Assembly (NCBI GenBank): GCA_046583355.1 | Contig: JAYGCM010000009.1 | Coordinates: 32,808 to 96,807 of the forward strand | Reading direction: 5' to 3' | Source of the DNA: Deltaproteobacteria bacterium | Lineage (GTDB): Bacteria; Desulfobacterota; Binatia; UBA12015 | DNA length: 64,000 bases | Part shown: positions 1-64,000 of the stretch, piece after piece | How the letters are laid out: each line of letters starts with the position of its first letter | Position numbering within the stretch: the stretch's first letter is position 1 | Made by a program: the position numbers and the translations under genes | Notes under the pieces: model-generated | Seen by the model: only the letters and a program-made list of their open reading frames with translations | Told to the model about the DNA's origin: nothing | Databases searched by the model: none

Positions 1-500
1 GCTACCAGCTCTACGAGACCAGCGACGACCGCCACGTTCTCTTCATGGCGTCCGAGCAGGCCTTCTGGAAAAACTTCTGCGAAGGCACCGGCCGCATGGA
101 CCTCTTCGAGAAATGGCCCGGCTCGAAATATGCCGACCATGCGCGCGGCAACCGCGCCTTGCAGGCAGTCTTACGTGAGATTTTCAAAACAAAAACCTCG
201 CAGGAATGGATCGCCTTCGGCAACGAGGCGAATACGCCGATCGCGCCGGTGAATACGCCGCAGACGATGAAGCAGGACCCGCAATTCCAGCATCGCTTCC
301 CGCTCTATACGGTCGAGCAACTCGATGCCGAGCAATTGCCGACGCCGCTGAAATTCATCGACGAGACGCTGCCCACACCCACCCGCGCCCCTACCATCGG
401 CCAGCATAGTGCCGAGGTTCTGAAGAACGTACTTGGATGGGACGACGCCCAGGTCGCCAAGGCGCGCGACGCCGGCGCGCTCGGCGACCCCGACAAATAA
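1..500 (+). CDS. Family III CoA-transferase (CaiB/BaiF-like), C-terminal part; 5' end outside window
   Basis: Frame is open from position 3 (YQLYETSDDRHVLFM...) into listed ORF 45..500. The C-terminal region looks like the CaiB/BaiF family (EWIAFGNEANTPIAPVNTPQTMKQDPQF). Confidence 0.75.
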   Translation, partial: YQLYETSDDRHVLFMASEQAFWKNFCEGTGRMDLFEKWPGSKYADHARGNRALQAVLREIFKTKTSQEWIAFGNEANTPIAPVNTPQTMKQDPQFQHRFPLYTVEQLDAEQLPTPLKFIDETLPTPTRAPTIGQHSAEVLKNVLGWDDAQVAKARDAGALGDPDK

Positions 501-555
501 AACTCGTAGGGCCCCGGCCCTAGCGCTTGAGCGTCAGGCGCATAGGAGGCGGGGC

Positions 556-3030
556 TCAGACCTCGAGGGCGCCGCTCTTTTCGAGGTCGGCGCGCGCGGT
601 CTCGTCCAGGCCCAGCCATTGCGCAAGCACTGCCGCGTTGTCGGCACCGATCGGCCGACCGGTATCGGTCGTATGGCCCGGCGTGGCGTCCAACCCGAAG
701 CCGAGGCGGCTTGCCGCCACCTCGCCGCGGCTTGCATGCGCGATTGTTTCGAAGAAATCCCGCGCCCGCAATTGCGGGTCATACTCGCAAAGGTCGCGTA
801 CATTCTGCACCGCACCGGCAGGCACGCCGGCCGCCTGCAGAGATTCCATCACCTCTGTTTTCGTTTGCGTGGAGGTCCACCCAGTCAACAGGGCATCGAG
901 TTCCCCGGCGTGCTCGAGGCGCGCGGCAAACGAGGCAAAGCGCGCGTCGGCCTGCCATTCGGCGTGGCCCGTAGCCCGGCAAAGAGCCCGCCAATGGTCC
1001 TCATGCAGAGCGGTAATCGCGCACCAACTATCCTCGCCGGAGCAAGCGTAGAGGCCCCAAGGCGCACCGCGCGCACGGCCATTGCCCTGCGGCGCAGGCG
1101 CGCCGCCGTCGAGCGCCTGCAACATCACATCACCGATCGTCGCCACGCAGGTCTCCATCTGCGCGATGTCAATCAACTGGCCCTCGCCCGTTCGCGTGCG
1201 GTGGTCGAGCGCCGCCATGACCGCCGTAAGCCCATGCAACGCACCCACCGGGTCTGAGTAGGCGTATTGGGTGATCGTACACCCCTTGCCGGGAAACCCC
1301 GAGAGTGCCGCAAGCCCGGAGACGGCCTCCATATTCGGCCCCCAGGTCACATAGCCCGCCGCCGGCCCCTCGCGGCCGAAGCCCGAGGTGGCGAGATAGA
1401 TCAGACCGGGATTCGCGGCGGCCAGTACCTCGTAGCCAAGACCGAGACGTTCGACGACGCCAGGAACGAAGTTTTCGATGACGACATCCGCCTCAGCGGC
1501 GAGCCTTTTGGCGATCGCCAGAGCATCGGCATTTTTGAGGTCCAATCCGACGAAACGCTTGCCCGCATTCCAGTCCGTGAACCAGGGCGAGAGCACCTCG
1601 CTTACGCCCGCCTCCGGTGCCTGCGGCGAGATATACAGGCGCGTGACGTCGGCTGCCGTACGTGATTCGATCTTGACGACATCCGCACCATGGTAGGCCA
1701 TCATGCGCCCGACCCAGGGCCCGGCCATGCCGGCGGTAAATTCAAGGACCCGCAGCCCCGAGAGAGGCTCACCCGGACGGGCGGACCGGGGTGAATGAGA
1801 ATCAGCCGAATCCTCGCCGTGCGGGCGCGAAGCCTGCTGGCCAGGCGATAGCGCCCCACTGCCCGGGCTCTTCGAGTCCTGTGCCACCGCTGTGGTCCAG
1901 CCTTCCGCGCGATGCTCGCCCAACGCCGGTGCTCGGCGCGCGGCTTCCCTCGGTGCGGCTGGGAAACGGATCGGCAGGCCGGGGTAGCGCAACTCTCCGC
2001 CTGGCAGACGCGCAAAGAATCCGCGCGCCGCGAGATGCGCATCCGCCACAACTGCGGCGGCATCGTTGAGCGGCGTGATCGCAAGATGCCTCCTCTGGCC
2101 CTCAGCGTAGAGTTCCACCACCGAGTAGCGCGCGAAGAGTTCGGCCAGCCACGCATCGATCACCGGGCGAAACTCGTGACGGTTGGCCGAAGGGCCGGTA
2201 AACGCGGGGTCGAGGATCGCCTCGTTACCCGTCACCTCGGCGACCCACTGCGCAAGCGCCTGCCAATGCGCGGGACGGTTGAGGGTCAAATAAATCCGGC
2301 CGTCGCAGGCGTCCCAGACCCCGGAGGGGATCGACGCCGCCAGACTCGCGCCCTCGCGCCGTGAGATCATTTGATCTTCCCGGTAGCGCCCGGCCCCAAC
2401 GATATGCGAGACCGCCGCCATCGACTCCTGCAGCGAGACATCCACAACCTGGCCCACGCCCGTGCGGCGCGCGAGACGCCAGGCGACCATCGCACCGGCC
2501 GCAGCCGAGAGCCCAGCCATCACGCAGGCCGGGTAGCCGGCGAGTGAGACCGGCGGTTCATCGGGCCAACCGGTGGTATGCGCCGCACCCGAGAGCGCCG
2601 TAGCCACCAGATCCGACGAGAGCCAACCGCGGCGTGGGCCGTCCTGGCCGAATCCACTGATCCGCGCCATGACCAGCCGCGGGTTGTCGGCGTGCAATTC
2701 TTCGGCACCGAGCCCGAGCGATTCGAGAACGCCCGGACCACGCGTCTCCACCAGAATATCAGCGCCCGCCACCAGGTCCCGAAAGGCCGCGGCGCCGGTC
2801 GCCTGCGGCAGATCCAATACCAGGCTCTGTTTCGAGGTATTAGCGTAAAGAAACCAATAGCTCTGCGCCGGCGCGCTCGGGCGAAAGGGAGGAATCGCTC
2901 GACTGCCTTCCCCCCCGGGGGCTTCGACCTTGATTACCTCCGCGCCGAGTCCGCCGAGTAATTTACCAGCATACTCGCCCGTCTCATCGGCCAACTCGAC
3001 AACACGGATTCCGGCAAGGGGCAGACTCAT
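556..3030 (-). CDS. Tandem (duplicated) family III CoA-transferase, single chain of 824 aa
   Basis: Two CaiB/BaiF-like halves, each opening with the typical N-terminus (LAGIRVVELADETGEYAGKLLGGLGAEVIKVE and LSGLRVLEFTAGMAGPWVGRMMAYHGADVVKIE). They are joined by a low-complexity S/P/G linker. ATG at 3030 is preceded by GGAAGAGGG. Confidence 0.85.
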   Translation of the reverse strand: MSLPLAGIRVVELADETGEYAGKLLGGLGAEVIKVEAPGGEGSRAIPPFRPSAPAQSYWFLYANTSKQSLVLDLPQATGAAAFRDLVAGADILVETRGPGVLESLGLGAEELHADNPRLVMARISGFGQDGPRRGWLSSDLVATALSGAAHTTGWPDEPPVSLAGYPACVMAGLSAAAGAMVAWRLARRTGVGQVVDVSLQESMAAVSHIVGAGRYREDQMISRREGASLAASIPSGVWDACDGRIYLTLNRPAHWQALAQWVAEVTGNEAILDPAFTGPSANRHEFRPVIDAWLAELFARYSVVELYAEGQRRHLAITPLNDAAAVVADAHLAARGFFARLPGGELRYPGLPIRFPAAPREAARRAPALGEHRAEGWTTAVAQDSKSPGSGALSPGQQASRPHGEDSADSHSPRSARPGEPLSGLRVLEFTAGMAGPWVGRMMAYHGADVVKIESRTAADVTRLYISPQAPEAGVSEVLSPWFTDWNAGKRFVGLDLKNADALAIAKRLAAEADVVIENFVPGVVERLGLGYEVLAAANPGLIYLATSGFGREGPAAGYVTWGPNMEAVSGLAALSGFPGKGCTITQYAYSDPVGALHGLTAVMAALDHRTRTGEGQLIDIAQMETCVATIGDVMLQALDGGAPAPQGNGRARGAPWGLYACSGEDSWCAITALHEDHWRALCRATGHAEWQADARFASFAARLEHAGELDALLTGWTSTQTKTEVMESLQAAGVPAGAVQNVRDLCEYDPQLRARDFFETIAHASRGEVAASRLGFGLDATPGHTTDTGRPIGADNAAVLAQWLGLDETARADLEKSGALEV

Positions 3031-3141
3031 GCCCTCTTCCCGCCCACATTCCGGCGCATGATTCTACCCCGCTCGCCAGCCGCAAAAGGCCAATGCCCGG
3101 CCAGGAGCCGAGAGCGCAGAAACTCCCGCATAGGCTCCTGC

Positions 3142-4386
3142 CTAATGCTGCACCGGGCAGCCCGAAGGCCGCGTGAACTCGACCTGCATCTCTTTGATGC
3201 CGTCGATGAAATTCGAGTGCAGGAGGCGCGGTTTTTTCACTACGTGCATATCGGGGACGCGGTCGAGGAGCTCGTCGAAGATACAGGCAAGCTGCATCTT
3301 GGCGAGGTTCGCGCCGAGACAGAAATGCTCGCCGATACCGAAGGTCAAATGCGGGTTCGGGCTACGCGTGATGTCGAAGGTATCGGGGTCCTGGAAGACG
3401 TCCTCGTCGCGGTTGGCCGAGGGGTAGAACATCACGAGTTTGTCGCCCTTCTTGATTTTCTGACCGCGGATCTCCGTGTCGATCAATGCCGTGCGGCGGA
3501 ATTGCATCACCGGCGGTGCCATCCGCAGGCATTCATCGATCGCCAAGGGCAGCAACTCGCGGTTGTCGCGCAGCTGCTGGTAGGCCTCGGGATGGTCGCT
3601 CAGAAGCCGCATAATATGCGAGGTCCCGTTGCGGGTAGTCTCGTTGCCGGCCACCGAGAGCAGCACCATGAAAGAATTGAAATGGTGCTCGGTGATCTTC
3701 TCGCCGTCGACCTCGCCGTTGATCATCTTGCTGATCAGCGTATCGTCCGGGTTTGCCTTCTTCTCCTCGGCCAGAGTGCTTGCGTAGGTATAGAGCTCTA
3801 TGGCCGCTGCCTGACCGTCGTTGGGCGCACCGAATTCTTCATCGTCGGTGGCAATCAACCGATTCGACCAATCAAAAATCTTCTTGCGGTCTTCGAGCGG
3901 AATTCCCATCAGCTCACAGATGAGGATCAAGGGCAGCTCGGACGCGAGCTCTTCGACGAACTCGCAGGAGTCTTTCTCGGCGAGTTCGTCCACAATGCGC
4001 TTGGCGTGCGCGCGAATCTTCGGCTCGATCTCCCGGACCATGCGCGGCGTGAAGACGCGCTGTAGAAGCCTGCGATACTTGACGTGCTCAGGCGGGTCCA
4101 TGCCGATCAGGCTCTCGCGCTGACCGGCGAGGTCATCCCCCTCCATATCGAATATAAAAGGCAGCCCCTCCCAGGAGGAGAAGACCTTCGGGTTGCGCGA
4201 GATCGCAAACACATCTTCGTGCTTGGTGATCACCCAGAAGCTTTTGGTAATGCGGAACTCCGCAGCCGAGGCCGGCACTTCCTGCCAATGCACGGGGTCC
4301 TCGCGGCGCAGCATGCGGAAGTATTCGTGCGGGAAACCCTCGTCGTAGGCCGCGGGTAGGTAGAGTTCGATATCGCCTAGCTTCAT
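3142..4386 (-). CDS. Cytochrome P450
   Basis: Heme-binding FGIGEHFCLGANLA, I-helix AGNETT and K-helix ECLR (ExxR). ATG at 4386 (MKLGDIELY); the listed ORF start at 4398 is a TTG alternative. Confidence 0.9.
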   Translation of the reverse strand: MKLGDIELYLPAAYDEGFPHEYFRMLRREDPVHWQEVPASAAEFRITKSFWVITKHEDVFAISRNPKVFSSWEGLPFIFDMEGDDLAGQRESLIGMDPPEHVKYRRLLQRVFTPRMVREIEPKIRAHAKRIVDELAEKDSCEFVEELASELPLILICELMGIPLEDRKKIFDWSNRLIATDDEEFGAPNDGQAAAIELYTYASTLAEEKKANPDDTLISKMINGEVDGEKITEHHFNSFMVLLSVAGNETTRNGTSHIMRLLSDHPEAYQQLRDNRELLPLAIDECLRMAPPVMQFRRTALIDTEIRGQKIKKGDKLVMFYPSANRDEDVFQDPDTFDITRSPNPHLTFGIGEHFCLGANLAKMQLACIFDELLDRVPDMHVVKKPRLLHSNFIDGIKEMQVEFTRPSGCPVQH

Positions 4387-4398
4387 GCGCTCTTCCAA

Positions 4399-5127
4399 CT
4401 AGAGGAGGCGCAGCAACGCAACGGTTGCGGTCGCTGCGCCGGCGACGGCGAGCAGCATGAGGACGAATTTCTGGAAGCGCTCGGGGTCGAGACGCCCAAG
4501 CAATTTCTGGCCGAGCCAGTAGCCGCCCAAAAGAAAGGGAATCCCGATGGCGATCTGGCGCAGCTCGGCCACGCCAAGCACGCCGGCCCACACGAAACCC
4601 GTGAGGGCGAAAACTCCATTGAGCACAAAGAGATTCGACAACGCGGCGCGAAAGACTGTCGGGGGCAGCCCGGAGGCCTGGAGATAGAGCACGATCGGCG
4701 GCCCGTTGATCGCCGTACTGGTGGTGAGAATGCCGGACACAAACCCGGTCAGTCCGGCGGCCACATCCGAATGCTTCCAGCGCAGGCCGAACCAGATCGC
4801 GCCCGCCATGGTCGCGGCGGTTACGCCCACCAGCACACGCAACACTTCCGCAGATGTGTAGAGCAGCACATAGACGCCGAGCGGCAGGCCGATCACACTG
4901 CCGGCCAGGAGCAAAAAGACCAGGCGCCACGGTGCATGCTCACGCACCGAATGCGATACCCGCAACGCATTCATAAAGGAGAGTACCGCAGAGATCGGCA
5001 CAGCCTGTGCGGGCTCCATGAAAATCACCAGCGTCGGCACCACAAGTAGCGAAAAACCGAAGCCCGCCACCGTCTGGACCATCGCTCCAACCAGAGTGAT
5101 AGCCGCGATGGCGATCTCAGTTTCCAC
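4399..5127 (-). CDS. TauE/SafE (DUF81) family anion exporter membrane protein
   Basis: Multi-TM protein with typical DUF81 organisation (..TVAGFGFSLLVVP.., ..GFVSGILTTSTAINGPPIVLYL..). The start is uncertain: GTG 5127 is preferred because 5128-5163 lies inside an intergenic repeat copy, while the listed ORF start 5163 is TTG. Confidence 0.75.
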   Translation of the reverse strand: METEIAIAAITLVGAMVQTVAGFGFSLLVVPTLVIFMEPAQAVPISAVLSFMNALRVSHSVREHAPWRLVFLLLAGSVIGLPLGVYVLLYTSAEVLRVLVGVTAATMAGAIWFGLRWKHSDVAAGLTGFVSGILTTSTAINGPPIVLYLQASGLPPTVFRAALSNLFVLNGVFALTGFVWAGVLGVAELRQIAIGIPFLLGGYWLGQKLLGRLDPERFQKFVLMLLAVAGAATATVALLRLL

Positions 5128-5173
5128 CCCCGGAATATCGCAGGCCGATTGGCAAAAGTGCAAATCGGCTCGC

Positions 5174-5205
5174 GATGCAGGCCTGCTTTTCGGCCGAGCC
5201 TCTAG
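5174..5205 (-). repeat. Copy of CTAGAGGC-CGGCCGAAAAG-AGGCCTGCATC repeat family (inverted orientation)
   Basis: The reverse complement reads CTAGAGGCTCGGCCGAAAAGCAGGCCTGCATC. This is nearly identical to 23732-23763 and 42884-42915. Confidence 0.65.
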
Positions 5206-5363
5206 CCGAATAAGAGGCCCGAACGACCGTCCGATCCAGCTGGGGACGTTTCAGCCTGCCCCCCCCTCGCCGATCAACTCAAGGCGCGCTAAACTTCAAG
5301 GCAATGCTTCCTTTCGTATCGTATCGGAAAGCCGCTTTCCGGAACCGAGGGACAACGACTCTG

Positions 5364-7163
5364 ATGATGAAATCAAAAATGATGGTACTCGCGTTGCTGA
5401 TCCCCGCGGTCGGCATGGTGGCTGGTTGTGGCGGGTCGAGCGACCCCTACACCGGCCTTGTCCCGCAGCCGACCGCCGAGCCCGGCCCCGAGCCGACGCC
5501 CGAACCGACGGCCGCACCCGAGCCGACCGCCGAGCCGGTTGACCCGGACTGCCCCGACCCCGCGTTCCCCAGCACCTATGCGGCAATTCAGGAAATCGTC
5601 TTTCAGCGTAACGGCTGTGCCGGTACGACCTGCCACGGCGACGCCATGGCAGGCGGCCTCGACCTTCGCGAAGGCGTCTCCTACGGCAACCTCTTAGAGG
5701 CCGACGCCACCTCATCGGACCTCTTCCGGGTCCATCCCGGCGACCGGATGCGCAGCGAACTCTGGCGCCGCCTCGACGCAACCAACGACGATTCCATCGT
5801 AATCGCCGGCGCACCGATGCCGATTGGCCTGCCGCCGCTCGACGCCGACACCATGGAGCTGGTGCGTTTGTGGATTCTCGCCGGCGCGCCGGAAGGCGGC
5901 ACCGTCCTGGACACCGAGGATCTCATCGACGGCTGCCTGCCTGCCCCGGAGCCCATCGCGATCGCGCCGCTGGCGCCGCTGGCTTCCGGCGCCGGCGTCC
6001 AATTCCAGATGCCTTCCTGGATCCTGCCCGCCGCCAGTGAAAACGAAATCTGTTTCGCTGTCTGGCTCGATTTCACCGACCAGGTCCCCGAGGACTTCCT
6101 CTCCGACGACGGCAATTTCTTCTTCTACGACCAATACGAAATCCGCCAGGACTCCAACAGCCACCATCTCCTGATGCAGGTTCCCACCGCCTCCTGGAGC
6201 GGCACGATTCTCGAACCCGATGTTCTGGAAGGCTGGACCTGTTCGGCCGGTAGCGCGAACGCGGGCGCGAGCTGCGACGCAAAAGATACCGAGGCCTGTG
6301 ACGGCGGCTTCTGCCGTTCGAAGATCGAAGAAACCAGTGGCTGCAACGGCTACGGCCCGGGCGGCGCGGCTACCCCGACGGTCTTCTCCGGCACCCAGCA
6401 GGCGAATTTCATCCGCACGAACTACCCGGGCGTTTACAGCCGCGTGCCGATCAAGGGCATTTTCTACTTCAACTCACACGCCTTCAACCTGACGGCGAAA
6501 GACGCCCTGATGCATGCACGCGCGAACTTCCGCTTCGCCACTCAGCGTGACTACCCGATGCGCAATCATAGCGACGGCATCTTCGGCATCCCGCGGCTGA
6601 TTGCCGAGGGCGCCCCGCCCTATACCACCAGGGAAATGTGCGATGACTGGGTATTACCGAAGGGAGCACGTCTCACCGCCTTGAGCTCGCATACCCACAA
6701 ACACGGCAAACATTGGTGGTATGACCTCCCCGACGGCGAGCGAATCTACGACTCCTATACCTACAACGACCCGCTGCAGAAGTACTTCGACCCGCCCATG
6801 GCCTTCGACCAGGACGATCCCGAAGACCGCCGGATCAGCTGGTGCTCGCTCTACAATAATGGCGTCGACGCAGACGGCAACGACGACCCCAGCCAGGTGA
6901 CCCGCGCCTCGAAGATTCAATACGGCATCCGTGGCTTCGGCCTGGGCGGCAGCTTCGGACGCTGCGAGCCCAGCCGTTGCATCAACGAAGGCCGCACCCA
7001 TATCCAATGCAACGACGGCATCAGTAACTTCAAAGGCGATGACGCCGAATGCGATTCCTCGCCGGGCGCTGGCGACGGGTTCTGTGATGCCTGCCGCATC
7101 ACCGGTGGCGTGACAACCGAGAACGAAATGTTCGGCCCGAACATCGCTTATTTCGTTCCCTGA
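5364..7163 (+). CDS. Secreted lipoprotein: PSCyt1-like CX4CH module plus PHM/DBH-like copper monooxygenase-type domains (putative)
   Basis: Lipoprotein signal MMKSKMMVLALLIPAVGMVAGC followed by a PEPT-rich linker. CAGTTCHG...GGLDL...MP...LVRLWILAGAPEG resembles the planctomycete cytochrome c domain. Ligand-like series: HH (6162-6167), H (6477), HTH (6690-6698) and TTENEMF (Met 7128). Confidence 0.6.
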   Translation: MMKSKMMVLALLIPAVGMVAGCGGSSDPYTGLVPQPTAEPGPEPTPEPTAAPEPTAEPVDPDCPDPAFPSTYAAIQEIVFQRNGCAGTTCHGDAMAGGLDLREGVSYGNLLEADATSSDLFRVHPGDRMRSELWRRLDATNDDSIVIAGAPMPIGLPPLDADTMELVRLWILAGAPEGGTVLDTEDLIDGCLPAPEPIAIAPLAPLASGAGVQFQMPSWILPAASENEICFAVWLDFTDQVPEDFLSDDGNFFFYDQYEIRQDSNSHHLLMQVPTASWSGTILEPDVLEGWTCSAGSANAGASCDAKDTEACDGGFCRSKIEETSGCNGYGPGGAATPTVFSGTQQANFIRTNYPGVYSRVPIKGIFYFNSHAFNLTAKDALMHARANFRFATQRDYPMRNHSDGIFGIPRLIAEGAPPYTTREMCDDWVLPKGARLTALSSHTHKHGKHWWYDLPDGERIYDSYTYNDPLQKYFDPPMAFDQDDPEDRRISWCSLYNNGVDADGNDDPSQVTRASKIQYGIRGFGLGGSFGRCEPSRCINEGRTHIQCNDGISNFKGDDAECDSSPGAGDGFCDACRITGGVTTENEMFGPNIAYFVP

Positions 7164-7188
7164 TTCAGGCATTCCGCTTGACAGAGAA

Positions 7189-7228
7189 GGCCCGTAGCGC
7201 TGTTTCGCGCTGCGGGCTTTTTCTTTTT
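7189..7228 (+). terminator. Rho-independent terminator after the lipoprotein gene
   Basis: Stem GGCCCGTAGCGC / GCGCTGCGGGC with one G-U pair and a 6-nt loop, followed by TTTTTCTTTTT. Confidence 0.75.
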
Positions 7229-7260
7229 CAGCAGACCAATTGCCCCGCAAGGAGACCCTC

Positions 7261-7911
7261 ATGGCCAAGATGGAAGATGGATTCGGCAAGCCGGATGAAG
7301 TGCGTATCTTCGTCGAGGCGAATGCCGAGCGCGGCAATGCCGCAAGCGTCCTCGCCACGCTCGATCGCTACGCCGAAGAGCATTTTTTCCTCATGAACGT
7401 CGGCCCCGAAAAGGGCCCGCTACTTACCACCGAAGTCGACAAAATCGGTCCGGCGGCGCGCATCATCGAGCTCGGCAGCTATTGCGGCTACTCGGCCGTG
7501 CTGATCGCCCAGCGGCTCGACGCAAGCGGGCATCTGGTTTGTGTCGAGCTCGACCCGGAAGCCGTGCGTGGCACCCGCGCCACGGTCGAATTCGCCGGGC
7601 TGGCCGACCGTGTCGAGGTGATCGAGGGCGCCTCGGGCGATATCATCCCGACACTCGACGGTAGCTTTGACCTGGTCTTCCTCGACCATTGGAAAGACCT
7701 CTACGAGGAAGATCTCAAAGCGTTCGAGGCCCGCGGGCTGCTGCACAAAGGCTCAGTTATCTTCGCCGACAACGTCGGCCCGAGCTTCAACCCCGAGAGC
7801 TACCTCAATTATGTGCGGACGAGCGGTAAATACGACTCGACGCACCACCTCTCGACCATCGAATACACCGATATGCCGGACGCGGCCGAAGTCTCTATCT
7901 ACCGCGGCTGA
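7261..7911 (+). CDS. Catechol O-methyltransferase-like class I SAM methyltransferase
   Basis: ELGSYCGYSAVLIAQRL (SAM motif I), FDLVFLDHWKDLY and VIFADNVGP match the animal COMT motifs (FLDHWKDRY, LLADNV). ATG 7261 has an AAGGAGA RBS; the listed start 7240 is TTG. Confidence 0.85.
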   Translation: MAKMEDGFGKPDEVRIFVEANAERGNAASVLATLDRYAEEHFFLMNVGPEKGPLLTTEVDKIGPAARIIELGSYCGYSAVLIAQRLDASGHLVCVELDPEAVRGTRATVEFAGLADRVEVIEGASGDIIPTLDGSFDLVFLDHWKDLYEEDLKAFEARGLLHKGSVIFADNVGPSFNPESYLNYVRTSGKYDSTHHLSTIEYTDMPDAAEVSIYRG

Positions 7912-7930
7912 TTCTCCTGGCGGCGCTGAA

Positions 7931-8042
7931 AGAACGCGCACTGGAGGCCCGACTCAAGAGCCGGCAAGGATGCGCTTCCCGCAGTAGCGGGCGTGCGCAT
8001 GGCAGAACGCGCGTGGAGGCCCGACTCGAAAGCCGGGCCTCC
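7931..8042. repeat. Direct repeat pair (7931-7964 and 8004-8036); second copy forms a GGAGGCCCG/CGGGCCTCC hairpin (8015-8042)
   Basis: AGAACGCGCACTGGAGGCCCGACTCAAGAGCCGG versus AGAACGCGCGTGGAGGCCCGACTCGAAAGCCGG, in the gap between the convergent COMT-like and helicase genes. Confidence 0.6.
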
Positions 8043-8057
8043 GCCACGCGATGTTTC

Positions 8058-9737
8058 TCAGGAGCGCCCGCGGCCACCGGAGCCCGAACCGCCCGTGCGG
8101 CCGCGCCCTGCGCTATGCCTACTGCCGCCACCGGCGCCTCGGCCATCGGGCGTATGATGCGCACGCGCATTGCCTTGGCTGCCCGAACCATAGCGGCGAC
8201 GCTCGCCGCCACCTTCGCTGCTCGCGCCGTAGCGACGGCGTTCGCCGCCACCTTCGCTGCTCGCACCGTAGCGACGGCGTTCGCCGCCACTCTCGTTGCC
8301 GGAGCCATAACGACGACGCTCGCCCTCATTGCCGGCACCATCGCGACGACGCCCGCCCTCATTGCTGGCACCATCGCGACGGCGCTCGCCGCCACCTTCG
8401 CTGCTCGCGCCATAGCGACGACCTGAGCCGCCGGCGCCGGCGCCGCTGCGCTGGCCGCCGGAGCGCTCATCACGCCTTGCCTGGCCCGAATTGCCCCGAC
8501 CTTGGCTCTGGCTCTGCCGCACGCCCTCGCGCGAGGCGGCCTTCTTCTTCGACTTCATGGCCGATCGGCTGACGACGATCGGTTCGTCGTCGAACCCCTC
8601 GAAGAACATGCGCTCGATCTCGGCACCCAGGTAGCGCTCGGTATCGCGGACCCATTCGGCATCTTCGCGAGTGACGAAGGTACGCGCCTTGCCGCTCTCA
8701 TCGGAGCGACCGGTGCGGCCGATACGATGGGTGTAATTCTCCGGCGTGCTCGGCGGATCGAAGTTGATCACATAAGAGACGCCGGCCACATCGAGACCAC
8801 GAGCGGCAATATCGGTCGCGACCAGAATATCGTATTTGCCGCGACGGAAGCCTTCCATCGCGCGGTCGCGCTGGGCCTGCGACATATTGCCCTGCAGGGC
8901 AACGGCGCTATGGCCCTCTTTGGCGAGCTTCGTCGCCATATGACGCGCGCGGTGCTTGGTGCGCGTGAATATGATCGCCGTGCGGCAATCTTCCTCGGCA
9001 AGCATGCGGTCGAGAAGGTCGCGCTTTTGCTCGGCCGGCACGGGACAAAGAGCATGCTCGATGCGATCGGCCGGGGCGGAATGCGCCAACTCGACAACCT
9101 GCGGGTTGTAGAGGATACGGTCTGCCAGCAGACGAATCTCCTTGGGCATGGTGGCCGAGAAGAGAAGATTCTGGCGCTTCTCCGGCGTGGCACCCAGGAT
9201 GCGCTTCACGTCCGGGAGAAAGCCCATATCAAACATATGGTCGGCCTCGTCGATGACGACCTGCTCGATACGCGAGAGGTCCAGCACGCCCTGCTTGAGC
9301 AGGTCGAGCACGCGGCCGGGGCAACCGACGACGATTTCAGGGCTGCGACGCAGCGCTTCGGCCTGCATGCGGATCGACTTGCCGCCGTAGACGGTAACCG
9401 TGCGGATACGGGTGAATTTCGCCAGCAGGCGGATCTCGGTGTCGATCTGGTTGGCAAGCTCGCGGGTCGGGGCGAGGATCAGAGCCAGCGGGCCCTTGCC
9501 CTGGTGCTGGACCCGGCGTTGCAGGATCGGCAGCGCAAAAGCCGCCGTCTTGCCGGTGCCGGTTTGGGCCAGGCCAAGGACATCGCGGCCTTCGAGACCA
9601 GCCGGAATGGTGTCGGATTGAATCGCGCGAGGGGTGACAAAGCCAGCCTCTGTAAGGCCTTTTTGCAAGGATACGTGTAAGTCGAAGGACTCGAAGCCGG
9701 GCACGGCCTCGGGGTTCAGGGGTTCGTTAGTGGACAA
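8058..9737 (-). CDS. DEAD-box ATP-dependent RNA helicase with RGG/RRYG repeat tail
   Basis: Q-motif region (GFVTPRAIQ), AQTGTGKT, DEAD (VIDEADHM), SAT and HRIGRTGR. Proposed TTG start at 9737 with GGAGA 7 nt upstream. The upstream part of the listed 650-aa ORF looks non-coding. Confidence 0.9.
   Translation of the reverse strand: MSTNEPLNPEAVPGFESFDLHVSLQKGLTEAGFVTPRAIQSDTIPAGLEGRDVLGLAQTGTGKTAAFALPILQRRVQHQGKGPLALILAPTRELANQIDTEIRLLAKFTRIRTVTVYGGKSIRMQAEALRRSPEIVVGCPGRVLDLLKQGVLDLSRIEQVVIDEADHMFDMGFLPDVKRILGATPEKRQNLLFSATMPKEIRLLADRILYNPQVVELAHSAPADRIEHALCPVPAEQKRDLLDRMLAEEDCRTAIIFTRTKHRARHMATKLAKEGHSAVALQGNMSQAQRDRAMEGFRRGKYDILVATDIAARGLDVAGVSYVINFDPPSTPENYTHRIGRTGRSDESGKARTFVTREDAEWVRDTERYLGAEIERMFFEGFDDEPIVVSRSAMKSKKKAASREGVRQSQSQGRGNSGQARRDERSGGQRSGAGAGGSGRRYGASSEGGGERRRDGASNEGGRRRDGAGNEGERRRYGSGNESGGERRRYGASSEGGGERRRYGASSEGGGERRRYGSGSQGNARAHHTPDGRGAGGGSRHSAGRGRTGGSGSGGRGRS
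8170..8425 (-). repeat. In-frame ~39-nt tandem repeat encoding (GGERRRYGASSEG)n in the helicase C-terminal tail
   Basis: The protein tail reads ...GGGERRRDGASNEGGRRRDGAGNEGERRRYGSGNESGGERRRYGASSEGGGERRRYGASSEGGGERRRYGSGS..., and the nucleotide periodicity is visible. Boundaries are approximate. Confidence 0.7.
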
Positions 9738-9970
9738 TGTAAATCTCCGCCGCAGGATGCACGCGTGCGTACAGAACGGCTGTTGGTTCTGACCCACACA
9801 ACAGCCGGGGGCAAGACATAATGAAAAAGCGATGAGACCTCGATCTTCAGACGAGAGGTCCTGTTGTTCACCGCATCGGCCCGCCGCGAAAACGCGTACG
9901 GGGTGTTCCGTATGACCCGACCATACCACCACCACCCCCCAAACGCCAGCCACAAAAAGCCCCCCCAGAA
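9738..9970 (-). promoter_or_regulatory. Long, lower-G+C 5' leader/promoter region of the DEAD-box helicase
   Basis: More than 230 nt with no credible coding signal between the repeat block at 9971 and the helicase start. Long structured leaders are typical of cold-shock-type DEAD-box helicase genes, so this is inference. Confidence 0.4.
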
Positions 9971-10048
9971 AAGGGGACAGACTCAGGTGCACGTCCCCTG
10001 AAGGGAACAAGGGGACGGATTCAGGTACACGTCCCCTGAAGGGGACAG
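9971..10048. repeat. Tandem pair of 38-nt hairpin units (GGGGAC-N14-GTCCCC); same family as 51411-51506
   Basis: Units are 9971-10008 and 10009-10046. The reverse complement of 10009-10036 matches 51427-51454 at 27 of 28 positions. Confidence 0.8.
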
Positions 10049-10055
10049 ATTGAGG

Positions 10056-10748
10056 ATGGCGGGCAAGAGCGTTCTGATTGTCGATGATGATGCGGAGATC
10101 CGGGCAAGTCTGGCGCGGGCGTTGCGGGCCGATGGGATCGAGCCGCGGGAGGCTGCGAGCGGCGAAGAGGCGCTGGCGATGTTTGCGGCAGATCCGGCCG
10201 ACCTGGTGATTCTCGATATCCGGATGCCGCCCGGAATGGATGGCCTCGAGGTCTGCCGGCGGCTGCGAGCGACCTCTGAGGTGCCTCTGATCTTCCTCTC
10301 GGAGGTCGACGGCAACGACGATCAGGTGATGGGTATCGAGCTCGGGGCGTGGGATTACGTCTCGAAGGAAGATTTCTCACCCATTTTGCTGCGCGCCAAG
10401 ATTCGCAATTTTCTCCAGCTCCGCAAAGCACCCCAGGGCCAGCCCGCGGCAGGGCGTGGCGACCTGGAATTCGATGAAATGGCGCGCACCTTCCGGTGGC
10501 GTGGCAATCTCCTGCAACTGACCGCCACCCAGACCGGCCTGCTCGAGGCCCTGGCACGCTGGCCGAATAAGGTCTGGAGCCGCAGCGCCCTGAACGACGC
10601 CGTGCATCCGGATGTCACCATCCAGCCCAAAACCATCGACTCACATATTGCCGGCATCCGCAAGATCCTGCGCGCCCTCGACGTGCCGCGCGGCACCGTC
10701 ATTCTGACCCGGCCGGGAATCGGCTACCAGCTCGGACATTGTAAATGA
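10056..10748 (+). CDS. OmpR-family response regulator
   Basis: Receiver domain (VLIVDDDAEIR...DLVILDIRMPPGMDG...) plus a winged-helix C-terminus (LTATQTGLLEALARWPNKVWSRSAL...IDSHIAGIRKIL). Confidence 0.9.
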   Translation: MAGKSVLIVDDDAEIRASLARALRADGIEPREAASGEEALAMFAADPADLVILDIRMPPGMDGLEVCRRLRATSEVPLIFLSEVDGNDDQVMGIELGAWDYVSKEDFSPILLRAKIRNFLQLRKAPQGQPAAGRGDLEFDEMARTFRWRGNLLQLTATQTGLLEALARWPNKVWSRSALNDAVHPDVTIQPKTIDSHIAGIRKILRALDVPRGTVILTRPGIGYQLGHCK

Positions 10749-12430
10749 CGTGGCGCCGCTCGAGCCCGCCCAGGCTCGCTACGCTGGTCGGGCTCTCGGC
10801 TCTGGCCGCTTTGGTTGCCGCGGCCCTGCTCTTCGCCAGCCTGATGAACCTGCCGCAGGTGCTCGACCGCCAGACGCATATCACCCTGCAGCATCAGGCC
10901 TCGTGGATCGCCGCGCGATACGTCCAGGCCTTTGAGACCGAATTCCGTGGCCCTGCCGGCATGGATATCGCGGGCGAGAACGAACACCGCCGGACGTTTG
11001 CCCGCTACGCCTCCAATTGGGACCTTGTCGGACCCGCCATTCCTCTCAAGCTCAGCTTGGCTCTCGCTACTCTGCGCGACTCTCGCATGCGCTCAGAGCC
11101 CGTCGATCAGGAGCTGCTCCCCGCGGAGGCGCAGGTGCTGGAGAAGATCGACTTCCGGCGGATGCCGCCGGCCCAGAAAGACGAGGCGCTGCGCATTGCC
11201 GGTGATGCCATCGAGGCCCAACTCGAAGTGCTAGCCGAGCAAACCCTGGCCGGACTGAGCATCATTGACCATCATGGCGATGTGGTCGCGAGCTCGGTGC
11301 CCGCCTGGCGTGGCCGTAATGCGGCCGTCGGCATCCGTGAGGTCCGCGCGACACTCGGCGATGGGCACCGCCATGCGGCGCGCCGCCGGCGCCACCTTCC
11401 CGAGGCTTCGGCCGGCCCGCTGGCGCGTTTTTCCGACTACCAGATTTCGCTAGCGGTACCGATATGGAAAGACGGATTTCTACTCGGCGCCGTGCATATT
11501 CTGCGCACGCCGCGCTCGGTGCAAGACCTGCTCAAGGACCTTGGCCCCAGCGTATGGTTCGGCATTGCCTTGCCTTTTCTATTGCTGACGATGACGCTTC
11601 TGGCGGCCATCCGCTTCTTCGCCGTCCTTCCCATCCGCTCTTTGGTGGCCCAGGTCGACCCCGCCCTCACCTCGGCCGCCGCGCGCGAAAGACCGATCCC
11701 CCAGCCCCGCTCGCGCGAGGTAGGCGAGCTCTCCCAAGCGGTGGCGCAAATGGCGCGCTCCATGCGCAAGCAGGCCGAAGAGGCCTCCGCACAGGCCGAC
11801 GACCTCGTGCACAGCATCAAGAATAGTCTTTTGCCGGTACGCCAGGCCACCAGCGAACTCCTGAGCGAAGGGGAGGCAATGAGCACTAGCGAGCGACGCA
11901 CGGCCACCGACCGGATCTCCAGCGGCCTGGACCGTGTCATGGAGCATTCGCTCAAGGTGCTGGAGTTCGCGAATTCCGGACTGCCCAACGAAGAGGCGCG
12001 TGGCCCCACCGACCTGAAAGATGTTCTGGCCGAGTTGGAAGAGGCCGGCCGCACAGTGGAAATCTGTGGCCTCGGAGGCCTCCCGGACCTGCCGATGGTC
12101 GCCATCGAGCGCACCAGCCTGGGAAAAATCCTGGACAGGCTCTTCGAGAACGCCCAGCAGGCCGGCGCCCACTCGGTCGATATCACCATCCGGCAGCGCG
12201 CTGACGCGCTGGTCCTGCGCTGTGCCGATGACGGCCCCGGCGTGCCCGAGCAGCACCGTGCAACGATCTTTCAACGCGGATTCACGACCCGCTCTGCCAG
12301 CGCCGGCACGGGCCTCGGCCTCGCCACGGCGCGGCGCCTGGCCGAGCGCGCCGGTGGCGCACTCTACCTCGACCCAAGCCAGCATGGTGCCGCCTTCGAG
12401 TTGGTCATTCCCTTGCCGCCCGACCTCTGA
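10745..12430 (+). CDS. Sensor histidine kinase (TM-HAMP-HisKA-HATPase)
   Basis: ATGA overlap with the response regulator. H-box region LVHSIKNSLLP, HATPase motifs DDGPGVPE and GTGLGLATARRLAERAGG, and two TM segments. Confidence 0.9.
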   Translation: MTWRRSSPPRLATLVGLSALAALVAAALLFASLMNLPQVLDRQTHITLQHQASWIAARYVQAFETEFRGPAGMDIAGENEHRRTFARYASNWDLVGPAIPLKLSLALATLRDSRMRSEPVDQELLPAEAQVLEKIDFRRMPPAQKDEALRIAGDAIEAQLEVLAEQTLAGLSIIDHHGDVVASSVPAWRGRNAAVGIREVRATLGDGHRHAARRRRHLPEASAGPLARFSDYQISLAVPIWKDGFLLGAVHILRTPRSVQDLLKDLGPSVWFGIALPFLLLTMTLLAAIRFFAVLPIRSLVAQVDPALTSAAARERPIPQPRSREVGELSQAVAQMARSMRKQAEEASAQADDLVHSIKNSLLPVRQATSELLSEGEAMSTSERRTATDRISSGLDRVMEHSLKVLEFANSGLPNEEARGPTDLKDVLAELEEAGRTVEICGLGGLPDLPMVAIERTSLGKILDRLFENAQQAGAHSVDITIRQRADALVLRCADDGPGVPEQHRATIFQRGFTTRSASAGTGLGLATARRLAERAGGALYLDPSQHGAAFELVIPLPPDL

Positions 12431-13037
12431 GCGAACGTGCGGCAGAACGCCACGCAACTACCGAGACGGCAGCCCGAGCCGTAATCACCAGCCGCTCCTC
12501 GCTCGGCAGCCCCGCGCCATCGCTCGGCCAAGACGTCACAAGATAGAGGACGGGCTCGCGCGGGCCGGTGACGATACCCAGATCATGGCGATCGCGTACC
12601 TCGCGCCGGGCAACATGATAATACTGCGCGCCTCCGTCGATATCCTGGATGCGGATGGTATCGCCCGGCATCAGATCGCCAAGAAACGAAAAGTAAGTAT
12701 CGCTATCGCCGACAAGAAATCGGACGGAGCCGCGCCGCCCATCCACCCGCAGCTCGGTGGGGCCGTAGGCGAGCGAATGGCCGGCCGCCGCGCCCAGCAC
12801 GATCTGGTCGACGCCGAGACGCGGCACCCGCAAGCGAGCCCGCACCTCGAGGTCCGCCTCGGGCCAAGGAGCTACGCCCCGGCCCGAGACAATGGCGCGT
12901 TCCCAGGCAAAGCGCAGCAGAACCTGGCTGGCGAAGGCACGCCCATGCAAGAGGGCGGCCGAGCCGAGCAGGCTCAACCCCAATACGCCCACCACCAAGG
13001 CCGTGAAATAGAGACGCTCGCCGCGTGAGCGCAGCAT
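12405..13037 (-). CDS. Sortase-like protein (class GN / marine proteobacterial type) with substituted catalytic His and Cys
   Basis: N-terminal TM, then PWPEADLEVRARLRVPRLGVDQIVLGAAAGHSLAYGP...FLVGDSDTYFSFLGDLMPGDTIRI...LYLVTSWPSDG...ERLVITA. The layout matches sortase, but GDS replaces GHR and TS replaces TC. ATG has a GGAAGGAGAGGG RBS. Confidence 0.6.
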   Translation of the reverse strand: MLRSRGERLYFTALVVGVLGLSLLGSAALLHGRAFASQVLLRFAWERAIVSGRGVAPWPEADLEVRARLRVPRLGVDQIVLGAAAGHSLAYGPTELRVDGRRGSVRFLVGDSDTYFSFLGDLMPGDTIRIQDIDGGAQYYHVARREVRDRHDLGIVTGPREPVLYLVTSWPSDGAGLPSEERLVITARAAVSVVAWRSAARSLRGRAARE

Positions 13038-13134
13038 CAGACCCTCTCCTTCCGCACCGCAAAATACGTCTTGTCAGCCATCATCGCCCCCTCCTGCGTG
13101 GGCCCAGACAAACCTACGACGCGCAGGTGCAGCC

Positions 13135-13608
13135 TTGGCGGAGGAAAAGTGGAGTTCTGGTGGATTCGCGCCGGCGGCCCAAGTCGGCCATCCTCAAGAG
13201 GTGCCCGCCAAAGCTCATCTCCAACAAGCGCGGACCTGCATCGCGCAGCGCCGCTGGTTTGACGCCCACGAAGAATTGGAGGCCATCTGGCGCGAGGCGA
13301 AGGATCCGGAGCGACGCATCCTACAGGGTGTGATCCACCTGGTCGTTTCCTTTGAGCATCTGCGCCGCGGCAACCCCCGCGGCGCACAAGCCCAATGGCT
13401 CAAGGCGCAGACCAAGCTTCAGGCTGGACGCGCGAGATATGAAGGGATCGAGATCGGGAATTGGTACCACGCCATTGCGTCTTTCTACGCCTTGATTGAC
13501 CTCGCAGCAGCGGCCGAGCGCGGCACGTTACCGGAAGATCTGCCGGCCATGGAGGAATGGCCGATTCCCGAAGACCTGCGGGGTTCGGCGGCGGCCTCGG
13601 GCTGCTGA
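13135..13608 (+). CDS. DUF309 domain protein
   Basis: WFDAHEELEAIWREAKDPERRILQGVIHLVVSFEHLRRGNPRGA is the typical DUF309 core. The start is uncertain (TTG 13135 or GTG 13201). Confidence 0.7.
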   Translation: MAEEKWSSGGFAPAAQVGHPQEVPAKAHLQQARTCIAQRRWFDAHEELEAIWREAKDPERRILQGVIHLVVSFEHLRRGNPRGAQAQWLKAQTKLQAGRARYEGIEIGNWYHAIASFYALIDLAAAAERGTLPEDLPAMEEWPIPEDLRGSAAASGC

Positions 13609-13616
13609 CGACCTGC

Positions 13617-14288
13617 CTAAGTCTCCGGCTGTGGGCCACAAGTGACCAGGCTGATCCGTCGTTCCGTGGTCTTCTCCCTACGCCCGAAGACCACGAAGCG
13701 AATCGGAATCAAGCCCGAAAACCAGCGCGCCTCGCGCAGCTCGAAGCCCGCCCTGCCAATGAGCTGATCGAGCTCGTCGCCGCGAAAACGTGTCTGGACC
13801 GGAAAGCCGATCCCCGCGAGCAAGCGCGAAACAACATTCGCCCGCAGGCCTTGGCCATGTGCGAAGGTCGGCGCGACGAGGAGACCTCCGGGGCGTAGCA
13901 CTCTCCAGGCTTCGGCTAGCGCCTCCAACGGCTGCGGTAAAAGATGGAGCAAATTCGCCATCACCACCACGTCAAATGCCGCATCGGGAAAGGACAGCGC
14001 GAGCGCATCGGCCGCGCGGACCTGGATATGCCCGGCCGTACCGACTCGGGCGCGCAGAATCTCGAGCATCTCCTCGCTCGCATCGGTTGCGATATAATGC
14101 CCGGCACCCGGCGCGGCGATCTCGGTCACCATGCCGGTGCCCGCGGCGATCTCCAGCACGTCGCCGGCACCGCGGGTCCGTGCCGCGACCGCCTGCGCCA
14201 TCTCGGCAAAGCCGCTGCTCAAGCGCCGGGTGGCACGGTCGTAGCGGCTTGCGTGCTTCTTCCAGAAAGCCGGGTTTCCATCGGACAT
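13617..14288 (-). CDS. Class I SAM-dependent methyltransferase
   Basis: VLEIAAGTGMVT (motif I) and FDVVVMANLLHLL. Confidence 0.85.
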   Translation of the reverse strand: MSDGNPAFWKKHASRYDRATRRLSSGFAEMAQAVAARTRGAGDVLEIAAGTGMVTEIAAPGAGHYIATDASEEMLEILRARVGTAGHIQVRAADALALSFPDAAFDVVVMANLLHLLPQPLEALAEAWRVLRPGGLLVAPTFAHGQGLRANVVSRLLAGIGFPVQTRFRGDELDQLIGRAGFELREARWFSGLIPIRFVVFGRREKTTERRISLVTCGPQPET

Positions 14289-14409
14289 AGGCCGATTTTA
14301 TCGGGACACGGATTGGTTGCAAGCTCGCACCGTGCTGCCGGGCTCCCGAGACCGCTACGGTTTGCCGTTTGCCGGTGATACCCCCAGAACGAGCACCAAG
14401 GAGGTAACC

Positions 14410-15084
14410 GTGGCATCTCTCACGCTAGCAACGCTCTATTTTATCGGAATTCATGTCTTCATCTCGGGCACGAAGCTGCGCGACGCGATGGTGGCGCGCA
14501 TCGGCGAAGGGCCCTTCATGGGTGTCTTCTCGTTGGCCTCGATCGCCGGTATGGTGTGGATCGTCAGCGCCTACCGCGCCGCGCCCTTGATCCCGCTCTG
14601 GAGTGGCTCCGAGTGGAGCCGGATTCTCGCGCTTGTCGTGATGCTTCCGGCCGTCTTCCTGGTCATGATCGGGCTCACCACGCCGAGCCCGACTACTGCG
14701 GGCATGGACCGCAGCCTGGGGGCCGGCGCACATGGAATCCTGCGCGTGACTCGGCACCCCTTCCTCAGTGGCATCGTGCTCTGGGGGCTGACCCATATGA
14801 TCGCCAACGGCGACGCAGCCTCTTTGCTGCTCTTCGGCGGCTTCACCGCCCTGGCCGCGCTTGGCCCGCGCCTGATCGACACCAAGCGCAGCCGTCGCCT
14901 CGGCGAAGACTACGAGGACTTCATGGCCGTCACCTCCACGCTCCCTTTCGCGGCGATCGTATCTGGCCGAAACCGTTTTGAGCCCGGCGAGCTCGGCGCT
15001 GCCCGCGTCCTGCTGGCGCTTGCGGTCTACGCTGCACTTCTCGGCTCGCATAGGGCACTCTTCGGGGTCTCGCCTCTGGGCTGA
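14410..15084 (+). CDS. NnrU family membrane protein
   Basis: LATLYFIGIHVFISGTKLRD... and RVTRHPFLSGIVLWGLTHMIANGD. GTG 14410 is preceded by AAGGAGG. Confidence 0.8.
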   Translation: MASLTLATLYFIGIHVFISGTKLRDAMVARIGEGPFMGVFSLASIAGMVWIVSAYRAAPLIPLWSGSEWSRILALVVMLPAVFLVMIGLTTPSPTTAGMDRSLGAGAHGILRVTRHPFLSGIVLWGLTHMIANGDAASLLLFGGFTALAALGPRLIDTKRSRRLGEDYEDFMAVTSTLPFAAIVSGRNRFEPGELGAARVLLALAVYAALLGSHRALFGVSPLG

Positions 15085-15111
15085 GCCAGGATTCCGCGTC
15101 CGCAGTACAGC

Positions 15112-15543
15112 TCAGGCAACGCTACGTGCTTCTACCTCAAGGCCGAGCACCGTCGCGGCACGCTCAAAGAGGGGGAAGTCGAAGCTGCGGGCCGGGTCCT
15201 CAAGGGCTGCCAGCAGACGAACGCTGGAGCGGAGACGACGCGCCAATTCCGCCCGCGTAAGTCCGGCATCCCGACGCGCCCGCTGCAGAGCTACCCGGAG
15301 TGCGTAGGTTGGCGGCAAGACGACCCAATGAACCCGGGATCCGCGGGAAGGCCGGCGGTGCCTTGGCAGCGCCGGTGCGTCCTGATCTCGCAGGGAGACT
15401 TCGAGCCACCCGAGAAGAGCGTCCTTCGCCATATCTTCTGCGCTCGGACCGTCTTTCCAACTGCAGGTCTGGCAACCGGGGCAGTCCGGGAACACGATGG
15501 ACTCGGAGCCGTCCTCGGGTGTGATGATTGCCGCGTATTTCAT
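15112..15543 (-). CDS. hicB: HicB-family antitoxin with C-terminal XRE-type HTH
   Basis: MKYAAIITPEDGSESIVFPDCPGCQTCSW...DALLGWLE (HicB fold) followed by GLTRAELARRLRSSVRLLAALE. It starts 4 nt after the hicA stop. Confidence 0.85.
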   Translation of the reverse strand: MKYAAIITPEDGSESIVFPDCPGCQTCSWKDGPSAEDMAKDALLGWLEVSLRDQDAPALPRHRRPSRGSRVHWVVLPPTYALRVALQRARRDAGLTRAELARRLRSSVRLLAALEDPARSFDFPLFERAATVLGLEVEARSVA

Positions 15544-15547
15544 TTCC

Positions 15548-15784
15548 CTACCTGAGCCTCACCCCGGATTGGCGCTCGATACTACGCAGCGTTCCTTGGG
15601 GAAGGTCCCGCTTGCCAGAGTATGGCACTATAACCTCACCAAGTCGGACCGAATGCTGGAACTGGCGATGTGAACCCGAGCCCGATTTCACCTCGTACCA
15701 GCCACCCCGCAAGAGCCGGCGCACCGCCTGTCTCGCCTTCACGCCTGCCCGCGTACGAGCAATCAGGTCCGAGCGATAGACCAT
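15548..15784 (-). CDS. hicA: HicA-family mRNA interferase toxin
   Basis: LLRGGWYEVKSGSGSHRQFQH...VPYSGKRDLPQGTLRSIERQSGV. Confidence 0.85.
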   Translation of the reverse strand: MVYRSDLIARTRAGVKARQAVRRLLRGGWYEVKSGSGSHRQFQHSVRLGEVIVPYSGKRDLPQGTLRSIERQSGVRLR

Positions 15785-15934
15785 CGGCGTTCAGAATGGT
15801 CTGCAAGACAATGCAGGGAGACCATCGCCCCAAGGCATTCGCCCGGGCAGCAGTGCTGGGTTATGGAAGAGAAGACGCCTGTTCAGTGAGCAGGGTCGTA
15901 CCTCCAACTTTTGACGACGCGGGAATTCGGATTG

Positions 15935-17509
15935 ATGGAAGAGACCATACCGGCATTGGTGCAGGCAGCAGGGCAGCGCTTTGGCGACGCCTCGGCCATT
16001 GAAGACGGCGAGCGCCGGTTCAGCTTTCGCGAGTTGGCTGCCGCAGGCCTGGCGGCCGGGCGCGCGTTTCGCGCAGCCGGCCTGCAGCGCGGCGAGCGGG
16101 CCGCGATCTGGGCACCGAATTATTCAGAATGGATTGTCGCGGCCATCGGCATACAATCGGCCGGCGGCGTGCTGGTGCCGCTCAATACGCGGCTCAAGGC
16201 AGGCGAGGCGGCCTACGTTCTGGGCACCAGCGGGGCCAAGATCCTCTGTACGGTCAGCGATTTTCTCGGCGTCGATTACGCAGCCGAGATTCAGAAGCAG
16301 GATCTGCCGGAGTTGGAGCAAATCATCACCTTCCGCGGCTCCTCGGCGGGCGCACAGACCTGGGAGGATTTCCTCAGCGGCGGCGAGGCGGTCCCGACGG
16401 CCACCATCGAGGCCGAGATCGCAGCGCTCACGGGCGACGATCTCTCCGACATCCTCTTTACCTCGGGTACCACCGGCAAACCCAAAGGCGTGATGACGGC
16501 GCATGGCCAGAACCTCAAAGCTTTTGAGTGCTGGTCGGGTTTCGTCGGCCTGCGCGAGGGCGACCGCTATCTCATCGTCAACCCATTTTTTCATGCCTTT
16601 GGCTACAAGGCGGGTTGGGTATCGGCCATTATGCGCGGTGCGACGATTCTGCCGCAGGTCACCTTTGATGTCCCGGAGATCCTCGCGCGGATCGGGCCCG
16701 ATCGCATCACCATGCTGCCCGGCCCGCCCACCATCTACCAGACGATTCTGGCCCACCCCGACCTCGAGAAATACGATATATCGTCCTTGCGCCTGGCCGC
16801 TACGGGGGCCGCCGCCATCCCCGTCGAGCTGATCCGCCAGATGCACGACAAGCTCGGATTTACGACTGTCCTCACAGGTTATGGCCTGACCGAGACCTGC
16901 GGCGTCGTCACCATGTGCCGCGAAGGCGACGATGCCGAGACGATCGCCACGACCTCCGGGCGACCGGTCCCCGATGTCGAGGTGCGATTGGTGGATACCG
17001 AGGGCAACGATGTCGCCACCGGCGAGCCGGGTGAGGTCATCGTGCGCGGCTACAACGTCATGCGCGGGTATTTCAACAATCCCGAAGAGACCGCCGCCAC
17101 AATCGACGCCGACGGTTTCCTGCATACCGGCGATATTGCCGTGGCCGACGCGGACTTCAACCTCCGCATCACCGATCGCATCAAAGATATGTTCATCATG
17201 GGTGGCTTCAATTGCTACCCGGCCGAAATCGAGAACGCGCTCTACGATAGTGGCCTGGTGGCCCAGGTGGCCGTGATCGGCGTGCCCGACAAACGCATGG
17301 GCGAGGTCGGCATGGCCTTCGTCGTGCCGGCGCCGGGCAGCGATATCAGCCCTGCTTCCGTGGTTGCCTGGAGTCGGGAAAATATGGCGAACTACAAAGT
17401 GCCTCGCTACGTCGAGCTGGTCGATTCCCTGCCGACCAACGCATCGGGCAAGGTAACCAAATTCGTCTTGCGCGAGCGGGCCGAGAAAATTCTGGACACC
17501 CAGGAGTAG
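15935..17509 (+). CDS. AMP-dependent acyl-CoA synthetase/ligase
   Basis: AMP-binding motif ILFTSGTTGKPKGV, plus GYGLTE, TGDIA and KVPRYVELVDSLPTNASGKV. Confidence 0.9.
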   Translation: MEETIPALVQAAGQRFGDASAIEDGERRFSFRELAAAGLAAGRAFRAAGLQRGERAAIWAPNYSEWIVAAIGIQSAGGVLVPLNTRLKAGEAAYVLGTSGAKILCTVSDFLGVDYAAEIQKQDLPELEQIITFRGSSAGAQTWEDFLSGGEAVPTATIEAEIAALTGDDLSDILFTSGTTGKPKGVMTAHGQNLKAFECWSGFVGLREGDRYLIVNPFFHAFGYKAGWVSAIMRGATILPQVTFDVPEILARIGPDRITMLPGPPTIYQTILAHPDLEKYDISSLRLAATGAAAIPVELIRQMHDKLGFTTVLTGYGLTETCGVVTMCREGDDAETIATTSGRPVPDVEVRLVDTEGNDVATGEPGEVIVRGYNVMRGYFNNPEETAATIDADGFLHTGDIAVADADFNLRITDRIKDMFIMGGFNCYPAEIENALYDSGLVAQVAVIGVPDKRMGEVGMAFVVPAPGSDISPASVVAWSRENMANYKVPRYVELVDSLPTNASGKVTKFVLRERAEKILDTQE

Positions 17510-17513
17510 CCGC

Positions 17514-19109
17514 ATGTCGCGCTTGAAAACCGAGAATTTGCTGGCCGCCGGGAGCCTCTGGGGGCTGATTGAGAAACGCGCCGCCGCCACGCCCGATGCC
17601 CTTTTTGCGGTCGATGAAAACGACCGCGAGCTGACCTTCCAAGGCTACCGCGATGCTTGTGAGCGGGCTGCGGCCGGGCTGATGGCGCATGGCGTCGCCA
17701 CCGGCACGCATGTCTCGTGGATGCTGCCGACCTGGTTTGAGTCGATGGTGCTGGTGGGCGCGCTGGCGCGTCTCGGCGCGGTGCAGAACCCGATCCTGCC
17801 GATCTACCGGCATAAAGAGGTCGGCTTCATCGCGCAGCAATTCGATACCAAGCTGCTGATTTTGCCGCCGGCCAATGAAAAATTCGACTACCCGCAGATG
17901 GGCCAGGATCTCCAGGCCGAGCGTAAAGGCATGGCCGTGCTGGTCTGCGACCATGCGCTACCCGAAGGCGACCCCGCCGCCCTGCCGGCCAAGCCGGCGG
18001 AAACCAACGACGCCGACGCACCTATGCGCTGGGTCTTCTACAGCTCTGGCACCACGGCCGACCCCAAGGGCGCCCTGCATACGGATCTTACGCTTTACGC
18101 GTCAGCGCGCGGCATGGCCGCCTGCCTGCACCTCGACCCGAGCGACCGCGTGGCCTTGGTCTTTCCCTTCACGCACGTCGGCGGGATCGGCTGGCTGGGC
18201 AGCGTCCTCGCGTCAGGCGCGGCCTTCATCGTCGTGCCGGCATTCAACGCCAAGACAACGCCTGAGGTGCTCGCGCGCCACGGTGTGACCCAGGCCACCG
18301 CCGGTACGGCCTTCCACCAGGCCTACCTGGCGGCGCAGAGGGCACGCCGCGCGGCCGGCGACGACTCGCCGCTCTTCGCGCAGGTGCGCAGCTTTCCCGG
18401 TGGCGGCGCGCCCAAGCCACCGCAACTTCATACCGAGTTGCGCGAAGAGATGGGCGGTGTCGGTATCGTCTCGGGCTACGGCATGACCGAATGCCCGATC
18501 ATGACGATGGCGGCGATCACCGACCCAGCCGAGGCGCTGGCCAATACCGAAGGCAAGGCATCGCCGCCGGAGGTCGAATTTCGCATCGTCACCTTGGCCG
18601 GCCCCGACGCCGGACTCGGCGAAGAAGGCGAGATCCGGGTAAAGGCGCCGCAGCTCTGCCGCGGCTATCTGGAGGAGTCGCTCAACGAAAAAGCCTGGGA
18701 CGAAAAGGGCTTCTTCCATACCGGCGACCTCGGCCACCTGGATGCAGACGGCTTTCTCACCATCACCAGGCGCTTGAAGGATGTGATCATCCGCAAGGGT
18801 GAGAATATCAGCGCCAAGGAAGTCGAAGACCTGCTCTACGAGCACGAATTGGTCGAAGATGTCGCGGTGATCGGCGTCCCCGATGCCGACACCGGCGAGC
18901 GTGCGTGTGCCATCGTGCAGACGCCTGCGGGCAAAGAAGCCCTCGGCTTCGCCGCCATGGTTGCCTGGCTGAAGGGACGTGGGCTGATGAACCAGAAGAT
19001 CCCCGAGCAGCTCGAGGTGCTCGCGCTGGTGCCGCGCAACGCGACCGGCAAGATCGACAAAAAGGGCCTGCGCGAGACCTACAAGGATTCGCCGCGACCG
19101 CCACGATGA
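17514..19109 (+). CDS. AMP-dependent acyl-CoA synthetase/ligase (second, divergent copy)
   Basis: FYSSGTTADPKGALHT, SGYGMTE, HTGDLG and ATGKIDKKGL. RBS CAGGAG. Confidence 0.9.
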   Translation: MSRLKTENLLAAGSLWGLIEKRAAATPDALFAVDENDRELTFQGYRDACERAAAGLMAHGVATGTHVSWMLPTWFESMVLVGALARLGAVQNPILPIYRHKEVGFIAQQFDTKLLILPPANEKFDYPQMGQDLQAERKGMAVLVCDHALPEGDPAALPAKPAETNDADAPMRWVFYSSGTTADPKGALHTDLTLYASARGMAACLHLDPSDRVALVFPFTHVGGIGWLGSVLASGAAFIVVPAFNAKTTPEVLARHGVTQATAGTAFHQAYLAAQRARRAAGDDSPLFAQVRSFPGGGAPKPPQLHTELREEMGGVGIVSGYGMTECPIMTMAAITDPAEALANTEGKASPPEVEFRIVTLAGPDAGLGEEGEIRVKAPQLCRGYLEESLNEKAWDEKGFFHTGDLGHLDADGFLTITRRLKDVIIRKGENISAKEVEDLLYEHELVEDVAVIGVPDADTGERACAIVQTPAGKEALGFAAMVAWLKGRGLMNQKIPEQLEVLALVPRNATGKIDKKGLRETYKDSPRPPR

Positions 19110-19636
19110 CCGGCTTGGAGAAGGCAGTCGCACGCGACGAGATCCGCCAGCTCGTCTACCGCTACGCGCACGCAACCGACATGCGCGACCTCGATATGCT
19201 GGTCGCCTGCTTCATCCCGAACGTGCAGGTCGGCCGCGACTCCTTTGGTCGCGACGCGCTGCGGGCCAATTTCGCCCAGCAATTGCGCGGTGTGGGCATC
19301 ACGATTCTCTTTGTCGGCAACCACCGCATCGACTTCCAGGACGCGACGCATGCCACCGGCAGCGTCTATTGCAAAGGCGAGATCCAGGACGACAAGCGCT
19401 GGATCCACCAGGCGATCCGCTACGACGATACCTACCAGCAGGTAGACGGCCAGTGGCTGCTGGTGCGGCGCAAGCACCTGCTCTGGTATGGCGCCGAGCC
19501 CGGGCAGAACCCCCTTGATCTTGCCCCGGCCGATTGGCCCGCCCACCATAGCGGCAAGGGCACCTTGCCGGAATGTGAGGAGAGCTGGCAGACTTTCTGG
19601 GCCGCGGACGCCTGCCACGAGCCGAAGCAAAGCTGA
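19106..19636 (+). CDS. SnoaL-like / NTF2-family protein
   Basis: ATGA overlap with the ligase. RDEIRQLVYRYAHATDMRDLDMLVACF is typical of SnoaL_4. Confidence 0.8.
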   Translation: MTGLEKAVARDEIRQLVYRYAHATDMRDLDMLVACFIPNVQVGRDSFGRDALRANFAQQLRGVGITILFVGNHRIDFQDATHATGSVYCKGEIQDDKRWIHQAIRYDDTYQQVDGQWLLVRRKHLLWYGAEPGQNPLDLAPADWPAHHSGKGTLPECEESWQTFWAADACHEPKQS

Positions 19637-19705
19637 GCCAGTCGTCTACAAGTCAGTCGTCTACAGCAGCGGCGCCATGCCGGCGCAGACGGAGATCCTG
19701 AATTC

Positions 19706-20965
19706 ATGAAAAACTATTTGTCTATTCTACTGCTCGCGGCAATGGTGATGGGTTGCGCGGCAAGGCGCGCCCCTTCGACTGAAAACACCGGCGAGCCCTG
19801 GGCCTCCCTGCGCGCCATGGGCGACTCCCTGCATCAGGCGGCTGCCGTGGGCGAGAAGGCCCGCGCCGCCGGCAGCGACCGCGAAAACGCCGCGGGCGGG
19901 CGCTACCTCGCCGAGATCACTCTGCAACAGCTACGCCGGGCGGTGTTCTCGGACCCCGACCACCCGGTGTTCCGGCCAAGCTGGCCCGAGTCGGCCCATA
20001 CCGGGCTGGTCAACCCTGACAACCTCTACGAGACCACCTCGATTCGACCGGGTGTCGACTATCTTGTGCGGGGAACGCGCGGCTCGACTGCCGACCTCGT
20101 ATTCCAGGTCTATGAGAGTAGCCCGGGGCTCAAGGGGAGCCTGCGCGGGGTCTCCACGCTGACCCTGGACGACCTCCATATTGCCGATGATGGCAGCTTC
20201 GAGATCCGCGTCGGGCCGACCCGGCACGAGAAGAACTGGCTACTCACCGACGCCACCTCCGGCATGCTGCTGATCCGCTGGTCGCATTCCGATTGGGCCA
20301 CAGAGCGCGCCGGTCGGGTAGAGATCCTGCCCGTACTCGGTGCCGGGGGCGGCTCCGCAGATCTCGCTGTGGCAGACATCGCGGGCGGGCTGCGCGATGC
20401 CGGCAACGCGGTTCCCGATGTCGGTCAATTTTGGCTGGATTTCGCCAGCAAGATCCGTTTCTTTACGGGCAAGAACGAAGTCATGAAACCGCGCATCACG
20501 GGCAGCGGTGGTCTGGAAGGCCAGGTCTCGGCGATGGGTCAATTCTCGCTTGCCGAAGACGAGGCCCTGATCCTCACCGTCCCCGCGACTGACGCGCCCT
20601 ACCAGGGCGTGCAACTCGGGAATTATTGGTTCGACGCTCTCGAATGGGCCAATCGGCAGACCAGCCTCTCCGGCGGACAGGCGCGTCTGGGCAGCGACGG
20701 GCGCTACCATTATGTGATCGCGGCAACGGACCCGCTTGTCGCCAATTGGCTCGACACGACCGGGCTGCCCGAAGGCCTATTTTTCCTTCGCTTCCAGGGA
20801 CTCCGGACTCCCATCGCTGACGACCAGATGCCAACAACCAAACTCATCAAGCTCACCGAAGTCGTGGCTCATCTGCCCGCCGGTACGCCGAGATTTGACG
20901 CCGCGGCACGCCGCGAGCAGCTTGCCACGCGCCAGATCCAATTACAGCGCCGCTACGGCCGCTGA
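19706..20965 (+). CDS. Lipoprotein, DUF1214-like
   Basis: Lipobox LLLAAMVMGC. The C-terminal region YQGVQLGNYWFDALEWANRQTSL...DGRYHYVIAATDP..ANWLDTTG...FFLRFQG resembles DUF1214. Confidence 0.55.
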   Translation: MKNYLSILLLAAMVMGCAARRAPSTENTGEPWASLRAMGDSLHQAAAVGEKARAAGSDRENAAGGRYLAEITLQQLRRAVFSDPDHPVFRPSWPESAHTGLVNPDNLYETTSIRPGVDYLVRGTRGSTADLVFQVYESSPGLKGSLRGVSTLTLDDLHIADDGSFEIRVGPTRHEKNWLLTDATSGMLLIRWSHSDWATERAGRVEILPVLGAGGGSADLAVADIAGGLRDAGNAVPDVGQFWLDFASKIRFFTGKNEVMKPRITGSGGLEGQVSAMGQFSLAEDEALILTVPATDAPYQGVQLGNYWFDALEWANRQTSLSGGQARLGSDGRYHYVIAATDPLVANWLDTTGLPEGLFFLRFQGLRTPIADDQMPTTKLIKLTEVVAHLPAGTPRFDAAARREQLATRQIQLQRRYGR

Positions 20966-20983
20966 GCCCAAGGAAGAACCGAG

Positions 20984-21958
20984 ATGGAAGAGACGCAGAG
21001 ATTTCGTGACCAGAATGTGACCTTGGCGGGAATTCCCGGCGAGAACGTCGAGATTCCCAGCGCCAACCCGGTGAATTTTCATCAAGCCATGGCCGAGCCG
21101 GATGCCGCGCCCGGGATCGTCGTCGACGGAAAATTCTTCCTGCCCGCGGGGACCGGGCCCTTCCCGCTGATCCTGATCGTGCCAGGCAGCCTCGGCGTCG
21201 GCCCCAACCACCTCGCGCATGCGGAGACCTTGCTCGGCGAGGGCTTCGCCGTCTTCGTCCTTGACCCATTCGGCCAGCGCGCGATCGAGTCGACGATAGC
21301 CAACCAGACCCAATATTCGTTTGCTGCCAGCGCCTTTGATGTGCTCGCGGCGCTGCGCGTGCTGGGCGAGCATGCCGCAATCGACGCCACTCGCATTGCC
21401 GCGCAGGGCCACAGCCGCGGCGGCTCGGCCATCTTGATGGCATCCATGCGACGCTTTGCCGACGCGATCCTTGGCGAAGGCAAGGGGCTCGTGGCTGCCT
21501 ACGCTGCCTACCCCTGGTGCGGCCAGCAATTCCGCGACGCGCGCGTCGGCACCACACGCATCCGTGCCATCGTCGGTGACCGGGATGATTGGGTCTCGAT
21601 CCAGCAGATGCAGGCCCAGATCCATGCGATCACGCTATCCGGCGGTGCCGCATCCGACAGGATCGTCACCGGTGCCGCGCATAGCTTCGATCGTCTCGGC
21701 GCAATCGAGAAGCTCGCCGACGCCATGGTCGCGCCGACCGCGCCCACGATCTTTCTCAACGACGACGGCGCAATGACCAACCCCTTCACCGGTGTCGCCG
21801 ACGCAAACACTACCGATTACGACCTCTTCGTCGCCGGTGCGAAGGCCGGCTTCGGCCGCAGCGGCGCCCATTACGGGGGCCAGGGCGACCAACCCGCCCT
21901 CTTCAAAGCCGATATGCTCGCCTTCCACCGCCCGACACTCACCGCCCACCGCAGCTAG
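20984..21958 (+). CDS. Dienelactone hydrolase-family alpha/beta hydrolase
   Basis: Nucleophile elbow GHSRGG, with a later D and H (GAAHSF). Confidence 0.7.
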   Translation: MEETQRFRDQNVTLAGIPGENVEIPSANPVNFHQAMAEPDAAPGIVVDGKFFLPAGTGPFPLILIVPGSLGVGPNHLAHAETLLGEGFAVFVLDPFGQRAIESTIANQTQYSFAASAFDVLAALRVLGEHAAIDATRIAAQGHSRGGSAILMASMRRFADAILGEGKGLVAAYAAYPWCGQQFRDARVGTTRIRAIVGDRDDWVSIQQMQAQIHAITLSGGAASDRIVTGAAHSFDRLGAIEKLADAMVAPTAPTIFLNDDGAMTNPFTGVADANTTDYDLFVAGAKAGFGRSGAHYGGQGDQPALFKADMLAFHRPTLTAHRS

Positions 21959-22054
21959 ATCGTTCCAACATAGGCAAGGGGCGGGGCCGACTGAGTCGAT
22001 CACCAAGCCGCCGCTGGCTCATAAATGCCTCTTGCGGTTAGACTCTTCTTCGAG

Positions 22055-22672
22055 ATGAAACTCTATACCTTTGATGGCGCGCCGAACCCCCGACGGGTGC
22101 AAATCTTTCTTGCAGAGAAGGGAATCGAGATTCCCACCGAGCAAGTCAATATCATGAAAGGCGAGAGCCGGAAGCCCGAGTTCCGCGAGCGCGTAAACCT
22201 GATGGGCGGGCTTCCTGTACTGGAACTCGACGACGGCTCTCATATCGCTGAGTCGATCGCCATCTGCCGCTACCTTGAGGCCTGCCATCCCGAACCGGCG
22301 CTCTTCGGCGGCAATGCGCGGGAGCAAGCACATGTCGAGATGTGGACCCGCCGAATCGAGTTCAACTTCATGGTGCCGGTCGGCCTGGTTTGGATTCACG
22401 GCTCGCCGCTGACCAAGGCCGTAGTCAAAAGCCAAATCCCCGAGGTAGCGGAGCAGAACCGCGACACCGTGCGAAACTATTTCCAGTTCCTCGACCGCCA
22501 TCTTGAGCAGCATGAGTTCCTCGCAGGCAGCAGCTTCTCGGTGGCCGATATCACCGCCTTCTGCACGCTCGAGTTCGCCGCCAACCTCAACGATCTACCC
22601 CATACGAGCGAGCAGAAGCACCTATCACGCTGGGCCACCGCCCTGGCCGCCCGCCCCAGCATCGCCTCGTAA
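22055..22672 (+). CDS. Glutathione S-transferase
   Basis: MKLYTFDGAPNPRRVQIFLAEKGIE...LPVLELDDGSHIAESIAICRYLE. Confidence 0.85.
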   Translation: MKLYTFDGAPNPRRVQIFLAEKGIEIPTEQVNIMKGESRKPEFRERVNLMGGLPVLELDDGSHIAESIAICRYLEACHPEPALFGGNAREQAHVEMWTRRIEFNFMVPVGLVWIHGSPLTKAVVKSQIPEVAEQNRDTVRNYFQFLDRHLEQHEFLAGSSFSVADITAFCTLEFAANLNDLPHTSEQKHLSRWATALAARPSIAS

Positions 22673-22841
22673 CCAGCAAAGACCGCAGCCTGGAGGCAAG
22701 GCTCGCCAGGCGATTAGCCGGTGGCGGAACAACCGAGCCGACGCGCACTCTTGGGGTGAGCAAATAGCGCCGGCGGCTTTTCGGCCGGGCCTCCAGAGGC
22801 GGCAGGTTCCCGCTTGCGCTCTTCTTCGTTAGGCTGAGAGC

Positions 22842-23735
22842 ATGGCTGGAATTGCGGTTCCCATTTCATTGGCGAGTGCTGGTGATGTCGATTCGGCTCT
22901 TGCGCTGGGCGTGCGGGCCGCCGGGGGTGGTGCGGACCTGATTGAATGGCGGGTCGATAGGCTGGCGTCCGAAGATGCGGGGCCGGCTGCGGTCGAGCGT
23001 CTGGTGCGTGAAGGCGCGTTGCCGGCCATCGTCACTTGTCGTGCCGCCGACGAAGGGGGTGCCTTTACCGGCACCGAGGGCGAGCGGGTCGGCCTGCTCG
23101 ACCACCTATTGGTCGCGGGCGCGATCCCGGCCTATGTCGATGTGGAATACGGCCGCTGGATTGCCAGCAGCGATCTGGCCGATGCCACCTCTGGCTTGCG
23201 CGTCAAGGGAACGAAAATCATTCTCTCGGCACATGATTTCAGCGGCCGGCCTGAGAAGCTCGACGATATCTTTCTTCGCATCGACGAAGCGCCGGGAAGT
23301 GACGTCACCAAAGTCGCATGGCGGGCTGAGTCCGTACTCGACTCGCTGGAATGTGCCGCCAGGCTCCAGCAGCGGCGACGCGAGACGATCGTCCTCTGCA
23401 TGGGTGAGCCGGGGCTGCTGACGCGCGTCTTCGCCGGCCTTTGGGGTGGGCTGCTTACCTTTGCGGCACTGGAGGCCGGCCAGGGCTCGGCGCCCGGACA
23501 GCCGACACTCAAAGAATTGCGCGAAACCTACCGCATCGCTGAGATCGACGGCGACACGGAATTGCATCCGATTTTCGGCGACGCAAGCGAGGCGCGGGCG
23601 GCCAATGCCGCGTTGCGCCGCGAGGGGCGCAACGCCGTCGCCCTACCCTTGGGCAAGCTGCCGATGCATCAGCAGTCGGCCATCCGGGAAGCGCTCGCGA
23701 ACTCCCCCTTCGTGCGCCTGACCGCGACGGGCTAG
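22842..23735 (+). CDS. aroD: Type I 3-dehydroquinate dehydratase-like protein with degenerate shikimate-dehydrogenase N-terminal remnant
   Basis: ADLIEWRVD, ILSAHDFSGRP (His region) and DVTKVAW (Lys region). The extra ~50 C-terminal residues (HPIFGD....NAVALPL....SPFVRLTATG) resemble a degraded AroE N-terminus. The stop TAG lies in a repeat. Confidence 0.65.
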   Translation: MAGIAVPISLASAGDVDSALALGVRAAGGGADLIEWRVDRLASEDAGPAAVERLVREGALPAIVTCRAADEGGAFTGTEGERVGLLDHLLVAGAIPAYVDVEYGRWIASSDLADATSGLRVKGTKIILSAHDFSGRPEKLDDIFLRIDEAPGSDVTKVAWRAESVLDSLECAARLQQRRRETIVLCMGEPGLLTRVFAGLWGGLLTFAALEAGQGSAPGQPTLKELRETYRIAEIDGDTELHPIFGDASEARAANAALRREGRNAVALPLGKLPMHQQSAIREALANSPFVRLTATG

Positions 23736-23834
23736 AGGCCCGACCGAAAAGTAGGTCTGCATCCGGGCGCCGCTTGCGGCCGCTGGACAGCGTCGCGCTC
23801 TCTGTGCAAAACCCTACCTTTCGGCCGGGCCTTC
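23732..23834. repeat. REP/MITE-like element: CTAGAGGCCCGACCGAAAAGTAGGTCTGCATCCGGGCGCCGCTTGCGGCCG... closed by an inverted copy of its first arm
   Basis: 23736-23755 (AGGCCCGACCGAAAAGTAGG) matches the reverse complement of 23813-23832 (AGGCCCGGCCGAAAGGTAGG) at 18 of 20 positions. The left part is shared with 42884-42931 and 5174-5205. Confidence 0.7.
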
Positions 23835-23857
23835 GGACCGCACGCGGCAGCGTCGCG

Positions 23858-24691
23858 TCAGAGCAGGCGCGCGTATTCGTCCAGCACCGGCAGCACCTCG
23901 TCGCGCCCGCCACACGGCAGGCGCAGGACGACTTCGGTGCAGCCGAGCTCGCGGTAATAATCGAGCTTGCCGGGACTCGGATAGACGCCCATGGGTACGA
24001 GATGCAGACTCTTCGGGTCGCGGCCGCGTTCTTCCATCCGCGCGTGGAGTTCGGGCATGGCCTCCTGCAGGCCGGCACCACCGATGGGAATCCAGCCGTC
24101 AGCGTATTCGGCGATATGGGCGAAGAGAATCGGGCCCGGCGCGCCGCCGATCAACACGCGGGGGCGCGGCTGCTGGATGGGCTTCGGCCATTGCCAGCTC
24201 TCGGTAAAAGAATAAAATTCACCCGCGAAGGCCGCGCGTTCGTTGGCCCAGAGCATCTGCATCGCCAACATGGCCTCGCGTACGCGCTTGCGGCGGCGGC
24301 GCACGTCGATGCCGTGGTTCTCCATCTCCTCGTGGTTCCAGCCGTAACCGATGCCGAAAACGAAGCGGCCCCCGGCAAGATGGTCGAGGGTGGCGAGTTG
24401 CTTGGCAAAGGTGATCGGGTCGTGTTGGGCCGGCAGGCCGATACCCGTGCCGAGAAGAATTTTCTCCGTGACTGAGGCCGCGGCGGCCAGTGCGATATAG
24501 GGGTCCAAGCTGCGCAGATATTCATCGCCAAGCACCTTATCGCCGGTCGGCGCAGGGGTGCGGCGGCTGGTCGGGATATGGGTATGCTCGGGAATGTAGA
24601 GCGAATAAAATCCGCGTGCTTCGGCTTCGCGCGCGACCTCCACGACGTTCATGCAGGTATCGGTTGCGTGCAAGGTGACGCCGATTTTCAT
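23858..24691 (-). CDS. Luciferase-like monooxygenase (LLM) class oxidoreductase, F420-dependent-type
   Basis: MKIGVTLHATD...ARGFYSLYIPEHTHIP... and the typical LLM layout. Confidence 0.8.
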   Translation of the reverse strand: MKIGVTLHATDTCMNVVEVAREAEARGFYSLYIPEHTHIPTSRRTPAPTGDKVLGDEYLRSLDPYIALAAAASVTEKILLGTGIGLPAQHDPITFAKQLATLDHLAGGRFVFGIGYGWNHEEMENHGIDVRRRRKRVREAMLAMQMLWANERAAFAGEFYSFTESWQWPKPIQQPRPRVLIGGAPGPILFAHIAEYADGWIPIGGAGLQEAMPELHARMEERGRDPKSLHLVPMGVYPSPGKLDYYRELGCTEVVLRLPCGGRDEVLPVLDEYARLL

Positions 24692-25203
24692 TTTGGCTCC
24701 TTGCGTGCCCAGCCCGATTCAAAGGGCGCGAACATCACCGTCTCGAGCGCCATCGCGCTATGCAGCCATACGCCGCCGACGCGCTCGTAGGAATCGGTCT
24801 CCACGCCTGCCATCCAGCGCTGCGAGCCGTCGGCCAGGGTGCAGGGTGCGAAAATATCCCAGACCCCGGTGGCCCGATCTCCTTGGACCTCGATGCGCGG
24901 CTTCAGGAAAAAATGCCAGGCCCAGAGTACGCTTGGATTGGCCAGACGCGCGCAGATGGCCTCGCGGCCACGGCAGATACCAAGTGTCGGGCCGCCATCC
25001 CAGACGCCGTCCTCGGTGAAAAGCAGCGAGATCTGCTGCGCAATACGCCCCACTTCCGCAGGCTCGCGCAGGCCACCGCCGCGGCGGTGGCGGGAGTCGA
25101 CCAAGGCGCCGTACTCGGCCTTCAGACGCTGGATCGCGAGCACACTCTCGCTCGCATCGAGACGTGCCTCCAGCCGTGCGATTCGTTCTTCGAGTTCCAT
25201 CAT
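24688..25203 (-). CDS. SnoaL-like / NTF2-family protein
   Basis: ATGA overlap with the downstream LLM. AIQRLKAEYGALVD and the rest fit an NTF2-like protein. The listed ORF extends to 25332, but ATG 25203 (MMELEER) is preferred. Confidence 0.7.
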   Translation of the reverse strand: MMELEERIARLEARLDASESVLAIQRLKAEYGALVDSRHRRGGGLREPAEVGRIAQQISLLFTEDGVWDGGPTLGICRGREAICARLANPSVLWAWHFFLKPRIEVQGDRATGVWDIFAPCTLADGSQRWMAGVETDSYERVGGVWLHSAMALETVMFAPFESGWARKEPK

Positions 25204-25395
25204 AATCGATTCCGGCAGACAGCCATTGCCCGCCTGCCGAGGCAAGGCCGCCGCCTTCCACCTCGCCCATAACTCGCGACGAGCCTCAAGGGGCGAGAAG
25301 AAAAGCGCATGTGCCACGACCCCCGCCCCCACTTCCCTTCCCGCACAAGGTTGCTAAAGAGAATTCGAATTACCCATTTTTCAGGAGACATTATC

Positions 25396-26514
25396 GTGCA
25401 TACAAACCTTTGCGATCAGCTGGGAATCGACCTTCCCATTTTTGCGTTTACACATTGTCGCGACGTGGTTGTCGCCGTCAGCAAGGCGGGCGGCATCGGT
25501 GTGCTCGGCGCCGTCGGCTTCACTCCCGAACAGCTCAAAGTCGAATGCGATTGGATCGACGAGCATATCGGCGACCGCCCCTACGGCATCGATATTGTCA
25601 TTCCGGGAAAATACGAGGGCATGGACGAACTCGACCCGGAAAAACTCGAGGAGCATCTGCGCTCGATGATTCCCGAGCAGCACCGCGCCTTCGCGAAGAA
25701 AGTCTATGCCGACCAGGGCATCCCCGAGATGCCCCCGGAAGAAAAGCACCATGAACTCCTCGGCTGGACGGCCGCGACGGCCTCACCGCAGGTCGACGAG
25801 GCTCTGCGCCACCCCAAGGTGAAACTCATCGCCAATGCGCTCGGCACGCCACCGGCCAATGTCATCGAGCAGGTCCATGCGGCCGGACGCCTGATCGCCG
25901 CACTCTGCGGCAGCCCGGGCCAAGCCCTCAAGCACAAAGACGCCGGACTCGATATCATCATTGCCCAGGGCACCGAGGGCGGCGGACATACCGGCGAGGT
26001 CGGTAGCCTGGTGCTCTGGCCGCAGGTGATAGACGCCGTGGCGCCGACACCCATGCTCGCCGCCGGCGGCATCGGCACGGGCCGGCAGATTGCGGCCGCG
26101 ATGGCGCTTGGCGCTGCCGGTGTCTGGACGGGCTCGCTTTGGCTCGCAGTCGAAGAGGCCGAGGCCTCCGACGCGCAGAAGCAGAGCTATTTCGATGCCA
26201 CCAGCCGCGATACCGTGCGCTCGCGCTCGTTTACCGGCAAGCCGTGCCGCATGTTGAAAAATGAGTGGACCGAAGCCTGGGAGAACCCCGAGAACCCGGA
26301 CCCTCTCGGCATGCCGCTGCAAGGCATGGTCACGATGGACGCCGTGCAGCGCTCGCATCGCTACGCCGACGTCGCACAGAAGGTCGCCTTCAACCCCGTC
26401 GGCCAGGTCGTTGGCATCATCAACGAGAGCGAATCCGTGCGCCAGCTGATGCAGCGCCTCTCCGAGGAGTACCTGTCGGCCATCGACCGGCTGGAGTCCT
26501 TGCAACCGCAGTAG
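25396..26514 (+). CDS. Nitronate monooxygenase / NAD(P)H-dependent flavin oxidoreductase family
   Basis: [31 protein letters not shown]...[18 protein letters not shown] 25396 follows AGGAGA. Confidence 0.85.
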
Positions 26515-26534
26515 CCTTCCCGCAGCATCGGCAT

Positions 26535-27230
26535 ATGAACGATCCGCTCTCTCGCCTGCTCGGCGCCCTCAACTCGACGGCGTCGGGCGGCCAGATCCCC
26601 GCCGCCGCCGACGCACTTGCCGGCCGCGAAGAGTCGGTGCCGGTGCCGGCGCAGCATTTCGTACTCGGCACCCCGCTGGCGCCGCCCTTCCGCGAAGGCC
26701 TCGAAGAGATCGTCGTCGGCATGGGCTGCTTCTGGGGCGCCGAGAAATGCTTCTGGACACAGCCGGGCGTCTTCACCACGGCCGTCGGCTACGCCGCAGG
26801 CCATACCAAGAACCCCAGTTACGAAGAGGTCTGCAGCGGGCGCACCGGCCACAACGAGGTGGTGCTCGTGGTGTATGACCCCGCCATCGTCGCAACCGAG
26901 GAACTCCTGCAGATCTTCTGGGAAGCACACGACCCCACCCAGGGAATGCGCCAGGGCAACGATATGGGCACGCAATACCGCTCGGGCATCTACACCACGA
27001 CGGCGGCGCAGGAAGAAGCCGCCATGGCCTCGAGCAAGCGCTACGAGGCGGCGCTGCAAGAATCCGGACGCGGCGCGATCACCACGGAAATCGTCGCCGC
27101 CGGCCCCTTCTACTACGCCGAAGAATACCACCAGCAATACCTGGCCAAGAACCCGCAAGGCTATTGCGGCCTCGGCGGCACGGGAGTGCGCTGCCCCTCC
27201 ACAGGCGGCGATGGCTCACAAACAGGCTAG
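26535..27230 (+). CDS. msrA: Peptide-methionine (S)-S-oxide reductase
   Basis: [13 protein letters not shown]...[26 protein letters not shown]...[13 protein letters not shown]...[11 protein letters not shown]. Confidence 0.95.
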
Positions 27231-27244
27231 AGGCCCGGCCCGTG

Positions 27245-27504
27245 GCATCCCATCCGGGGACTGTCTCCAGGTGGCTGCCGCGCACGAATCGATGCGCGCC
27301 GGCGCCCTCCTCGGTTTCATGAAGGTGGATGAAGGCCTTCACCATGGTCGTGGCATTGCCGTCGACATGGAATTGTTCGGTGTCGAACAGGGGTAGATCG
27401 TTGACGAAACTGCGGGTCAGCTTCACAAAGCCGAGCAACGGCGGGCAACCCAGGTAGGCGCCGACAAGCTCCAGCAGCGCCGGGGAAAACGCGCCGGCCG
27501 GCGC
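27245..27504 (-). pseudogene. Fragment of a PhyH-like (phytanoyl-CoA dioxygenase family) gene
   Basis: Only a central piece is readable (LLELVGAYLGCPPLLGFVKL...FHVDGNATTMVKAFIHLHETEEGAGAHRFVRGSHLE). It is bounded upstream by an in-frame TAG and runs downstream into the msrA 3' repeat and msrA antisense. Confidence 0.45.
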
Positions 27505-28143
27505 CTACGCGGTCGATGCGCGCGGTCGCTTGTCAAAACGGCCAAGAATCTGACTCGCGTGGCAGGAATCAAAGCATCTTGCTTTGGCCGAGCGTGGCCG
27601 CCCGGCAACGAATTCGAGGCGAGAATCCTGAAAACCGTCGAGTTCCAGCAGTATTTCGAGCACTTCGAGCACGCTCGCGCTGGCGCCCGCGCAGACGGGC
27701 CCAGGACGCAGGCGGTTGGCCGCAGAAGAATTCCTCCTCGCGCAGCGGCTCCAGACTCTCCGGGTAGCCCGTGGTGGTGCTGATCCAGACCACGCGAGCA
27801 ATGCCTTGGCGCCACGATTCAGCAAAAACTTCTTGTGTAATCGCTATATTACGGCGAATCCGGCCCAGCGGATCACGGGCCAGAACCGGCGCACTCGCCA
27901 CCTCACCGGCGGCGTGCACAACGACATCGACACCCTCCATGCAATCGGCCAGCGCCCCGGCACAGGTCAGATCGACATGGCGCACCTCGACATTGGCACC
28001 GCCCACGGTGACGTGCGACGCCGCGAGCCGGCGCGCACCTCAACTCCCGGCACAGCGACCAGGGGTCGGAGAAGGTGCGAGCCAATCAGTCCGGAGGCAC
28101 CCAGGAGCAGATAGCGGCCCGGCGTAACGGGCACTCGATCCAT
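27505..28143 (-). pseudogene. NAD-dependent epimerase/dehydratase gene disrupted by frameshifts
   Basis: ATG 28143 gives MDRVPVTPGRYLLLGASGLIGSHLLRPL... (GxxGxxG), then stops. The sequence continues in another frame (GGANVEVRHVDLT...VDVVVHAAG...VVWISTTTGYP), and a third frame carries VLEVLEILLELDGF..EFVAGRP. Confidence 0.5.
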
Positions 28144-28270
28144 ACCGATGCGATGGTCGACCGCGAATGGCTTTTCAATAGGCCCGCCGCGCCGATTGCG
28201 AAATTTCCCTATTTATTCACTCGCAAGCGCATGTTACCCCTTGAGGGGTTGAAGTCATTCAAGGAGAACC

Positions 28271-28927
28271 ATGCACAGACCCCGCGGTAGGCGTTTTCTT
28301 CCCGTTCGCCCCGAGGAATCCAATCGCATCAACCGCCAGATCCGTGTGCCTGAGGTTCGCCTCGTTGGTGCCGATGGCGAACAACTCGGGGTAGTCGATA
28401 CCCCAGAGGCGTTTCGCTTGGCGCAAGAGGCCGGACTCGACCTGGTTGAGGTAGCCGCTACCGCGCGCCCGCCAGTTTGTCGCATGATGGATTACGGCAA
28501 ATTCCGCTACGCCAAACAGAAAAAAGAAGCCGAAGCCAAGAAGAAGCAGCATACCACTCAGGTAAAAGAACTGCGGGTTCGGCCCGGCACGGACGCACAT
28601 GATCTGCTGCGCCAAACGCGCAAGGCACAAGAATTTCTCGAAGACGGCCAGCGCGTCAAATTCACGCTGCGCTTCCGTGGCCGCGAAATGGCCCACCAGA
28701 TCCTCGGCAAACAGAAACTCCTCAGTGTAGCCGCAGCCCTCACCGAGGTCGGCTTCGTCGAACTCGCGCCGCGCACCGAAGGCCGCATCATGCATCTCGT
28801 GATGGCGCCCGGACAGCGCAAGCAAAAGGGCGAGAAGGTTGCGAAGAAACCCGCCGCGCCGAGCAAGACCGCCGCGCCGAGCAAGACCGCCACGCCGAGC
28901 AAGACCACCACGGCACCGGCCAGCTGA
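28271..28927 (+). CDS. infC: Translation initiation factor IF-3 with C-terminal AAPSKT repeat extension
   Basis: NRINRQIRVPEVRLVGADGEQLGVV...AQEAGLDLVEV...PPVCRMMDYGKFRY...KELRVRPGTDAHD...RFRGREMAH. ATG has an AAGGAGA RBS. Confidence 0.9.
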   Translation: MHRPRGRRFLPVRPEESNRINRQIRVPEVRLVGADGEQLGVVDTPEAFRLAQEAGLDLVEVAATARPPVCRMMDYGKFRYAKQKKEAEAKKKQHTTQVKELRVRPGTDAHDLLRQTRKAQEFLEDGQRVKFTLRFRGREMAHQILGKQKLLSVAAALTEVGFVELAPRTEGRIMHLVMAPGQRKQKGEKVAKKPAAPSKTAAPSKTATPSKTTTAPAS

Positions 28928-29054
28928 GACTCCAGAGGCCCGGCCGAAAAGCGACGCGAATGCCGCCTGACTTTTCAGCCACGCCTCCAGGTCCAGCGGA
29001 ACTCGAGTTCTCCGGCGATGGACCTTTGCGCTGGCTTCGGCCAGACTCGCCGGC

Positions 29055-29774
29055 GTGATGGCTGAACCGCCTGCGATCCGCACCGACGCGCTAAGCAAGA
29101 ACTTCGGCAGCCGGCGCGTCCTGCACCGGCTTGAGCTCGAAGTCGCCAGCGGCGAATGCCTCGGCCTGCTGGGTGGCAATGGCGCGGGCAAGAGTACATT
29201 GCTGCGCCTGCTGGCCGGCAGCTCGCGCCCGGCAGCCGGCAGCGTTGCCCTTTTCGGCGTCGACGCACATGGCGACGACGCCCGAACCATCCGGCGCCGT
29301 CTCGGCTTTGTCGGCCATGAGGGCATGGTCTACCGCGACCTGAGCCCGCGCGAGAACCTCGAGGTCTTCGCCCGCCTCTACGGCTGCGATGAAATTGATG
29401 CTGACGCTCTGCTTGCGCGCGTCGGACTCGGCCGCGTCGGCAAGCGCGCCACCCGCACACTCTCGCGTGGCATGTTGCAGCGCCTGGCCCTGGCGCGCGC
29501 CACCTTGCACGAACCCGACCTTCTTTTGCTCGACGAGCCCTTCACCGGCCTCGACGAAAGCGGCACCGAGATGCTGCGCGAATTGCTGCGCGCCCATCAC
29601 GCGCGCGGCGGCACCATATTGCTGATCAGCCACGCACTGAGCGAAATCGCCGCGCTCTGCACGCGTGTCGTCGTATTGGCGCGCGGCCGTTTATGCGCCG
29701 AGATTCAGCCCGTCCCGGAAATGGCCGAATTGCGTACCCGCTACCGCAAAGCACTCGCGGAGGCGCAGACCTGA
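29055..29774 (+). CDS. ccmA: Heme exporter ABC ATP-binding protein CcmA
   Basis: Walker A GGNGAGKST, signature LSRGMLQRLALA and Walker B LLLLDEP. It is followed by ccmB/C/D. Confidence 0.8.
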   Translation: MMAEPPAIRTDALSKNFGSRRVLHRLELEVASGECLGLLGGNGAGKSTLLRLLAGSSRPAAGSVALFGVDAHGDDARTIRRRLGFVGHEGMVYRDLSPRENLEVFARLYGCDEIDADALLARVGLGRVGKRATRTLSRGMLQRLALARATLHEPDLLLLDEPFTGLDESGTEMLRELLRAHHARGGTILLISHALSEIAALCTRVVVLARGRLCAEIQPVPEMAELRTRYRKALAEAQT

Positions 29775-30433
29775 TGTGGCAAATTGCCCGCAAGGACCTG
29801 CTGATCGAATGGCGCACGGGGGAAATTCTCGCCTCGATGCTTCTTCTCTCGGTGCTGATCGTGCTCGTTTTTGCCTTCACGCTCGAACCTTCCCGACTGC
29901 ACGGACCGGCCATCCTCGGCGGCCTGCTCTGGGCGACGCTGCTTTTCTCGGGCACAGTGGCGCTCAACCGCTCGTTTCTCCTCGAGCGCGAGGGTGGTGC
30001 CTGGACGGCATTGGCGCTGGCGCCGCTCGACCGCGGCTCGATCTTTCTCGGCAAGATGCTCGCCAATCTGGTGCTCCTGCTGCTGGGTGCTGCGGTGCTC
30101 CTGCCGCTGATGATGCTGCTGCTCGGCACCAAAGATCTCGCACCCAATGCCTTGCTGCCCGCCTCCCTGGTTCTGGGCATGATCGGCTTTGCCGCCATCG
30201 GCACGCTCTTCGCGGCCATGGCAAGCCGCACGCGAGCGCGCGAAGTGCTCATGCCGCTGCTCACTTTCCCCCTGCTGGCGCCGCTGCTCATCGCCGCCGC
30301 CCGTACCACCACGGCCGGGCTCATTGGCGAGCCGCTTTCGGCCGTTCGGTCCTGGCTTCTGCTGCTCGTGGCCTTTGATCTTGTATTCACGGTAGCTGGC
30401 TGGTTGTTTTTCGATCATGTCCTTGAAGACTGA
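29774..30433 (+). CDS. ccmB: Heme exporter protein CcmB
   Basis: ATGA-type overlap with ccmA. MWQIARKDLLIEWRTGE and six TM segments. Confidence 0.8.
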   Translation: MWQIARKDLLIEWRTGEILASMLLLSVLIVLVFAFTLEPSRLHGPAILGGLLWATLLFSGTVALNRSFLLEREGGAWTALALAPLDRGSIFLGKMLANLVLLLLGAAVLLPLMMLLLGTKDLAPNALLPASLVLGMIGFAAIGTLFAAMASRTRAREVLMPLLTFPLLAPLLIAAARTTTAGLIGEPLSAVRSWLLLLVAFDLVFTVAGWLFFDHVLED

Positions 30434-31130
30434 ACCTGGCCGCGCGCACCCCTGGCGCGATACCGCCCTGCCGGCGCTGACCGGCATCTTCATGCTGGCG
30501 GCCATCATCCTCATCTTCTTCGTCGTGCCCAACGAGAAGGTCCAAGGCGTCGCGCAGCGAATCTTCTACTTCCACGTCCACCTGGCCTGGATGGCCTTCG
30601 GTGGTTTCGTATTTGTCGCGATTGCCAGCGTGCAATTTCTTCGCACCGGCAGCCAGCGGGCCAGCCAATTGGCCTTGGCCAATGCCGAGGTCGGCCTGCT
30701 CTTCACCACTTTGGTTCTGGTCACCGGCTCGATCTGGGCACGACCGATCTGGGGTGTGTGGTGGACCTGGGACCCGCGCCTCACGATGAGCATCGTTCTA
30801 TGGGCGATCTACGCCGCCTACCTGATGCTCCGACGCGTGGGCCACGGCGACGAGACCATCCAGCGCTACGCCGCCGTGCTCGGCATCGTCGGCACGCTCG
30901 ATATCCCGCTCCTGATCCTGGCCATCCGGCTCTGGCGTGGCATCCACCCGGCCGTGATGCTCTCGGACGACCCCGAGGCCGGCCTGCGCGACGTCACCAT
31001 GATCTGGGCGCTCGCGATCTCGGGCGTTGCTCTGGCCCTTCTCTTTACCTGGCTCGTCTCCTTGCGCGCTCGCTACGCCGCGATCGACGACAAGCTCGAA
31101 GCCCTGCACCTGGAGGATTCCTACACATGA
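30417..31130 (+). CDS. ccmC: Heme exporter protein CcmC
   Basis: Tryptophan-rich motif WARPIWGVWWTWDPRLT, plus FYFHV. Confidence 0.9.
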   Translation: MSLKTEPGRAHPWRDTALPALTGIFMLAAIILIFFVVPNEKVQGVAQRIFYFHVHLAWMAFGGFVFVAIASVQFLRTGSQRASQLALANAEVGLLFTTLVLVTGSIWARPIWGVWWTWDPRLTMSIVLWAIYAAYLMLRRVGHGDETIQRYAAVLGIVGTLDIPLLILAIRLWRGIHPAVMLSDDPEAGLRDVTMIWALAISGVALALLFTWLVSLRARYAAIDDKLEALHLEDSYT

Positions 31131-31252
31131 CCGGAATCGATTATCTCGGCGCGGCCTATACGGCCATCTGGGTCGGATTCTTCTTCTATCTCGTCTCGCT
31201 GGGCCGCAAGGCCAGCCGGCTCGAAGAAGAACTCGAAGACCTGAAGAAATAG
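31127..31252 (+). CDS. ccmD: Heme exporter protein CcmD (41 aa)
   Basis: ATGA overlap with ccmC. MTGIDYLGAAYTAIWVGFFFYLVSLGRKASRLEEELEDLKK has a single TM and a charged tail. It is hidden inside listed ORF 30758..31252. Confidence 0.65.
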   Translation: MTGIDYLGAAYTAIWVGFFFYLVSLGRKASRLEEELEDLKK

Positions 31253-31319
31253 CAGCGCCGCCGCCGCAGCGGCGAAATAGAGCTTTGCGCAAGCCGTCAC
31301 TTGGCATACGACTGGAGAC

Positions 31320-31427
31320 ATGGATCTTCGCGATGCGATGAACACGCTACGAGCTGTACGGCGCCTGAAGAAAGATCCGATCGACGACGCCGTGCTTGCG
31401 TCGCGACAGCGCCTTGGGGTCGAATGC
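31320..31427 (+). pseudogene. Possible N-terminal remnant of a nitroreductase-family gene
   Basis: MDLRDAMNTLRAVRRLKKDPIDDAVL resembles the canonical nitroreductase N-terminus. The frame then runs antisense into the BVMO gene with no further similarity. Confidence 0.3.
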
Positions 31428-33257
31428 TCAGCTGATCTCGAGGCCCGCGAGGCCACCGGCCTGGCGCCAATCTTCCAGGATCTGGAAGAATTTCACCGAG
31501 CCGCCGCCGTAGAAACCGTTCTGGCCGCTACGTTCTCCGGGGCGACCCTCATTGTTATAATAACCCGGTGTGCATTGTTCGAGGAACTCCTGGCCGTCAC
31601 GGGCCAGTGAAATGATCGTCTCGACCCACTCCGACTCGGCCTCCTCAGAGACCTCAAGACGGGTCACATCCTTTTCCTGCGCGTGACGCACGATCCAGGC
31701 GATATGGCTTGCCTGCTCGCTGAGGGCATGCGGGAAATTCACCGTGAAAGCCGACTGCGTGTTGCTGACAATGAAGCAATTCGGAAAGCCCCGGCTATGC
31801 ATGCCGTGCAAGGTACGAACGCCATCGGCCCATTTCTCCGAGAGGTTCACGCCCTCGCTGCCGAGGAGTTCGTAGCCGGAGCGGCGTACATACGAGGTTC
31901 CCACTTCGAAGCCGGTGGCGTAGATCAAACAATCGACTTCGTATTCCTTGCCGTCCACGACGACACCGGTCGCGGTAATCCGCTCGACGCCCTGGCCCTG
32001 CGTGTCGACCAGTTCGACGCCGGGCCGGTTGAAGGTGCCCAGGTAATCATCGGCGAAGCAGGGGCGCTTGCAGAATTGGCGGTACCAGGGCTTGAGCGCC
32101 TCGGCGGCGGCCGGATCGTTCACGGCGGCCTCGACGCGAGCGCGGATCTCGTTCATCTTCTCGAAATCGGCTAGCTCCATCGTTCGCTTGAGGTTGGCGG
32201 GAGAGAAATCGACATTCTCGTCGCTCTGCACCATGACGAGAAGCTTGCGGATGATATCGGTCCAGCCGTCGCTCACCAGATCCTCTTCCTGGTAGCCGCC
32301 AGAGACAAGGATATTGAAATTATCCATTCGTTTCTGGTGCCAGCCCGGCTCCAGACTCGCGGCCCATTCGGCATCCGTGGGCCGGTTGTTGCGGGCGTCA
32401 ACCGAGGAAGGCGTGCGCTGGAAGACATAGAGTTTCTCGGCGGCCGCGCCGAGATGCGGCACGCATTGGATGGCCGTCGCCCCGGTGCCGATGACCCCAA
32501 CGCGCTTGCCGGCCAGCTTCGTCAGACCGCCGGTCGAGTCGCCACCCGTATAATCATAATCCCAACGACTGGTGTGGAAGGTATGGCCCTTGAAGTCCGC
32601 GACACCGGGAATGCCCGGCAGCTTGGGGCGGTGCAAGGGGCCGTTGGCCATGGCGACGAAGCGTGCGCGGATCTTGTCCTGGCGGTTGGTCGAGATAATC
32701 CAACGCCGCGACTCCTCCTCCCAACGCATCTCCGTGACCTCGGTCTGGAAACAAGCATCGCGGTAGAGATCGAATTTCCGGGCAATCGTCTTGCAATGGT
32801 CGAGGATCTCGGGCGCGCCCACATATTTCTCGCTCGGCAACGCCCCGGTTTCCTCCAGAAGCGGCAGATAGACATAGGCCTCAACGTCGCAGCGCGCGCC
32901 GGGGTAGCGGTTCCAATACCAAGTCCCGCCGAAATCGCCGCCCTTCTCAATGATGCGTACGTCTTCGATACCGGCTTCGCGCAGGCGCGCACCGATCAGC
33001 AAGCCGCCGAGGCCGCCGCCGATAACGACCACTTCGACCTCATCTTCAAGAGGCTCACGGCTGAACTCCGGCGTAACGTAGGGGTCGTCAACGAAGCTCG
33101 CGAAATCTCCCGTGATCTCGATATATTGCTCGTTGCCCTCAGGCCGAACGCGGCGATCGCGCTCGATGCGGTATTTTTTCCGCAGAGCGTCGACGTCAAT
33201 TTTCGCCTTGGCGTCGATCGTTTCGTTTGCTGCTATATCAGTCTCTGCGCCTGCCAT
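31428..33257 (-). CDS. Type I Baeyer-Villiger monooxygenase (flavin/NADPH dependent)
   Basis: VVVIGGGLGGL...GGTWYWNRYPGARCD, BVMO fingerprint FKGHTFHTSRWD and second Rossmann VGVIGTGATAIQ. ATG 33257 has a GGGAGAG RBS; the upstream part of the listed 772-aa ORF was judged non-coding. Confidence 0.9.
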   Translation of the reverse strand: MAGAETDIAANETIDAKAKIDVDALRKKYRIERDRRVRPEGNEQYIEITGDFASFVDDPYVTPEFSREPLEDEVEVVVIGGGLGGLLIGARLREAGIEDVRIIEKGGDFGGTWYWNRYPGARCDVEAYVYLPLLEETGALPSEKYVGAPEILDHCKTIARKFDLYRDACFQTEVTEMRWEEESRRWIISTNRQDKIRARFVAMANGPLHRPKLPGIPGVADFKGHTFHTSRWDYDYTGGDSTGGLTKLAGKRVGVIGTGATAIQCVPHLGAAAEKLYVFQRTPSSVDARNNRPTDAEWAASLEPGWHQKRMDNFNILVSGGYQEEDLVSDGWTDIIRKLLVMVQSDENVDFSPANLKRTMELADFEKMNEIRARVEAAVNDPAAAEALKPWYRQFCKRPCFADDYLGTFNRPGVELVDTQGQGVERITATGVVVDGKEYEVDCLIYATGFEVGTSYVRRSGYELLGSEGVNLSEKWADGVRTLHGMHSRGFPNCFIVSNTQSAFTVNFPHALSEQASHIAWIVRHAQEKDVTRLEVSEEAESEWVETIISLARDGQEFLEQCTPGYYNNEGRPGERSGQNGFYGGGSVKFFQILEDWRQAGGLAGLEIS

Positions 33258-33451
33258 GATGATCTCTCCCTTGGTGCGTTCCCCTTGAGCATCGCAGAAG
33301 CCGCCGTGATTTTTCACCCCCCGATCGCATGATCGGTCAATCGCGGTGCTTGAGCGACCACCTGACCCTGCGCGCTGCTCGTCAGCCCGCGCAGCAACCG
33401 AAGGGCCCGGCCCGGCTTGCGGTGGAATCCGTGGTGCAGCAAGCTCCACGC

Positions 33452-34483
33452 ATGGCCAAGTTGATCTATTCCCGAGAAGAGCTCCTCGCCGAGCATGCCT
33501 ACGCGCGCCCGCATGAGGCCGCTGGCCGCAAATTGCATGGTGGTTTCTCGGCCGACGGAGCCTATATCTCGCCGCGGACCTTGCACCGCGAAGGTGCCAT
33601 CCAGGCATGGCGTGAGGCATTGCTGGCGCGCGGCGGCAGCCTGCTCTCCTGCGACCTCTCGCTCTTGCCGTCCCCGATCTACCCGAACGCGGCCCAGCAA
33701 TCGGTGCTCCTGGCGGCCGGCCTCGGCCAGAATCTGTGGAACTCACTCAGCATTACCGGGGCAATCGAGGGCAATGGCCGGCTGCTGATCGATCTTGTCT
33801 CGCCGCGCTTCGACAAGGTGATCCAGGAAGATATCACCGAGACCGCCATCGGCCACCTGCATAAGGGGCTTCTGGTCGCGCACGGCATGGACGAGGGCGG
33901 CGCCCCCGGAAGCGGCCTCGGCGCGCACGATGAGATGTGGTTTGCCCTGCGCGACCTCGCGCTCGGCCACGATACCTGGCCCATGCCCGAGGTTCCCGAC
34001 AGCATCTCGCGTCCCGAAGCCGGACGGCTCTTCCCGATGCTGCCCGAACCGATCGAGGGCATGCTCTCGCTGCTGATGAATGTCCTGCTCATCGAGGTCC
34101 GGGCGGAGAAGGTCTTCACTGCGTCGCAGGATCTCCTGAGCCGTCCCGAACTTTTCTCGCAGCCCGCAGAAAACGTCGCGCTTGCTCATACGCTGATCGA
34201 ACGAATCCGCATCGATGAGGCGGTCCACGTCGACTACCTCCAGCTGGTGCTCTCCGAGTTGCGTCATCTGACTTTCCTCACCGGCGAGGGCAAAGAGGTT
34301 GCCGGGGCCGCCATCATCGACCCGGCCTGGCAAACCGTTGTACAATGGCATGGGGTCGAGAACCCGCGCCTCGCACGCGAGCAGCAGGTTCCGCTGATGC
34401 GCGAGCATATCCTCACGCATGCCGAGGGCGAGGCCTTGCTCGCACGTTTCGAAGCGCAAAACGAGCCACTCGCCGCCGCCTGA
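33452..34483 (+). CDS. Hypothetical protein (343 aa), possible helical di-metal carboxylate protein
   Basis: Good coding appearance and no TM. Contains scattered E/D/H motifs (AIEGNG, HGMDEGG, HDEMW, EVRAEK, DEAVHVDYL). I recognise no family. Confidence 0.55.
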   Translation: MAKLIYSREELLAEHAYARPHEAAGRKLHGGFSADGAYISPRTLHREGAIQAWREALLARGGSLLSCDLSLLPSPIYPNAAQQSVLLAAGLGQNLWNSLSITGAIEGNGRLLIDLVSPRFDKVIQEDITETAIGHLHKGLLVAHGMDEGGAPGSGLGAHDEMWFALRDLALGHDTWPMPEVPDSISRPEAGRLFPMLPEPIEGMLSLLMNVLLIEVRAEKVFTASQDLLSRPELFSQPAENVALAHTLIERIRIDEAVHVDYLQLVLSELRHLTFLTGEGKEVAGAAIIDPAWQTVVQWHGVENPRLAREQQVPLMREHILTHAEGEALLARFEAQNEPLAAA

Positions 34484-34504
34484 GCGGATTTCCGCCGCAC
34501 CCTA

Positions 34505-35299
34505 TTGGCGCTTGCAGCGAGCGTCTGGCAGGCTCCGCAGGTGATCGAACTCGCCGGCGTCAGCAAGGTCTACGACGATACCGCGGTTGTCGATTCCCTC
34601 GACCTCACGGTGGGCGACGGTGAACTTCTCGTCTTGCTCGGCACCTCGGGCTGCGGCAAGACGACGACGCTCAAAATGATCAACCGCCTGATCGAGTGCA
34701 GTGCCGGCACGATCCGCATCGACGGCGAAGAAAATACCGCGCTGCCCGCCTACGAGTTGCGCCGCCGGATCGGCTACGTCTTCCAACGCGTCGGGCTCTT
34801 CCCGCACCTCACTTTGGCCGAAAATATCGCCGTCACGCCCAGGCTTCTGGGCTGGGACGAGGCACGAATCACACGCCGGGTCGATGACCTTTTTGCGCTT
34901 GTCGAACTCGATGCGGACACGATGCGCGACCGCCTACCGCATGAACTCTCGGGCGGCCAGCAGCAACGCATCGGTGTCGCTCGCGCCCTGGCGGCCGAGC
35001 CCCGCTCGATGCTGCTCGACGAACCCTTCGGTGCACTGGACCCGCTGACCCGCGACCGCCTGCAGACTTCGTTTCGCTCGATCCACCGCCGGCTTGGCCT
35101 TAGCGCTATTTTCGTCACCCACGATATGACCGAAGCCCTTCTTCTCGGCGACCGCATCGCCGTGATGAACCTCGGCCGTATCGTGCAGATCGGCACACCC
35201 GCCGAATTGCTGCGTACGCCGGCCAACGACTTCATCCGCGAATTGATGGAAACTCCGCGGCGTCAGGCCGATGCCGTCGAAGCCCTGCTCGCCCAATGA
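34505..35299 (+). CDS. Osmoprotectant (glycine betaine/choline-type) ABC transporter ATP-binding protein
   Basis: GTSGCGKTTTLKMINRLIE, LSGGQQQRIGVARALA and LLDEPFGALD. The start is uncertain (TTG 34505 or GTG 34541). Confidence 0.85.
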   Translation: MALAASVWQAPQVIELAGVSKVYDDTAVVDSLDLTVGDGELLVLLGTSGCGKTTTLKMINRLIECSAGTIRIDGEENTALPAYELRRRIGYVFQRVGLFPHLTLAENIAVTPRLLGWDEARITRRVDDLFALVELDADTMRDRLPHELSGGQQQRIGVARALAAEPRSMLLDEPFGALDPLTRDRLQTSFRSIHRRLGLSAIFVTHDMTEALLLGDRIAVMNLGRIVQIGTPAELLRTPANDFIRELMETPRRQADAVEALLAQ

Positions 35300-36839
35300 G
35301 ATAGATGACGTGGAACATCTCCTTGCACTTCTGCCGGATTATCTGACCGGCCACCTGCAGCTCACGCTGATCGCCTTGGCAGCGGCTATCTCGATCTCGG
35401 TGCCGCTGGGCATCGTGGCGAGCCGAATTCCCCGCCTCGAGGGCCTGGTGCTCGGCGTCGCCGGCGTCATCCAGACCATCCCGAGCTTGGCACTCCTGGC
35501 TACCATGGTGCCGCTGCTCGCCATGCTGAATCTGCCCAGCATCGGTTTTCTGCCCGCCATTATCGGGCTCACGCTCTACGGCCTGTTGCCGATCCTGCGC
35601 AATACCGTAACCGGCCTGCACGAGGTCCCTGCCGAATTGACCGAGGCCGCACGCGGCGTCGGCATGACGCCCGGCCAGCAGCTGCGGCGCGTGGAGTTGC
35701 CGCTGGCCATGCCCGTCATCATCGGGGGAATCCGCACCGCCACCGTCTGGACCGTCGGCATCGCCACCCTCTCCACCCCGGTGGGTGCGACCAGCCTGGG
35801 CAATTATATTTTTGGTGGCTTGCAGACACGCAATTTCGCCTCGGTCCTGCTCGGCTCGGTGGCCGCCGCCGGCCTCGCCTTGCTCCTCGACGGGCTCGTT
35901 GCCACCCTGGAACGTGGCATGCGTGACCGCCGCCGCGGGCTTCTGGCGGGCGCCTTCACCATCATCGCGGCGCTCTACCTCTTTGCCGGCACCACCTTGA
36001 TCTTGCCTCTTTTCAGAGACGGGCCACGCCCCATCGTGGTCGCGGCCAAGCCTTTTACCGAGCAATATATTCTTGGCGATATCCTCGCGGATCAAATCAC
36101 CGACGAGACCGGCCTGCCCACCGAGCGCCTCTCCTCGATCGGCTCCATGGTTGCCTACGAGGCATTGCTCGATGGCAGCGTCGACACCTACGTCGACTAC
36201 TCGGGCACACTCTGGCTGGCCCTGCTGCAGCGCAAGGATTCCCCGGCCAATAGGCAGGAAGCGCTTGATGCGATTGAGGTCTGGCTGGGTGAGAATACCA
36301 ATATCGCCTATATCGGCCCGCTCGGTTTCCAGAACAATTATGCTCTTGCTATGCGGCGGAGCGAGGCCGAACGGCTCGGTGTAACGACCATCAGCGAACT
36401 CCTCCCCTACGCCTCCGAGCTCAAGCTTGGTGGCGACCTCGAGTTTTTCTCACGCGCCGAGTGGCCGGCACTACAAAAAACCTACGGCATCGGTTTCGCC
36501 CAGACCCGCCCGATGGACCCCTCGTTGATGTACCAGGCCGTCGCCTATGGCGGCGTGGACGTGATCACCGCCTACACCACCGACGGCCGCATCGGCGCCC
36601 TGGATCTGGTGGTTCTCCAAGACGATCGCCGCGCGATTCCACCCTACGATGCGATCTTGCTGGCAAGCGGTCGCCTTGCTCGCGCGCAGCCCGAGGTCAT
36701 GGCAGCCCTTGCTTCGCTGGTCGGCTCGATCACCGAGACCGAGATGCGCGCGATGAATCACGAGGTTGACGCAAACGGCCTCCAACCCGCGGCCGTCGCG
36801 GCCGAATTCCTGCAGCGCCTGCGCGCGAGAGAGAAATAG
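35271..36839 (+). CDS. Fused ABC permease / substrate-binding protein (OpuB/OpuC-type)
   Basis: The N-terminal half has the TM permease EAA-type region (ELTEAARGVGMTPGQQLRRVELP). The C-terminal half resembles a betaine/choline-binding SBP (DYSGTLW...YTTDGRI...DD..AIPPYDA). An alternative GTG start lies at 35310. Confidence 0.8.
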   Translation: MPSKPCSPNEIDDVEHLLALLPDYLTGHLQLTLIALAAAISISVPLGIVASRIPRLEGLVLGVAGVIQTIPSLALLATMVPLLAMLNLPSIGFLPAIIGLTLYGLLPILRNTVTGLHEVPAELTEAARGVGMTPGQQLRRVELPLAMPVIIGGIRTATVWTVGIATLSTPVGATSLGNYIFGGLQTRNFASVLLGSVAAAGLALLLDGLVATLERGMRDRRRGLLAGAFTIIAALYLFAGTTLILPLFRDGPRPIVVAAKPFTEQYILGDILADQITDETGLPTERLSSIGSMVAYEALLDGSVDTYVDYSGTLWLALLQRKDSPANRQEALDAIEVWLGENTNIAYIGPLGFQNNYALAMRRSEAERLGVTTISELLPYASELKLGGDLEFFSRAEWPALQKTYGIGFAQTRPMDPSLMYQAVAYGGVDVITAYTTDGRIGALDLVVLQDDRRAIPPYDAILLASGRLARAQPEVMAALASLVGSITETEMRAMNHEVDANGLQPAAVAAEFLQRLRAREK

Positions 36840-36848
36840 CGGCAACGG

Positions 36849-37520
36849 ATGACACGCGCCGACAAGGCCCGCCGCGTGCAGGCGATTCTCGACGAACTCT
36901 ACCCGACCACGCCGATACCACTGGACCACGCCGACCCTTTTACCTTGCTGGTTGCCGTACTCCTCAGCGCACAAACCACTGACGCTCGGGTGAACCTGGT
37001 CACGCCGGCTCTTTTCGCCGAAGCGTCCGACGCCGCGACCATGGCGACACTCGGGCGCGAGCGGATCCTCCACCATATCCGCTCCTGCGGCCTCTCTCCG
37101 TCCAAAGCAAAAAATATAGCGGCGCTGGCACAGCTTCTACTCGACGAACACGGCGGCGTGGTACCGACCGATATCGAAGCCTTGGAACGTCTTCCCGGAG
37201 TCGGCCACAAAACCGCCAGCGTCGTGATGGCGCAGGCCTTCGGCGTCCCGGCATTTCCCGTCGATACCCATATCCACCGCCTGGCGGCGCGCTGGGGCCT
37301 GTCGAGCGGGCGCAATGTTGTTCAGACCGAGCGAGATCTCGTGAAGCTCTACCCGGCCGAGTCCTGGAACCTGCTGCATCTGCAAATCATCTACTTCGGC
37401 CGCGAGCATTGCCCGGCCCGCGGACACGACCTCGCGCGCTGCCCGATCTGCGGCTGGGCGGCTACGAAGAAGCAGATCCGCGCCGAGCAGACCAAAGGGA
37501 GAAGCCGACCGCAACCATAA
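36849..37520 (+). CDS. nth: Endonuclease III
   Basis: LLSAQTTD, the HhH-GPD region LERLPGVGHKTASVVM and VDTHIHR. The C-terminal Cys cluster is atypical. Confidence 0.85.
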   Translation: MTRADKARRVQAILDELYPTTPIPLDHADPFTLLVAVLLSAQTTDARVNLVTPALFAEASDAATMATLGRERILHHIRSCGLSPSKAKNIAALAQLLLDEHGGVVPTDIEALERLPGVGHKTASVVMAQAFGVPAFPVDTHIHRLAARWGLSSGRNVVQTERDLVKLYPAESWNLLHLQIIYFGREHCPARGHDLARCPICGWAATKKQIRAEQTKGRSRPQP

Positions 37521-38913
37521 GGTTGAGGACAAGGCCGATCATCCCGACATGGATGCCCAGAACGGTCTTCCATCCCAGCAGAGTGCCGGCCGCAGCCACC
37601 GTCGTGCCAAGCACGAGGCCGGCAAGCGTAGGCGCCGCGCGCAGGCCGCGCCAATGCAGGGCGACGAGAAACGCCGGCACGCATTGAATCAGCAACTCCA
37701 TCTTGAGCTCAATCAACCGCCAGAGTGTGAGCTCGCCCTGAATCGCGAAGGGCACCATGACAAAGAGGATAGCGGCAGCAATCCATTTCCCCAGCCGCGT
37801 GGTCGCGGCGTCGCCACGCGGGCGGCCGAGAATATCGCCCGCCGCCAAAGAGCCCAGCGAGAGCAAACAGGAATCCGCCGTGGACATGATGGCCGCCAGC
37901 GCGCCCAGGAAGACCAGGATTGCCGCGAACATGCGCAGGCCACCGCCGGCCGCCCACTCGGCCAACAACCAGGGCATCACCTCGTCGCTCGCCACACCCA
38001 GGCTCGGGTCAATGCGCGCGATGGCCGCAATGCCGATCAAGGTGACCACCAAGGTCGTGGTAAGCGGCATGAAAGTCATCAAGGCAAAAGAACGCTGCAA
38101 AACCCGCGGGCTGCGCGCAGCGAAGATCCTCTGGATCGCCTGCGGGTAGAGCACGCTGCCAAAACCGAGCAAGGCGATGGTGCTGAACCAATTTGCGCAG
38201 GTCTGCGCGTCCGGGACGGCGATGGCCTCGGGCCGTACCTCCATTACCCGAGCGGTGATATTTCCCAGGCCGCCCGCATCGCTCATCAACCAGGTGAGCA
38301 ATCCGGCGAGGCCGAAAAGCATCAGTAGGCCCTGGCCGGAATCTGTCCAGGCGACTGCGCGCATGCCGCCCAGGCTCTCGTAGAAGAGGATCATCAGCGC
38401 CAAACCGATCACGCCGGCGGCATGCGGTACGAGGCCATCGGTGACACGCCCGGTGATGGTGCCCATCGCCTGCAATTGCGCGAGAAGAAAATTCGCCAAC
38501 GCGACAACCATCAAAATTCCGATGGCAATGGAGAGAGCGCGGCCGGCGCCTTCGCCGCCGAAGCGATGGCGCACCCAATCCCCCGGCGTGACGAAACCTT
38601 CGGCATCGGCGTGCTGGCGCAGCTTGGGGGCGATCATATGGAAGGCCACGATGACCGCCATCATGAAGCCGGTCGACATCACGAAGGAGAAACCCGCCTC
38701 GTAGGCGCGGCCAGGATAGCCCAGCAGCGAGTTGCCGCTATACGCGGTCGCGTAGAGCGTCAAAAACAGAACAAAGACCCCGAGGTCGCGGCCGGCAAGG
38801 AAATGATCGCTCGGCGACTCGTCACGCCGCGAGCGGCGCGCCACCTCGGCCACGGTCGCGAGAATCAAAAGGTAGAGAGCGAGCGCGATGACCCCGAGTT
38901 CGCCGAAGCTCAT
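37462..38913 (-). CDS. Sodium:solute symporter (SSS) family transporter
   Basis: ~13 TM segments and a typical SSS N-terminus (DHFLAGRDLGVFVLFLTLYATAYSGNSLLGYPG). Preceded by a DUF3311 small subunit with ATGA overlap. Confidence 0.85.
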   Translation of the reverse strand: MSFGELGVIALALYLLILATVAEVARRSRRDESPSDHFLAGRDLGVFVLFLTLYATAYSGNSLLGYPGRAYEAGFSFVMSTGFMMAVIVAFHMIAPKLRQHADAEGFVTPGDWVRHRFGGEGAGRALSIAIGILMVVALANFLLAQLQAMGTITGRVTDGLVPHAAGVIGLALMILFYESLGGMRAVAWTDSGQGLLMLFGLAGLLTWLMSDAGGLGNITARVMEVRPEAIAVPDAQTCANWFSTIALLGFGSVLYPQAIQRIFAARSPRVLQRSFALMTFMPLTTTLVVTLIGIAAIARIDPSLGVASDEVMPWLLAEWAAGGGLRMFAAILVFLGALAAIMSTADSCLLSLGSLAAGDILGRPRGDAATTRLGKWIAAAILFVMVPFAIQGELTLWRLIELKMELLIQCVPAFLVALHWRGLRAAPTLAGLVLGTTVAAAGTLLGWKTVLGIHVGMIGLVLNLMVAVGFSLWSARRGSASS

Positions 38914-39158
38914 GCGCTCTTCCCGGAAGCTTCCCGACCGGCCTCACCCATGTCCTGCGGCGCGTCCTGCAGTAGCCACGCAGCCGAGTTCAGGAGAGCC
39001 ACCAGCACGTAGCAACCAATCGCGACGGCGACCCAATCGGGCAGGCCGAAGACGATCTCCACCGGCGCCGATGACGAACGGTACCAGGGCACGGAGAGGA
39101 CGTAGAGGGCGGCGATGCAGACGAAGAGAATCCGGCGCAGGCGGGCACGTCCCTTCAT
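38910..39158 (-). CDS. DUF3311-type small membrane protein (SSS partner)
   Basis: 82 aa with two TM segments (RRILFVCIAALYVLSVPWY...DWVAVAIGCYVLVALLN). Only the last 82 codons of listed ORF 38910..39731 were taken as real. Confidence 0.65.
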   Translation of the reverse strand: MKGRARLRRILFVCIAALYVLSVPWYRSSSAPVEIVFGLPDWVAVAIGCYVLVALLNSAAWLLQDAPQDMGEAGREASGKSA

Positions 39159-39169
39159 GCCAACCCGCG

Positions 39170-39568
39170 TCAGTCTGCCGCCGGCGTCAAGCCAGGGGTT
39201 GATGGGGGCGCAGCCGGCGATGGCGTAGCCGAGGCGGGCTTGCGGCTCTCGGCAATCGCGAGCCTCACCGCGGAGACATATTCTGCAGTAAGGCTGATCA
39301 GCGCATCGGCGTCCTGGGTCCGGGCACAACCGCTGCGGTCGAGGCGGGCAAGGCCGTTTTTCATCCGTGCGGCCACTCGCGTAAGGCAGCCGTGGTCGAG
39401 CGGCGCGGTCTGGCGCGCGGCCTGCGCGTGGCAGCGGCCCATCAATTTGGAGCCCTGCGTGACAACAGCGAGTTTGCGTTGAATGCAGCCGCCTTCCGGA
39501 ATCCGGTGTGCCGCCGCCGGCATGGCGACGCAAAGGAAAGCCGCTGCCAGCAAGGCCGCACGCCTCAT
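39170..39568 (-). CDS. Small secreted protein, four Cys, Pro/Ala-rich tail (hypothetical)
   Basis: Signal peptide MRRAALLAAAFLCVAMPAAA and an ATGA overlap with the upstream hydrolase gene. Confidence 0.5.
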   Translation of the reverse strand: MRRAALLAAAFLCVAMPAAAHRIPEGGCIQRKLAVVTQGSKLMGRCHAQAARQTAPLDHGCLTRVAARMKNGLARLDRSGCARTQDADALISLTAEYVSAVRLAIAESRKPASATPSPAAPPSTPGLTPAAD

Positions 39569-40326
39569 GCAGCCACTCCGAGGAAGCGACGAATCGCCGC
39601 GGCGGTCTCGGCCGGCCGTCCCTGATGCGCACGGTGGTCGGCCCCCTCGATGCCTTCACTCGCAGCCGAACCGAGTGCACTCGCCACCGCAGAGACGGCA
39701 TCGGGCCAGAGGGGATCTTCGGTGCCGGCAAGGCAAAGCGTACGCGTCGCGATCGAGGACAGCCCCGGCGTCAGGGGCTCTTCTCCCAGCCGTTGGAGAA
39801 GGCGCGCAACTTCGGTCATGCCAATCGGCTGACCTTCGACCTTCTCGCGGCTCATCGGTCCCCAGATGGCGTGCGCGAGGCCTTCGATCCCGTTCATGCG
39901 GCCTGACTTCACAACTTGATCGGCCCATTCCTGTTGCGCCGGCGTGGATGCGGTGGTCGTCCCGATCAGAACCAATTCATCGACCCTCTCCGGCGCGATC
40001 TTTGCGACCAGCAGGGCAACGATGCCGCCCAACGAGTGACCGATCAGCGTCGCCTTGGCGATCCCGAGCCCGTCGAGCGCCTTGATGACATCGCGGGCCA
40101 GATCCTCCCAGGCATACGGCGGCTCCGGCGCACTCGACCAGCCATGCGCGCGCTGCTCGAGCACGACCAGGCGACCGATGCCGGAGAGTTCCGGCAAGAG
40201 CTTCTCCCAAGTGTCGATCGTCTCGGCGAAACCATGCAAGAAAACAATCGTCCGGTCTCCTTCGCCCGAGATACGGTAGCGCAGCTGGTGGCCGCCCACG
40301 TCGATTTTTGTCGTTTCCTCCGCCAT
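39565..40326 (-). CDS. Alpha/beta hydrolase
   Basis: HGFAET, nucleophile elbow GHSLGG and a C-terminal H. ATG 40326 has a GAGAGG RBS. Confidence 0.85.
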   Translation of the reverse strand: MAEETTKIDVGGHQLRYRISGEGDRTIVFLHGFAETIDTWEKLLPELSGIGRLVVLEQRAHGWSSAPEPPYAWEDLARDVIKALDGLGIAKATLIGHSLGGIVALLVAKIAPERVDELVLIGTTTASTPAQQEWADQVVKSGRMNGIEGLAHAIWGPMSREKVEGQPIGMTEVARLLQRLGEEPLTPGLSSIATRTLCLAGTEDPLWPDAVSAVASALGSAASEGIEGADHRAHQGRPAETAAAIRRFLGVAA

Positions 40327-40396
40327 CGTCACTGCCTCTCAAATCCGATCTTCGAACAATACGATCCCCATTGCTTGCCGGACCAGCCTGCAGGGT

Positions 40397-41974
40397 TCAA
40401 GCGCCGGGCCATCCGCCCGATTCGTCTTCATCGGCCGCCGCCGCACCTGGCGTTAATCCGAAGAGCATTACGGCCAAAGCCACCAGCCCGTAACCACCGG
40501 CCAATTGCCAGGGCAACGGGTCGTCGATATTCCATGGCAGAAAAGTAGCCGCCCCGGGCAAGGGCGAATGAATCACGCCGAAGAGCGAGGCTATGGCCGC
40601 GAGCAGCAGCACAAAGGCCGCGGCCCAGACCTTGCCATCAATCAGATGGGCCACAATGCTGCCAAAGAGCATGGCCGAGAACACGAAACCTGCCGCCAAT
40701 ACCTCAAGCGCCTGATAGCGAGCACCCGCATCGCCGCTGAGCGTATGGCCGTCCACGCCGGCGCTGCCGAGCATCATATTGACCAGAATCAGGACGGTAC
40801 TCGCCATCACCGGCAAGAAGCAGGCGGCCACCGCCGGTCCATACCGCCTGGGTACGGCATGGAAGGATTGCGCGCCGATCTCCAGACCGATGAAGACGAG
40901 AATCGGCACCACGACGGTATCGGGCAGCGCCGCGACCAGCCACGAAAGGTAGCCAAAGATTCCGCCCAGGCCGACGAAAAGGGCGGTGGCAAGCGTGTAG
41001 GCGGCACGGCCACCCATGCGCTTGTAGGCGGGGTGGCCGATGTACGGCGTCGTCTGAATCACGCCGCCGACCAAGCCGGCAACCAGCGTGCTCAGGCCCT
41101 CGGTCAGCAGAATCGAGCGGGTATCGTAGGTATCTCCGGAGGCCGCTGCCGACTCGGTATTGTCGATGCCGCCGATGATCGTCGCAAAGGCCAGCGGCAG
41201 CGCAAGCGGCAGGTAATCCATCGCCAGCGACATACCCGCCAAAAACCCGGTGGTCGGAATCGGCCAGGTCACGCTCAGATGCAGCGCCTCGCCAGAGGGC
41301 GCGCCGGCGGGCAGCCAGCCCAGACTGCGCACGCCGTAGGAGAGTGCCGTGGCCAAAACCACGACCGTGAGTACGGGCGATAAATTGCCCGGCAGCCGAA
41401 TGGCGCGCAAAAGCACGAAGAGAAGAAGGAAGAGCGCGAAGAGACCGACCAGCGGGGACTCGTAAATATCGAGCATCGGCATGAAGGCGATCAGGCAGAC
41501 CCCAATCGCGCCGATCGTTCCCAGCATGGCGGCCTGCGGGATGGCATGGCGCATCCGCGCGGCCGGCCAGGTAATCGCGATCTTGAAGAGCCCCATGCAG
41601 ATCATCACGGCCATGCCGACTTGCCAGGAAAGCAGCGCATCGCCGGTACGCACGTAGACCGGGCCGAGGACGCCGAAGGTAAGACCGAAGAGCGAGACGG
41701 TGTCGATGCCCAGCGGCATGGCCGTCACGTCGTCCCGCCCCTCGCGCCGGGCCAGGCGGAACGCCAGCCAGGTGTAGATGAGGTTGCCAACCAGGACGCC
41801 TGCGGCCGTTCCGGGCAGCATACGGCCGAGAACGATCTCGGCGGGGTAGCCGAAGACGTGAATCAGCAACGAGCTGAAGACGATGAGCTGCGCGACGTTG
41901 TCGAAGGTCAGGCCGAGAAAGGCGCTGAAGTCGCCCGCCCCGGCCCAACGATATTTTTTCCCCAGCTCCGTCAT
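40397..41974 (-). CDS. Polytopic permease, NCS2/AzgA-like (xanthine/uracil/vitamin C permease superfamily), tentative
   Basis: ~12 or more TM segments; GGIDNTESAAASGD and TPYIGHPAYKRMGGRAAY resemble AzgA-type motifs. Confidence 0.5.
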   Translation of the reverse strand: MTELGKKYRWAGAGDFSAFLGLTFDNVAQLIVFSSLLIHVFGYPAEIVLGRMLPGTAAGVLVGNLIYTWLAFRLARREGRDDVTAMPLGIDTVSLFGLTFGVLGPVYVRTGDALLSWQVGMAVMICMGLFKIAITWPAARMRHAIPQAAMLGTIGAIGVCLIAFMPMLDIYESPLVGLFALFLLLFVLLRAIRLPGNLSPVLTVVVLATALSYGVRSLGWLPAGAPSGEALHLSVTWPIPTTGFLAGMSLAMDYLPLALPLAFATIIGGIDNTESAAASGDTYDTRSILLTEGLSTLVAGLVGGVIQTTPYIGHPAYKRMGGRAAYTLATALFVGLGGIFGYLSWLVAALPDTVVVPILVFIGLEIGAQSFHAVPRRYGPAVAACFLPVMASTVLILVNMMLGSAGVDGHTLSGDAGARYQALEVLAAGFVFSAMLFGSIVAHLIDGKVWAAAFVLLLAAIASLFGVIHSPLPGAATFLPWNIDDPLPWQLAGGYGLVALAVMLFGLTPGAAAADEDESGGWPGA

Positions 41975-42015
41975 CGGATCCCACACACGATACCCATCAT
42001 GATACGCGTCTGGAA

Positions 42016-42906
42016 ATGGTTCGGCTCTGCGCGTTTGCGGCCTATATTCTGGTCGCTCTTTCTACCACCATCATCATTGCCGTGGCCGGCAATCTGCACG
42101 GGCAAGGGGGTGCCTTGCGCGCGTTTACGCGCGAGAACGGAGTTGTCGAATGGGGCAGCGTCGTCGCGCTCTTTGCCGTGGCGGGCGTGGCCGGCTGGGC
42201 CTTGCTCCGCGACCGACCGAGAGGTGGTGCAAACAGCTCGGCCAGGCCATTGGGCCGCTGGCAGCGGGGTGTGCTCTGGCTGCTGCTCGGCGCCGGCCTG
42301 GTGGCCGCCGCCGAGGAAATCAGCTGGGGGCAGCAGGTCTTCGGCTTCGGCTCGGGCGATTTCTTCCGCGCGCACAACCTGCAGCGTGAGACCAACCTGC
42401 ACAATCTCATGCCGGCATCGATCTCGTCTTCGATCATCAATACGACGATCTACGCCCTCTTTCTCTGGCTGCCCTGCTGGATCCGGCTGGCACCCGGCGG
42501 CCGCTTGGACGTGTTCGCGCAGCGCCACGAGCTGCGCCCCTTCCTGCCCGGCATCCGCACCATGTTGATCTTCGCGTTTGCCTCGACGCTCCAGGCTTAT
42601 TTCCTATGGGTGACTTGGACCGATACATTGGCGTTGGCCGTTACGCTCTTCCTGCTCGGTCTCGTCCTGCGCCGCACCCCGGACACGGCAAGCGAAGACC
42701 GCCTTCATTTCGCCTGCCTGGTCGCCTGCACCCTGCTCTTCGGGCTACACCATGAGGTCTTCCGCTTCGCCAATATGCAATACGAAATCCGCGAACTCCT
42801 GGTGGTCCTCGGCTGCCTGCATTGGTTGAGTGGCTGGGCTCTACCAGCCAAAGAGAGCTCCCACGCGGGGTCCGCTGAGCCCCCTAGAGACACGGCCGAA
42901 AAGTAG
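42016..42906 (+). CDS. Hypothetical integral membrane protein
   Basis: Multiple TM segments and an AEEISWGQQ motif. The last ~8 codons and the TAG stop lie inside repeat 42884-42943. Confidence 0.55.
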   Translation: MVRLCAFAAYILVALSTTIIIAVAGNLHGQGGALRAFTRENGVVEWGSVVALFAVAGVAGWALLRDRPRGGANSSARPLGRWQRGVLWLLLGAGLVAAAEEISWGQQVFGFGSGDFFRAHNLQRETNLHNLMPASISSSIINTTIYALFLWLPCWIRLAPGGRLDVFAQRHELRPFLPGIRTMLIFAFASTLQAYFLWVTWTDTLALAVTLFLLGLVLRRTPDTASEDRLHFACLVACTLLFGLHHEVFRFANMQYEIRELLVVLGCLHWLSGWALPAKESSHAGSAEPPRDTAEK

Positions 42907-42943
42907 GCCTGCATCCGGGCGCCGCTTGCGGCCGTGCCTCTAG
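42884..42943. repeat. REP/MITE-like element with 15-nt terminal inverted repeats (CTAGAGACACGGCCG ... CGGCCGTGCCTCTAG)
   Basis: The terminal repeats match at 14 of 15 positions. The interior GAAAAGTAGGCCTGCATCCGGGCGCCGCTTG is shared with 23747-23777. The element contains the stop codons of both convergent flanking genes. Confidence 0.7.
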
Positions 42944-44586
42944 ACGCCCGGCGCCGGCAGCCAGACGCGGAAGGTCGCACCCTTGCCGGGTGCGCTCTCG
43001 ACGTCGATGCGCCCGCCCAGGAGATCCACCATACGCCGCACGACGTGAAGACCCAGGCCCGTGCCGCGCAAAATCCGGCCGGCCGTACGGTCGAGCTGGC
43101 GGAAGGGCTCGAAGATGATCTTCTGGGCCGCGACGCCAATGCCGACACCAGTATCTTCTACCGCGATTTCAATGCCGTTTTTCTGTGCTGTCGCCTTCAC
43201 GAAGACACCGCCTACGTCGGTGAACTTCACGGCATTCGATACTAGATTCTTGACGATCAGCCGGATTTTGTCCCCATCCGAATGAAGCACCGGAAGGTCT
43301 GTCGCGATATTCCAGGAATAGGCAAGCCCGGCCTCCTGGCGCGCCTCGCGTGTATCGAGTTCGACGTCACGCAGAACATCCGCGATACAGACCGCACTGC
43401 GGTGCACGTCGGTGATCTCGGGGTCGATGCCAGCCACCAGCGAGTCTTCCAACATCGCCGCCAATTGGCGGCCGCTGCGGTCGATCCGCCGAATGAGTTC
43501 ACGCGGCTCAGTGCGGCCGATATCACGCTCGTCCGCAAGCAGAACGGAGGTGTAACCAAGGATCACGTGCAAAGGCGTCCGCAACTCATGCGAGAGCGCC
43601 GTGACGAACTCCTCCTTGCGCCGATTCGCCCGTGCCAGCTCCTGCACCAGGCGAGTATTCTCCAACGCGAGCGAGACCAGCTGTCCGGTACCGCGCGCCA
43701 ACCGGCGCTGCCGGTCGTTGAAATAAGTGCCTTTCGTACGAATACAGGCGCTATGAAAGCCGATGGTTTCGTCGCCGCTGCGCAGCGCCATGAAGAGCGT
43801 ACGCTCAACGCCAAGTGTGTTGCGGACGCCATCGTTCAAGGCGGCCTCGCTTTTGGCGATCTCCACCTCGGCGATTTCATCGTGGTCGAAACCACATAAG
43901 AGGTCACTGACCATCGCCCGCGAGGGGCGAATCGATTGCAGAAGCTGCCATTGCTCCTCGTTGTCGCCATGGCCGGCAACCAGCAGAAAGGCGTTCTCGT
44001 CAGCCGACCAGAGATAGGTATGGCTGGCGTCGCATTCGAGGATTTCGGTGGTTGCCGCACAGAGCCGATGCAGCATCACCGAGGTATCGGCCGACCAACC
44101 CAGCTGGCTGCGGATTCGCGCCAGGCCGGCGTTCACCCAGACTTCGTCGCTCAGCAGTCCGTGTGCCTTGCGGGTTTCCGAAATATCGCGAAAGGCCAGC
44201 ACGCCACCGCAGGGGACGCCACCGACCAGCTGCGGCTTCCAACAATATTCGATGATGCGCCCATCGGCGAATTCGATCGCCTGCGGCTCGGGTGGGGTCG
44301 GCGAGGCCATCAGCTGGAAGAGCCGGGTTTTTGCGTCTTCCGGATCGTTGAGCTGCTCTACCATATTCGAGCAGACCGCAATGGCCGACTCGAACTCGAG
44401 CGCCTCGACCGGAACACCCCACATCTCACAAAACCGGCGATTGAATTGCGCGATCCCGCCCAATTCGTCGATCACGATGATCGCCTCGCTGGTCGCCTCC
44501 AGGACCGCCTCGAGCACTCCGGCAGAAGCCGGCGGCACCGGAGCAGTAGCGGTGGTGATACGAGCGGGTTCGGGAGCAGTTGCCAT
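42940..44586 (-). CDS. Cytoplasmic PAS/GAF sensor histidine kinase (orphan)
   Basis: PAS-like N-terminus, H-box FVTALSHELRTPL, and HATPase motifs NLVSNAVKFT, DTGVGI and GTGLGLHVVRRMVDLLGG. No TM segments. ATG 44586 is preferred over TTG 44631. Confidence 0.85.
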   Translation of the reverse strand: MATAPEPARITTATAPVPPASAGVLEAVLEATSEAIIVIDELGGIAQFNRRFCEMWGVPVEALEFESAIAVCSNMVEQLNDPEDAKTRLFQLMASPTPPEPQAIEFADGRIIEYCWKPQLVGGVPCGGVLAFRDISETRKAHGLLSDEVWVNAGLARIRSQLGWSADTSVMLHRLCAATTEILECDASHTYLWSADENAFLLVAGHGDNEEQWQLLQSIRPSRAMVSDLLCGFDHDEIAEVEIAKSEAALNDGVRNTLGVERTLFMALRSGDETIGFHSACIRTKGTYFNDRQRRLARGTGQLVSLALENTRLVQELARANRRKEEFVTALSHELRTPLHVILGYTSVLLADERDIGRTEPRELIRRIDRSGRQLAAMLEDSLVAGIDPEITDVHRSAVCIADVLRDVELDTREARQEAGLAYSWNIATDLPVLHSDGDKIRLIVKNLVSNAVKFTDVGGVFVKATAQKNGIEIAVEDTGVGIGVAAQKIIFEPFRQLDRTAGRILRGTGLGLHVVRRMVDLLGGRIDVESAPGKGATFRVWLPAPGV

Positions 44587-44772
44587 TTGCGGACCTCGGG
44601 CGATTGGGGGAGCGATTGAATCTCTCCACAAATATCAAAGCGATTCCTATAAGGGAATCCCCTGATACAAATCCGGGAATTCCCCAGGGGCCATGCGCCA
44701 TCCGGCTAGCCAAGCTCGCGGCGGGTGGCTAACCAACGGGAGCACCGGGTGGACCGGGGAGGAGAATGATCG

Positions 44773-45534
44773 ATGAGCGAGAAGCGTTTTGACGGAAAAG
44801 TCTGCATTGTTACCGGAGCCGGCTCCGGGCTCGGCCGCGCCACCGCAGCGGTTCTGGCTGGCGAGGGTGGTCTTGTTGCCTGTGTCGATATTTCGGCCGA
44901 CGCCGCCGGCGTAACCGCAGACGAGATCCGTGCGGACGGCCATGCGGCCCGTTCCTATACAATCGATGTCTCGGATTTCGCGTCCGTCGAGTCCGGGATC
45001 GCGGCGATCGCCGCAGACCTGGGTCGCCCCGAGGTGCTGGTCAATTGCGCCGGTATCGGTCGCTTCCAGAACTCGCATGAAGTCGGCATGGACGATTGGC
45101 AGCGCATCATCGGGGTGAACCTCACCGGCACTTTCCTGATGTGCCGACACACCCTGCCGCATATGCTCGAAGGCGGCGGCGCGATCGTGAATATCGCCTC
45201 GAACGCCGGCCTGATGGGCCAGCCCTACTCGGCCGCTTATTGCGCATCCAAAGGTGGCGTCGTGAACCTCACCCGCGCCCTCGCCGACGACTATCTCGAG
45301 CGCGATATCCGCGTTGCTTGTGTCGCGCCGGGCGGCATCGAGACGGCCATCCAGAAATCGTTCCAGAATACGATGCCCGAGGGTGCGAACTTCAAGAAGC
45401 TCCTCCGCATCACCTCACCGCTGGGCAATTCCCAGCCCGTCGAGATCGCGCGCTTCATCGCCTTTATCGCCTCCGAGCACGGACGCTTCATCACCGGTAC
45501 CGTCCATTCGATTGACGGCGGCCTCACCCGCTGA
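44773..45534 (+). CDS. SDR family oxidoreductase
   Basis: TGAGSGLGRA, NAG and YCASKGG. Confidence 0.9.
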   Translation: MSEKRFDGKVCIVTGAGSGLGRATAAVLAGEGGLVACVDISADAAGVTADEIRADGHAARSYTIDVSDFASVESGIAAIAADLGRPEVLVNCAGIGRFQNSHEVGMDDWQRIIGVNLTGTFLMCRHTLPHMLEGGGAIVNIASNAGLMGQPYSAAYCASKGGVVNLTRALADDYLERDIRVACVAPGGIETAIQKSFQNTMPEGANFKKLLRITSPLGNSQPVEIARFIAFIASEHGRFITGTVHSIDGGLTR

Positions 45535-45549
45535 CGCGGGGGGTTCCTC

Positions 45550-46392
45550 ATGTCGGATTCCACCGCCTACGTGCCGCCGAAAGTCTGGCAATGGGACGCC
45601 GCGAGCGGCGGACGTTTCGCCGACATCAATCGCCCGATTGCGGGAGCGACCCAGGACAAGGACCTGCCCGTCGGGAAGCATCCGCTACAGCTCTACTCAC
45701 TCGCCACGCCCAACGGCGTGAAGGTCACGATCCTGCTCGAGGAGTTGCTCGCCCTGGGCAAAAGCGATGCCGAATACGACGCTTGGCTGGTCAATATCTC
45801 CACGGGCGATCAATTCGGCAGCGGCTTTGTTGCGGCGAACCCCAACTCCAAAATTCCGGCGTTGGTCGACCACAGCACGACGGAGCCGACGCGCATTTTT
45901 GAGTCGGGCGCGATCCTCATCTACCTGGCCGAGAAATTCGATGCCTTCTACCCGCACGAGCCAGCGGCGCGCGCCGAATGCCTCTCGTGGCTCTTCTGGC
46001 AGATGGGAAGCACACCCTATCTGGGCGGCGGCTTCGGCCATTTCTATGCCTACGCGCCAGAGAAACTCGAGTACCCGATCAACCGCTTCGCCATGGAAGT
46101 AAAACGCCAACTCGATGTGCTGAACCGAAACCTCAAAGAACGCGAATTTCTGATCGGCGAAGAATATACCATCGCCGATATGGCGACCGCGCCCTGGTAT
46201 GGCGCCCTGGCCCTTGGCAAGCTCTACGAATCGGCCGAGTTCCTCGACGTTGCGTCGTATACCCACGTCGTGCGCTGGGCGAAGGCCGTACTCGAGCGCC
46301 CGGCGGCGCGCCGCGGCCGCAAGGTCAACCGCGCCTGGGGCCCCGAGGAGACGCAATCTCCCGAGCGCCATAGCGCCGCCGACCTGGACTAA
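45550..46392 (+). CDS. yghU: Nu-class glutathione S-transferase, YghU-like
   Basis: Closely follows E. coli YghU as I recall it: PPKVWQWDAASGG.FA.INRP..G......LPVGKHPLQLYSL.TPNG.KVTI.LEELLALG...AEYDAW...GGGFGHFY.YAP.K.EY.INRF. Confidence 0.85.
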   Translation: MSDSTAYVPPKVWQWDAASGGRFADINRPIAGATQDKDLPVGKHPLQLYSLATPNGVKVTILLEELLALGKSDAEYDAWLVNISTGDQFGSGFVAANPNSKIPALVDHSTTEPTRIFESGAILIYLAEKFDAFYPHEPAARAECLSWLFWQMGSTPYLGGGFGHFYAYAPEKLEYPINRFAMEVKRQLDVLNRNLKEREFLIGEEYTIADMATAPWYGALALGKLYESAEFLDVASYTHVVRWAKAVLERPAARRGRKVNRAWGPEETQSPERHSAADLD

Positions 46393-46425
46393 GACAATCC
46401 GATATTCGGATGAGGAGACGATGAA

Positions 46426-47310
46426 ATGCCACGAGTATTGATCACCGGTGCCAACTCCGGAATCGGGCGGGCTACGGCCGTATTCCTGGCCGCGCGCGGC
46501 TTTGAGGTCTTCGCCGCCATGCGCGATCTCGCCAAGGGCGACAAGGTACAGGCCCTCGCCGCCGAACAAGGCGCAACCATCCACCCCGTGCGGATCGATG
46601 TCACCGACGACCAGACAATCCGCGATGCCGTGCGCCAGATCGAAACCGATCGAGGCGGCATCGATATCCTGATCAACAACGCCGGCGTCGGGATGAATGC
46701 GGTGGTCGAGGATGTCGATATCGAAGCCGCGCAAGCCGTCTTCGATGCCAATTTCTGGGGCACCATCCGCTGCACCCAGGCCGTGCTTCCGGCCATGCGC
46801 GCGCAAGGCTCCGGGCATATCATCAACATCAGCTCGGTTGCGGGGCGCATCGCCTCGCTCGGTCAAGGTATTTATTCCGCATCGAAATGGGCGGTGGAAT
46901 GCCTGAGCGAAAACCTCGCGCAGGAAACATTGAGCTTCGGCATCCGTGTCTCCATCATCGAACCCGGCGTGACGCGCACGGCCATCCTGCCCAAGAATAT
47001 CGGCCACCCGACACCTACCGCCTACGCGCAGGTCTACGGACGCATGATGCAATTCTATGCCACCGGCATCATGGCGAATATCGGCCCCGAGGTCGTCGCC
47101 GAGAAAATTCATAGCGTGATCGAGAATTCCCAGGCTCCCCTGCGCAACCCTTGTGCCTGGGGTGGCGCGGAACTCTGCGAAGGCCGCGCTCGGGTAAGCG
47201 ATCAGGAATGGATCGAGCTCGCGGCCCACTCCAAGGACGACGATTATTACGCGGATTTCGAACGCCTCTTCCAGCTCAGCATCGCGCCGGAAGTCGACAA
47301 CGCAAAGTAG
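46426..47310 (+). CDS. SDR family oxidoreductase
   Basis: ITGANSGIGRA, NNAG and YSASKWA. RBS GAGGAG. Confidence 0.9.
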   Translation: MPRVLITGANSGIGRATAVFLAARGFEVFAAMRDLAKGDKVQALAAEQGATIHPVRIDVTDDQTIRDAVRQIETDRGGIDILINNAGVGMNAVVEDVDIEAAQAVFDANFWGTIRCTQAVLPAMRAQGSGHIINISSVAGRIASLGQGIYSASKWAVECLSENLAQETLSFGIRVSIIEPGVTRTAILPKNIGHPTPTAYAQVYGRMMQFYATGIMANIGPEVVAEKIHSVIENSQAPLRNPCAWGGAELCEGRARVSDQEWIELAAHSKDDDYYADFERLFQLSIAPEVDNAK

Positions 47311-47329
47311 CACTGCGTCCAAACGACCG

Positions 47330-48349
47330 ATGATGTCCGACACGAAAAACAGCGCAGAGGCGCATGCCCAGCTCGACGTCCTGCTACGTCGGATGGGCCT
47401 GCTCGGTGCGGCGCAGAGCGCGCAATGGACAGCGCTCTCGGGCGGCATCTCGTCGGAGGTCTGGTGCGCCGAGCTCCTGCAACGCAAGGTCTGCCTGAAG
47501 CGAGCCAACGCGAAGCTGGCGGTCCCAGCCGATTGGCAGGCGCCGGTCGAACGCAGCGCGTCTGAGGTCCGCTGGCTCGAACTGGCCGGGAAAATCCACC
47601 CCGGCTGCGTGCCCCAGGTACTCGCACAATTGCCCGACGAACATCTTCTCGTGATGGAATACCTCGAGCCCGGCAATTTCCCGGTCTGGAAGGCCGAGTT
47701 GGCCGCCGGCCATATCGACGCCGCCTTCGCCGCCATGGTGGGCGATATTCTCGGCAAGCTGCATGCGGCTACCGCAGGCGACCCGAGCGTGAGCAAGAAT
47801 TTTGCTACTGACGATTTTTTTCACGCCTTGCGGATCGAGCCCTATTTCGAGACGGCAGCGCGTGCCCACCCCGATGTCGCAGGCGAGATCACCGCACTCG
47901 CCACGCGGACCGCAAATACCCACCTCGCCTTGGTCCATGGCGATATCAGCCCGAAAAATATTCTGGTTGGACCGAAGGGCCCGGTCTTCCTCGATGCCGA
48001 GACGGCCTGGTACGGCGACCCGGCCTTCGATGTCGCTTTTTGCCTGAACCACCTGCTGCTCAAATGCCGCTTGGTACCGGGCCAGCGCGAAGCCCTGCTG
48101 CGCAGCTTCGATTCCTTCGCCCGTAGCTATGCCAAGCGGGTCGATTGGGAGTCTCGTGCGCAGCTCGAAGAACGGGCGGCCACGCTCCTGCCGGCCCTGC
48201 TGCTGGCCCGCATCGATGGAAAATCCCCGGTCGAGTACATCACGCGGCCCGAAGAGAAAGCCCTGGTCCGCGACTTCGCACGCCGCTTGCTCACAGCCCC
48301 GCGCGCAACATTGGCCGAAGTGCGCGACGCCTGGCTGGACATCTCATAG
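47330..48349 (+). CDS. Phosphotransferase (APH/choline kinase/MtnK-like) family kinase
   Basis: Catalytic loop LVHGDISPKNILV and LDAETAWYGDPAFDVAF. Confidence 0.8.
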   Translation: MMSDTKNSAEAHAQLDVLLRRMGLLGAAQSAQWTALSGGISSEVWCAELLQRKVCLKRANAKLAVPADWQAPVERSASEVRWLELAGKIHPGCVPQVLAQLPDEHLLVMEYLEPGNFPVWKAELAAGHIDAAFAAMVGDILGKLHAATAGDPSVSKNFATDDFFHALRIEPYFETAARAHPDVAGEITALATRTANTHLALVHGDISPKNILVGPKGPVFLDAETAWYGDPAFDVAFCLNHLLLKCRLVPGQREALLRSFDSFARSYAKRVDWESRAQLEERAATLLPALLLARIDGKSPVEYITRPEEKALVRDFARRLLTAPRATLAEVRDAWLDIS

Positions 48350-48364
48350 AGATCCGGCCGCGCT

Positions 48365-49126
48365 TCAGGTCGGGATATCTGCCTTCTCGCGCAGGACGAT
48401 GCGGTCGAGGCGGAGATGAGACGGCGTGGTCAGGGCGTAGACAATGCCATCGACCACGTCTGCCACCGACATCATCGCGGGCATTCCGGTCCAGCGCACG
48501 ATCGAGTCGATCGATGCGGCCCTTGACTGATCGAATCCCCGCGTGACGACGCCGCCGCCCTCGGTGCCTTCCGTGTTGCCGATCTGCATATCGGTGAAGC
48601 GCACGCCGCTGGCACCATACTCGCCGCGCAGCGCGCTCAGAAAATGCGCCAGAGCCGCCTTGCCGGCTGAGTAGATCGCCAGATGCGGGATCGCGAGCGC
48701 GGCCGCGGTCGATGTGAGGTGGATGATATGGCCCTGGTCGCGCTTCAGCATCCCGCCCAGAGCCGCCTGGGTGATGCGAATCGAGCCATGCAGGTTGGTC
48801 TCCAACATGGTCGTCCATTCGTCTTCCGGCTGCTCGGCAAACGGCGAGAACCACAGAACAGCGGCCGTGCTGATGAGCGCATCGAGTGGCGCACCCGCCT
48901 CCTGGATTGCGGCAAAGAGCGCTTTCACGCTCGCGGGCGAGGTCACATCACAGGCATGCGGCACGATCGTCCCGGAGGCGTCTGCCGCACGGACCTCGAT
49001 CCGTTCGCGCCGCCGGGCCGCCGCATGCACGACCGCGCCCTCGGCCGCGAGTCGGCTCGCCAGGCCAGCGCCGATGCCGGCCGACGCACCGACCACGAGC
49101 ATCGTCTTGCCCTCGAAGATCCCCAT
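48365..49126 (-). CDS. SDR family oxidoreductase
   Basis: VVGASAGIGAGLA and YSAGKAA. Confidence 0.85.
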   Translation of the reverse strand: MGIFEGKTMLVVGASAGIGAGLASRLAAEGAVVHAAARRRERIEVRAADASGTIVPHACDVTSPASVKALFAAIQEAGAPLDALISTAAVLWFSPFAEQPEDEWTTMLETNLHGSIRITQAALGGMLKRDQGHIIHLTSTAAALAIPHLAIYSAGKAALAHFLSALRGEYGASGVRFTDMQIGNTEGTEGGGVVTRGFDQSRAASIDSIVRWTGMPAMMSVADVVDGIVYALTTPSHLRLDRIVLREKADIPT

Positions 49127-49147
49127 CGCCGTCTTGGCCGCGCGCTT

Positions 49148-51280
49148 CTAGAGTTTACCCATGGCCGCGAGGAAGGGGATGATGACGAGCGAAACGATCG
49201 ACATCAGCTTGATGAGAATATTCAGCGAAGGACCCGAGGTATCCTTGAAGGGATCGCCAATCGTGTCGCCGATGACAGCTGCCCCGTGGGCATCCGTGCC
49301 TTTGGACTCGCCTGGAATCTTGCCTTGCTCGATGGCCTTTTTGGCGTTGTCCCAGGCACCGCCTGCGGTCGCCATGAAGAGAGCCATCAGAACGCCGGTA
49401 GTGGTCGCGCCGGCGAGCATGCCGCCAAGCGCCGAGGCGCCCAGCGTCCAGCCCATGATAACCGGGCTGGAGACGGCGATCAGGCCCGGCAGAATCATCT
49501 CACGCAGCGCAGCCTTGGTGGAGATTTCGATACAACGAGCCGAATCCGGCTTGACGCCTTCTTTGCCCTCAAGAAGGCCGGGGATTTCGCGGAACTGACG
49601 ACGGATTTCTTCGACCATCTGGCCGGCGGCCTTGCCGACCGAGGTCATCGTCATCGCGGCCACCACGAAGGGCAGCGAGCCACCCACCAGCAGGCCGATC
49701 ACGACGATCGGGTCGGTGAGTTCCAGCGAGAAGGGAATGTATTCGGTGCCGTTCGTGGCAGCGGCTTCGCGCAGGAAGCGCTCGACCTCGGACGAGTACG
49801 CCGCGAAGAGCGCCAATGCCGTGAGTGCGGCCGAACCGATCGCGAAGCCCTTGCCGATGGCGGCTGTGGTATTGCCGATCGAGTCAAGGCTATCGGTGAT
49901 CTTGCGGGTCTCTTCACCCAACCCAGCCATCTCGGAGATACCGCCGGCATTGTCGGCGACCGGACCGTAGGCGTCGACCGTCATGGTGGCGCCCACTGTT
50001 GCGAGCATGCCGACGGCAGCCAGCGCGATGCCGTAGAGGCCGGCGAAATGATTCGAGATGAAAATGCCGATCGTGATGAGGATCAGCGGCAGGAAGACGC
50101 TCTCCATGCCGACGGCCAGGCCGGTGATGACATTGGTTGCCGCGCCGGTTTTGGAGGCCTCCGTGATGCGAAACACCGAGCGGGGCTGAATGCCGAAGAC
50201 CTTGTCGACGGAAGTATAATATTCGGTTGCCAATCCGATCGCGACGCCGACCAGCGAGCCGCAGATCACGGCGTAGACCGGAGCAATCGGCAGGCCGAGG
50301 AAATTGACGACGATCAGCGAAGCCACCCAGAAGAGCACGGCCGCAATCAGCGTCGTGTTGCGCAGCGCGCCGGCGGGCTCGGTATTCTTGAGAAGGTTCA
50401 TCGAGAAGATGCCAACCAAACTCGCGATCAGGCCGATCACGCCGAGGAGAATCGGCAGAGCCATCAGGCCGAGACGGTCGGCCTCGGTGATCTCGTAGCC
50501 CGCGGGGAATATGCCGCCGGACGCGGCGGCCGTGAGGGTCGCGCCGAGTACGATGGACGCGATGATCGAGCCGACAAAGGACTCGAAGATATCGGCACCC
50601 ATGCCGGCGACGTCGCCGACATTATCGCCCACATTATCCGCGATGACGCCCGGGTTGCGGGGGTCATCTTCCGGAATTCCGGCTTCGAGTTTGCCCACGA
50701 GGTCGGCGCCCACATCGGCCGCCTTGGTGAAGATGCCGCCACCGACGCGCGCGAAAAGCGCGATCGAGGAGGCGCCCATGCCGAAGCCCGAGATATATTG
50801 CACGCTGGCAATCTCGCTGCCCCAGACCAGGTAGATCACACCAACGCCGAACAGGCCCAGGCCGGCAACCGAGAGGCCCATGACGGCGCCACCATTATAG
50901 GCGGTCAGCAGCGCGGCACCCGCGCCTTCGTTGGTCGCGGCCATGGCCGTACGAACATTGGCCGAGGTGGCCGCGCGCATGCCGGCATAACCAGCGACGA
51001 TGCTCAGGCCCGCACCCAGGAGGAAGGCGACGGAAGTCTGCCAGTTGATGCCCGCCAAAAGAAGGGCACCAACCACCACGATAAAGACCGCGAGAACGCG
51101 ATATTCGGCGCGCAAGAAGGCCATCGCGCCATCCTGAATCTGCTGGCCGATATCGGCCACCACGGGATTGGCGACCGGTACGGCATCCACCTTCTTATAA
51201 AGGCGAAATGCGGTCACGAGACCGACCAAGGCTACGCCAAGCGCAACCAGACCAAGGGTGAGGGAAAATTCGCTGTTCAT
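49148..51280 (-). CDS. hppA: Membrane-bound (H+/Na+)-translocating pyrophosphatase, K+-dependent-type motif
   Basis: [41 protein letters not shown] and GGAWDNAKK. 710 aa with ~16 TM segments. Confidence 0.95.
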
Positions 51281-51410
51281 CTGGGTGATCTACCGGTTCC
51301 CGGACCGCTATCGGTCCGTCTACGGATAAGGAAAAAAACGTTCTAGAGACCGTGAACCATTAGCGAACCCAATGCAGCCGAACAAGACGCCTGCCACGCC
51401 AACCACCCAG

Positions 51411-51506
51411 CCAGGGGACGCAAAAAGGGGACGGGTACCTGAATCCGTCCCCTTCCGGGACGGGAAAAGGGGACGGGTACCGGAACTCATCCCCTTCCGG
51501 GGTGAG
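51411..51506. repeat. Tandem hairpin units of the GGGGAC...GTCCCC family (inverted relative to 9971-10048)
   Basis: AAAAGGGGACGGGTACCTGAATCCGTCCCCTTCCGGG followed by the imperfect AAAAGGGGACGGGTACCGGAACTCATCCCCTTCCGGGG. Lies in the divergent hppA / hlyIII intergenic region. Confidence 0.75.
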
Positions 51507-51630
51507 TTGCGGGAGGGCATGGCGGACTGGTGGTTGGGGCTCAAACGCGCCGGATCGGCAGGTTTGCACGGGCAGGGCTACGGAAAACGGGCCGAATTCC
51601 CGGCACACGGGTTGCTTCTATCCGAGGGTG

Positions 51631-52347
51631 ATGCCCCCGCCCGAGATACCCGCGACCGCCACTTTGTCGGCCCAAAAGCCACCCAGCGTTGGCGAAATGC
51701 TGACGGGATCGATGGACTTTGCCGCCGCAGCCGATGTCGAGACGGCCAATACGCTGACGCATGCCGTTGGGCTGATCTTCGCGATTGCCGGCAGCGCCTT
51801 CCTGCTCTCCAACGGCATGGTTCGCGCCGACCACACCAAATACCTGGCCTGCTCGATCTATTGCGTCTCCCTGGTGAGTCTCTATGCCTCCTCCTGCCTC
51901 TATCACGCCACCCGAGACCCCAACCGCAAAGCAGCCATGCGCGTCTTCGACCAGGTCTGCATCTACCTCCTCATCGGCGGCACGACGACGCCGCTCTTCG
52001 CGCTGCTGCTCCCCGCGCCGCTCTCCCTTTATATGGTCGGCAGCATCTGGGGACTGGCCCTCTGCGGCATCGTCCTGCGGCTTGCCTACCCCGCGCGCTT
52101 CGATGGCTTCTCGATTCTTCTCTACCTCGGCATGAGTTGGCTCGGCGCGACTACCCTCGACTCCTTCCTTCCCGGGACCCCCGCGATGGTACAGAACCTG
52201 ATCGTCGCCGGCGGCATCGTCTACACAGTCGGCGTTCTCTTCTACCTCAGCGAGAAAGTTTTCCGCTGGGGCCACGTGATCTGGCACCTCTTCGTGCTCA
52301 CCGGCAGCGCCATGCATTTCGCCGCCATCACGCTCGCCGTATCATAG
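51631..52347 (+). CDS. Hemolysin III / PAQR family membrane protein
   Basis: Seven TM segments; THAVGLIFAIAG, YHATRD and HVIWHLFVLTGSAMHF. ATG 51631 was chosen inside listed ORF 51502..52347. Confidence 0.85.
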   Translation: MPPPEIPATATLSAQKPPSVGEMLTGSMDFAAAADVETANTLTHAVGLIFAIAGSAFLLSNGMVRADHTKYLACSIYCVSLVSLYASSCLYHATRDPNRKAAMRVFDQVCIYLLIGGTTTPLFALLLPAPLSLYMVGSIWGLALCGIVLRLAYPARFDGFSILLYLGMSWLGATTLDSFLPGTPAMVQNLIVAGGIVYTVGVLFYLSEKVFRWGHVIWHLFVLTGSAMHFAAITLAVS

Positions 52348-52386
52348 AGATCCACCCACGCAGGCTCAGGCCGGACGCTCGGAAGC

Positions 52387-53997
52387 TCAGATATCGGTCA
52401 GGCCCGTGCCACCCGGAGTCGTGGGCAGCGCGGCCGCGTCGCCTTCTTCGAGATGATTCGCGCCATCACGCGTGGCCCAGATCGCGGCCAGACGCTCGGT
52501 CTGCTCGACCTTGCTGACATCATCGAAATGGTACCACTCGCCCTGGGCGCGCTCGTGGTCGAGATCGAGAAGAAGATACCCGCGCGACACCGTCTCGCCA
52601 TATTTCAGCGCGGGGTTCATCGTCTTGATGACCTCCTCCAACCCCGGAACGGAGAAGGTCGATGTCACGCTGGAGCAAACCATCTCGACACCAAGCGAGC
52701 CGCGGCCGGTCTGCGGGTCGTAATGCGAAGGTTCGTTGGGATCGCGCGTCAAGTCGGCGGCCCATGAGCTATGCACGTCGCCGGTGAGCACGATCAGGTT
52801 GCCGCGGCCGGCATCCTCCACCGCGTCAAAAAGGCGCTCGCGCGCGGCATGGTAGCCATCCCATTGATCGGCATTGGCGACGGCACCGCCGCCCTCGGCC
52901 TCCGGCAGACCCTGAAGCTTCCACTGGTGCATGACGATCTGCTGGCCGAGCACGAACCAGCGGGCAGAGGAGCTCTGCATCTCACCGGCAACCCATTCCT
53001 CTTGGTCAAAGCCGAGCAACGTACGCTCGGGGTCCCGCATCACGGCGCTATCCGAGGCCGATCCTGCCGCCTTGTCGCGACCCCAGATACGCGTATCGAG
53101 CATCGTCAGGTCGAGGAGGTCACCGAAGCGGAACGAGCGGAAGATCCGCCCATCTTCTTGATCTCGAATGGGCAGCCATTCGGAGTACGCCTGCGCCGCC
53201 GCGGCCTTGCGGGCCTGCCAAGCACCTTCGTCCTCTTGGTGGTTGCTCGCGCCACCCTTCCAGGAATTATTCGCCGACTCATGGTCGTCCCAGACGAGGA
53301 TCCAAGGATGCTGCCGATGCGCCGCCTGCAGGTCGGGGTCGGTATGATATTGCGCGTAGCGCTGCCGGTAGTCGTCAAGCGTAATAATTTCATGGGCCGG
53401 AAGATGCGCCCGCGCACCCCCCGCGGCGTACTCATAAATATAGTCGCCGAGATGCACGACGACATCGAGGTCCTCACGTGCCGCCAGGCTCCGATAGGCA
53501 TGGAAATATCCGATGCTGTAGAAGGAGCACGAAACCACGCCGATGCGCATGCGCTCCTGGCTCCCTGTCGGTGCGGTTTTGGTGCGGCCGACGGGCGACA
53601 TGCGGCCGAGCGCGTGGAAGCGATAATAATAAGTCGCGCCGGCATCCAGGCCCTGCACATCGACCTTCACCGTATAGTCGAGCGAAGAATCCGTGCCTTC
53701 CCAGCCCGCTGCCACGCGGTCGAGAAAATCCTCATCACGGGCCATTTCCCAAAAAACCGACACCGCTTCATCACCTTGCGTCGAGACGCGCGTCCAGAGA
53801 ATCACGGCATCACTCAAGGGGTCACCGCTCGCCACGGCATGCGAGAAAAGCGTAGCCGGACCGGGTTGGCCCTCGAACTCGTAGCTCGGAAGGCTCGCCG
53901 CAGACGAGCCTCCACAGGCCGAAATCGCTCCGGCTACCGGGATGAGGCCAAGAGATGCGGCAAGCCGCAATACTTCACGTCGGGAAAATGTCGCCAT
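52387..53997 (-). CDS. phoD: Alkaline phosphatase D (PhoD) with Tat/lipoprotein signal
   Basis: MATFSRREVLRLAASLGLIPVAGAISAC (twin-Arg plus lipobox), VVHLGDYIYEY, WDDHE and LTGDVHSSWA. Confidence 0.9.
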   Translation of the reverse strand: MATFSRREVLRLAASLGLIPVAGAISACGGSSAASLPSYEFEGQPGPATLFSHAVASGDPLSDAVILWTRVSTQGDEAVSVFWEMARDEDFLDRVAAGWEGTDSSLDYTVKVDVQGLDAGATYYYRFHALGRMSPVGRTKTAPTGSQERMRIGVVSCSFYSIGYFHAYRSLAAREDLDVVVHLGDYIYEYAAGGARAHLPAHEIITLDDYRQRYAQYHTDPDLQAAHRQHPWILVWDDHESANNSWKGGASNHQEDEGAWQARKAAAAQAYSEWLPIRDQEDGRIFRSFRFGDLLDLTMLDTRIWGRDKAAGSASDSAVMRDPERTLLGFDQEEWVAGEMQSSSARWFVLGQQIVMHQWKLQGLPEAEGGGAVANADQWDGYHAARERLFDAVEDAGRGNLIVLTGDVHSSWAADLTRDPNEPSHYDPQTGRGSLGVEMVCSSVTSTFSVPGLEEVIKTMNPALKYGETVSRGYLLLDLDHERAQGEWYHFDDVSKVEQTERLAAIWATRDGANHLEEGDAAALPTTPGGTGLTDI

Positions 53998-54079
53998 CCG
54001 CCGCAGGCTACTCTCGCCAGGCCACCGAGAACAAGCGATCTTCGGAACCGGGCTCGCGAATGATAGAGAAAGGCGGAGA

Positions 54080-54316
54080 ATGTCCGGAGATTCACGAAAC
54101 GAAGAGAAACCCGTCGAGGTTCGTTGGCAGGAGCTGAGCGCCGAGGCGCTCGACGGCCTGATCGAGGAATTCGTGACGCGCGATGGCACCGACTACGGCG
54201 CCCAGGAACGCGACCTCGCGTCACGCAAGCAGGACGTCCGTCGCCAGCTCGAACGCCGCAAGGTTCGGATCTTCTTCGACCAGACCTCCGGCAGCATAAA
54301 TTTGCGATCCATATAG
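54080..54316 (+). CDS. yheU: YheU-family (UPF0270) small protein
   Basis: VEVRWQELSAEALDGLIEEFVTRDGTDYG..E..L...V..V..QL. ATG 54080 follows AGGCGGAG. Confidence 0.7.
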   Translation: MSGDSRNEEKPVEVRWQELSAEALDGLIEEFVTRDGTDYGAQERDLASRKQDVRRQLERRKVRIFFDQTSGSINLRSI

Positions 54317-54340
54317 AGGGGGATCGCTCCCCCTCTATAT
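54311..54340. terminator. Perfect palindromic hairpin between convergent genes (bidirectional terminator candidate)
   Basis: ATATAGAGGGGGA-TCGC-TCCCCCTCTATAT, a 13-bp stem with AT-rich flanks. It overlaps the yheU stop codon. Confidence 0.65.
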
Positions 54341-54366
54341 TCGATCGGATCGACGGGAGGCTTGGG

Positions 54367-55548
54367 TCAGCTCAACTCTTTGCGGGTATATCCCAGCAGG
54401 CTGCGCGCAATGATGAGATGCTGGACCTGGCCGGTACCTTCGTAGATATCGGTGATGCGGCAATCGCGGAACCATTTTTCGACCAGATGGTCGCGCGAGA
54501 TGCCCATGGGGCCGAGGAGCTCGATGCAACCCTGGGTGACCAGGCGGACGGTTTCGCCGCCTTTGGCCTTGGCGATCGAAGCCTCGACGTTATTCGGCTT
54601 GCCCTCGTCGGCCAGCCAAGCCGCTCGCATCACTGTGAGGATCGAGGCTTCCTGCATCGCCTCCATCTCGAAGAAGCGGGCGGCCATCGCGCTCTCGTTT
54701 ACCGCGCTGCCACCGTAGCTCAGATCGATGCCGGCCTTGATCAGCTCCTCGCGCGTGAAGTCCAGCGCGGCCTGAGAAATCCCCAAGCCAAGCGCGGCAA
54801 CCGCCGGGCGAGTCATATTGAAGGTCTTCATCGCCTTCTTGAAACCGCCGGAGCCCTTCTTCGCGATGCCCTCATCGCCGCCGAGAAGATTCTCGCGCGG
54901 GATGCGACAATCTTCAAAATGGAAGGCGGCCGTATCGTCGGCGCGAATTCCCAATTTCTTCTCTTTCTTGACGACATTGAAGCCCGGCGTGCCCTTCTCG
55001 ATGAGAAAGGATTTGATGCCGGCGCGCCCCGCAGACGGATCGACCGTCGCCCAGACAACCACGCCATCGCCGCGAATTCCGGTGGTGACGAAGATCTTCT
55101 CGCCGTTGATCACCCATTCGTCGCCATCGAGGACGGCCTTGGTACGCAATGCCGAGGGGTCCGAGCCACAGCCGGGCTCGGTGATCGCCATGGCCAGCGT
55201 GAGGTGGCCCCATTTCTCGTTCTGTTCCTTGGAACCCGCCGCCAATAGCGCCGAATTGCCGAGTGCGCCGGGGGCACGCTTCACGCGAACCGCGTAATCG
55301 CCCCAGGTCTGATAAAGCGTGAGCCACATCTGCAGGACCGCGTTGCCGCCGTCTTCCGCAATAACACGCTCACCGATCAGACGCCGCCGCTTGCCCGGCA
55401 TTTCGGCCCCTTCGGGCAGAACATCAGGCGGCAACTCGTCTTCTTCGCGGTCGTCGTAATAGCGCGCGTATTTGCGTGCGATCATCCCCTCGGCGCGGAG
55501 CATCGAGAGAATCGTTTCGTCCCTGTCGGAAAGCTGAAAATCAATCAT
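54367..55548 (-). CDS. Acyl-CoA dehydrogenase
   Basis: ACAD N/M/C domains and a C-terminal ITDIYEGTGQVQ (catalytic Glu context). RBS CAGGAG. Confidence 0.9.
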   Translation of the reverse strand: MIDFQLSDRDETILSMLRAEGMIARKYARYYDDREEDELPPDVLPEGAEMPGKRRRLIGERVIAEDGGNAVLQMWLTLYQTWGDYAVRVKRAPGALGNSALLAAGSKEQNEKWGHLTLAMAITEPGCGSDPSALRTKAVLDGDEWVINGEKIFVTTGIRGDGVVVWATVDPSAGRAGIKSFLIEKGTPGFNVVKKEKKLGIRADDTAAFHFEDCRIPRENLLGGDEGIAKKGSGGFKKAMKTFNMTRPAVAALGLGISQAALDFTREELIKAGIDLSYGGSAVNESAMAARFFEMEAMQEASILTVMRAAWLADEGKPNNVEASIAKAKGGETVRLVTQGCIELLGPMGISRDHLVEKWFRDCRITDIYEGTGQVQHLIIARSLLGYTRKELS

Positions 55549-55562
55549 GCTGGACTCCTGAA

Positions 55563-56678
55563 TCAGACCGTTGCGGCGCCTTCGAAAACACCGATTGTCC
55601 GCGCATGGCGGTACCAGAGTTCGAGCGGATGCTCGCGGATGAAGCCATGGCCGCCGAAGACTTGCAGACCATCATCGGCAACCTTCATCGTATGCTCGTT
55701 GACATAGCGACGCGTCAGATGAGCCTGGCGCGTGGCGTCACGTCCATATTCGAGTTCCGAGGCAGCCTTCCAGACCATCCAGCGCATCGAGTCGACCTCG
55801 ACCGCCATATCGGAGAGCATGAAGGCAATGGCCTGCTTGCGCCCGATCGGCTCGCCGAAGGCCTCGCGCTCAGTTGCGTAGGGACAGGCGTAGTCCAGAA
55901 CCGATTTCGCCAAACCCACCTGAACCGCCGCCGTACCGACGCGCGACGCGTCGAGAATGGTGCGGATATCCGCGCCCTGATCACCACCGAGGCGATCTTT
56001 CGGGTCGACCTTCACACCATTGAGCTTGAGCGTCGCCATCGGCAGCGCACGCAGCCCCAGGTGGGACACCGACTCGCTGATCTCCAGCCCGGCCGCGTCG
56101 CGCTCGATAAGGAATCCTTCGAGTTCGCCCACGCCACCACCGTTGCGCTCACCGCGCCGGGCGATGACAAGAAAATGGCTCGCCGAATCGGCAAGCGGCA
56201 CAAACGCCTTCTCCCCGTCAAGCACCCAGACGCCGTCGCGCTCGCTTGCGGTCGTCGTGAGGGTGAGCGGATCGAAGAACGGGCCCGGCTCGATCAGAGC
56301 CATCGAGGCGGCGTGGAATTTCTCCTCACAAAAAAGCGGCAGGTAGCGGCTCTTCTGGTCTTCGGTGCCGTGGTCGACAATCGCAAAGGCGAACGCGGAA
56401 GGCGCCATCGCGGCCATTGCCAACGCAGCGTCGCCGTAGGCCAGCTCTTCGAGCGCAATCACACCGAGCAGCGGCGAGCGCGTCATGCCAGCGCCACCAT
56501 TGGCTTCGGGGATCTGGGCCATGATGAGGCCAAGGGCCCAGGCCGCATCGAGGAAACCACCGGGTAGGATGGACTCCTCATCGGCATCGCGCGCGGCTTC
56601 GCGCATGACATCTGCCGCGAACTCGCGAGCGGTCGTGCGGACGAGCTCTTGCTCTTCGGTTGGCTGAAACGAAATCAC
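55563..56678 (-). CDS. Acyl-CoA dehydrogenase family protein (partner subunit candidate)
   Basis: ACAD-like throughout. It ends at ...RTIGVFEGAATV, shortly after the YEGT-equivalent. GTG start follows GGAGA. Confidence 0.85.
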   Translation of the reverse strand: MISFQPTEEQELVRTTAREFAADVMREAARDADEESILPGGFLDAAWALGLIMAQIPEANGGAGMTRSPLLGVIALEELAYGDAALAMAAMAPSAFAFAIVDHGTEDQKSRYLPLFCEEKFHAASMALIEPGPFFDPLTLTTTASERDGVWVLDGEKAFVPLADSASHFLVIARRGERNGGGVGELEGFLIERDAAGLEISESVSHLGLRALPMATLKLNGVKVDPKDRLGGDQGADIRTILDASRVGTAAVQVGLAKSVLDYACPYATEREAFGEPIGRKQAIAFMLSDMAVEVDSMRWMVWKAASELEYGRDATRQAHLTRRYVNEHTMKVADDGLQVFGGHGFIREHPLELWYRHARTIGVFEGAATV

Positions 56679-56776
56679 CTAATCATCTCCTGCTGAGGGG
56701 TTGGCTTTGCCGGAAGGCCAAGGTTAATGCACTGGGAGTGCAACTTTCAAGGCACGGAAAAACAGAGGAAACATCG

Positions 56777-57637
56777 ATGAAATTCGGAGTCATGTTCAGT
56801 AACGTCGGCCCGATTGGCGCACCGGACTTCCTGCCCGACTTCGCCCGGATGAACGAAGACGCGGGTGTCGAATCCCTTTGGACGGTCGAACACGTGGTAG
56901 TGCCGCAGAGCTATCAATCGAAATATCCGTATAGCCGCGACGGCCGCATGCCGGGGCCGGAAGAGGCCCCGATTCCCGACCCCATCCTGCCGCTGGTCTA
57001 CGCCGCGGCCTTCACCTCGAAGATCAAGCTCGGCACCGGCATCCTCATTCTGCCGCAGCGCCATCCCTTCTATGTCGCCAAGGAAATCGCCACGCTTGAC
57101 GTCCTCTCGCGCGGCCGCGCCATCCTGGGCATCGGCATCGGCTGGCTACGCGAAGAATTCGACGCCATCGGCGTCCCCTTCGACTCCCGCGCCGCAAGGA
57201 CGCGCGAGTCGGTAAGTGCTCTGCGCTCCTTGTGGAAGGCCGATCCGGAAGCCTTCGACGGGAAATTCTTCCAATGGGGGCCCATGCACTCGAACCCCAG
57301 CCCCGTGCAGGCGCATCTGCCGATCGTCATGGGCGGCCATACCGATATCTCCGCCAAGCGCGCCGCACGCTACTGCGACGGCTTCTTCCCGGCGATCGCC
57401 GACGCCGGCAAACTCGCGCACCTCCTTGCCGTCATGAAGGCCGAATGCGAGAAGCTCGGCCGCAACCCCGACGAGATCGAAATCTCCGTCGGCGCTGGCA
57501 TCATCGACCTCGACGGCGTGAAGCGCTTCGAGGATATGGGCGTATCGCGCATCGGGATCGCGCCGGCCGGCTTCGACAAGGATTCACTGGAGAAGGGCTT
57601 GGCCGCCTTTGACGATGCCGTGATGTCAAAGCTCTAG
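56777..57637 (+). CDS. Luciferase-like monooxygenase (LLM) class oxidoreductase, F420-dependent-type
   Basis: MKFGVMFSNVG...ESLWTVEHVV...LDVLSRGRAILGIGIGWLREEF. Confidence 0.8.
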   Translation: MKFGVMFSNVGPIGAPDFLPDFARMNEDAGVESLWTVEHVVVPQSYQSKYPYSRDGRMPGPEEAPIPDPILPLVYAAAFTSKIKLGTGILILPQRHPFYVAKEIATLDVLSRGRAILGIGIGWLREEFDAIGVPFDSRAARTRESVSALRSLWKADPEAFDGKFFQWGPMHSNPSPVQAHLPIVMGGHTDISAKRAARYCDGFFPAIADAGKLAHLLAVMKAECEKLGRNPDEIEISVGAGIIDLDGVKRFEDMGVSRIGIAPAGFDKDSLEKGLAAFDDAVMSKL

Positions 57638-58411
57638 AGGCACGGCCAGTACGCCAAGGCGCCACAAGGTAAAGCGAAGCATCTCCTTGTCGCTGCCGAA
57701 GGTATGCGTGACCTCGCGGCCTGCCGCGAGGTCACGGGCCATGGCCGTAAAGGCCGCTTCCCCGGCAAATACCGTCAGGTCGTTCAGCAGAAGGCGAAAA
57801 TTCTCCCGGCTGGACGGCCGCATACGCTCCGCCAGATAGCTGTAGTCAAAGCTGCGCGGGCGCAACTCGCGCAGCACGCCTTCACCGGCGAACACCAACT
57901 GCAGCAACAATCCCTCGGTGACCTCTTCTTCGATTTGCGTCGTCTTTTGCTTCGCCAGGACCGGCATCGGTAGCCCCATCGCGAGCCCCGCCCGGCTGAG
58001 ACGCAGCTTGCGTTTGTTTTTCGTGATTTTTTTCTGCGCGACGCATTGCACCTGGCTGAGCGAAACCAGCGACAAACTCTCCCACGCAAGGTCACGCGAC
58101 TCCCCGAGCAAACCGACCCCGACGCTCAGACCATCACGACGCAGCTCGGCCCGCCTGAGTTGCACGACCTGCAGCGGACCGGGCAGCTGGCCTTCCTCGC
58201 GCGCAGTCGCCGCAAAGCCTGCCGCCGTGAGCGAAGCCGCGAGCCGCTCCGCATGGTCTTTGGACAGATCGCTCGCGATCCAACCGAAGCGGGTATGAAG
58301 CGCATTGACATGGTCATGGACCATGCCGCCCAGCACCTCCTGCATCGACCCGGCAATCCGCACGGCCGCAAGCGGCATCGTCTCCTCGACCAGAAATACC
58401 GAGAATGGCAT
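57626..58411 (-). CDS. Hypothetical cytoplasmic protein, no recognised family
   Basis: 261-aa ORF with coding-like composition and a central basic patch (KKITKNKRKLRLSR). The start is ambiguous (ATG 58411 or ATG 58378). Confidence 0.45.
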   Translation of the reverse strand: MPFSVFLVEETMPLAAVRIAGSMQEVLGGMVHDHVNALHTRFGWIASDLSKDHAERLAASLTAAGFAATAREEGQLPGPLQVVQLRRAELRRDGLSVGVGLLGESRDLAWESLSLVSLSQVQCVAQKKITKNKRKLRLSRAGLAMGLPMPVLAKQKTTQIEEEVTEGLLLQLVFAGEGVLRELRPRSFDYSYLAERMRPSSRENFRLLLNDLTVFAGEAAFTAMARDLAAGREVTHTFGSDKEMLRFTLWRLGVLAVPLEL

Positions 58412-58496
58412 TGCTCCAGCCTACGTGAAATTCCGCCCCAAGGCTGCATGCTCCGCGGAGTTTGCGGTTCGGCGAGCGAGGTGGCAGGCCCAAGTC

Positions 58497-59651
58497 ATGC
58501 AGACAACGACGCGACCTTTTTCGATCGAGATCAGCGACTCCGTGTTGGAGGACCTCCAGCAGCGGCTCGCGCGCACGCGTTTTCCCGGCGAGATCCCCGA
58601 CTCGGGATGGGGCTACGGGGCCAACCTGGCCTACCTGAAAGAATTCGTTACCTATTGGCGCGATTCCTACGATTGGCGCGAGCATGAGGCCCGCCTCAAC
58701 CGGCTGAATCAGGTGCAGGTAAAGGCCGGCGGCCTGTGGATTCACGCCGTACACGAACGCGGCAAGGGCCCCAAGCCGATGCCGCTTTGTCTCACGCATG
58801 GCTGGCCGGGCTCGTTTGCCGAGTTCGAGCAGATCCTCGGCCCGCTGACCGACCCGGCTGCGCACGGCGGTGACGCGGCCGATTCTTTTGATGTCATCCT
58901 GCCCTCGATGCCGGGCTACGGCTTCTCCGAGGGCGCGCGTGAGCCCGGCATGGATTGCGAGAAAATCGCTGCGATCTGGGTCGAGGTGATGGCCGGCCTC
59001 GGCTACCAGCGCTTCGCCGCCCAAGGCGGCGATTGGGGCGCGATCGTCACCTCACTCCTGGGCGCCAACCATGCCGAGCAAGTACTCGGCATCCACCTCA
59101 ATATGGCGATCGCCTTCCCCGCCGATGCCGCAAAAGCCCTCGAGGGACTCTCGGAAGAGGATATGGCCGGGCTGGGCGATCTCGATCATTTCCAAAAGAT
59201 CGAGACCGGCTACCAGCAGATCCAGGGCACCAAGCCGCAGACGCTGGCCTACGGCCTGAACGATTCCCCCGCGGGCCTGGCCGGCTGGATTATCGAGAAA
59301 TTCCACACTTGGAGCGATTGCGACGGCGATCTCGAGAGCGTCTATACCAAAGATCAGATGCTCACCAATATCATGCTCTACTGGCTACCCGAGGCGATCG
59401 GCTCGTCCGTGCGCCTTTATTGCGAGTCCATGCGAGCCGGAAAATTCCCTCCGATGGGCTACCATGTGGATGTGCCAACAGGCGTCGCCATGTTCCCCCG
59501 CGAGATCATCCGCACACCGCGGCCCTGGATCGAGAGCACCTACAACCTCACGCACTACCGTCGCTTCGACAAGGGCGGTCATTTCGCTGCGATGGAGCAA
59601 CCCGTGGCGCTGGTCGAGAGCATCCGCGAGCATTTCCGACCGCTGCGCTGA
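58497..59651 (+). CDS. Epoxide hydrolase (microsomal/EHN-domain type)
   Basis: The N-terminal EHN domain (PFSIEISDSVLEDLQQRLARTRFP...GANLAYLKEFVTYWRDSYDWREHEARLN), HGWPGSF and GGDWGA. Confidence 0.85.
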   Translation: MQTTTRPFSIEISDSVLEDLQQRLARTRFPGEIPDSGWGYGANLAYLKEFVTYWRDSYDWREHEARLNRLNQVQVKAGGLWIHAVHERGKGPKPMPLCLTHGWPGSFAEFEQILGPLTDPAAHGGDAADSFDVILPSMPGYGFSEGAREPGMDCEKIAAIWVEVMAGLGYQRFAAQGGDWGAIVTSLLGANHAEQVLGIHLNMAIAFPADAAKALEGLSEEDMAGLGDLDHFQKIETGYQQIQGTKPQTLAYGLNDSPAGLAGWIIEKFHTWSDCDGDLESVYTKDQMLTNIMLYWLPEAIGSSVRLYCESMRAGKFPPMGYHVDVPTGVAMFPREIIRTPRPWIESTYNLTHYRRFDKGGHFAAMEQPVALVESIREHFRPLR

Positions 59652-59670
59652 AGCACTCCGGGAAAGACAG

Positions 59671-59702
59671 CGAGGCGCATGCCCGACCGGGCATGCGCCT
59701 CG
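59671..59702. terminator. 14-bp perfect hairpin between convergent genes
   Basis: CGAGGCGCATGCCC-GACC-GGGCATGCGCCTCG. Confidence 0.6.
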
Positions 59703-59750
59703 CACGATATTCACGTCACTCTCGCTACGAACCCTGGTGAGAAATGCAGG

Positions 59751-60881
59751 CTAACCCCTGATTCGAATCGGGTGGTAGGCCGTATTGTTATGATACCAAT
59801 CCTCTTCAAGCGCCAAATCGGAGTTGATCACTACGCCAAGATAATAGGTGCCCCCGAAAACCAATCCGTCCGGAATTCTCAGGGTCGTGGTGACCGTTCG
59901 GGGCGAGTCAAAAAGGAAGTTGATCGCCCGTGAGCCTATCTCGATATCATTGTCCGAAATATTCATATTCGCCGAGATATAGAAAGAGACGCGGACATTT
60001 CGATGGTCCACCCCTCCCGGGTTTTCGAAGGTGAAGGGCACATCGACCAACTGCCCTCTCGCGACGTCGAAACGCCGCCCCACCGGGTAGGAGCGCCACT
60101 TCAGAACGAACCCCTGGTTCGTGTCTCGGATCAGCCCGAAGTCGTGAGCACTGTATTCGCCGGAGGCACCTGTTCGAACGAAGGAGGTGACCGCAAGATC
60201 ATCCTGATTCCCGCGACCATAGAGGCGGACCAGCCCCAGGCCTGCGTCTTCGCCCACAGAAGGAAGATATTCGCCGTTGGTGGTCGCGTTCAGATGAGTC
60301 GGATCCGAGCCCATGATGTTATACACACGCGATTCGTGGCTCAGCCCTGCCACGTGTCCGAGTTCGTGCAGCGCCGTTGTGTAGAAGGGCCGAAAACGGC
60401 CACGCCAGGCGGTGATATTGCGCCGTTGAAACTGATTTCCAAAATCCCACCGACTTCGATTGGAGAAGAGCACATCGCCCTCCACGATCCCCCTGCGCAC
60501 CGCGAAGAACCACCAGTAGCAACGCGTCGTTCGGTAGGCCACCGCCGGCGCACCAATATCGTCAGCGGTGAAGGCGATCTGATTTCTCCCGTTCCTCGTG
60601 GAGAAGTTCCCGTGGTCGAAATCCATGATCCGGAAGTCGAACTCGCTCGCATTTCGGTTGAAAAACGTGTTGACGCTGTAGCGAAGCGCTGCAGCAAGAC
60701 GCGGGTCGCTCCCGAAACTCACCGCCGCCGGGTGGATGCTGATCCTCTCGCCCGACCATCTCTGCGGCGATCCTCCGCAAGTTCTCCACCGCGCGGCGTC
60801 GCAGAGTGTTGGCAATGCCATAAGAATCAGAAGGCTCAGGTTGATAACCAAAATTCGTGATCTGCGATTCGTCGTGATCAT
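59751..60881 (-). CDS. Secreted metzincin-type zinc metalloprotease (M10-like) with C-terminal beta-rich domain
   Basis: Signal peptide RILVINLSLLILMALPTLCDA, zinc motif HELGHVAGLSHE (HExxHxxGxxH) and a candidate Met-turn NIMG. G+C is visibly lower than in the neighbours. Confidence 0.75.
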   Translation of the reverse strand: MITTNRRSRILVINLSLLILMALPTLCDAARWRTCGGSPQRWSGERISIHPAAVSFGSDPRLAAALRYSVNTFFNRNASEFDFRIMDFDHGNFSTRNGRNQIAFTADDIGAPAVAYRTTRCYWWFFAVRRGIVEGDVLFSNRSRWDFGNQFQRRNITAWRGRFRPFYTTALHELGHVAGLSHESRVYNIMGSDPTHLNATTNGEYLPSVGEDAGLGLVRLYGRGNQDDLAVTSFVRTGASGEYSAHDFGLIRDTNQGFVLKWRSYPVGRRFDVARGQLVDVPFTFENPGGVDHRNVRVSFYISANMNISDNDIEIGSRAINFLFDSPRTVTTTLRIPDGLVFGGTYYLGVVINSDLALEEDWYHNNTAYHPIRIRG

Positions 60882-61825
60882 TTCACGCTCCCTGTGCTGG
60901 CGGACCAGCGGTCCGGGTCATATTCATCTGTCGGCTTGCGGGTTGTACGCTTTGGCCCAGCGGCGAGTTTGTGCTCCACGAAGGAGAAGGGCTGATACGG
61001 ATCCTGCGAAATGAAGCCCGCCCTGGGCTTCGTGACCCGCTGGGCCGTGAGGCGGATCTGCGCCAGCAGATCCTCTATCGAGAGGGCCGTGCCAGGTGCG
61101 GTCACAGGCTCCTCAACGAGAAACTCCACGATCTCCCGCGGCGCGTTGTTCTCGTATTCCGCCCAGGCTGCTGTCTCAGACAAGCCCGACTCGGCGATCA
61201 TCTCTGTGAAATCATCGCGCATCCTCAGCCCCGCAAACGACGGTGCGGGGTAGCTCCGGTAGGAAAGTGAGGGTTCCAAGCCGCCATCGAAGATGAGCTG
61301 GGGATCACGCCGGTTGTCGTTAAGGCCGACGAGGGCGACCCCGGAGCTGCTGTACGCCCCCCCTGCGAACTCGCGGATCTGGCCCCCGTGACCACCGACC
61401 AGCGGCGTCTCGCTCGTGCCGTTTCCGCGGACGAAGAGAATCTGCCGTTCCCCCATAACGAAGGTCGGATCGAGCGAGGTGGCGTAGTACGAACCTTTGC
61501 CATCCGGACCTCCGTAGAAGCGAAGCGTTACAAACTCCTCACTCTTGGTGCGGCCGCGCAGCGACTCCAGCACGCGAAGAGTAACGAAAGTATGCGGGGC
61601 TCCCTCCAATATCGGGGCCCAGGTTCCACCTGTGCCAATCGAGATACTGTTGGCAGGCCCGGCGGGGTCCGAATATTGGATCTTCGTGACCTCGCCATGA
61701 AAGACGAAGTCCGAACGCTTGAGCATACTACGGAGCCCTCCCTCCCCTCCCCCGGCCGCATAGGCGGGCCGGATGGGAAGAGCGAACGCGAGAAGCGCGG
61801 CAAAGACGAGTGTTCTGTGAGTCAT
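60878..61825 (-). CDS. Secreted hypothetical protein co-transcribed with the metzincin
   Basis: Signal peptide MTHRTLVFAALLAFALPIRPAYA and an ATGA overlap with the protease gene. I recognise no family. Confidence 0.55.
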   Translation of the reverse strand: MTHRTLVFAALLAFALPIRPAYAAGGGEGGLRSMLKRSDFVFHGEVTKIQYSDPAGPANSISIGTGGTWAPILEGAPHTFVTLRVLESLRGRTKSEEFVTLRFYGGPDGKGSYYATSLDPTFVMGERQILFVRGNGTSETPLVGGHGGQIREFAGGAYSSSGVALVGLNDNRRDPQLIFDGGLEPSLSYRSYPAPSFAGLRMRDDFTEMIAESGLSETAAWAEYENNAPREIVEFLVEEPVTAPGTALSIEDLLAQIRLTAQRVTKPRAGFISQDPYQPFSFVEHKLAAGPKRTTRKPTDEYDPDRWSASTGSVK

Positions 61826-61968
61826 AATCAGATTCCCTTCGATTGATGAGGTCCGATCCCATCCGTGGACCCTCCTCTTGCTACACCCTCAGGGCGTGAC
61901 GAATGCCGGCGAACATGTGACAGTTGGTGTCACGATCCCGCTCAACCCGTGTTTCGCCCCGCGACACA

Positions 61969-64000
61969 ATGAAAACCATCCAGAAATCCACAAAGTTTTC
62001 CTTGACGCATCAGGGAAAGGAAAATCTGGTGATCGGTCGCGAACGCGAGCAAAGCCTGCTGGATAGTTGGCTTGATGATGCCATCTTCGGGGTGGGGGGC
62101 TTGGTTCTGATCTCCGGCGCTGGCGGTATCGGCAAGACCTGCCTGGTCCGCGAGCTTGAGCGGAAGGCGGCTGCACGCGGCGTCCAGGTCGGCCATGGCC
62201 TCCTCGAGCCCGGACCCCGCGCGGGACTGCCCGGCCCGTGGCCTCGCATTCTGCGACGCCTATCCGGTGAGGATTGTCTCGAACTCTACAAGGATTTGGC
62301 GGCCGGCGAACCCGAGGCTCCCGGCCCCCCCTCGCGCCCGGGCAGCTTCCTCTCAGGCTCGGGCCTGCGAGCAGGTCGATTGGCGACCCGTCTCATCGAT
62401 GCGCTCTCCTCGGCCGCGACCGACGCACCCCTGCTCCTTGTCTTCGATGACGCCCATTGGCTCGATCCGGCCTCGGCCGAAACACTGATGCTGGTGGCCG
62501 ATGCCGCTGAACAATTACCGATTTTACTTGTCGCGGTTGCCCGGAGCGAATCTCACGAGGCGGACCCCACCACCGAGGTCGCGCTGCGCGCCCTCAAAGC
62601 CACCGCATTCGATCGCAGGCTTGCACTCGCGCCGCTTGGCCGTGAGAGCATCGCTGAAATTCTCGGCGCGCCTCTGGTACGCCTTCTGGGCGGGGCGGCT
62701 ACGGCGGCTGCCTTGACGCTCGGCAACCCTCTGCTTGCGGCAGAGCTACGTCGCGCGAGCCGCCCGGAGACGGAGCTGCTGCGCGGCGACGCGCTGGACG
62801 TGAGCCTGTCGGGACTGGTTACCGCGAGGCTCTCCGGACTGGACGCCCGGACCCGTGAGTTCGCCGACGCCGTGGCGCTTTGCATCGATCCCGTCGATTC
62901 AGGCTTGCTGGCCGAAGTCCTCGAAGCCGACATCGCCGACATCGAAAGACAAATCTCCACACCACAATTGGCCGGCCTGATCACTCCCGCCGGCGAGGAA
63001 CTCGGGGTGCAGGTCGCACACGATCTCCTGCGCCATGCGCTCGTAGAGGCGATTCCTCCGGCCTCGCGCCGACTCCTGCATACCCGTCTCGCGAAAGCCT
63101 TCCTCGCACGCCGCGAGCGGCATATCGCGATCCCCGCCAGCACGATCGCCCACCATGCCTGCGAAGCCGTTCCAGAGTTTCCCGGGGAAAAAGCGGCCCG
63201 ATGGGCGGCCGAGGCGGCCAATGCGGCCAACGTCGCAGAGGCCTATTCTTCGGCACGGAAATGGGTCCGCCACGGGCTGCACGCCCTGGCGGTCGATGGC
63301 AGCGCAAGCGCACCAATGGTGCGGGCCTGGTTGTTGGCCGAGGGATTCGGGGCAGACACGGTCGTCGATCCCGACACGGCGTTGGCCCGCCTCCGGGAAT
63401 GTGCTGCCCTCGCGACCGAGGTCGATGTCGGCGAAAATGTGGGCCTGGTCTTCCTGCTGGTAGACATCGAGAAAGGGCGCTCGAACCAGCCGGGTCTGGT
63501 GACGGAACTTCTGATGGTCGTCGAGGCCGCCCTGCATCGCCTACCCGATGCCACGCGCCCCAGCCCAACGAATGCGCCGGACCTGGAGAACGAAGTCTCG
63601 CTGCGCATCGGCCTGCTCTGCCGTAAGGCCTCCCTCCTCGACCGGCTCCCCGATTCGTCGGTCCGAGAGCAATGCGAGCAGCTTGCGAACAAGGCATTGG
63701 TACTCAGCGCCGCCAAGGGGATCGATCGAGACAGCCGCGCGACAGCCATCGGAACCGAACTCCTTCTCAATTCCGGAGCGTTCGGGCGCCCACCAGCCGA
63801 GCGTTTGGAACTCGCTGAAGAGCTGGAGTCAATCTCTGGAACTCGCGCCGACTTCAGGCTGCTGACCAGTAGCTCCCAGGTAATCGACTATCTCGGTACC
63901 GGACGCCCCGAGGAGGCCGACCGCGCGATCGACCGATTTTCCAGGCAGGTCGCGTCGACCTCCAACCATCCGCTCTCGTGGTACACCTTCAGTCTACGAG
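61969..64000 (+). CDS. Large AAA_16/STAND-type ATPase (LuxR/MalT-like regulator N-terminus); 3' end outside window
   Basis: Not in the ORF track because it has no stop inside the window. My own translation from ATG 61969 gives MKTIQKSTKFSLTHQGKENLVIGREREQSLLDSWLDD..GGLVLISGAGGIGKTCL (Walker A) and PLLLVFDDAHWLD (Walker B), then a long helical region. In-frame TGA at 61918. Confidence 0.7.
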   Translation, partial: MKTIQKSTKFSLTHQGKENLVIGREREQSLLDSWLDDAIFGVGGLVLISGAGGIGKTCLVRELERKAAARGVQVGHGLLEPGPRAGLPGPWPRILRRLSGEDCLELYKDLAAGEPEAPGPPSRPGSFLSGSGLRAGRLATRLIDALSSAATDAPLLLVFDDAHWLDPASAETLMLVADAAEQLPILLVAVARSESHEADPTTEVALRALKATAFDRRLALAPLGRESIAEILGAPLVRLLGGAATAAALTLGNPLLAAELRRASRPETELLRGDALDVSLSGLVTARLSGLDARTREFADAVALCIDPVDSGLLAEVLEADIADIERQISTPQLAGLITPAGEELGVQVAHDLLRHALVEAIPPASRRLLHTRLAKAFLARRERHIAIPASTIAHHACEAVPEFPGEKAARWAAEAANAANVAEAYSSARKWVRHGLHALAVDGSASAPMVRAWLLAEGFGADTVVDPDTALARLRECAALATEVDVGENVGLVFLLVDIEKGRSNQPGLVTELLMVVEAALHRLPDATRPSPTNAPDLENEVSLRIGLLCRKASLLDRLPDSSVREQCEQLANKALVLSAAKGIDRDSRATAIGTELLLNSGAFGRPPAERLELAEELESISGTRADFRLLTSSSQVIDYLGTGRPEEADRAIDRFSRQVASTSNHPLSWYTFSLR

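Follow-up and report, generated by a model that had tools for sequence, protein, structure and literature searches.

The window, by which we mean the whole 64,000-nucleotide stretch of DNA analysed here, carries a complete lipoprotein gene at positions 5364–7163. Like all of its features described below, it is read from the plus strand, and its open reading frame and translation give a product of 599 amino acids with the stop codon at 7161–7163. A Shine-Dalgarno-like GAGGGA element lies about 12 nucleotides 5' of the ATG at 5364. The N-terminus of the lipoprotein is common to its homologues in an alignment of 46 sequences with 41–84% identity to the window protein, which was used to score conservation. 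The protein begins with a signal peptide (5364–5429) whose lipobox, MMKSKMMVLALLIPAVGMVAG-C22 (VAG-C22), is visible in the sequence and ends in a cysteine that is invariant in this alignment. A lipobox-like motif was found in 81 of 120 target-family proteins and in 99 of 120 proteins of a compact bacterial sister family discussed below. Residues 23–62 (5430–5549) form a disordered Pro/Glu/Thr-rich (PEPT) tether of low pLDDT, with values below 50 for residues 14–56 of the AF2 model, and this tether matched only low-complexity segments, such as PARP, TonB and SslE linkers, in database searches.

The tether is followed by a cytochrome-c-like (PSCyt1-like) helical module that spans residues 63–191 (5550–5936) and is bounded by the invariant cysteines C63 and C191. 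It contains a putative heme-c attachment motif of the CX4CH type, C85-AGTT-C90-H91 (5616–5636), in which both cysteines and the histidine are invariant. It also contains M152-P153 (5817–5822), a pair within a PMP...W motif. The pair is invariant in the alignments of both the target and the compact family and offers a candidate distal (axial) methionine ligand for the heme. The remainder of the protein is a double beta-sandwich core of the PHM/DBH type. Its N-terminal sandwich (residues ~205–400; 5976–6563), delimited by Foldseek matches to DBH and PHM and by profile alignments, corresponds to the CuH subdomain, and its C-terminal sandwich (residues ~401–599; 6564–7160), delimited by Foldseek and by weak Cu2_monoox_C matches within the family, to the CuM subdomain. 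Residues 181–220, which link the module to the core, were modelled with pLDDT values of 94–97, and from this model we propose that the module is rigidly fused ahead of the CuH subdomain. The analysis confirmed this architecture of lipobox, PEPT linker, cytochrome-c-like module and copper-type core. The lipobox, PEPT linker, CX4CH, HH, single His, HTH and Met elements that the first-pass annotation had read from the letters are all present in the translation of the gene, at the coordinates given for them.

Evidence for the fold comes from structure prediction. The lipoprotein was modelled with confidence by AF2 (pLDDT 86.6, pTM 0.82), and when this model was compared with the PDB by Foldseek the top 30 matches were all DBH or PHM, with E-values from 2e-10 to 4e-6, a probability of 1.0 and TM-scores of up to 0.62 on the length of PHM. 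Below these matches the scores dropped sharply to generic double jelly rolls. PNGase F-like proteins scored 4–5 orders of magnitude below PHM and DBH, with TM-scores of ~0.2 versus 0.5–0.62. Significant similarity to the PHM/DBH fold, on which the first-pass annotation had made its proposal depend, was thus obtained.

Sequence searches with the window protein itself were far less informative. The Pfam scan that had been suggested as a check returned no PSCyt1, Cu2_monooxygen or Cu2_monoox_C match at E≤10. Searches of NCBIfam and of PDB sequences with the window protein, as well as of PDB sequences with the family profile, gave low-complexity linker matches or none. Weak Cu2_monoox_C matches were present in 11 of 46 family members (best E-value 0.086). 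Direct hhalign and hmmsearch comparisons of the family with rat PHM or with a 32-member animal PHM profile were non-significant (E 0.03–0.2), although the alignments consisted of short motif stretches that were in register. The target family is therefore missed by both Pfam and NCBIfam, which represents an annotation gap.

The compact sister family bridges this gap. The window protein matches one of its members, P0241, by BLASTP (E 1e-17 and 2e-7), and the two family profiles align by hhalign over 401 columns with a probability of 99.95% and an E-value of 1.1e-37. The compact-family profile in turn aligns with animal PHM over 254 columns (95.1%, E 3.4e-8). P0241 passes the Pfam threshold for PF03712 (Cu2_monoox_C; 25.4 versus 23 bits), and most of its family is annotated with this domain. 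Since the window protein fails the Pfam threshold that the homologous compact family passes, its homology to the PHM superfamily is transitive only. We regard the catalytic part as a divergent representative of the PHM/DBH superfamily, of the non-coupled two-copper monooxygenase type, and the complete explanation of the protein, heme donor included, as reasonably probable.

Through this Pfam-positive bridge, all six proposed copper ligands map in profile-profile alignments to those of PHM, the residue numbering of which was checked against PDB sequences. H267-H268 (6162–6167) are equivalent to the CuH ligands H107/H108 and were aligned to the PHM HH pair both directly and via the bridge family. 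H372 (6477–6479), in the motif FNSHAFN, is equivalent to the third CuH ligand, H172, NSHAFN corresponding to QTHFVN in the bridge family and to QVHY in PHM. H443-T-H445 (6690–6698), in SSHTHKHGK, is equivalent to the CuM ligands H242/H244 and aligned to HTHHLGK of PHM directly as well as via the bridge. M589 (7128–7130), in TTENEMF, is equivalent to the CuM ligand M314, and the segment GG.TTENEMF..YF aligns with GGTSSDEMCNLYIMYY of PHM. Hence the PHM/DBH two-copper ligand pattern noticed in the first reading held up, as did the resemblance of the terminal T.ENEMF segment to the context of the CuM methionine. In the 46-sequence alignment C85, C90, H91, M152, P153, H267, H268, H372, H443, H445 and M589 are all invariant, and the heme and copper-ligand motifs are present in 115–119 of 119 family members (M589 in 115). 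Because of this invariance and this prevalence, the motif pattern is not due to chance.

The spacing from H372 to H443 is 71 residues, against 70 in PHM, just as had been noted. The interval from HH to the single His is 104 residues and that from HxH to Met 144 residues; the corresponding values are 64 and 70 for PHM and 63 and 74 for the compact family. The Cys-rich insertions held responsible for these longer intervals are real: in profile-profile alignments both are absent from PHM and from the compact family. Insertion 1 (6240–6344), which is gapped in the alignment of the target and compact families, contains C293, C304, C312, C317 and C327, all five invariant. Insertion 2 (6963–7094) contains C534, C539, C549, C563, C574 and C577, all six invariant, and the motif CDSSPGAGDGxCDAC.

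PHM, the catalytic core of PAM (PDB 1PHM, 1SDW and 3MLL), shares with the window protein a two-beta-sandwich core (Foldseek E 6e-9, TM 0.62). It has the CuH HH...H and CuM HxH...M sets in the same order and aligned, and the T..DEM/T.ENEM and HTHxxGK motifs in common. Three disulfide cysteine positions are also kept, C230, C426 and C494 aligning with C81, C227 and C293 of PHM in profile-profile alignments. However, identity between the two proteins is only ~12%, and the Cys-rich insertions add ~40 and ~70 amino acids to the window protein. The window protein, a bacterial lipoprotein, carries a heme-c-like module at its N-terminus and lacks a PAL partner domain, whereas PHM depends on soluble ascorbate. 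The carboxylate anchor of PHM, R240/N316/Y318, was not found in the 46-sequence alignment, where S441 occupies the position of R240 and the residues that follow M589 vary (F-x-x-x). The absence of this anchor indicates that the window protein is not a PHM orthologue and that its substrate is not peptidyl-glycine. Human DBH (PDB 4ZEL), to which TBM and MOXD are related, was the best structural match overall (E 2e-10) and has the same ligand sets. An extra N-terminal domain precedes the core in both proteins, but DBH has a DOMON beta-sandwich there instead of a cytochrome c. DBH is also a secretory glycoprotein of eukaryotes that depends on ascorbate and contains a dimerisation domain.

The compact sister family itself comprises P0241 and at least 303 homologues and is also uncharacterised. 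Its members have the same lipobox, CX4CH module and PHM-like core, occur in the same host taxa and, in one 8.1-Mb genome, lie beside a target-family paralogue. Unlike the target family, they are recognised by Pfam, measure ~450 amino acids and lack both Cys-rich insertions. They also carry an invariant His (NEHC) in place of the CuM Met of the target family and PHM, so that PHM chemistry may not hold throughout the superfamily.

The identity of the N-terminal module is less straightforward. Its CX4CH motif, a documented variant heme-c motif (PMC11492766), occurs in 112 of 119 family members (94%), and the canonical CXXCH takes its place at the same alignment column in the other seven. Five CXXCH paralogues were tested, and all gave full-profile PSCyt1 (PF07635) matches of 15.5–21.9 bits, close to the Pfam gathering threshold of 22 bits, which a long member (P0369) exceeded with 22.1 bits. 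Cytochrome_CBB3 and CTI matches were also obtained among paralogues, and P0371 has an additional cytochrome c domain upstream. The module of the sister family, with which that of the target family aligns profile to profile, matches the curated TIGR03806 diheme cytochrome c model (E 3e-6). As in PSCyt1 and in class-I cytochromes c (for instance Pseudomonas c551), an N-terminal helix ends in Cys-Cys-His and is followed by a PMP motif and by a C-terminal helix with a conserved Trp. However, the window module is larger (~125 amino acids against 59–82), has CX4CH rather than CXXCH in 94% of members and has a copper enzyme as its fusion partner, in place of the PSD1/DUF1553-type partners that are typical of planctomycete proteins. 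The isolated module was modelled with a pLDDT of 88.9, and a Foldseek search of the PDB with this model returned no cytochrome and nothing below an E-value of 4. Against PDB sequences, the module profile found only c551, a weak match (E 1.5) in which M152-P153 is collinear with the axial-Met region IPMPPN. The PSCyt1-like module of the first-pass annotation is therefore upheld by the CXXCH interchange and by relatives, and not by profile or fold matches of the window protein itself. Judging from its sequence, the module would be a mono-heme class-I-type cytochrome c with putative attachment through C85-x4-C90 and with H91 and M152 as the proximal and the likely distal ligand, respectively.

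The Sec/SPII export signal with its lipobox and the presence of ccmA, ccmB and ccmC in the window (29055–31130, with the WWD motif) show that periplasmic export and Ccm genes are available. The earlier remark on a ccm cluster in the same window is correct in this sense. A specific link between the cluster and the lipoprotein gene was rejected, because the two are ~22 kb apart and ccm genes are general housekeeping for any cytochrome c.

The family is large, with 367 clusters at E≤1e-30 and 3,219 at E≤1e-10, and at least 11 dispersed copies are present per Binatia-type MAG. No second copy of the gene was found in the window, and tandem duplication was rejected as the source of paralogy, having been seen in only 3 of 85 loci. 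One long family member, P0414, also carries a PQQ-like beta-propeller. Neighbourhood analysis of 3 long contigs and of 85 loci with all-vs-all ORF clustering revealed no conserved neighbour, the best non-self cluster occurring in at most 11 of the 85 loci, some of them duplicates, and no conserved operon or neighbour pointing to a substrate or redox partner. The TauE/O-methyltransferase/P450 context seen in the window is common only to one orthologue of 83% identity. An operon-based function, including a DBH-plus-COMT-like pairing with the downstream O-methyltransferase, was rejected as these neighbours are not conserved. The paralogue expansion suggests that the family acts on many different substrates. 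Literature searches on homologues of PHM/DBH in bacteria, on fusions with cytochromes, on PSCyt1 and on the Pfam accessions turned up no account of the family in the searchable literature, in agreement with the initial impression that no such fusion had been characterised.

It is reasonable to think that the protein is an exported, lipid-anchored and self-contained redox enzyme in which a PHM/DBH-like two-copper core is fed with electrons at CuH by a fused mono-heme cytochrome c, and we consider this the probable explanation. CuH (H267, H268, H372) would be the electron-transfer copper site and CuM (H443, H445, M589) the site of O2 activation and substrate hydroxylation. The heme module would receive electrons one at a time from a respiratory carrier in the periplasm and hand them on to CuH, thereby standing in for ascorbate, the reductant of the animal enzymes. 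Once the copper pair had received two electrons, CuM would bind O2 and a C–H bond of an extracytoplasmic substrate would be hydroxylated. The presence of a fused heme module argues for a donor other than ascorbate. Tethered hemes that deliver single electrons to a mononuclear copper are known from cytochrome-c-fused copper nitrite reductases and from the cytochrome domain of cellobiose dehydrogenase, which feeds LPMO. These systems are alike in concept only; their folds and chemistries are unrelated and no homology is claimed.

Other explanations have to be weighed against this one. The same cofactors might be used with electrons flowing in reverse: as an oxidase or dehydrogenase, the copper core would oxidise a substrate in the periplasm, and heme c would discharge into the respiratory chain, as in quinohemoprotein alcohol dehydrogenases. 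Cytochrome c domains fused to periplasmic enzymes are well established as frequent electron outlets, the beta-propeller of the long member would fit such a role, no conserved reductase partner appeared among the neighbourhoods, and the hosts respire and are versatile oxidisers (PMC8262859). Nevertheless, the members of this fold that have been characterised (PHM, DBH and TBM) are all O2-activating monooxygenases with the His3/His2Met set that is strictly conserved here, and a His2Met CuM site is known to be specialised for Cu(I)–O2 chemistry; reverse flow seems unlikely to us. It could also be that the copper core is PHM-like and the module heme-free, the CX4CH cysteines forming a disulfide or metal site, the module having a structural or substrate-binding role and the reductant being diffusible. 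PSCyt1 itself is, to our knowledge, an uncharacterised Pfam domain, the window protein matches no cytochrome model, and the structural search with the isolated module and the c551 match described above would agree with this. We find it rather improbable in view of the invariant C, C, H and Met-Pro, the exchange of CX4CH and CXXCH at one column, the PSCyt1 matches near or above threshold and the Cytochrome_CBB3 and TIGR03806 matches in relatives, and the export of the protein with ccm genes present. Moreover, C85 and C90 are not needed for an even pairing of the 16 further invariant cysteines in the 46-sequence alignment.

That the protein is no enzyme at all is very unlikely in our view. It would then be a lipoprotein that binds or buffers copper at the cell surface, or a double jelly roll comparable to PNGase F and CBM relatives that binds carbohydrates or other ligands and has simply retained metal-binding residues. 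Surface binding proteins, too, typically have many paralogues, the function proposed here derives from sequence and model, and the fold clan includes the non-redox PNGase F and DJR proteins found among the weaker Foldseek matches (PMC8812541). Against this stand the far better scores of PHM and DBH over PNGase F-like matches and the fact that six catalytic ligands, with a redox module attached, are strictly invariant in hundreds of divergent paralogues, which is hard to understand without catalysis.

Non-coupled binuclear copper monooxygenases of the PHM/DBH type are textbook animal enzymes that make noradrenaline and amidated peptide hormones. A recent fold survey (PMC8812541) described the PHM family as eukaryotic and named PNGase F as the counterpart in bacteria. 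In the present analysis the same catalytic machinery is found in thousands of bacterial protein clusters, joined to a predicted cytochrome c, in a large and uncharacterised bacterial family that probably draws its electrons not from vitamin C but from a heme of its own. If the preferred explanation of a heme-fed two-copper monooxygenase is true, the family would provide a bacterial model that is amenable to genetics and free of ascorbate, in which the delivery of electrons to CuH could be triggered via the heme, and would bear on the old question of how electrons pass the ~11 Å from CuH to CuM. It would also shed light on how the neuropeptide and catecholamine enzymes of animals originated in evolution. 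More tentatively, and with some doubt prevailing, these proteins may form a large bacterial class, not recognised before, of two-copper C–H hydroxylases that are independent of ascorbate and coupled to the respiratory chain, and in which cytochrome c replaces ascorbate/cytochrome b561. Binatia and allied uncultured lineages might then hold dozens of specificities per genome, for instance toward hydrocarbons, lipids or recalcitrant organics, and the Met-to-His sister family might represent a second, natural His3-CuM chemistry. The preferred explanation, if true, would add a new and highly expanded group of extracytoplasmic C–H hydroxylases, and possible biocatalysts, to globally distributed uncultured hydrocarbon- and C1-oxidising bacteria.

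The gene at 5364-7163 (+) has an uninterrupted reading frame of 599 codons, and its start is supported by a Shine-Dalgarno-like GAGGGA about 12 nt upstream. The product carries a Sec/SPII signal (MMKSKMMVLALLIPAVGMVAG-C22) followed by a Pro/Glu/Thr-rich tether predicted to be disordered (pLDDT below 50 for residues 14-56 of the AF2 model). All the motifs from which the first-pass annotation had proposed a heme-type module joined to a two-copper core of the peptidylglycine alpha-hydroxylating monooxygenase/dopamine beta-hydroxylase (PHM/DBH) kind were found where claimed: C85-AGTT-C90-H91 (5616-5636), H267-H268 (6162-6167), H372 in FNSHAFN (6477), H443-T-H445 in SSHTHKHGK (6690-6698) and M589 in TTENEMF (7128). 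The proposed copper ligands and the CX4CH residues are invariant in an alignment of 46 homologues with 41-84% identity to the window protein, as are C22, M152 and P153. Sixteen more Cys are invariant, an even number that would allow eight disulfides in this exported protein. Among 119 full-length members, the heme-type motif is universal (CX4CH in 112, CXXCH in 7), and the copper motifs nearly so (HH in 118, third His in 117, HxH in 119, Met in 115).

The confident AF2 model built on this alignment (mean pLDDT 86.6, pTM 0.82) places a helical module at residues 63-185 ahead of two beta-sandwiches spanning 205-599. The proposed structural kinship was borne out by Foldseek, whose 30 best PDB matches (E 2e-10 to 4e-6) were all DBH or PHM: human DBH (4ZEL) scored E 2e-10, and the 28 entries for rat PHM ran from E 6e-9 to 4e-6, with probability 1.0 and TM reaching 0.62 on PHM length. 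Below these the scores fall off clearly, to generic double jelly rolls (E above 1e-5, TM about 0.2) such as PM2/PRD1 capsid proteins and PNGase F-like proteins, which are known as distant members of this fold clan (PMC8812541).

Scanned against Pfam at E<=10, the window protein matched none of PSCyt1, Cu2_monooxygen and Cu2_monoox_C, the models named for checking. NCBIfam and PDB sequence searches returned low-complexity linker matches only, and the 46-member family profile matched no PDB sequence. Routine annotation therefore misses the family; the 120 homologues listed are all "hypothetical protein" or unnamed, without a relevant Pfam domain. Direct profile comparison with rat PHM or 32 animal PHMs gave short, non-significant alignments (E 0.03-0.2), all in register and collinear: SHHL with HHML, C...SHTHKHGK with C...HTHHLGK, and GDG.CDAC...GG.TTENEMF..YF with GDILAARC...GGTSSDEMCNLYIMYY.

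What we regard as the decisive link to PHM at the sequence level is a compact sister family, represented by P0241. This 450-aa lipoprotein (L087:9828-11177, -), whose gene adjoins that of the homologue P0008 in an 8.1-Mb genome, shares the CX4CH module, has a compact core and, at 25.4 bits, clears the Cu2_monoox_C gathering threshold of 23. At least 303 homologues of it exist, most with precomputed PF03712 annotation. BLASTP aligned the window protein with P0241 from the heme module through SHH (E 1e-17) and over NSHAFN/SHTHKHGK with QTHFVN/GHYHYRGR (E 2e-7). Profile-profile comparison joined the target and compact families over 401 columns (99.95% probability, E 1.1e-37), and the compact family and animal PHM over 254 (95.1%, E 3.4e-8).

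PHM numbering was fixed by comparing the rat core with the PDB sequence library, making H107/H108, H172, H242/H244 and M314 unambiguous. At the CuH site, target H267/H268 align with compact H204/H205 and PHM H107/H108, and H372 with H268 and H172; at CuM, H443/H445 align with H337/H339 and H242/H244. The counterpart of M589 is H413 in the compact family and M314 in PHM, the C-terminal motif being paired with PHM in the direct, non-significant alignments. PHM disulfide Cys C81, C227 and C293 pair with invariant target C230, C426 and C494. The Cys-rich stretches proved to be true insertions, with 104 residues between HH and H (64 in PHM, 63 in the compact family) and 144 between HxH and Met (70 and 74). 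The compact family (about 450 aa; lipobox, CX4CH module, PHM-like core) has His (NEHC) at the CuM Met position in 116 of 118 members and is, on sequence grounds, a natural His3 "CuM" variant. This His is notable because Met314 is regarded as essential in PHM.

Five of the 46 aligned paralogues have a canonical CXXCH in the place of CX4CH. These score 15.5-21.9 bits against PSCyt1 (cut-off 22) over nearly the whole 59-position profile, and P0369, a longer member, reaches 22.1; the suggested PSCyt1-like architecture finds support in these relatives, the window protein itself giving no match. Cytochrome_CBB3, a class-I model, matched at the same place in two of the five, and the CTI matches seen in 14 of the 46 lie in the corresponding module of that heme-c protein. 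Within TIGR03806 ("SO2930 family diheme c-type cytochrome"), the second heme domain is matched locally by the compact-family module (E 3e-6 to 2e-3). The module profile retrieved a single PDB sequence, Pseudomonas c551, at a non-significant E of 1.5; in this weak alignment the axial-Met PMP loop and C-terminal helix of c551 line up, in order, with the invariant M152-P153 and the ...LRLWI helix that follows it. The isolated module model (pLDDT 88.9) had no significant Foldseek match, a result that we count neither for nor against the fold, apo small-cytochrome models being poor queries. Attachment of heme c through CX4CH is established, though less common (PMC11492766).

The ccm cluster reported in the window is present, with ccmA, ccmB and ccmC in overlapping frames at 29055-31130 (+) and a WWD motif at 30750, unlinked to the target gene. 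We take these genes to be System I cytochrome c maturation, and the host is therefore able to mature c-type cytochromes. Longer members (P0371, P0369, P0370, P0414, P0434) variously gain a further class-I cytochrome c (Cytochrome_CBB3) at the N-terminus, Cys-rich DUF4215 repeats or a PQQ-like beta-propeller at the C-terminus; EF-hand models matched in two sampled members and dockerin in two. The additional upstream Cytochrome_CBB3 domain of P0371 (26.8 bits) is as expected for a heme relay.

In PHM and DBH, CuH (His3) is the electron entry site, and CuM (His2Met) binds O2 and abstracts hydrogen from a substrate lying in the interdomain cleft. Turnover takes two single-electron reductions, with ascorbate as the animal donor. 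To our knowledge, bacteria of the host type are not expected to use ascorbate. The linker between heme module and core has pLDDT 94-97, which suggests a fixed arrangement. With a mono-heme cytochrome c apparently fused rigidly ahead of the CuH subdomain of this exported lipoprotein, and no ascorbate use expected, the simplest interpretation is that the heme would take electrons from periplasmic carriers and feed CuH. By homology, CuH would be the electron-entry site, and CuM would bind O2 and abstract hydrogen from a cleft-bound substrate. Electrons could also run in reverse, from an oxidase or dehydrogenase into the respiratory chain; the N-terminal module could lack heme; or the protein could bind metals or ligands non-catalytically. 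Ligand conservation and the cytochrome evidence weigh against all three, which we consider less likely than heme feeding CuH. For the target, which cofactors are bound, which way electrons flow, the chemistry and the kind of substrate are all matters of inference.

Searching 1.84 billion representatives exhaustively with HMMER gave 367 clusters at E<=1e-30, a number that rose to 3,219 at E<=1e-10 and to 11,261 at E<=1e-3. GTDB species representatives hold at least 413 loci, the best 80 of which (L006-L085) come from only about 21 MAGs, labelled Candidatus Binatia, "Deltaproteobacteria", Thermodesulfobacteriota and similar. Single Binatia-type MAGs, such as Co_bin.122, K_DeepCast_65m_m2_035 and OFTM293, contribute 6 to 11 copies. 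Copies are dispersed, in tandem at only 3 of 85 loci, and the window holds no second one. Three copies (L016, L041, L078; contigs CAMBZJ01..., 70-72% GC) belong to a MAG labelled "Klebsiella pneumoniae isolate LH-02apr19-159", a label that is almost certainly wrong. A paper on the Binatota portrays them as methylotrophic, alkane-degrading aerobes rich in hydroxylases and does not mention this family (PMC8262859).

No neighbouring gene family is conserved across the loci compared; the TauE, P450 and O-methyltransferase neighbours recur solely beside an 83%-identical orthologue. A weak terminator-like hairpin and T-run (7204-7225, +) separates the stop codon from a catechol-O-methyltransferase-like gene (Methyltransf_3, 7240-7911, +). 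Because of this hairpin and the unconserved neighbours, the target gene looks monocistronic and its context is uninformative on substrate. The DBH-like/COMT-like adjacency is intriguing, and is common only to the target and that orthologue. Further on, a DEAD-box RNA helicase (8058-10010, -) has an unusually long C-terminal tail (about 150 aa) of degenerate Arg/Gly-rich repeats (…GGERRRYGASSEGGGERRR…). Lipid and xenobiotic oxidation genes abound (556-4398, -; 15911-19109, +; 31428-33746, -), including a duplicated-domain family III CoA-transferase (824 aa), a cytochrome P450, two adjacent acyl-CoA synthetases and an FMO/Baeyer-Villiger-like flavoprotein with an N-terminal extension of about 235 aa. 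This set fits a Binatia-like hydrocarbon and fatty-acid lifestyle, and none of it is conserved beside family members.

Neither the catalytic kind (PHM/DBH) nor the module kind (cytochrome c/PSCyt1) is new, and the compact family was already database-tagged PF03712. Our literature search found no description of the target family, the Pfam names led to animal papers only, and a 2022 survey places PHM in eukaryotes (PMC8812541). What is new is that the two parts are fused, that the heme-type motif is the CX4CH variant, that electron supply would be independent of ascorbate, that the bacterial radiation is so large and rich in paralogues, and that the family escapes Pfam and NCBIfam. PHM anchors the substrate carboxylate through R240, N316 and Y318, whereas the target has S441 at R240 and variable residues at the others; with this anchor absent, its substrate would therefore not be a glycine-extended peptide. 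The radiation of paralogues, together with Cys-rich insertions peculiar to the family, suggests that the extracytoplasmic substrates have diversified.
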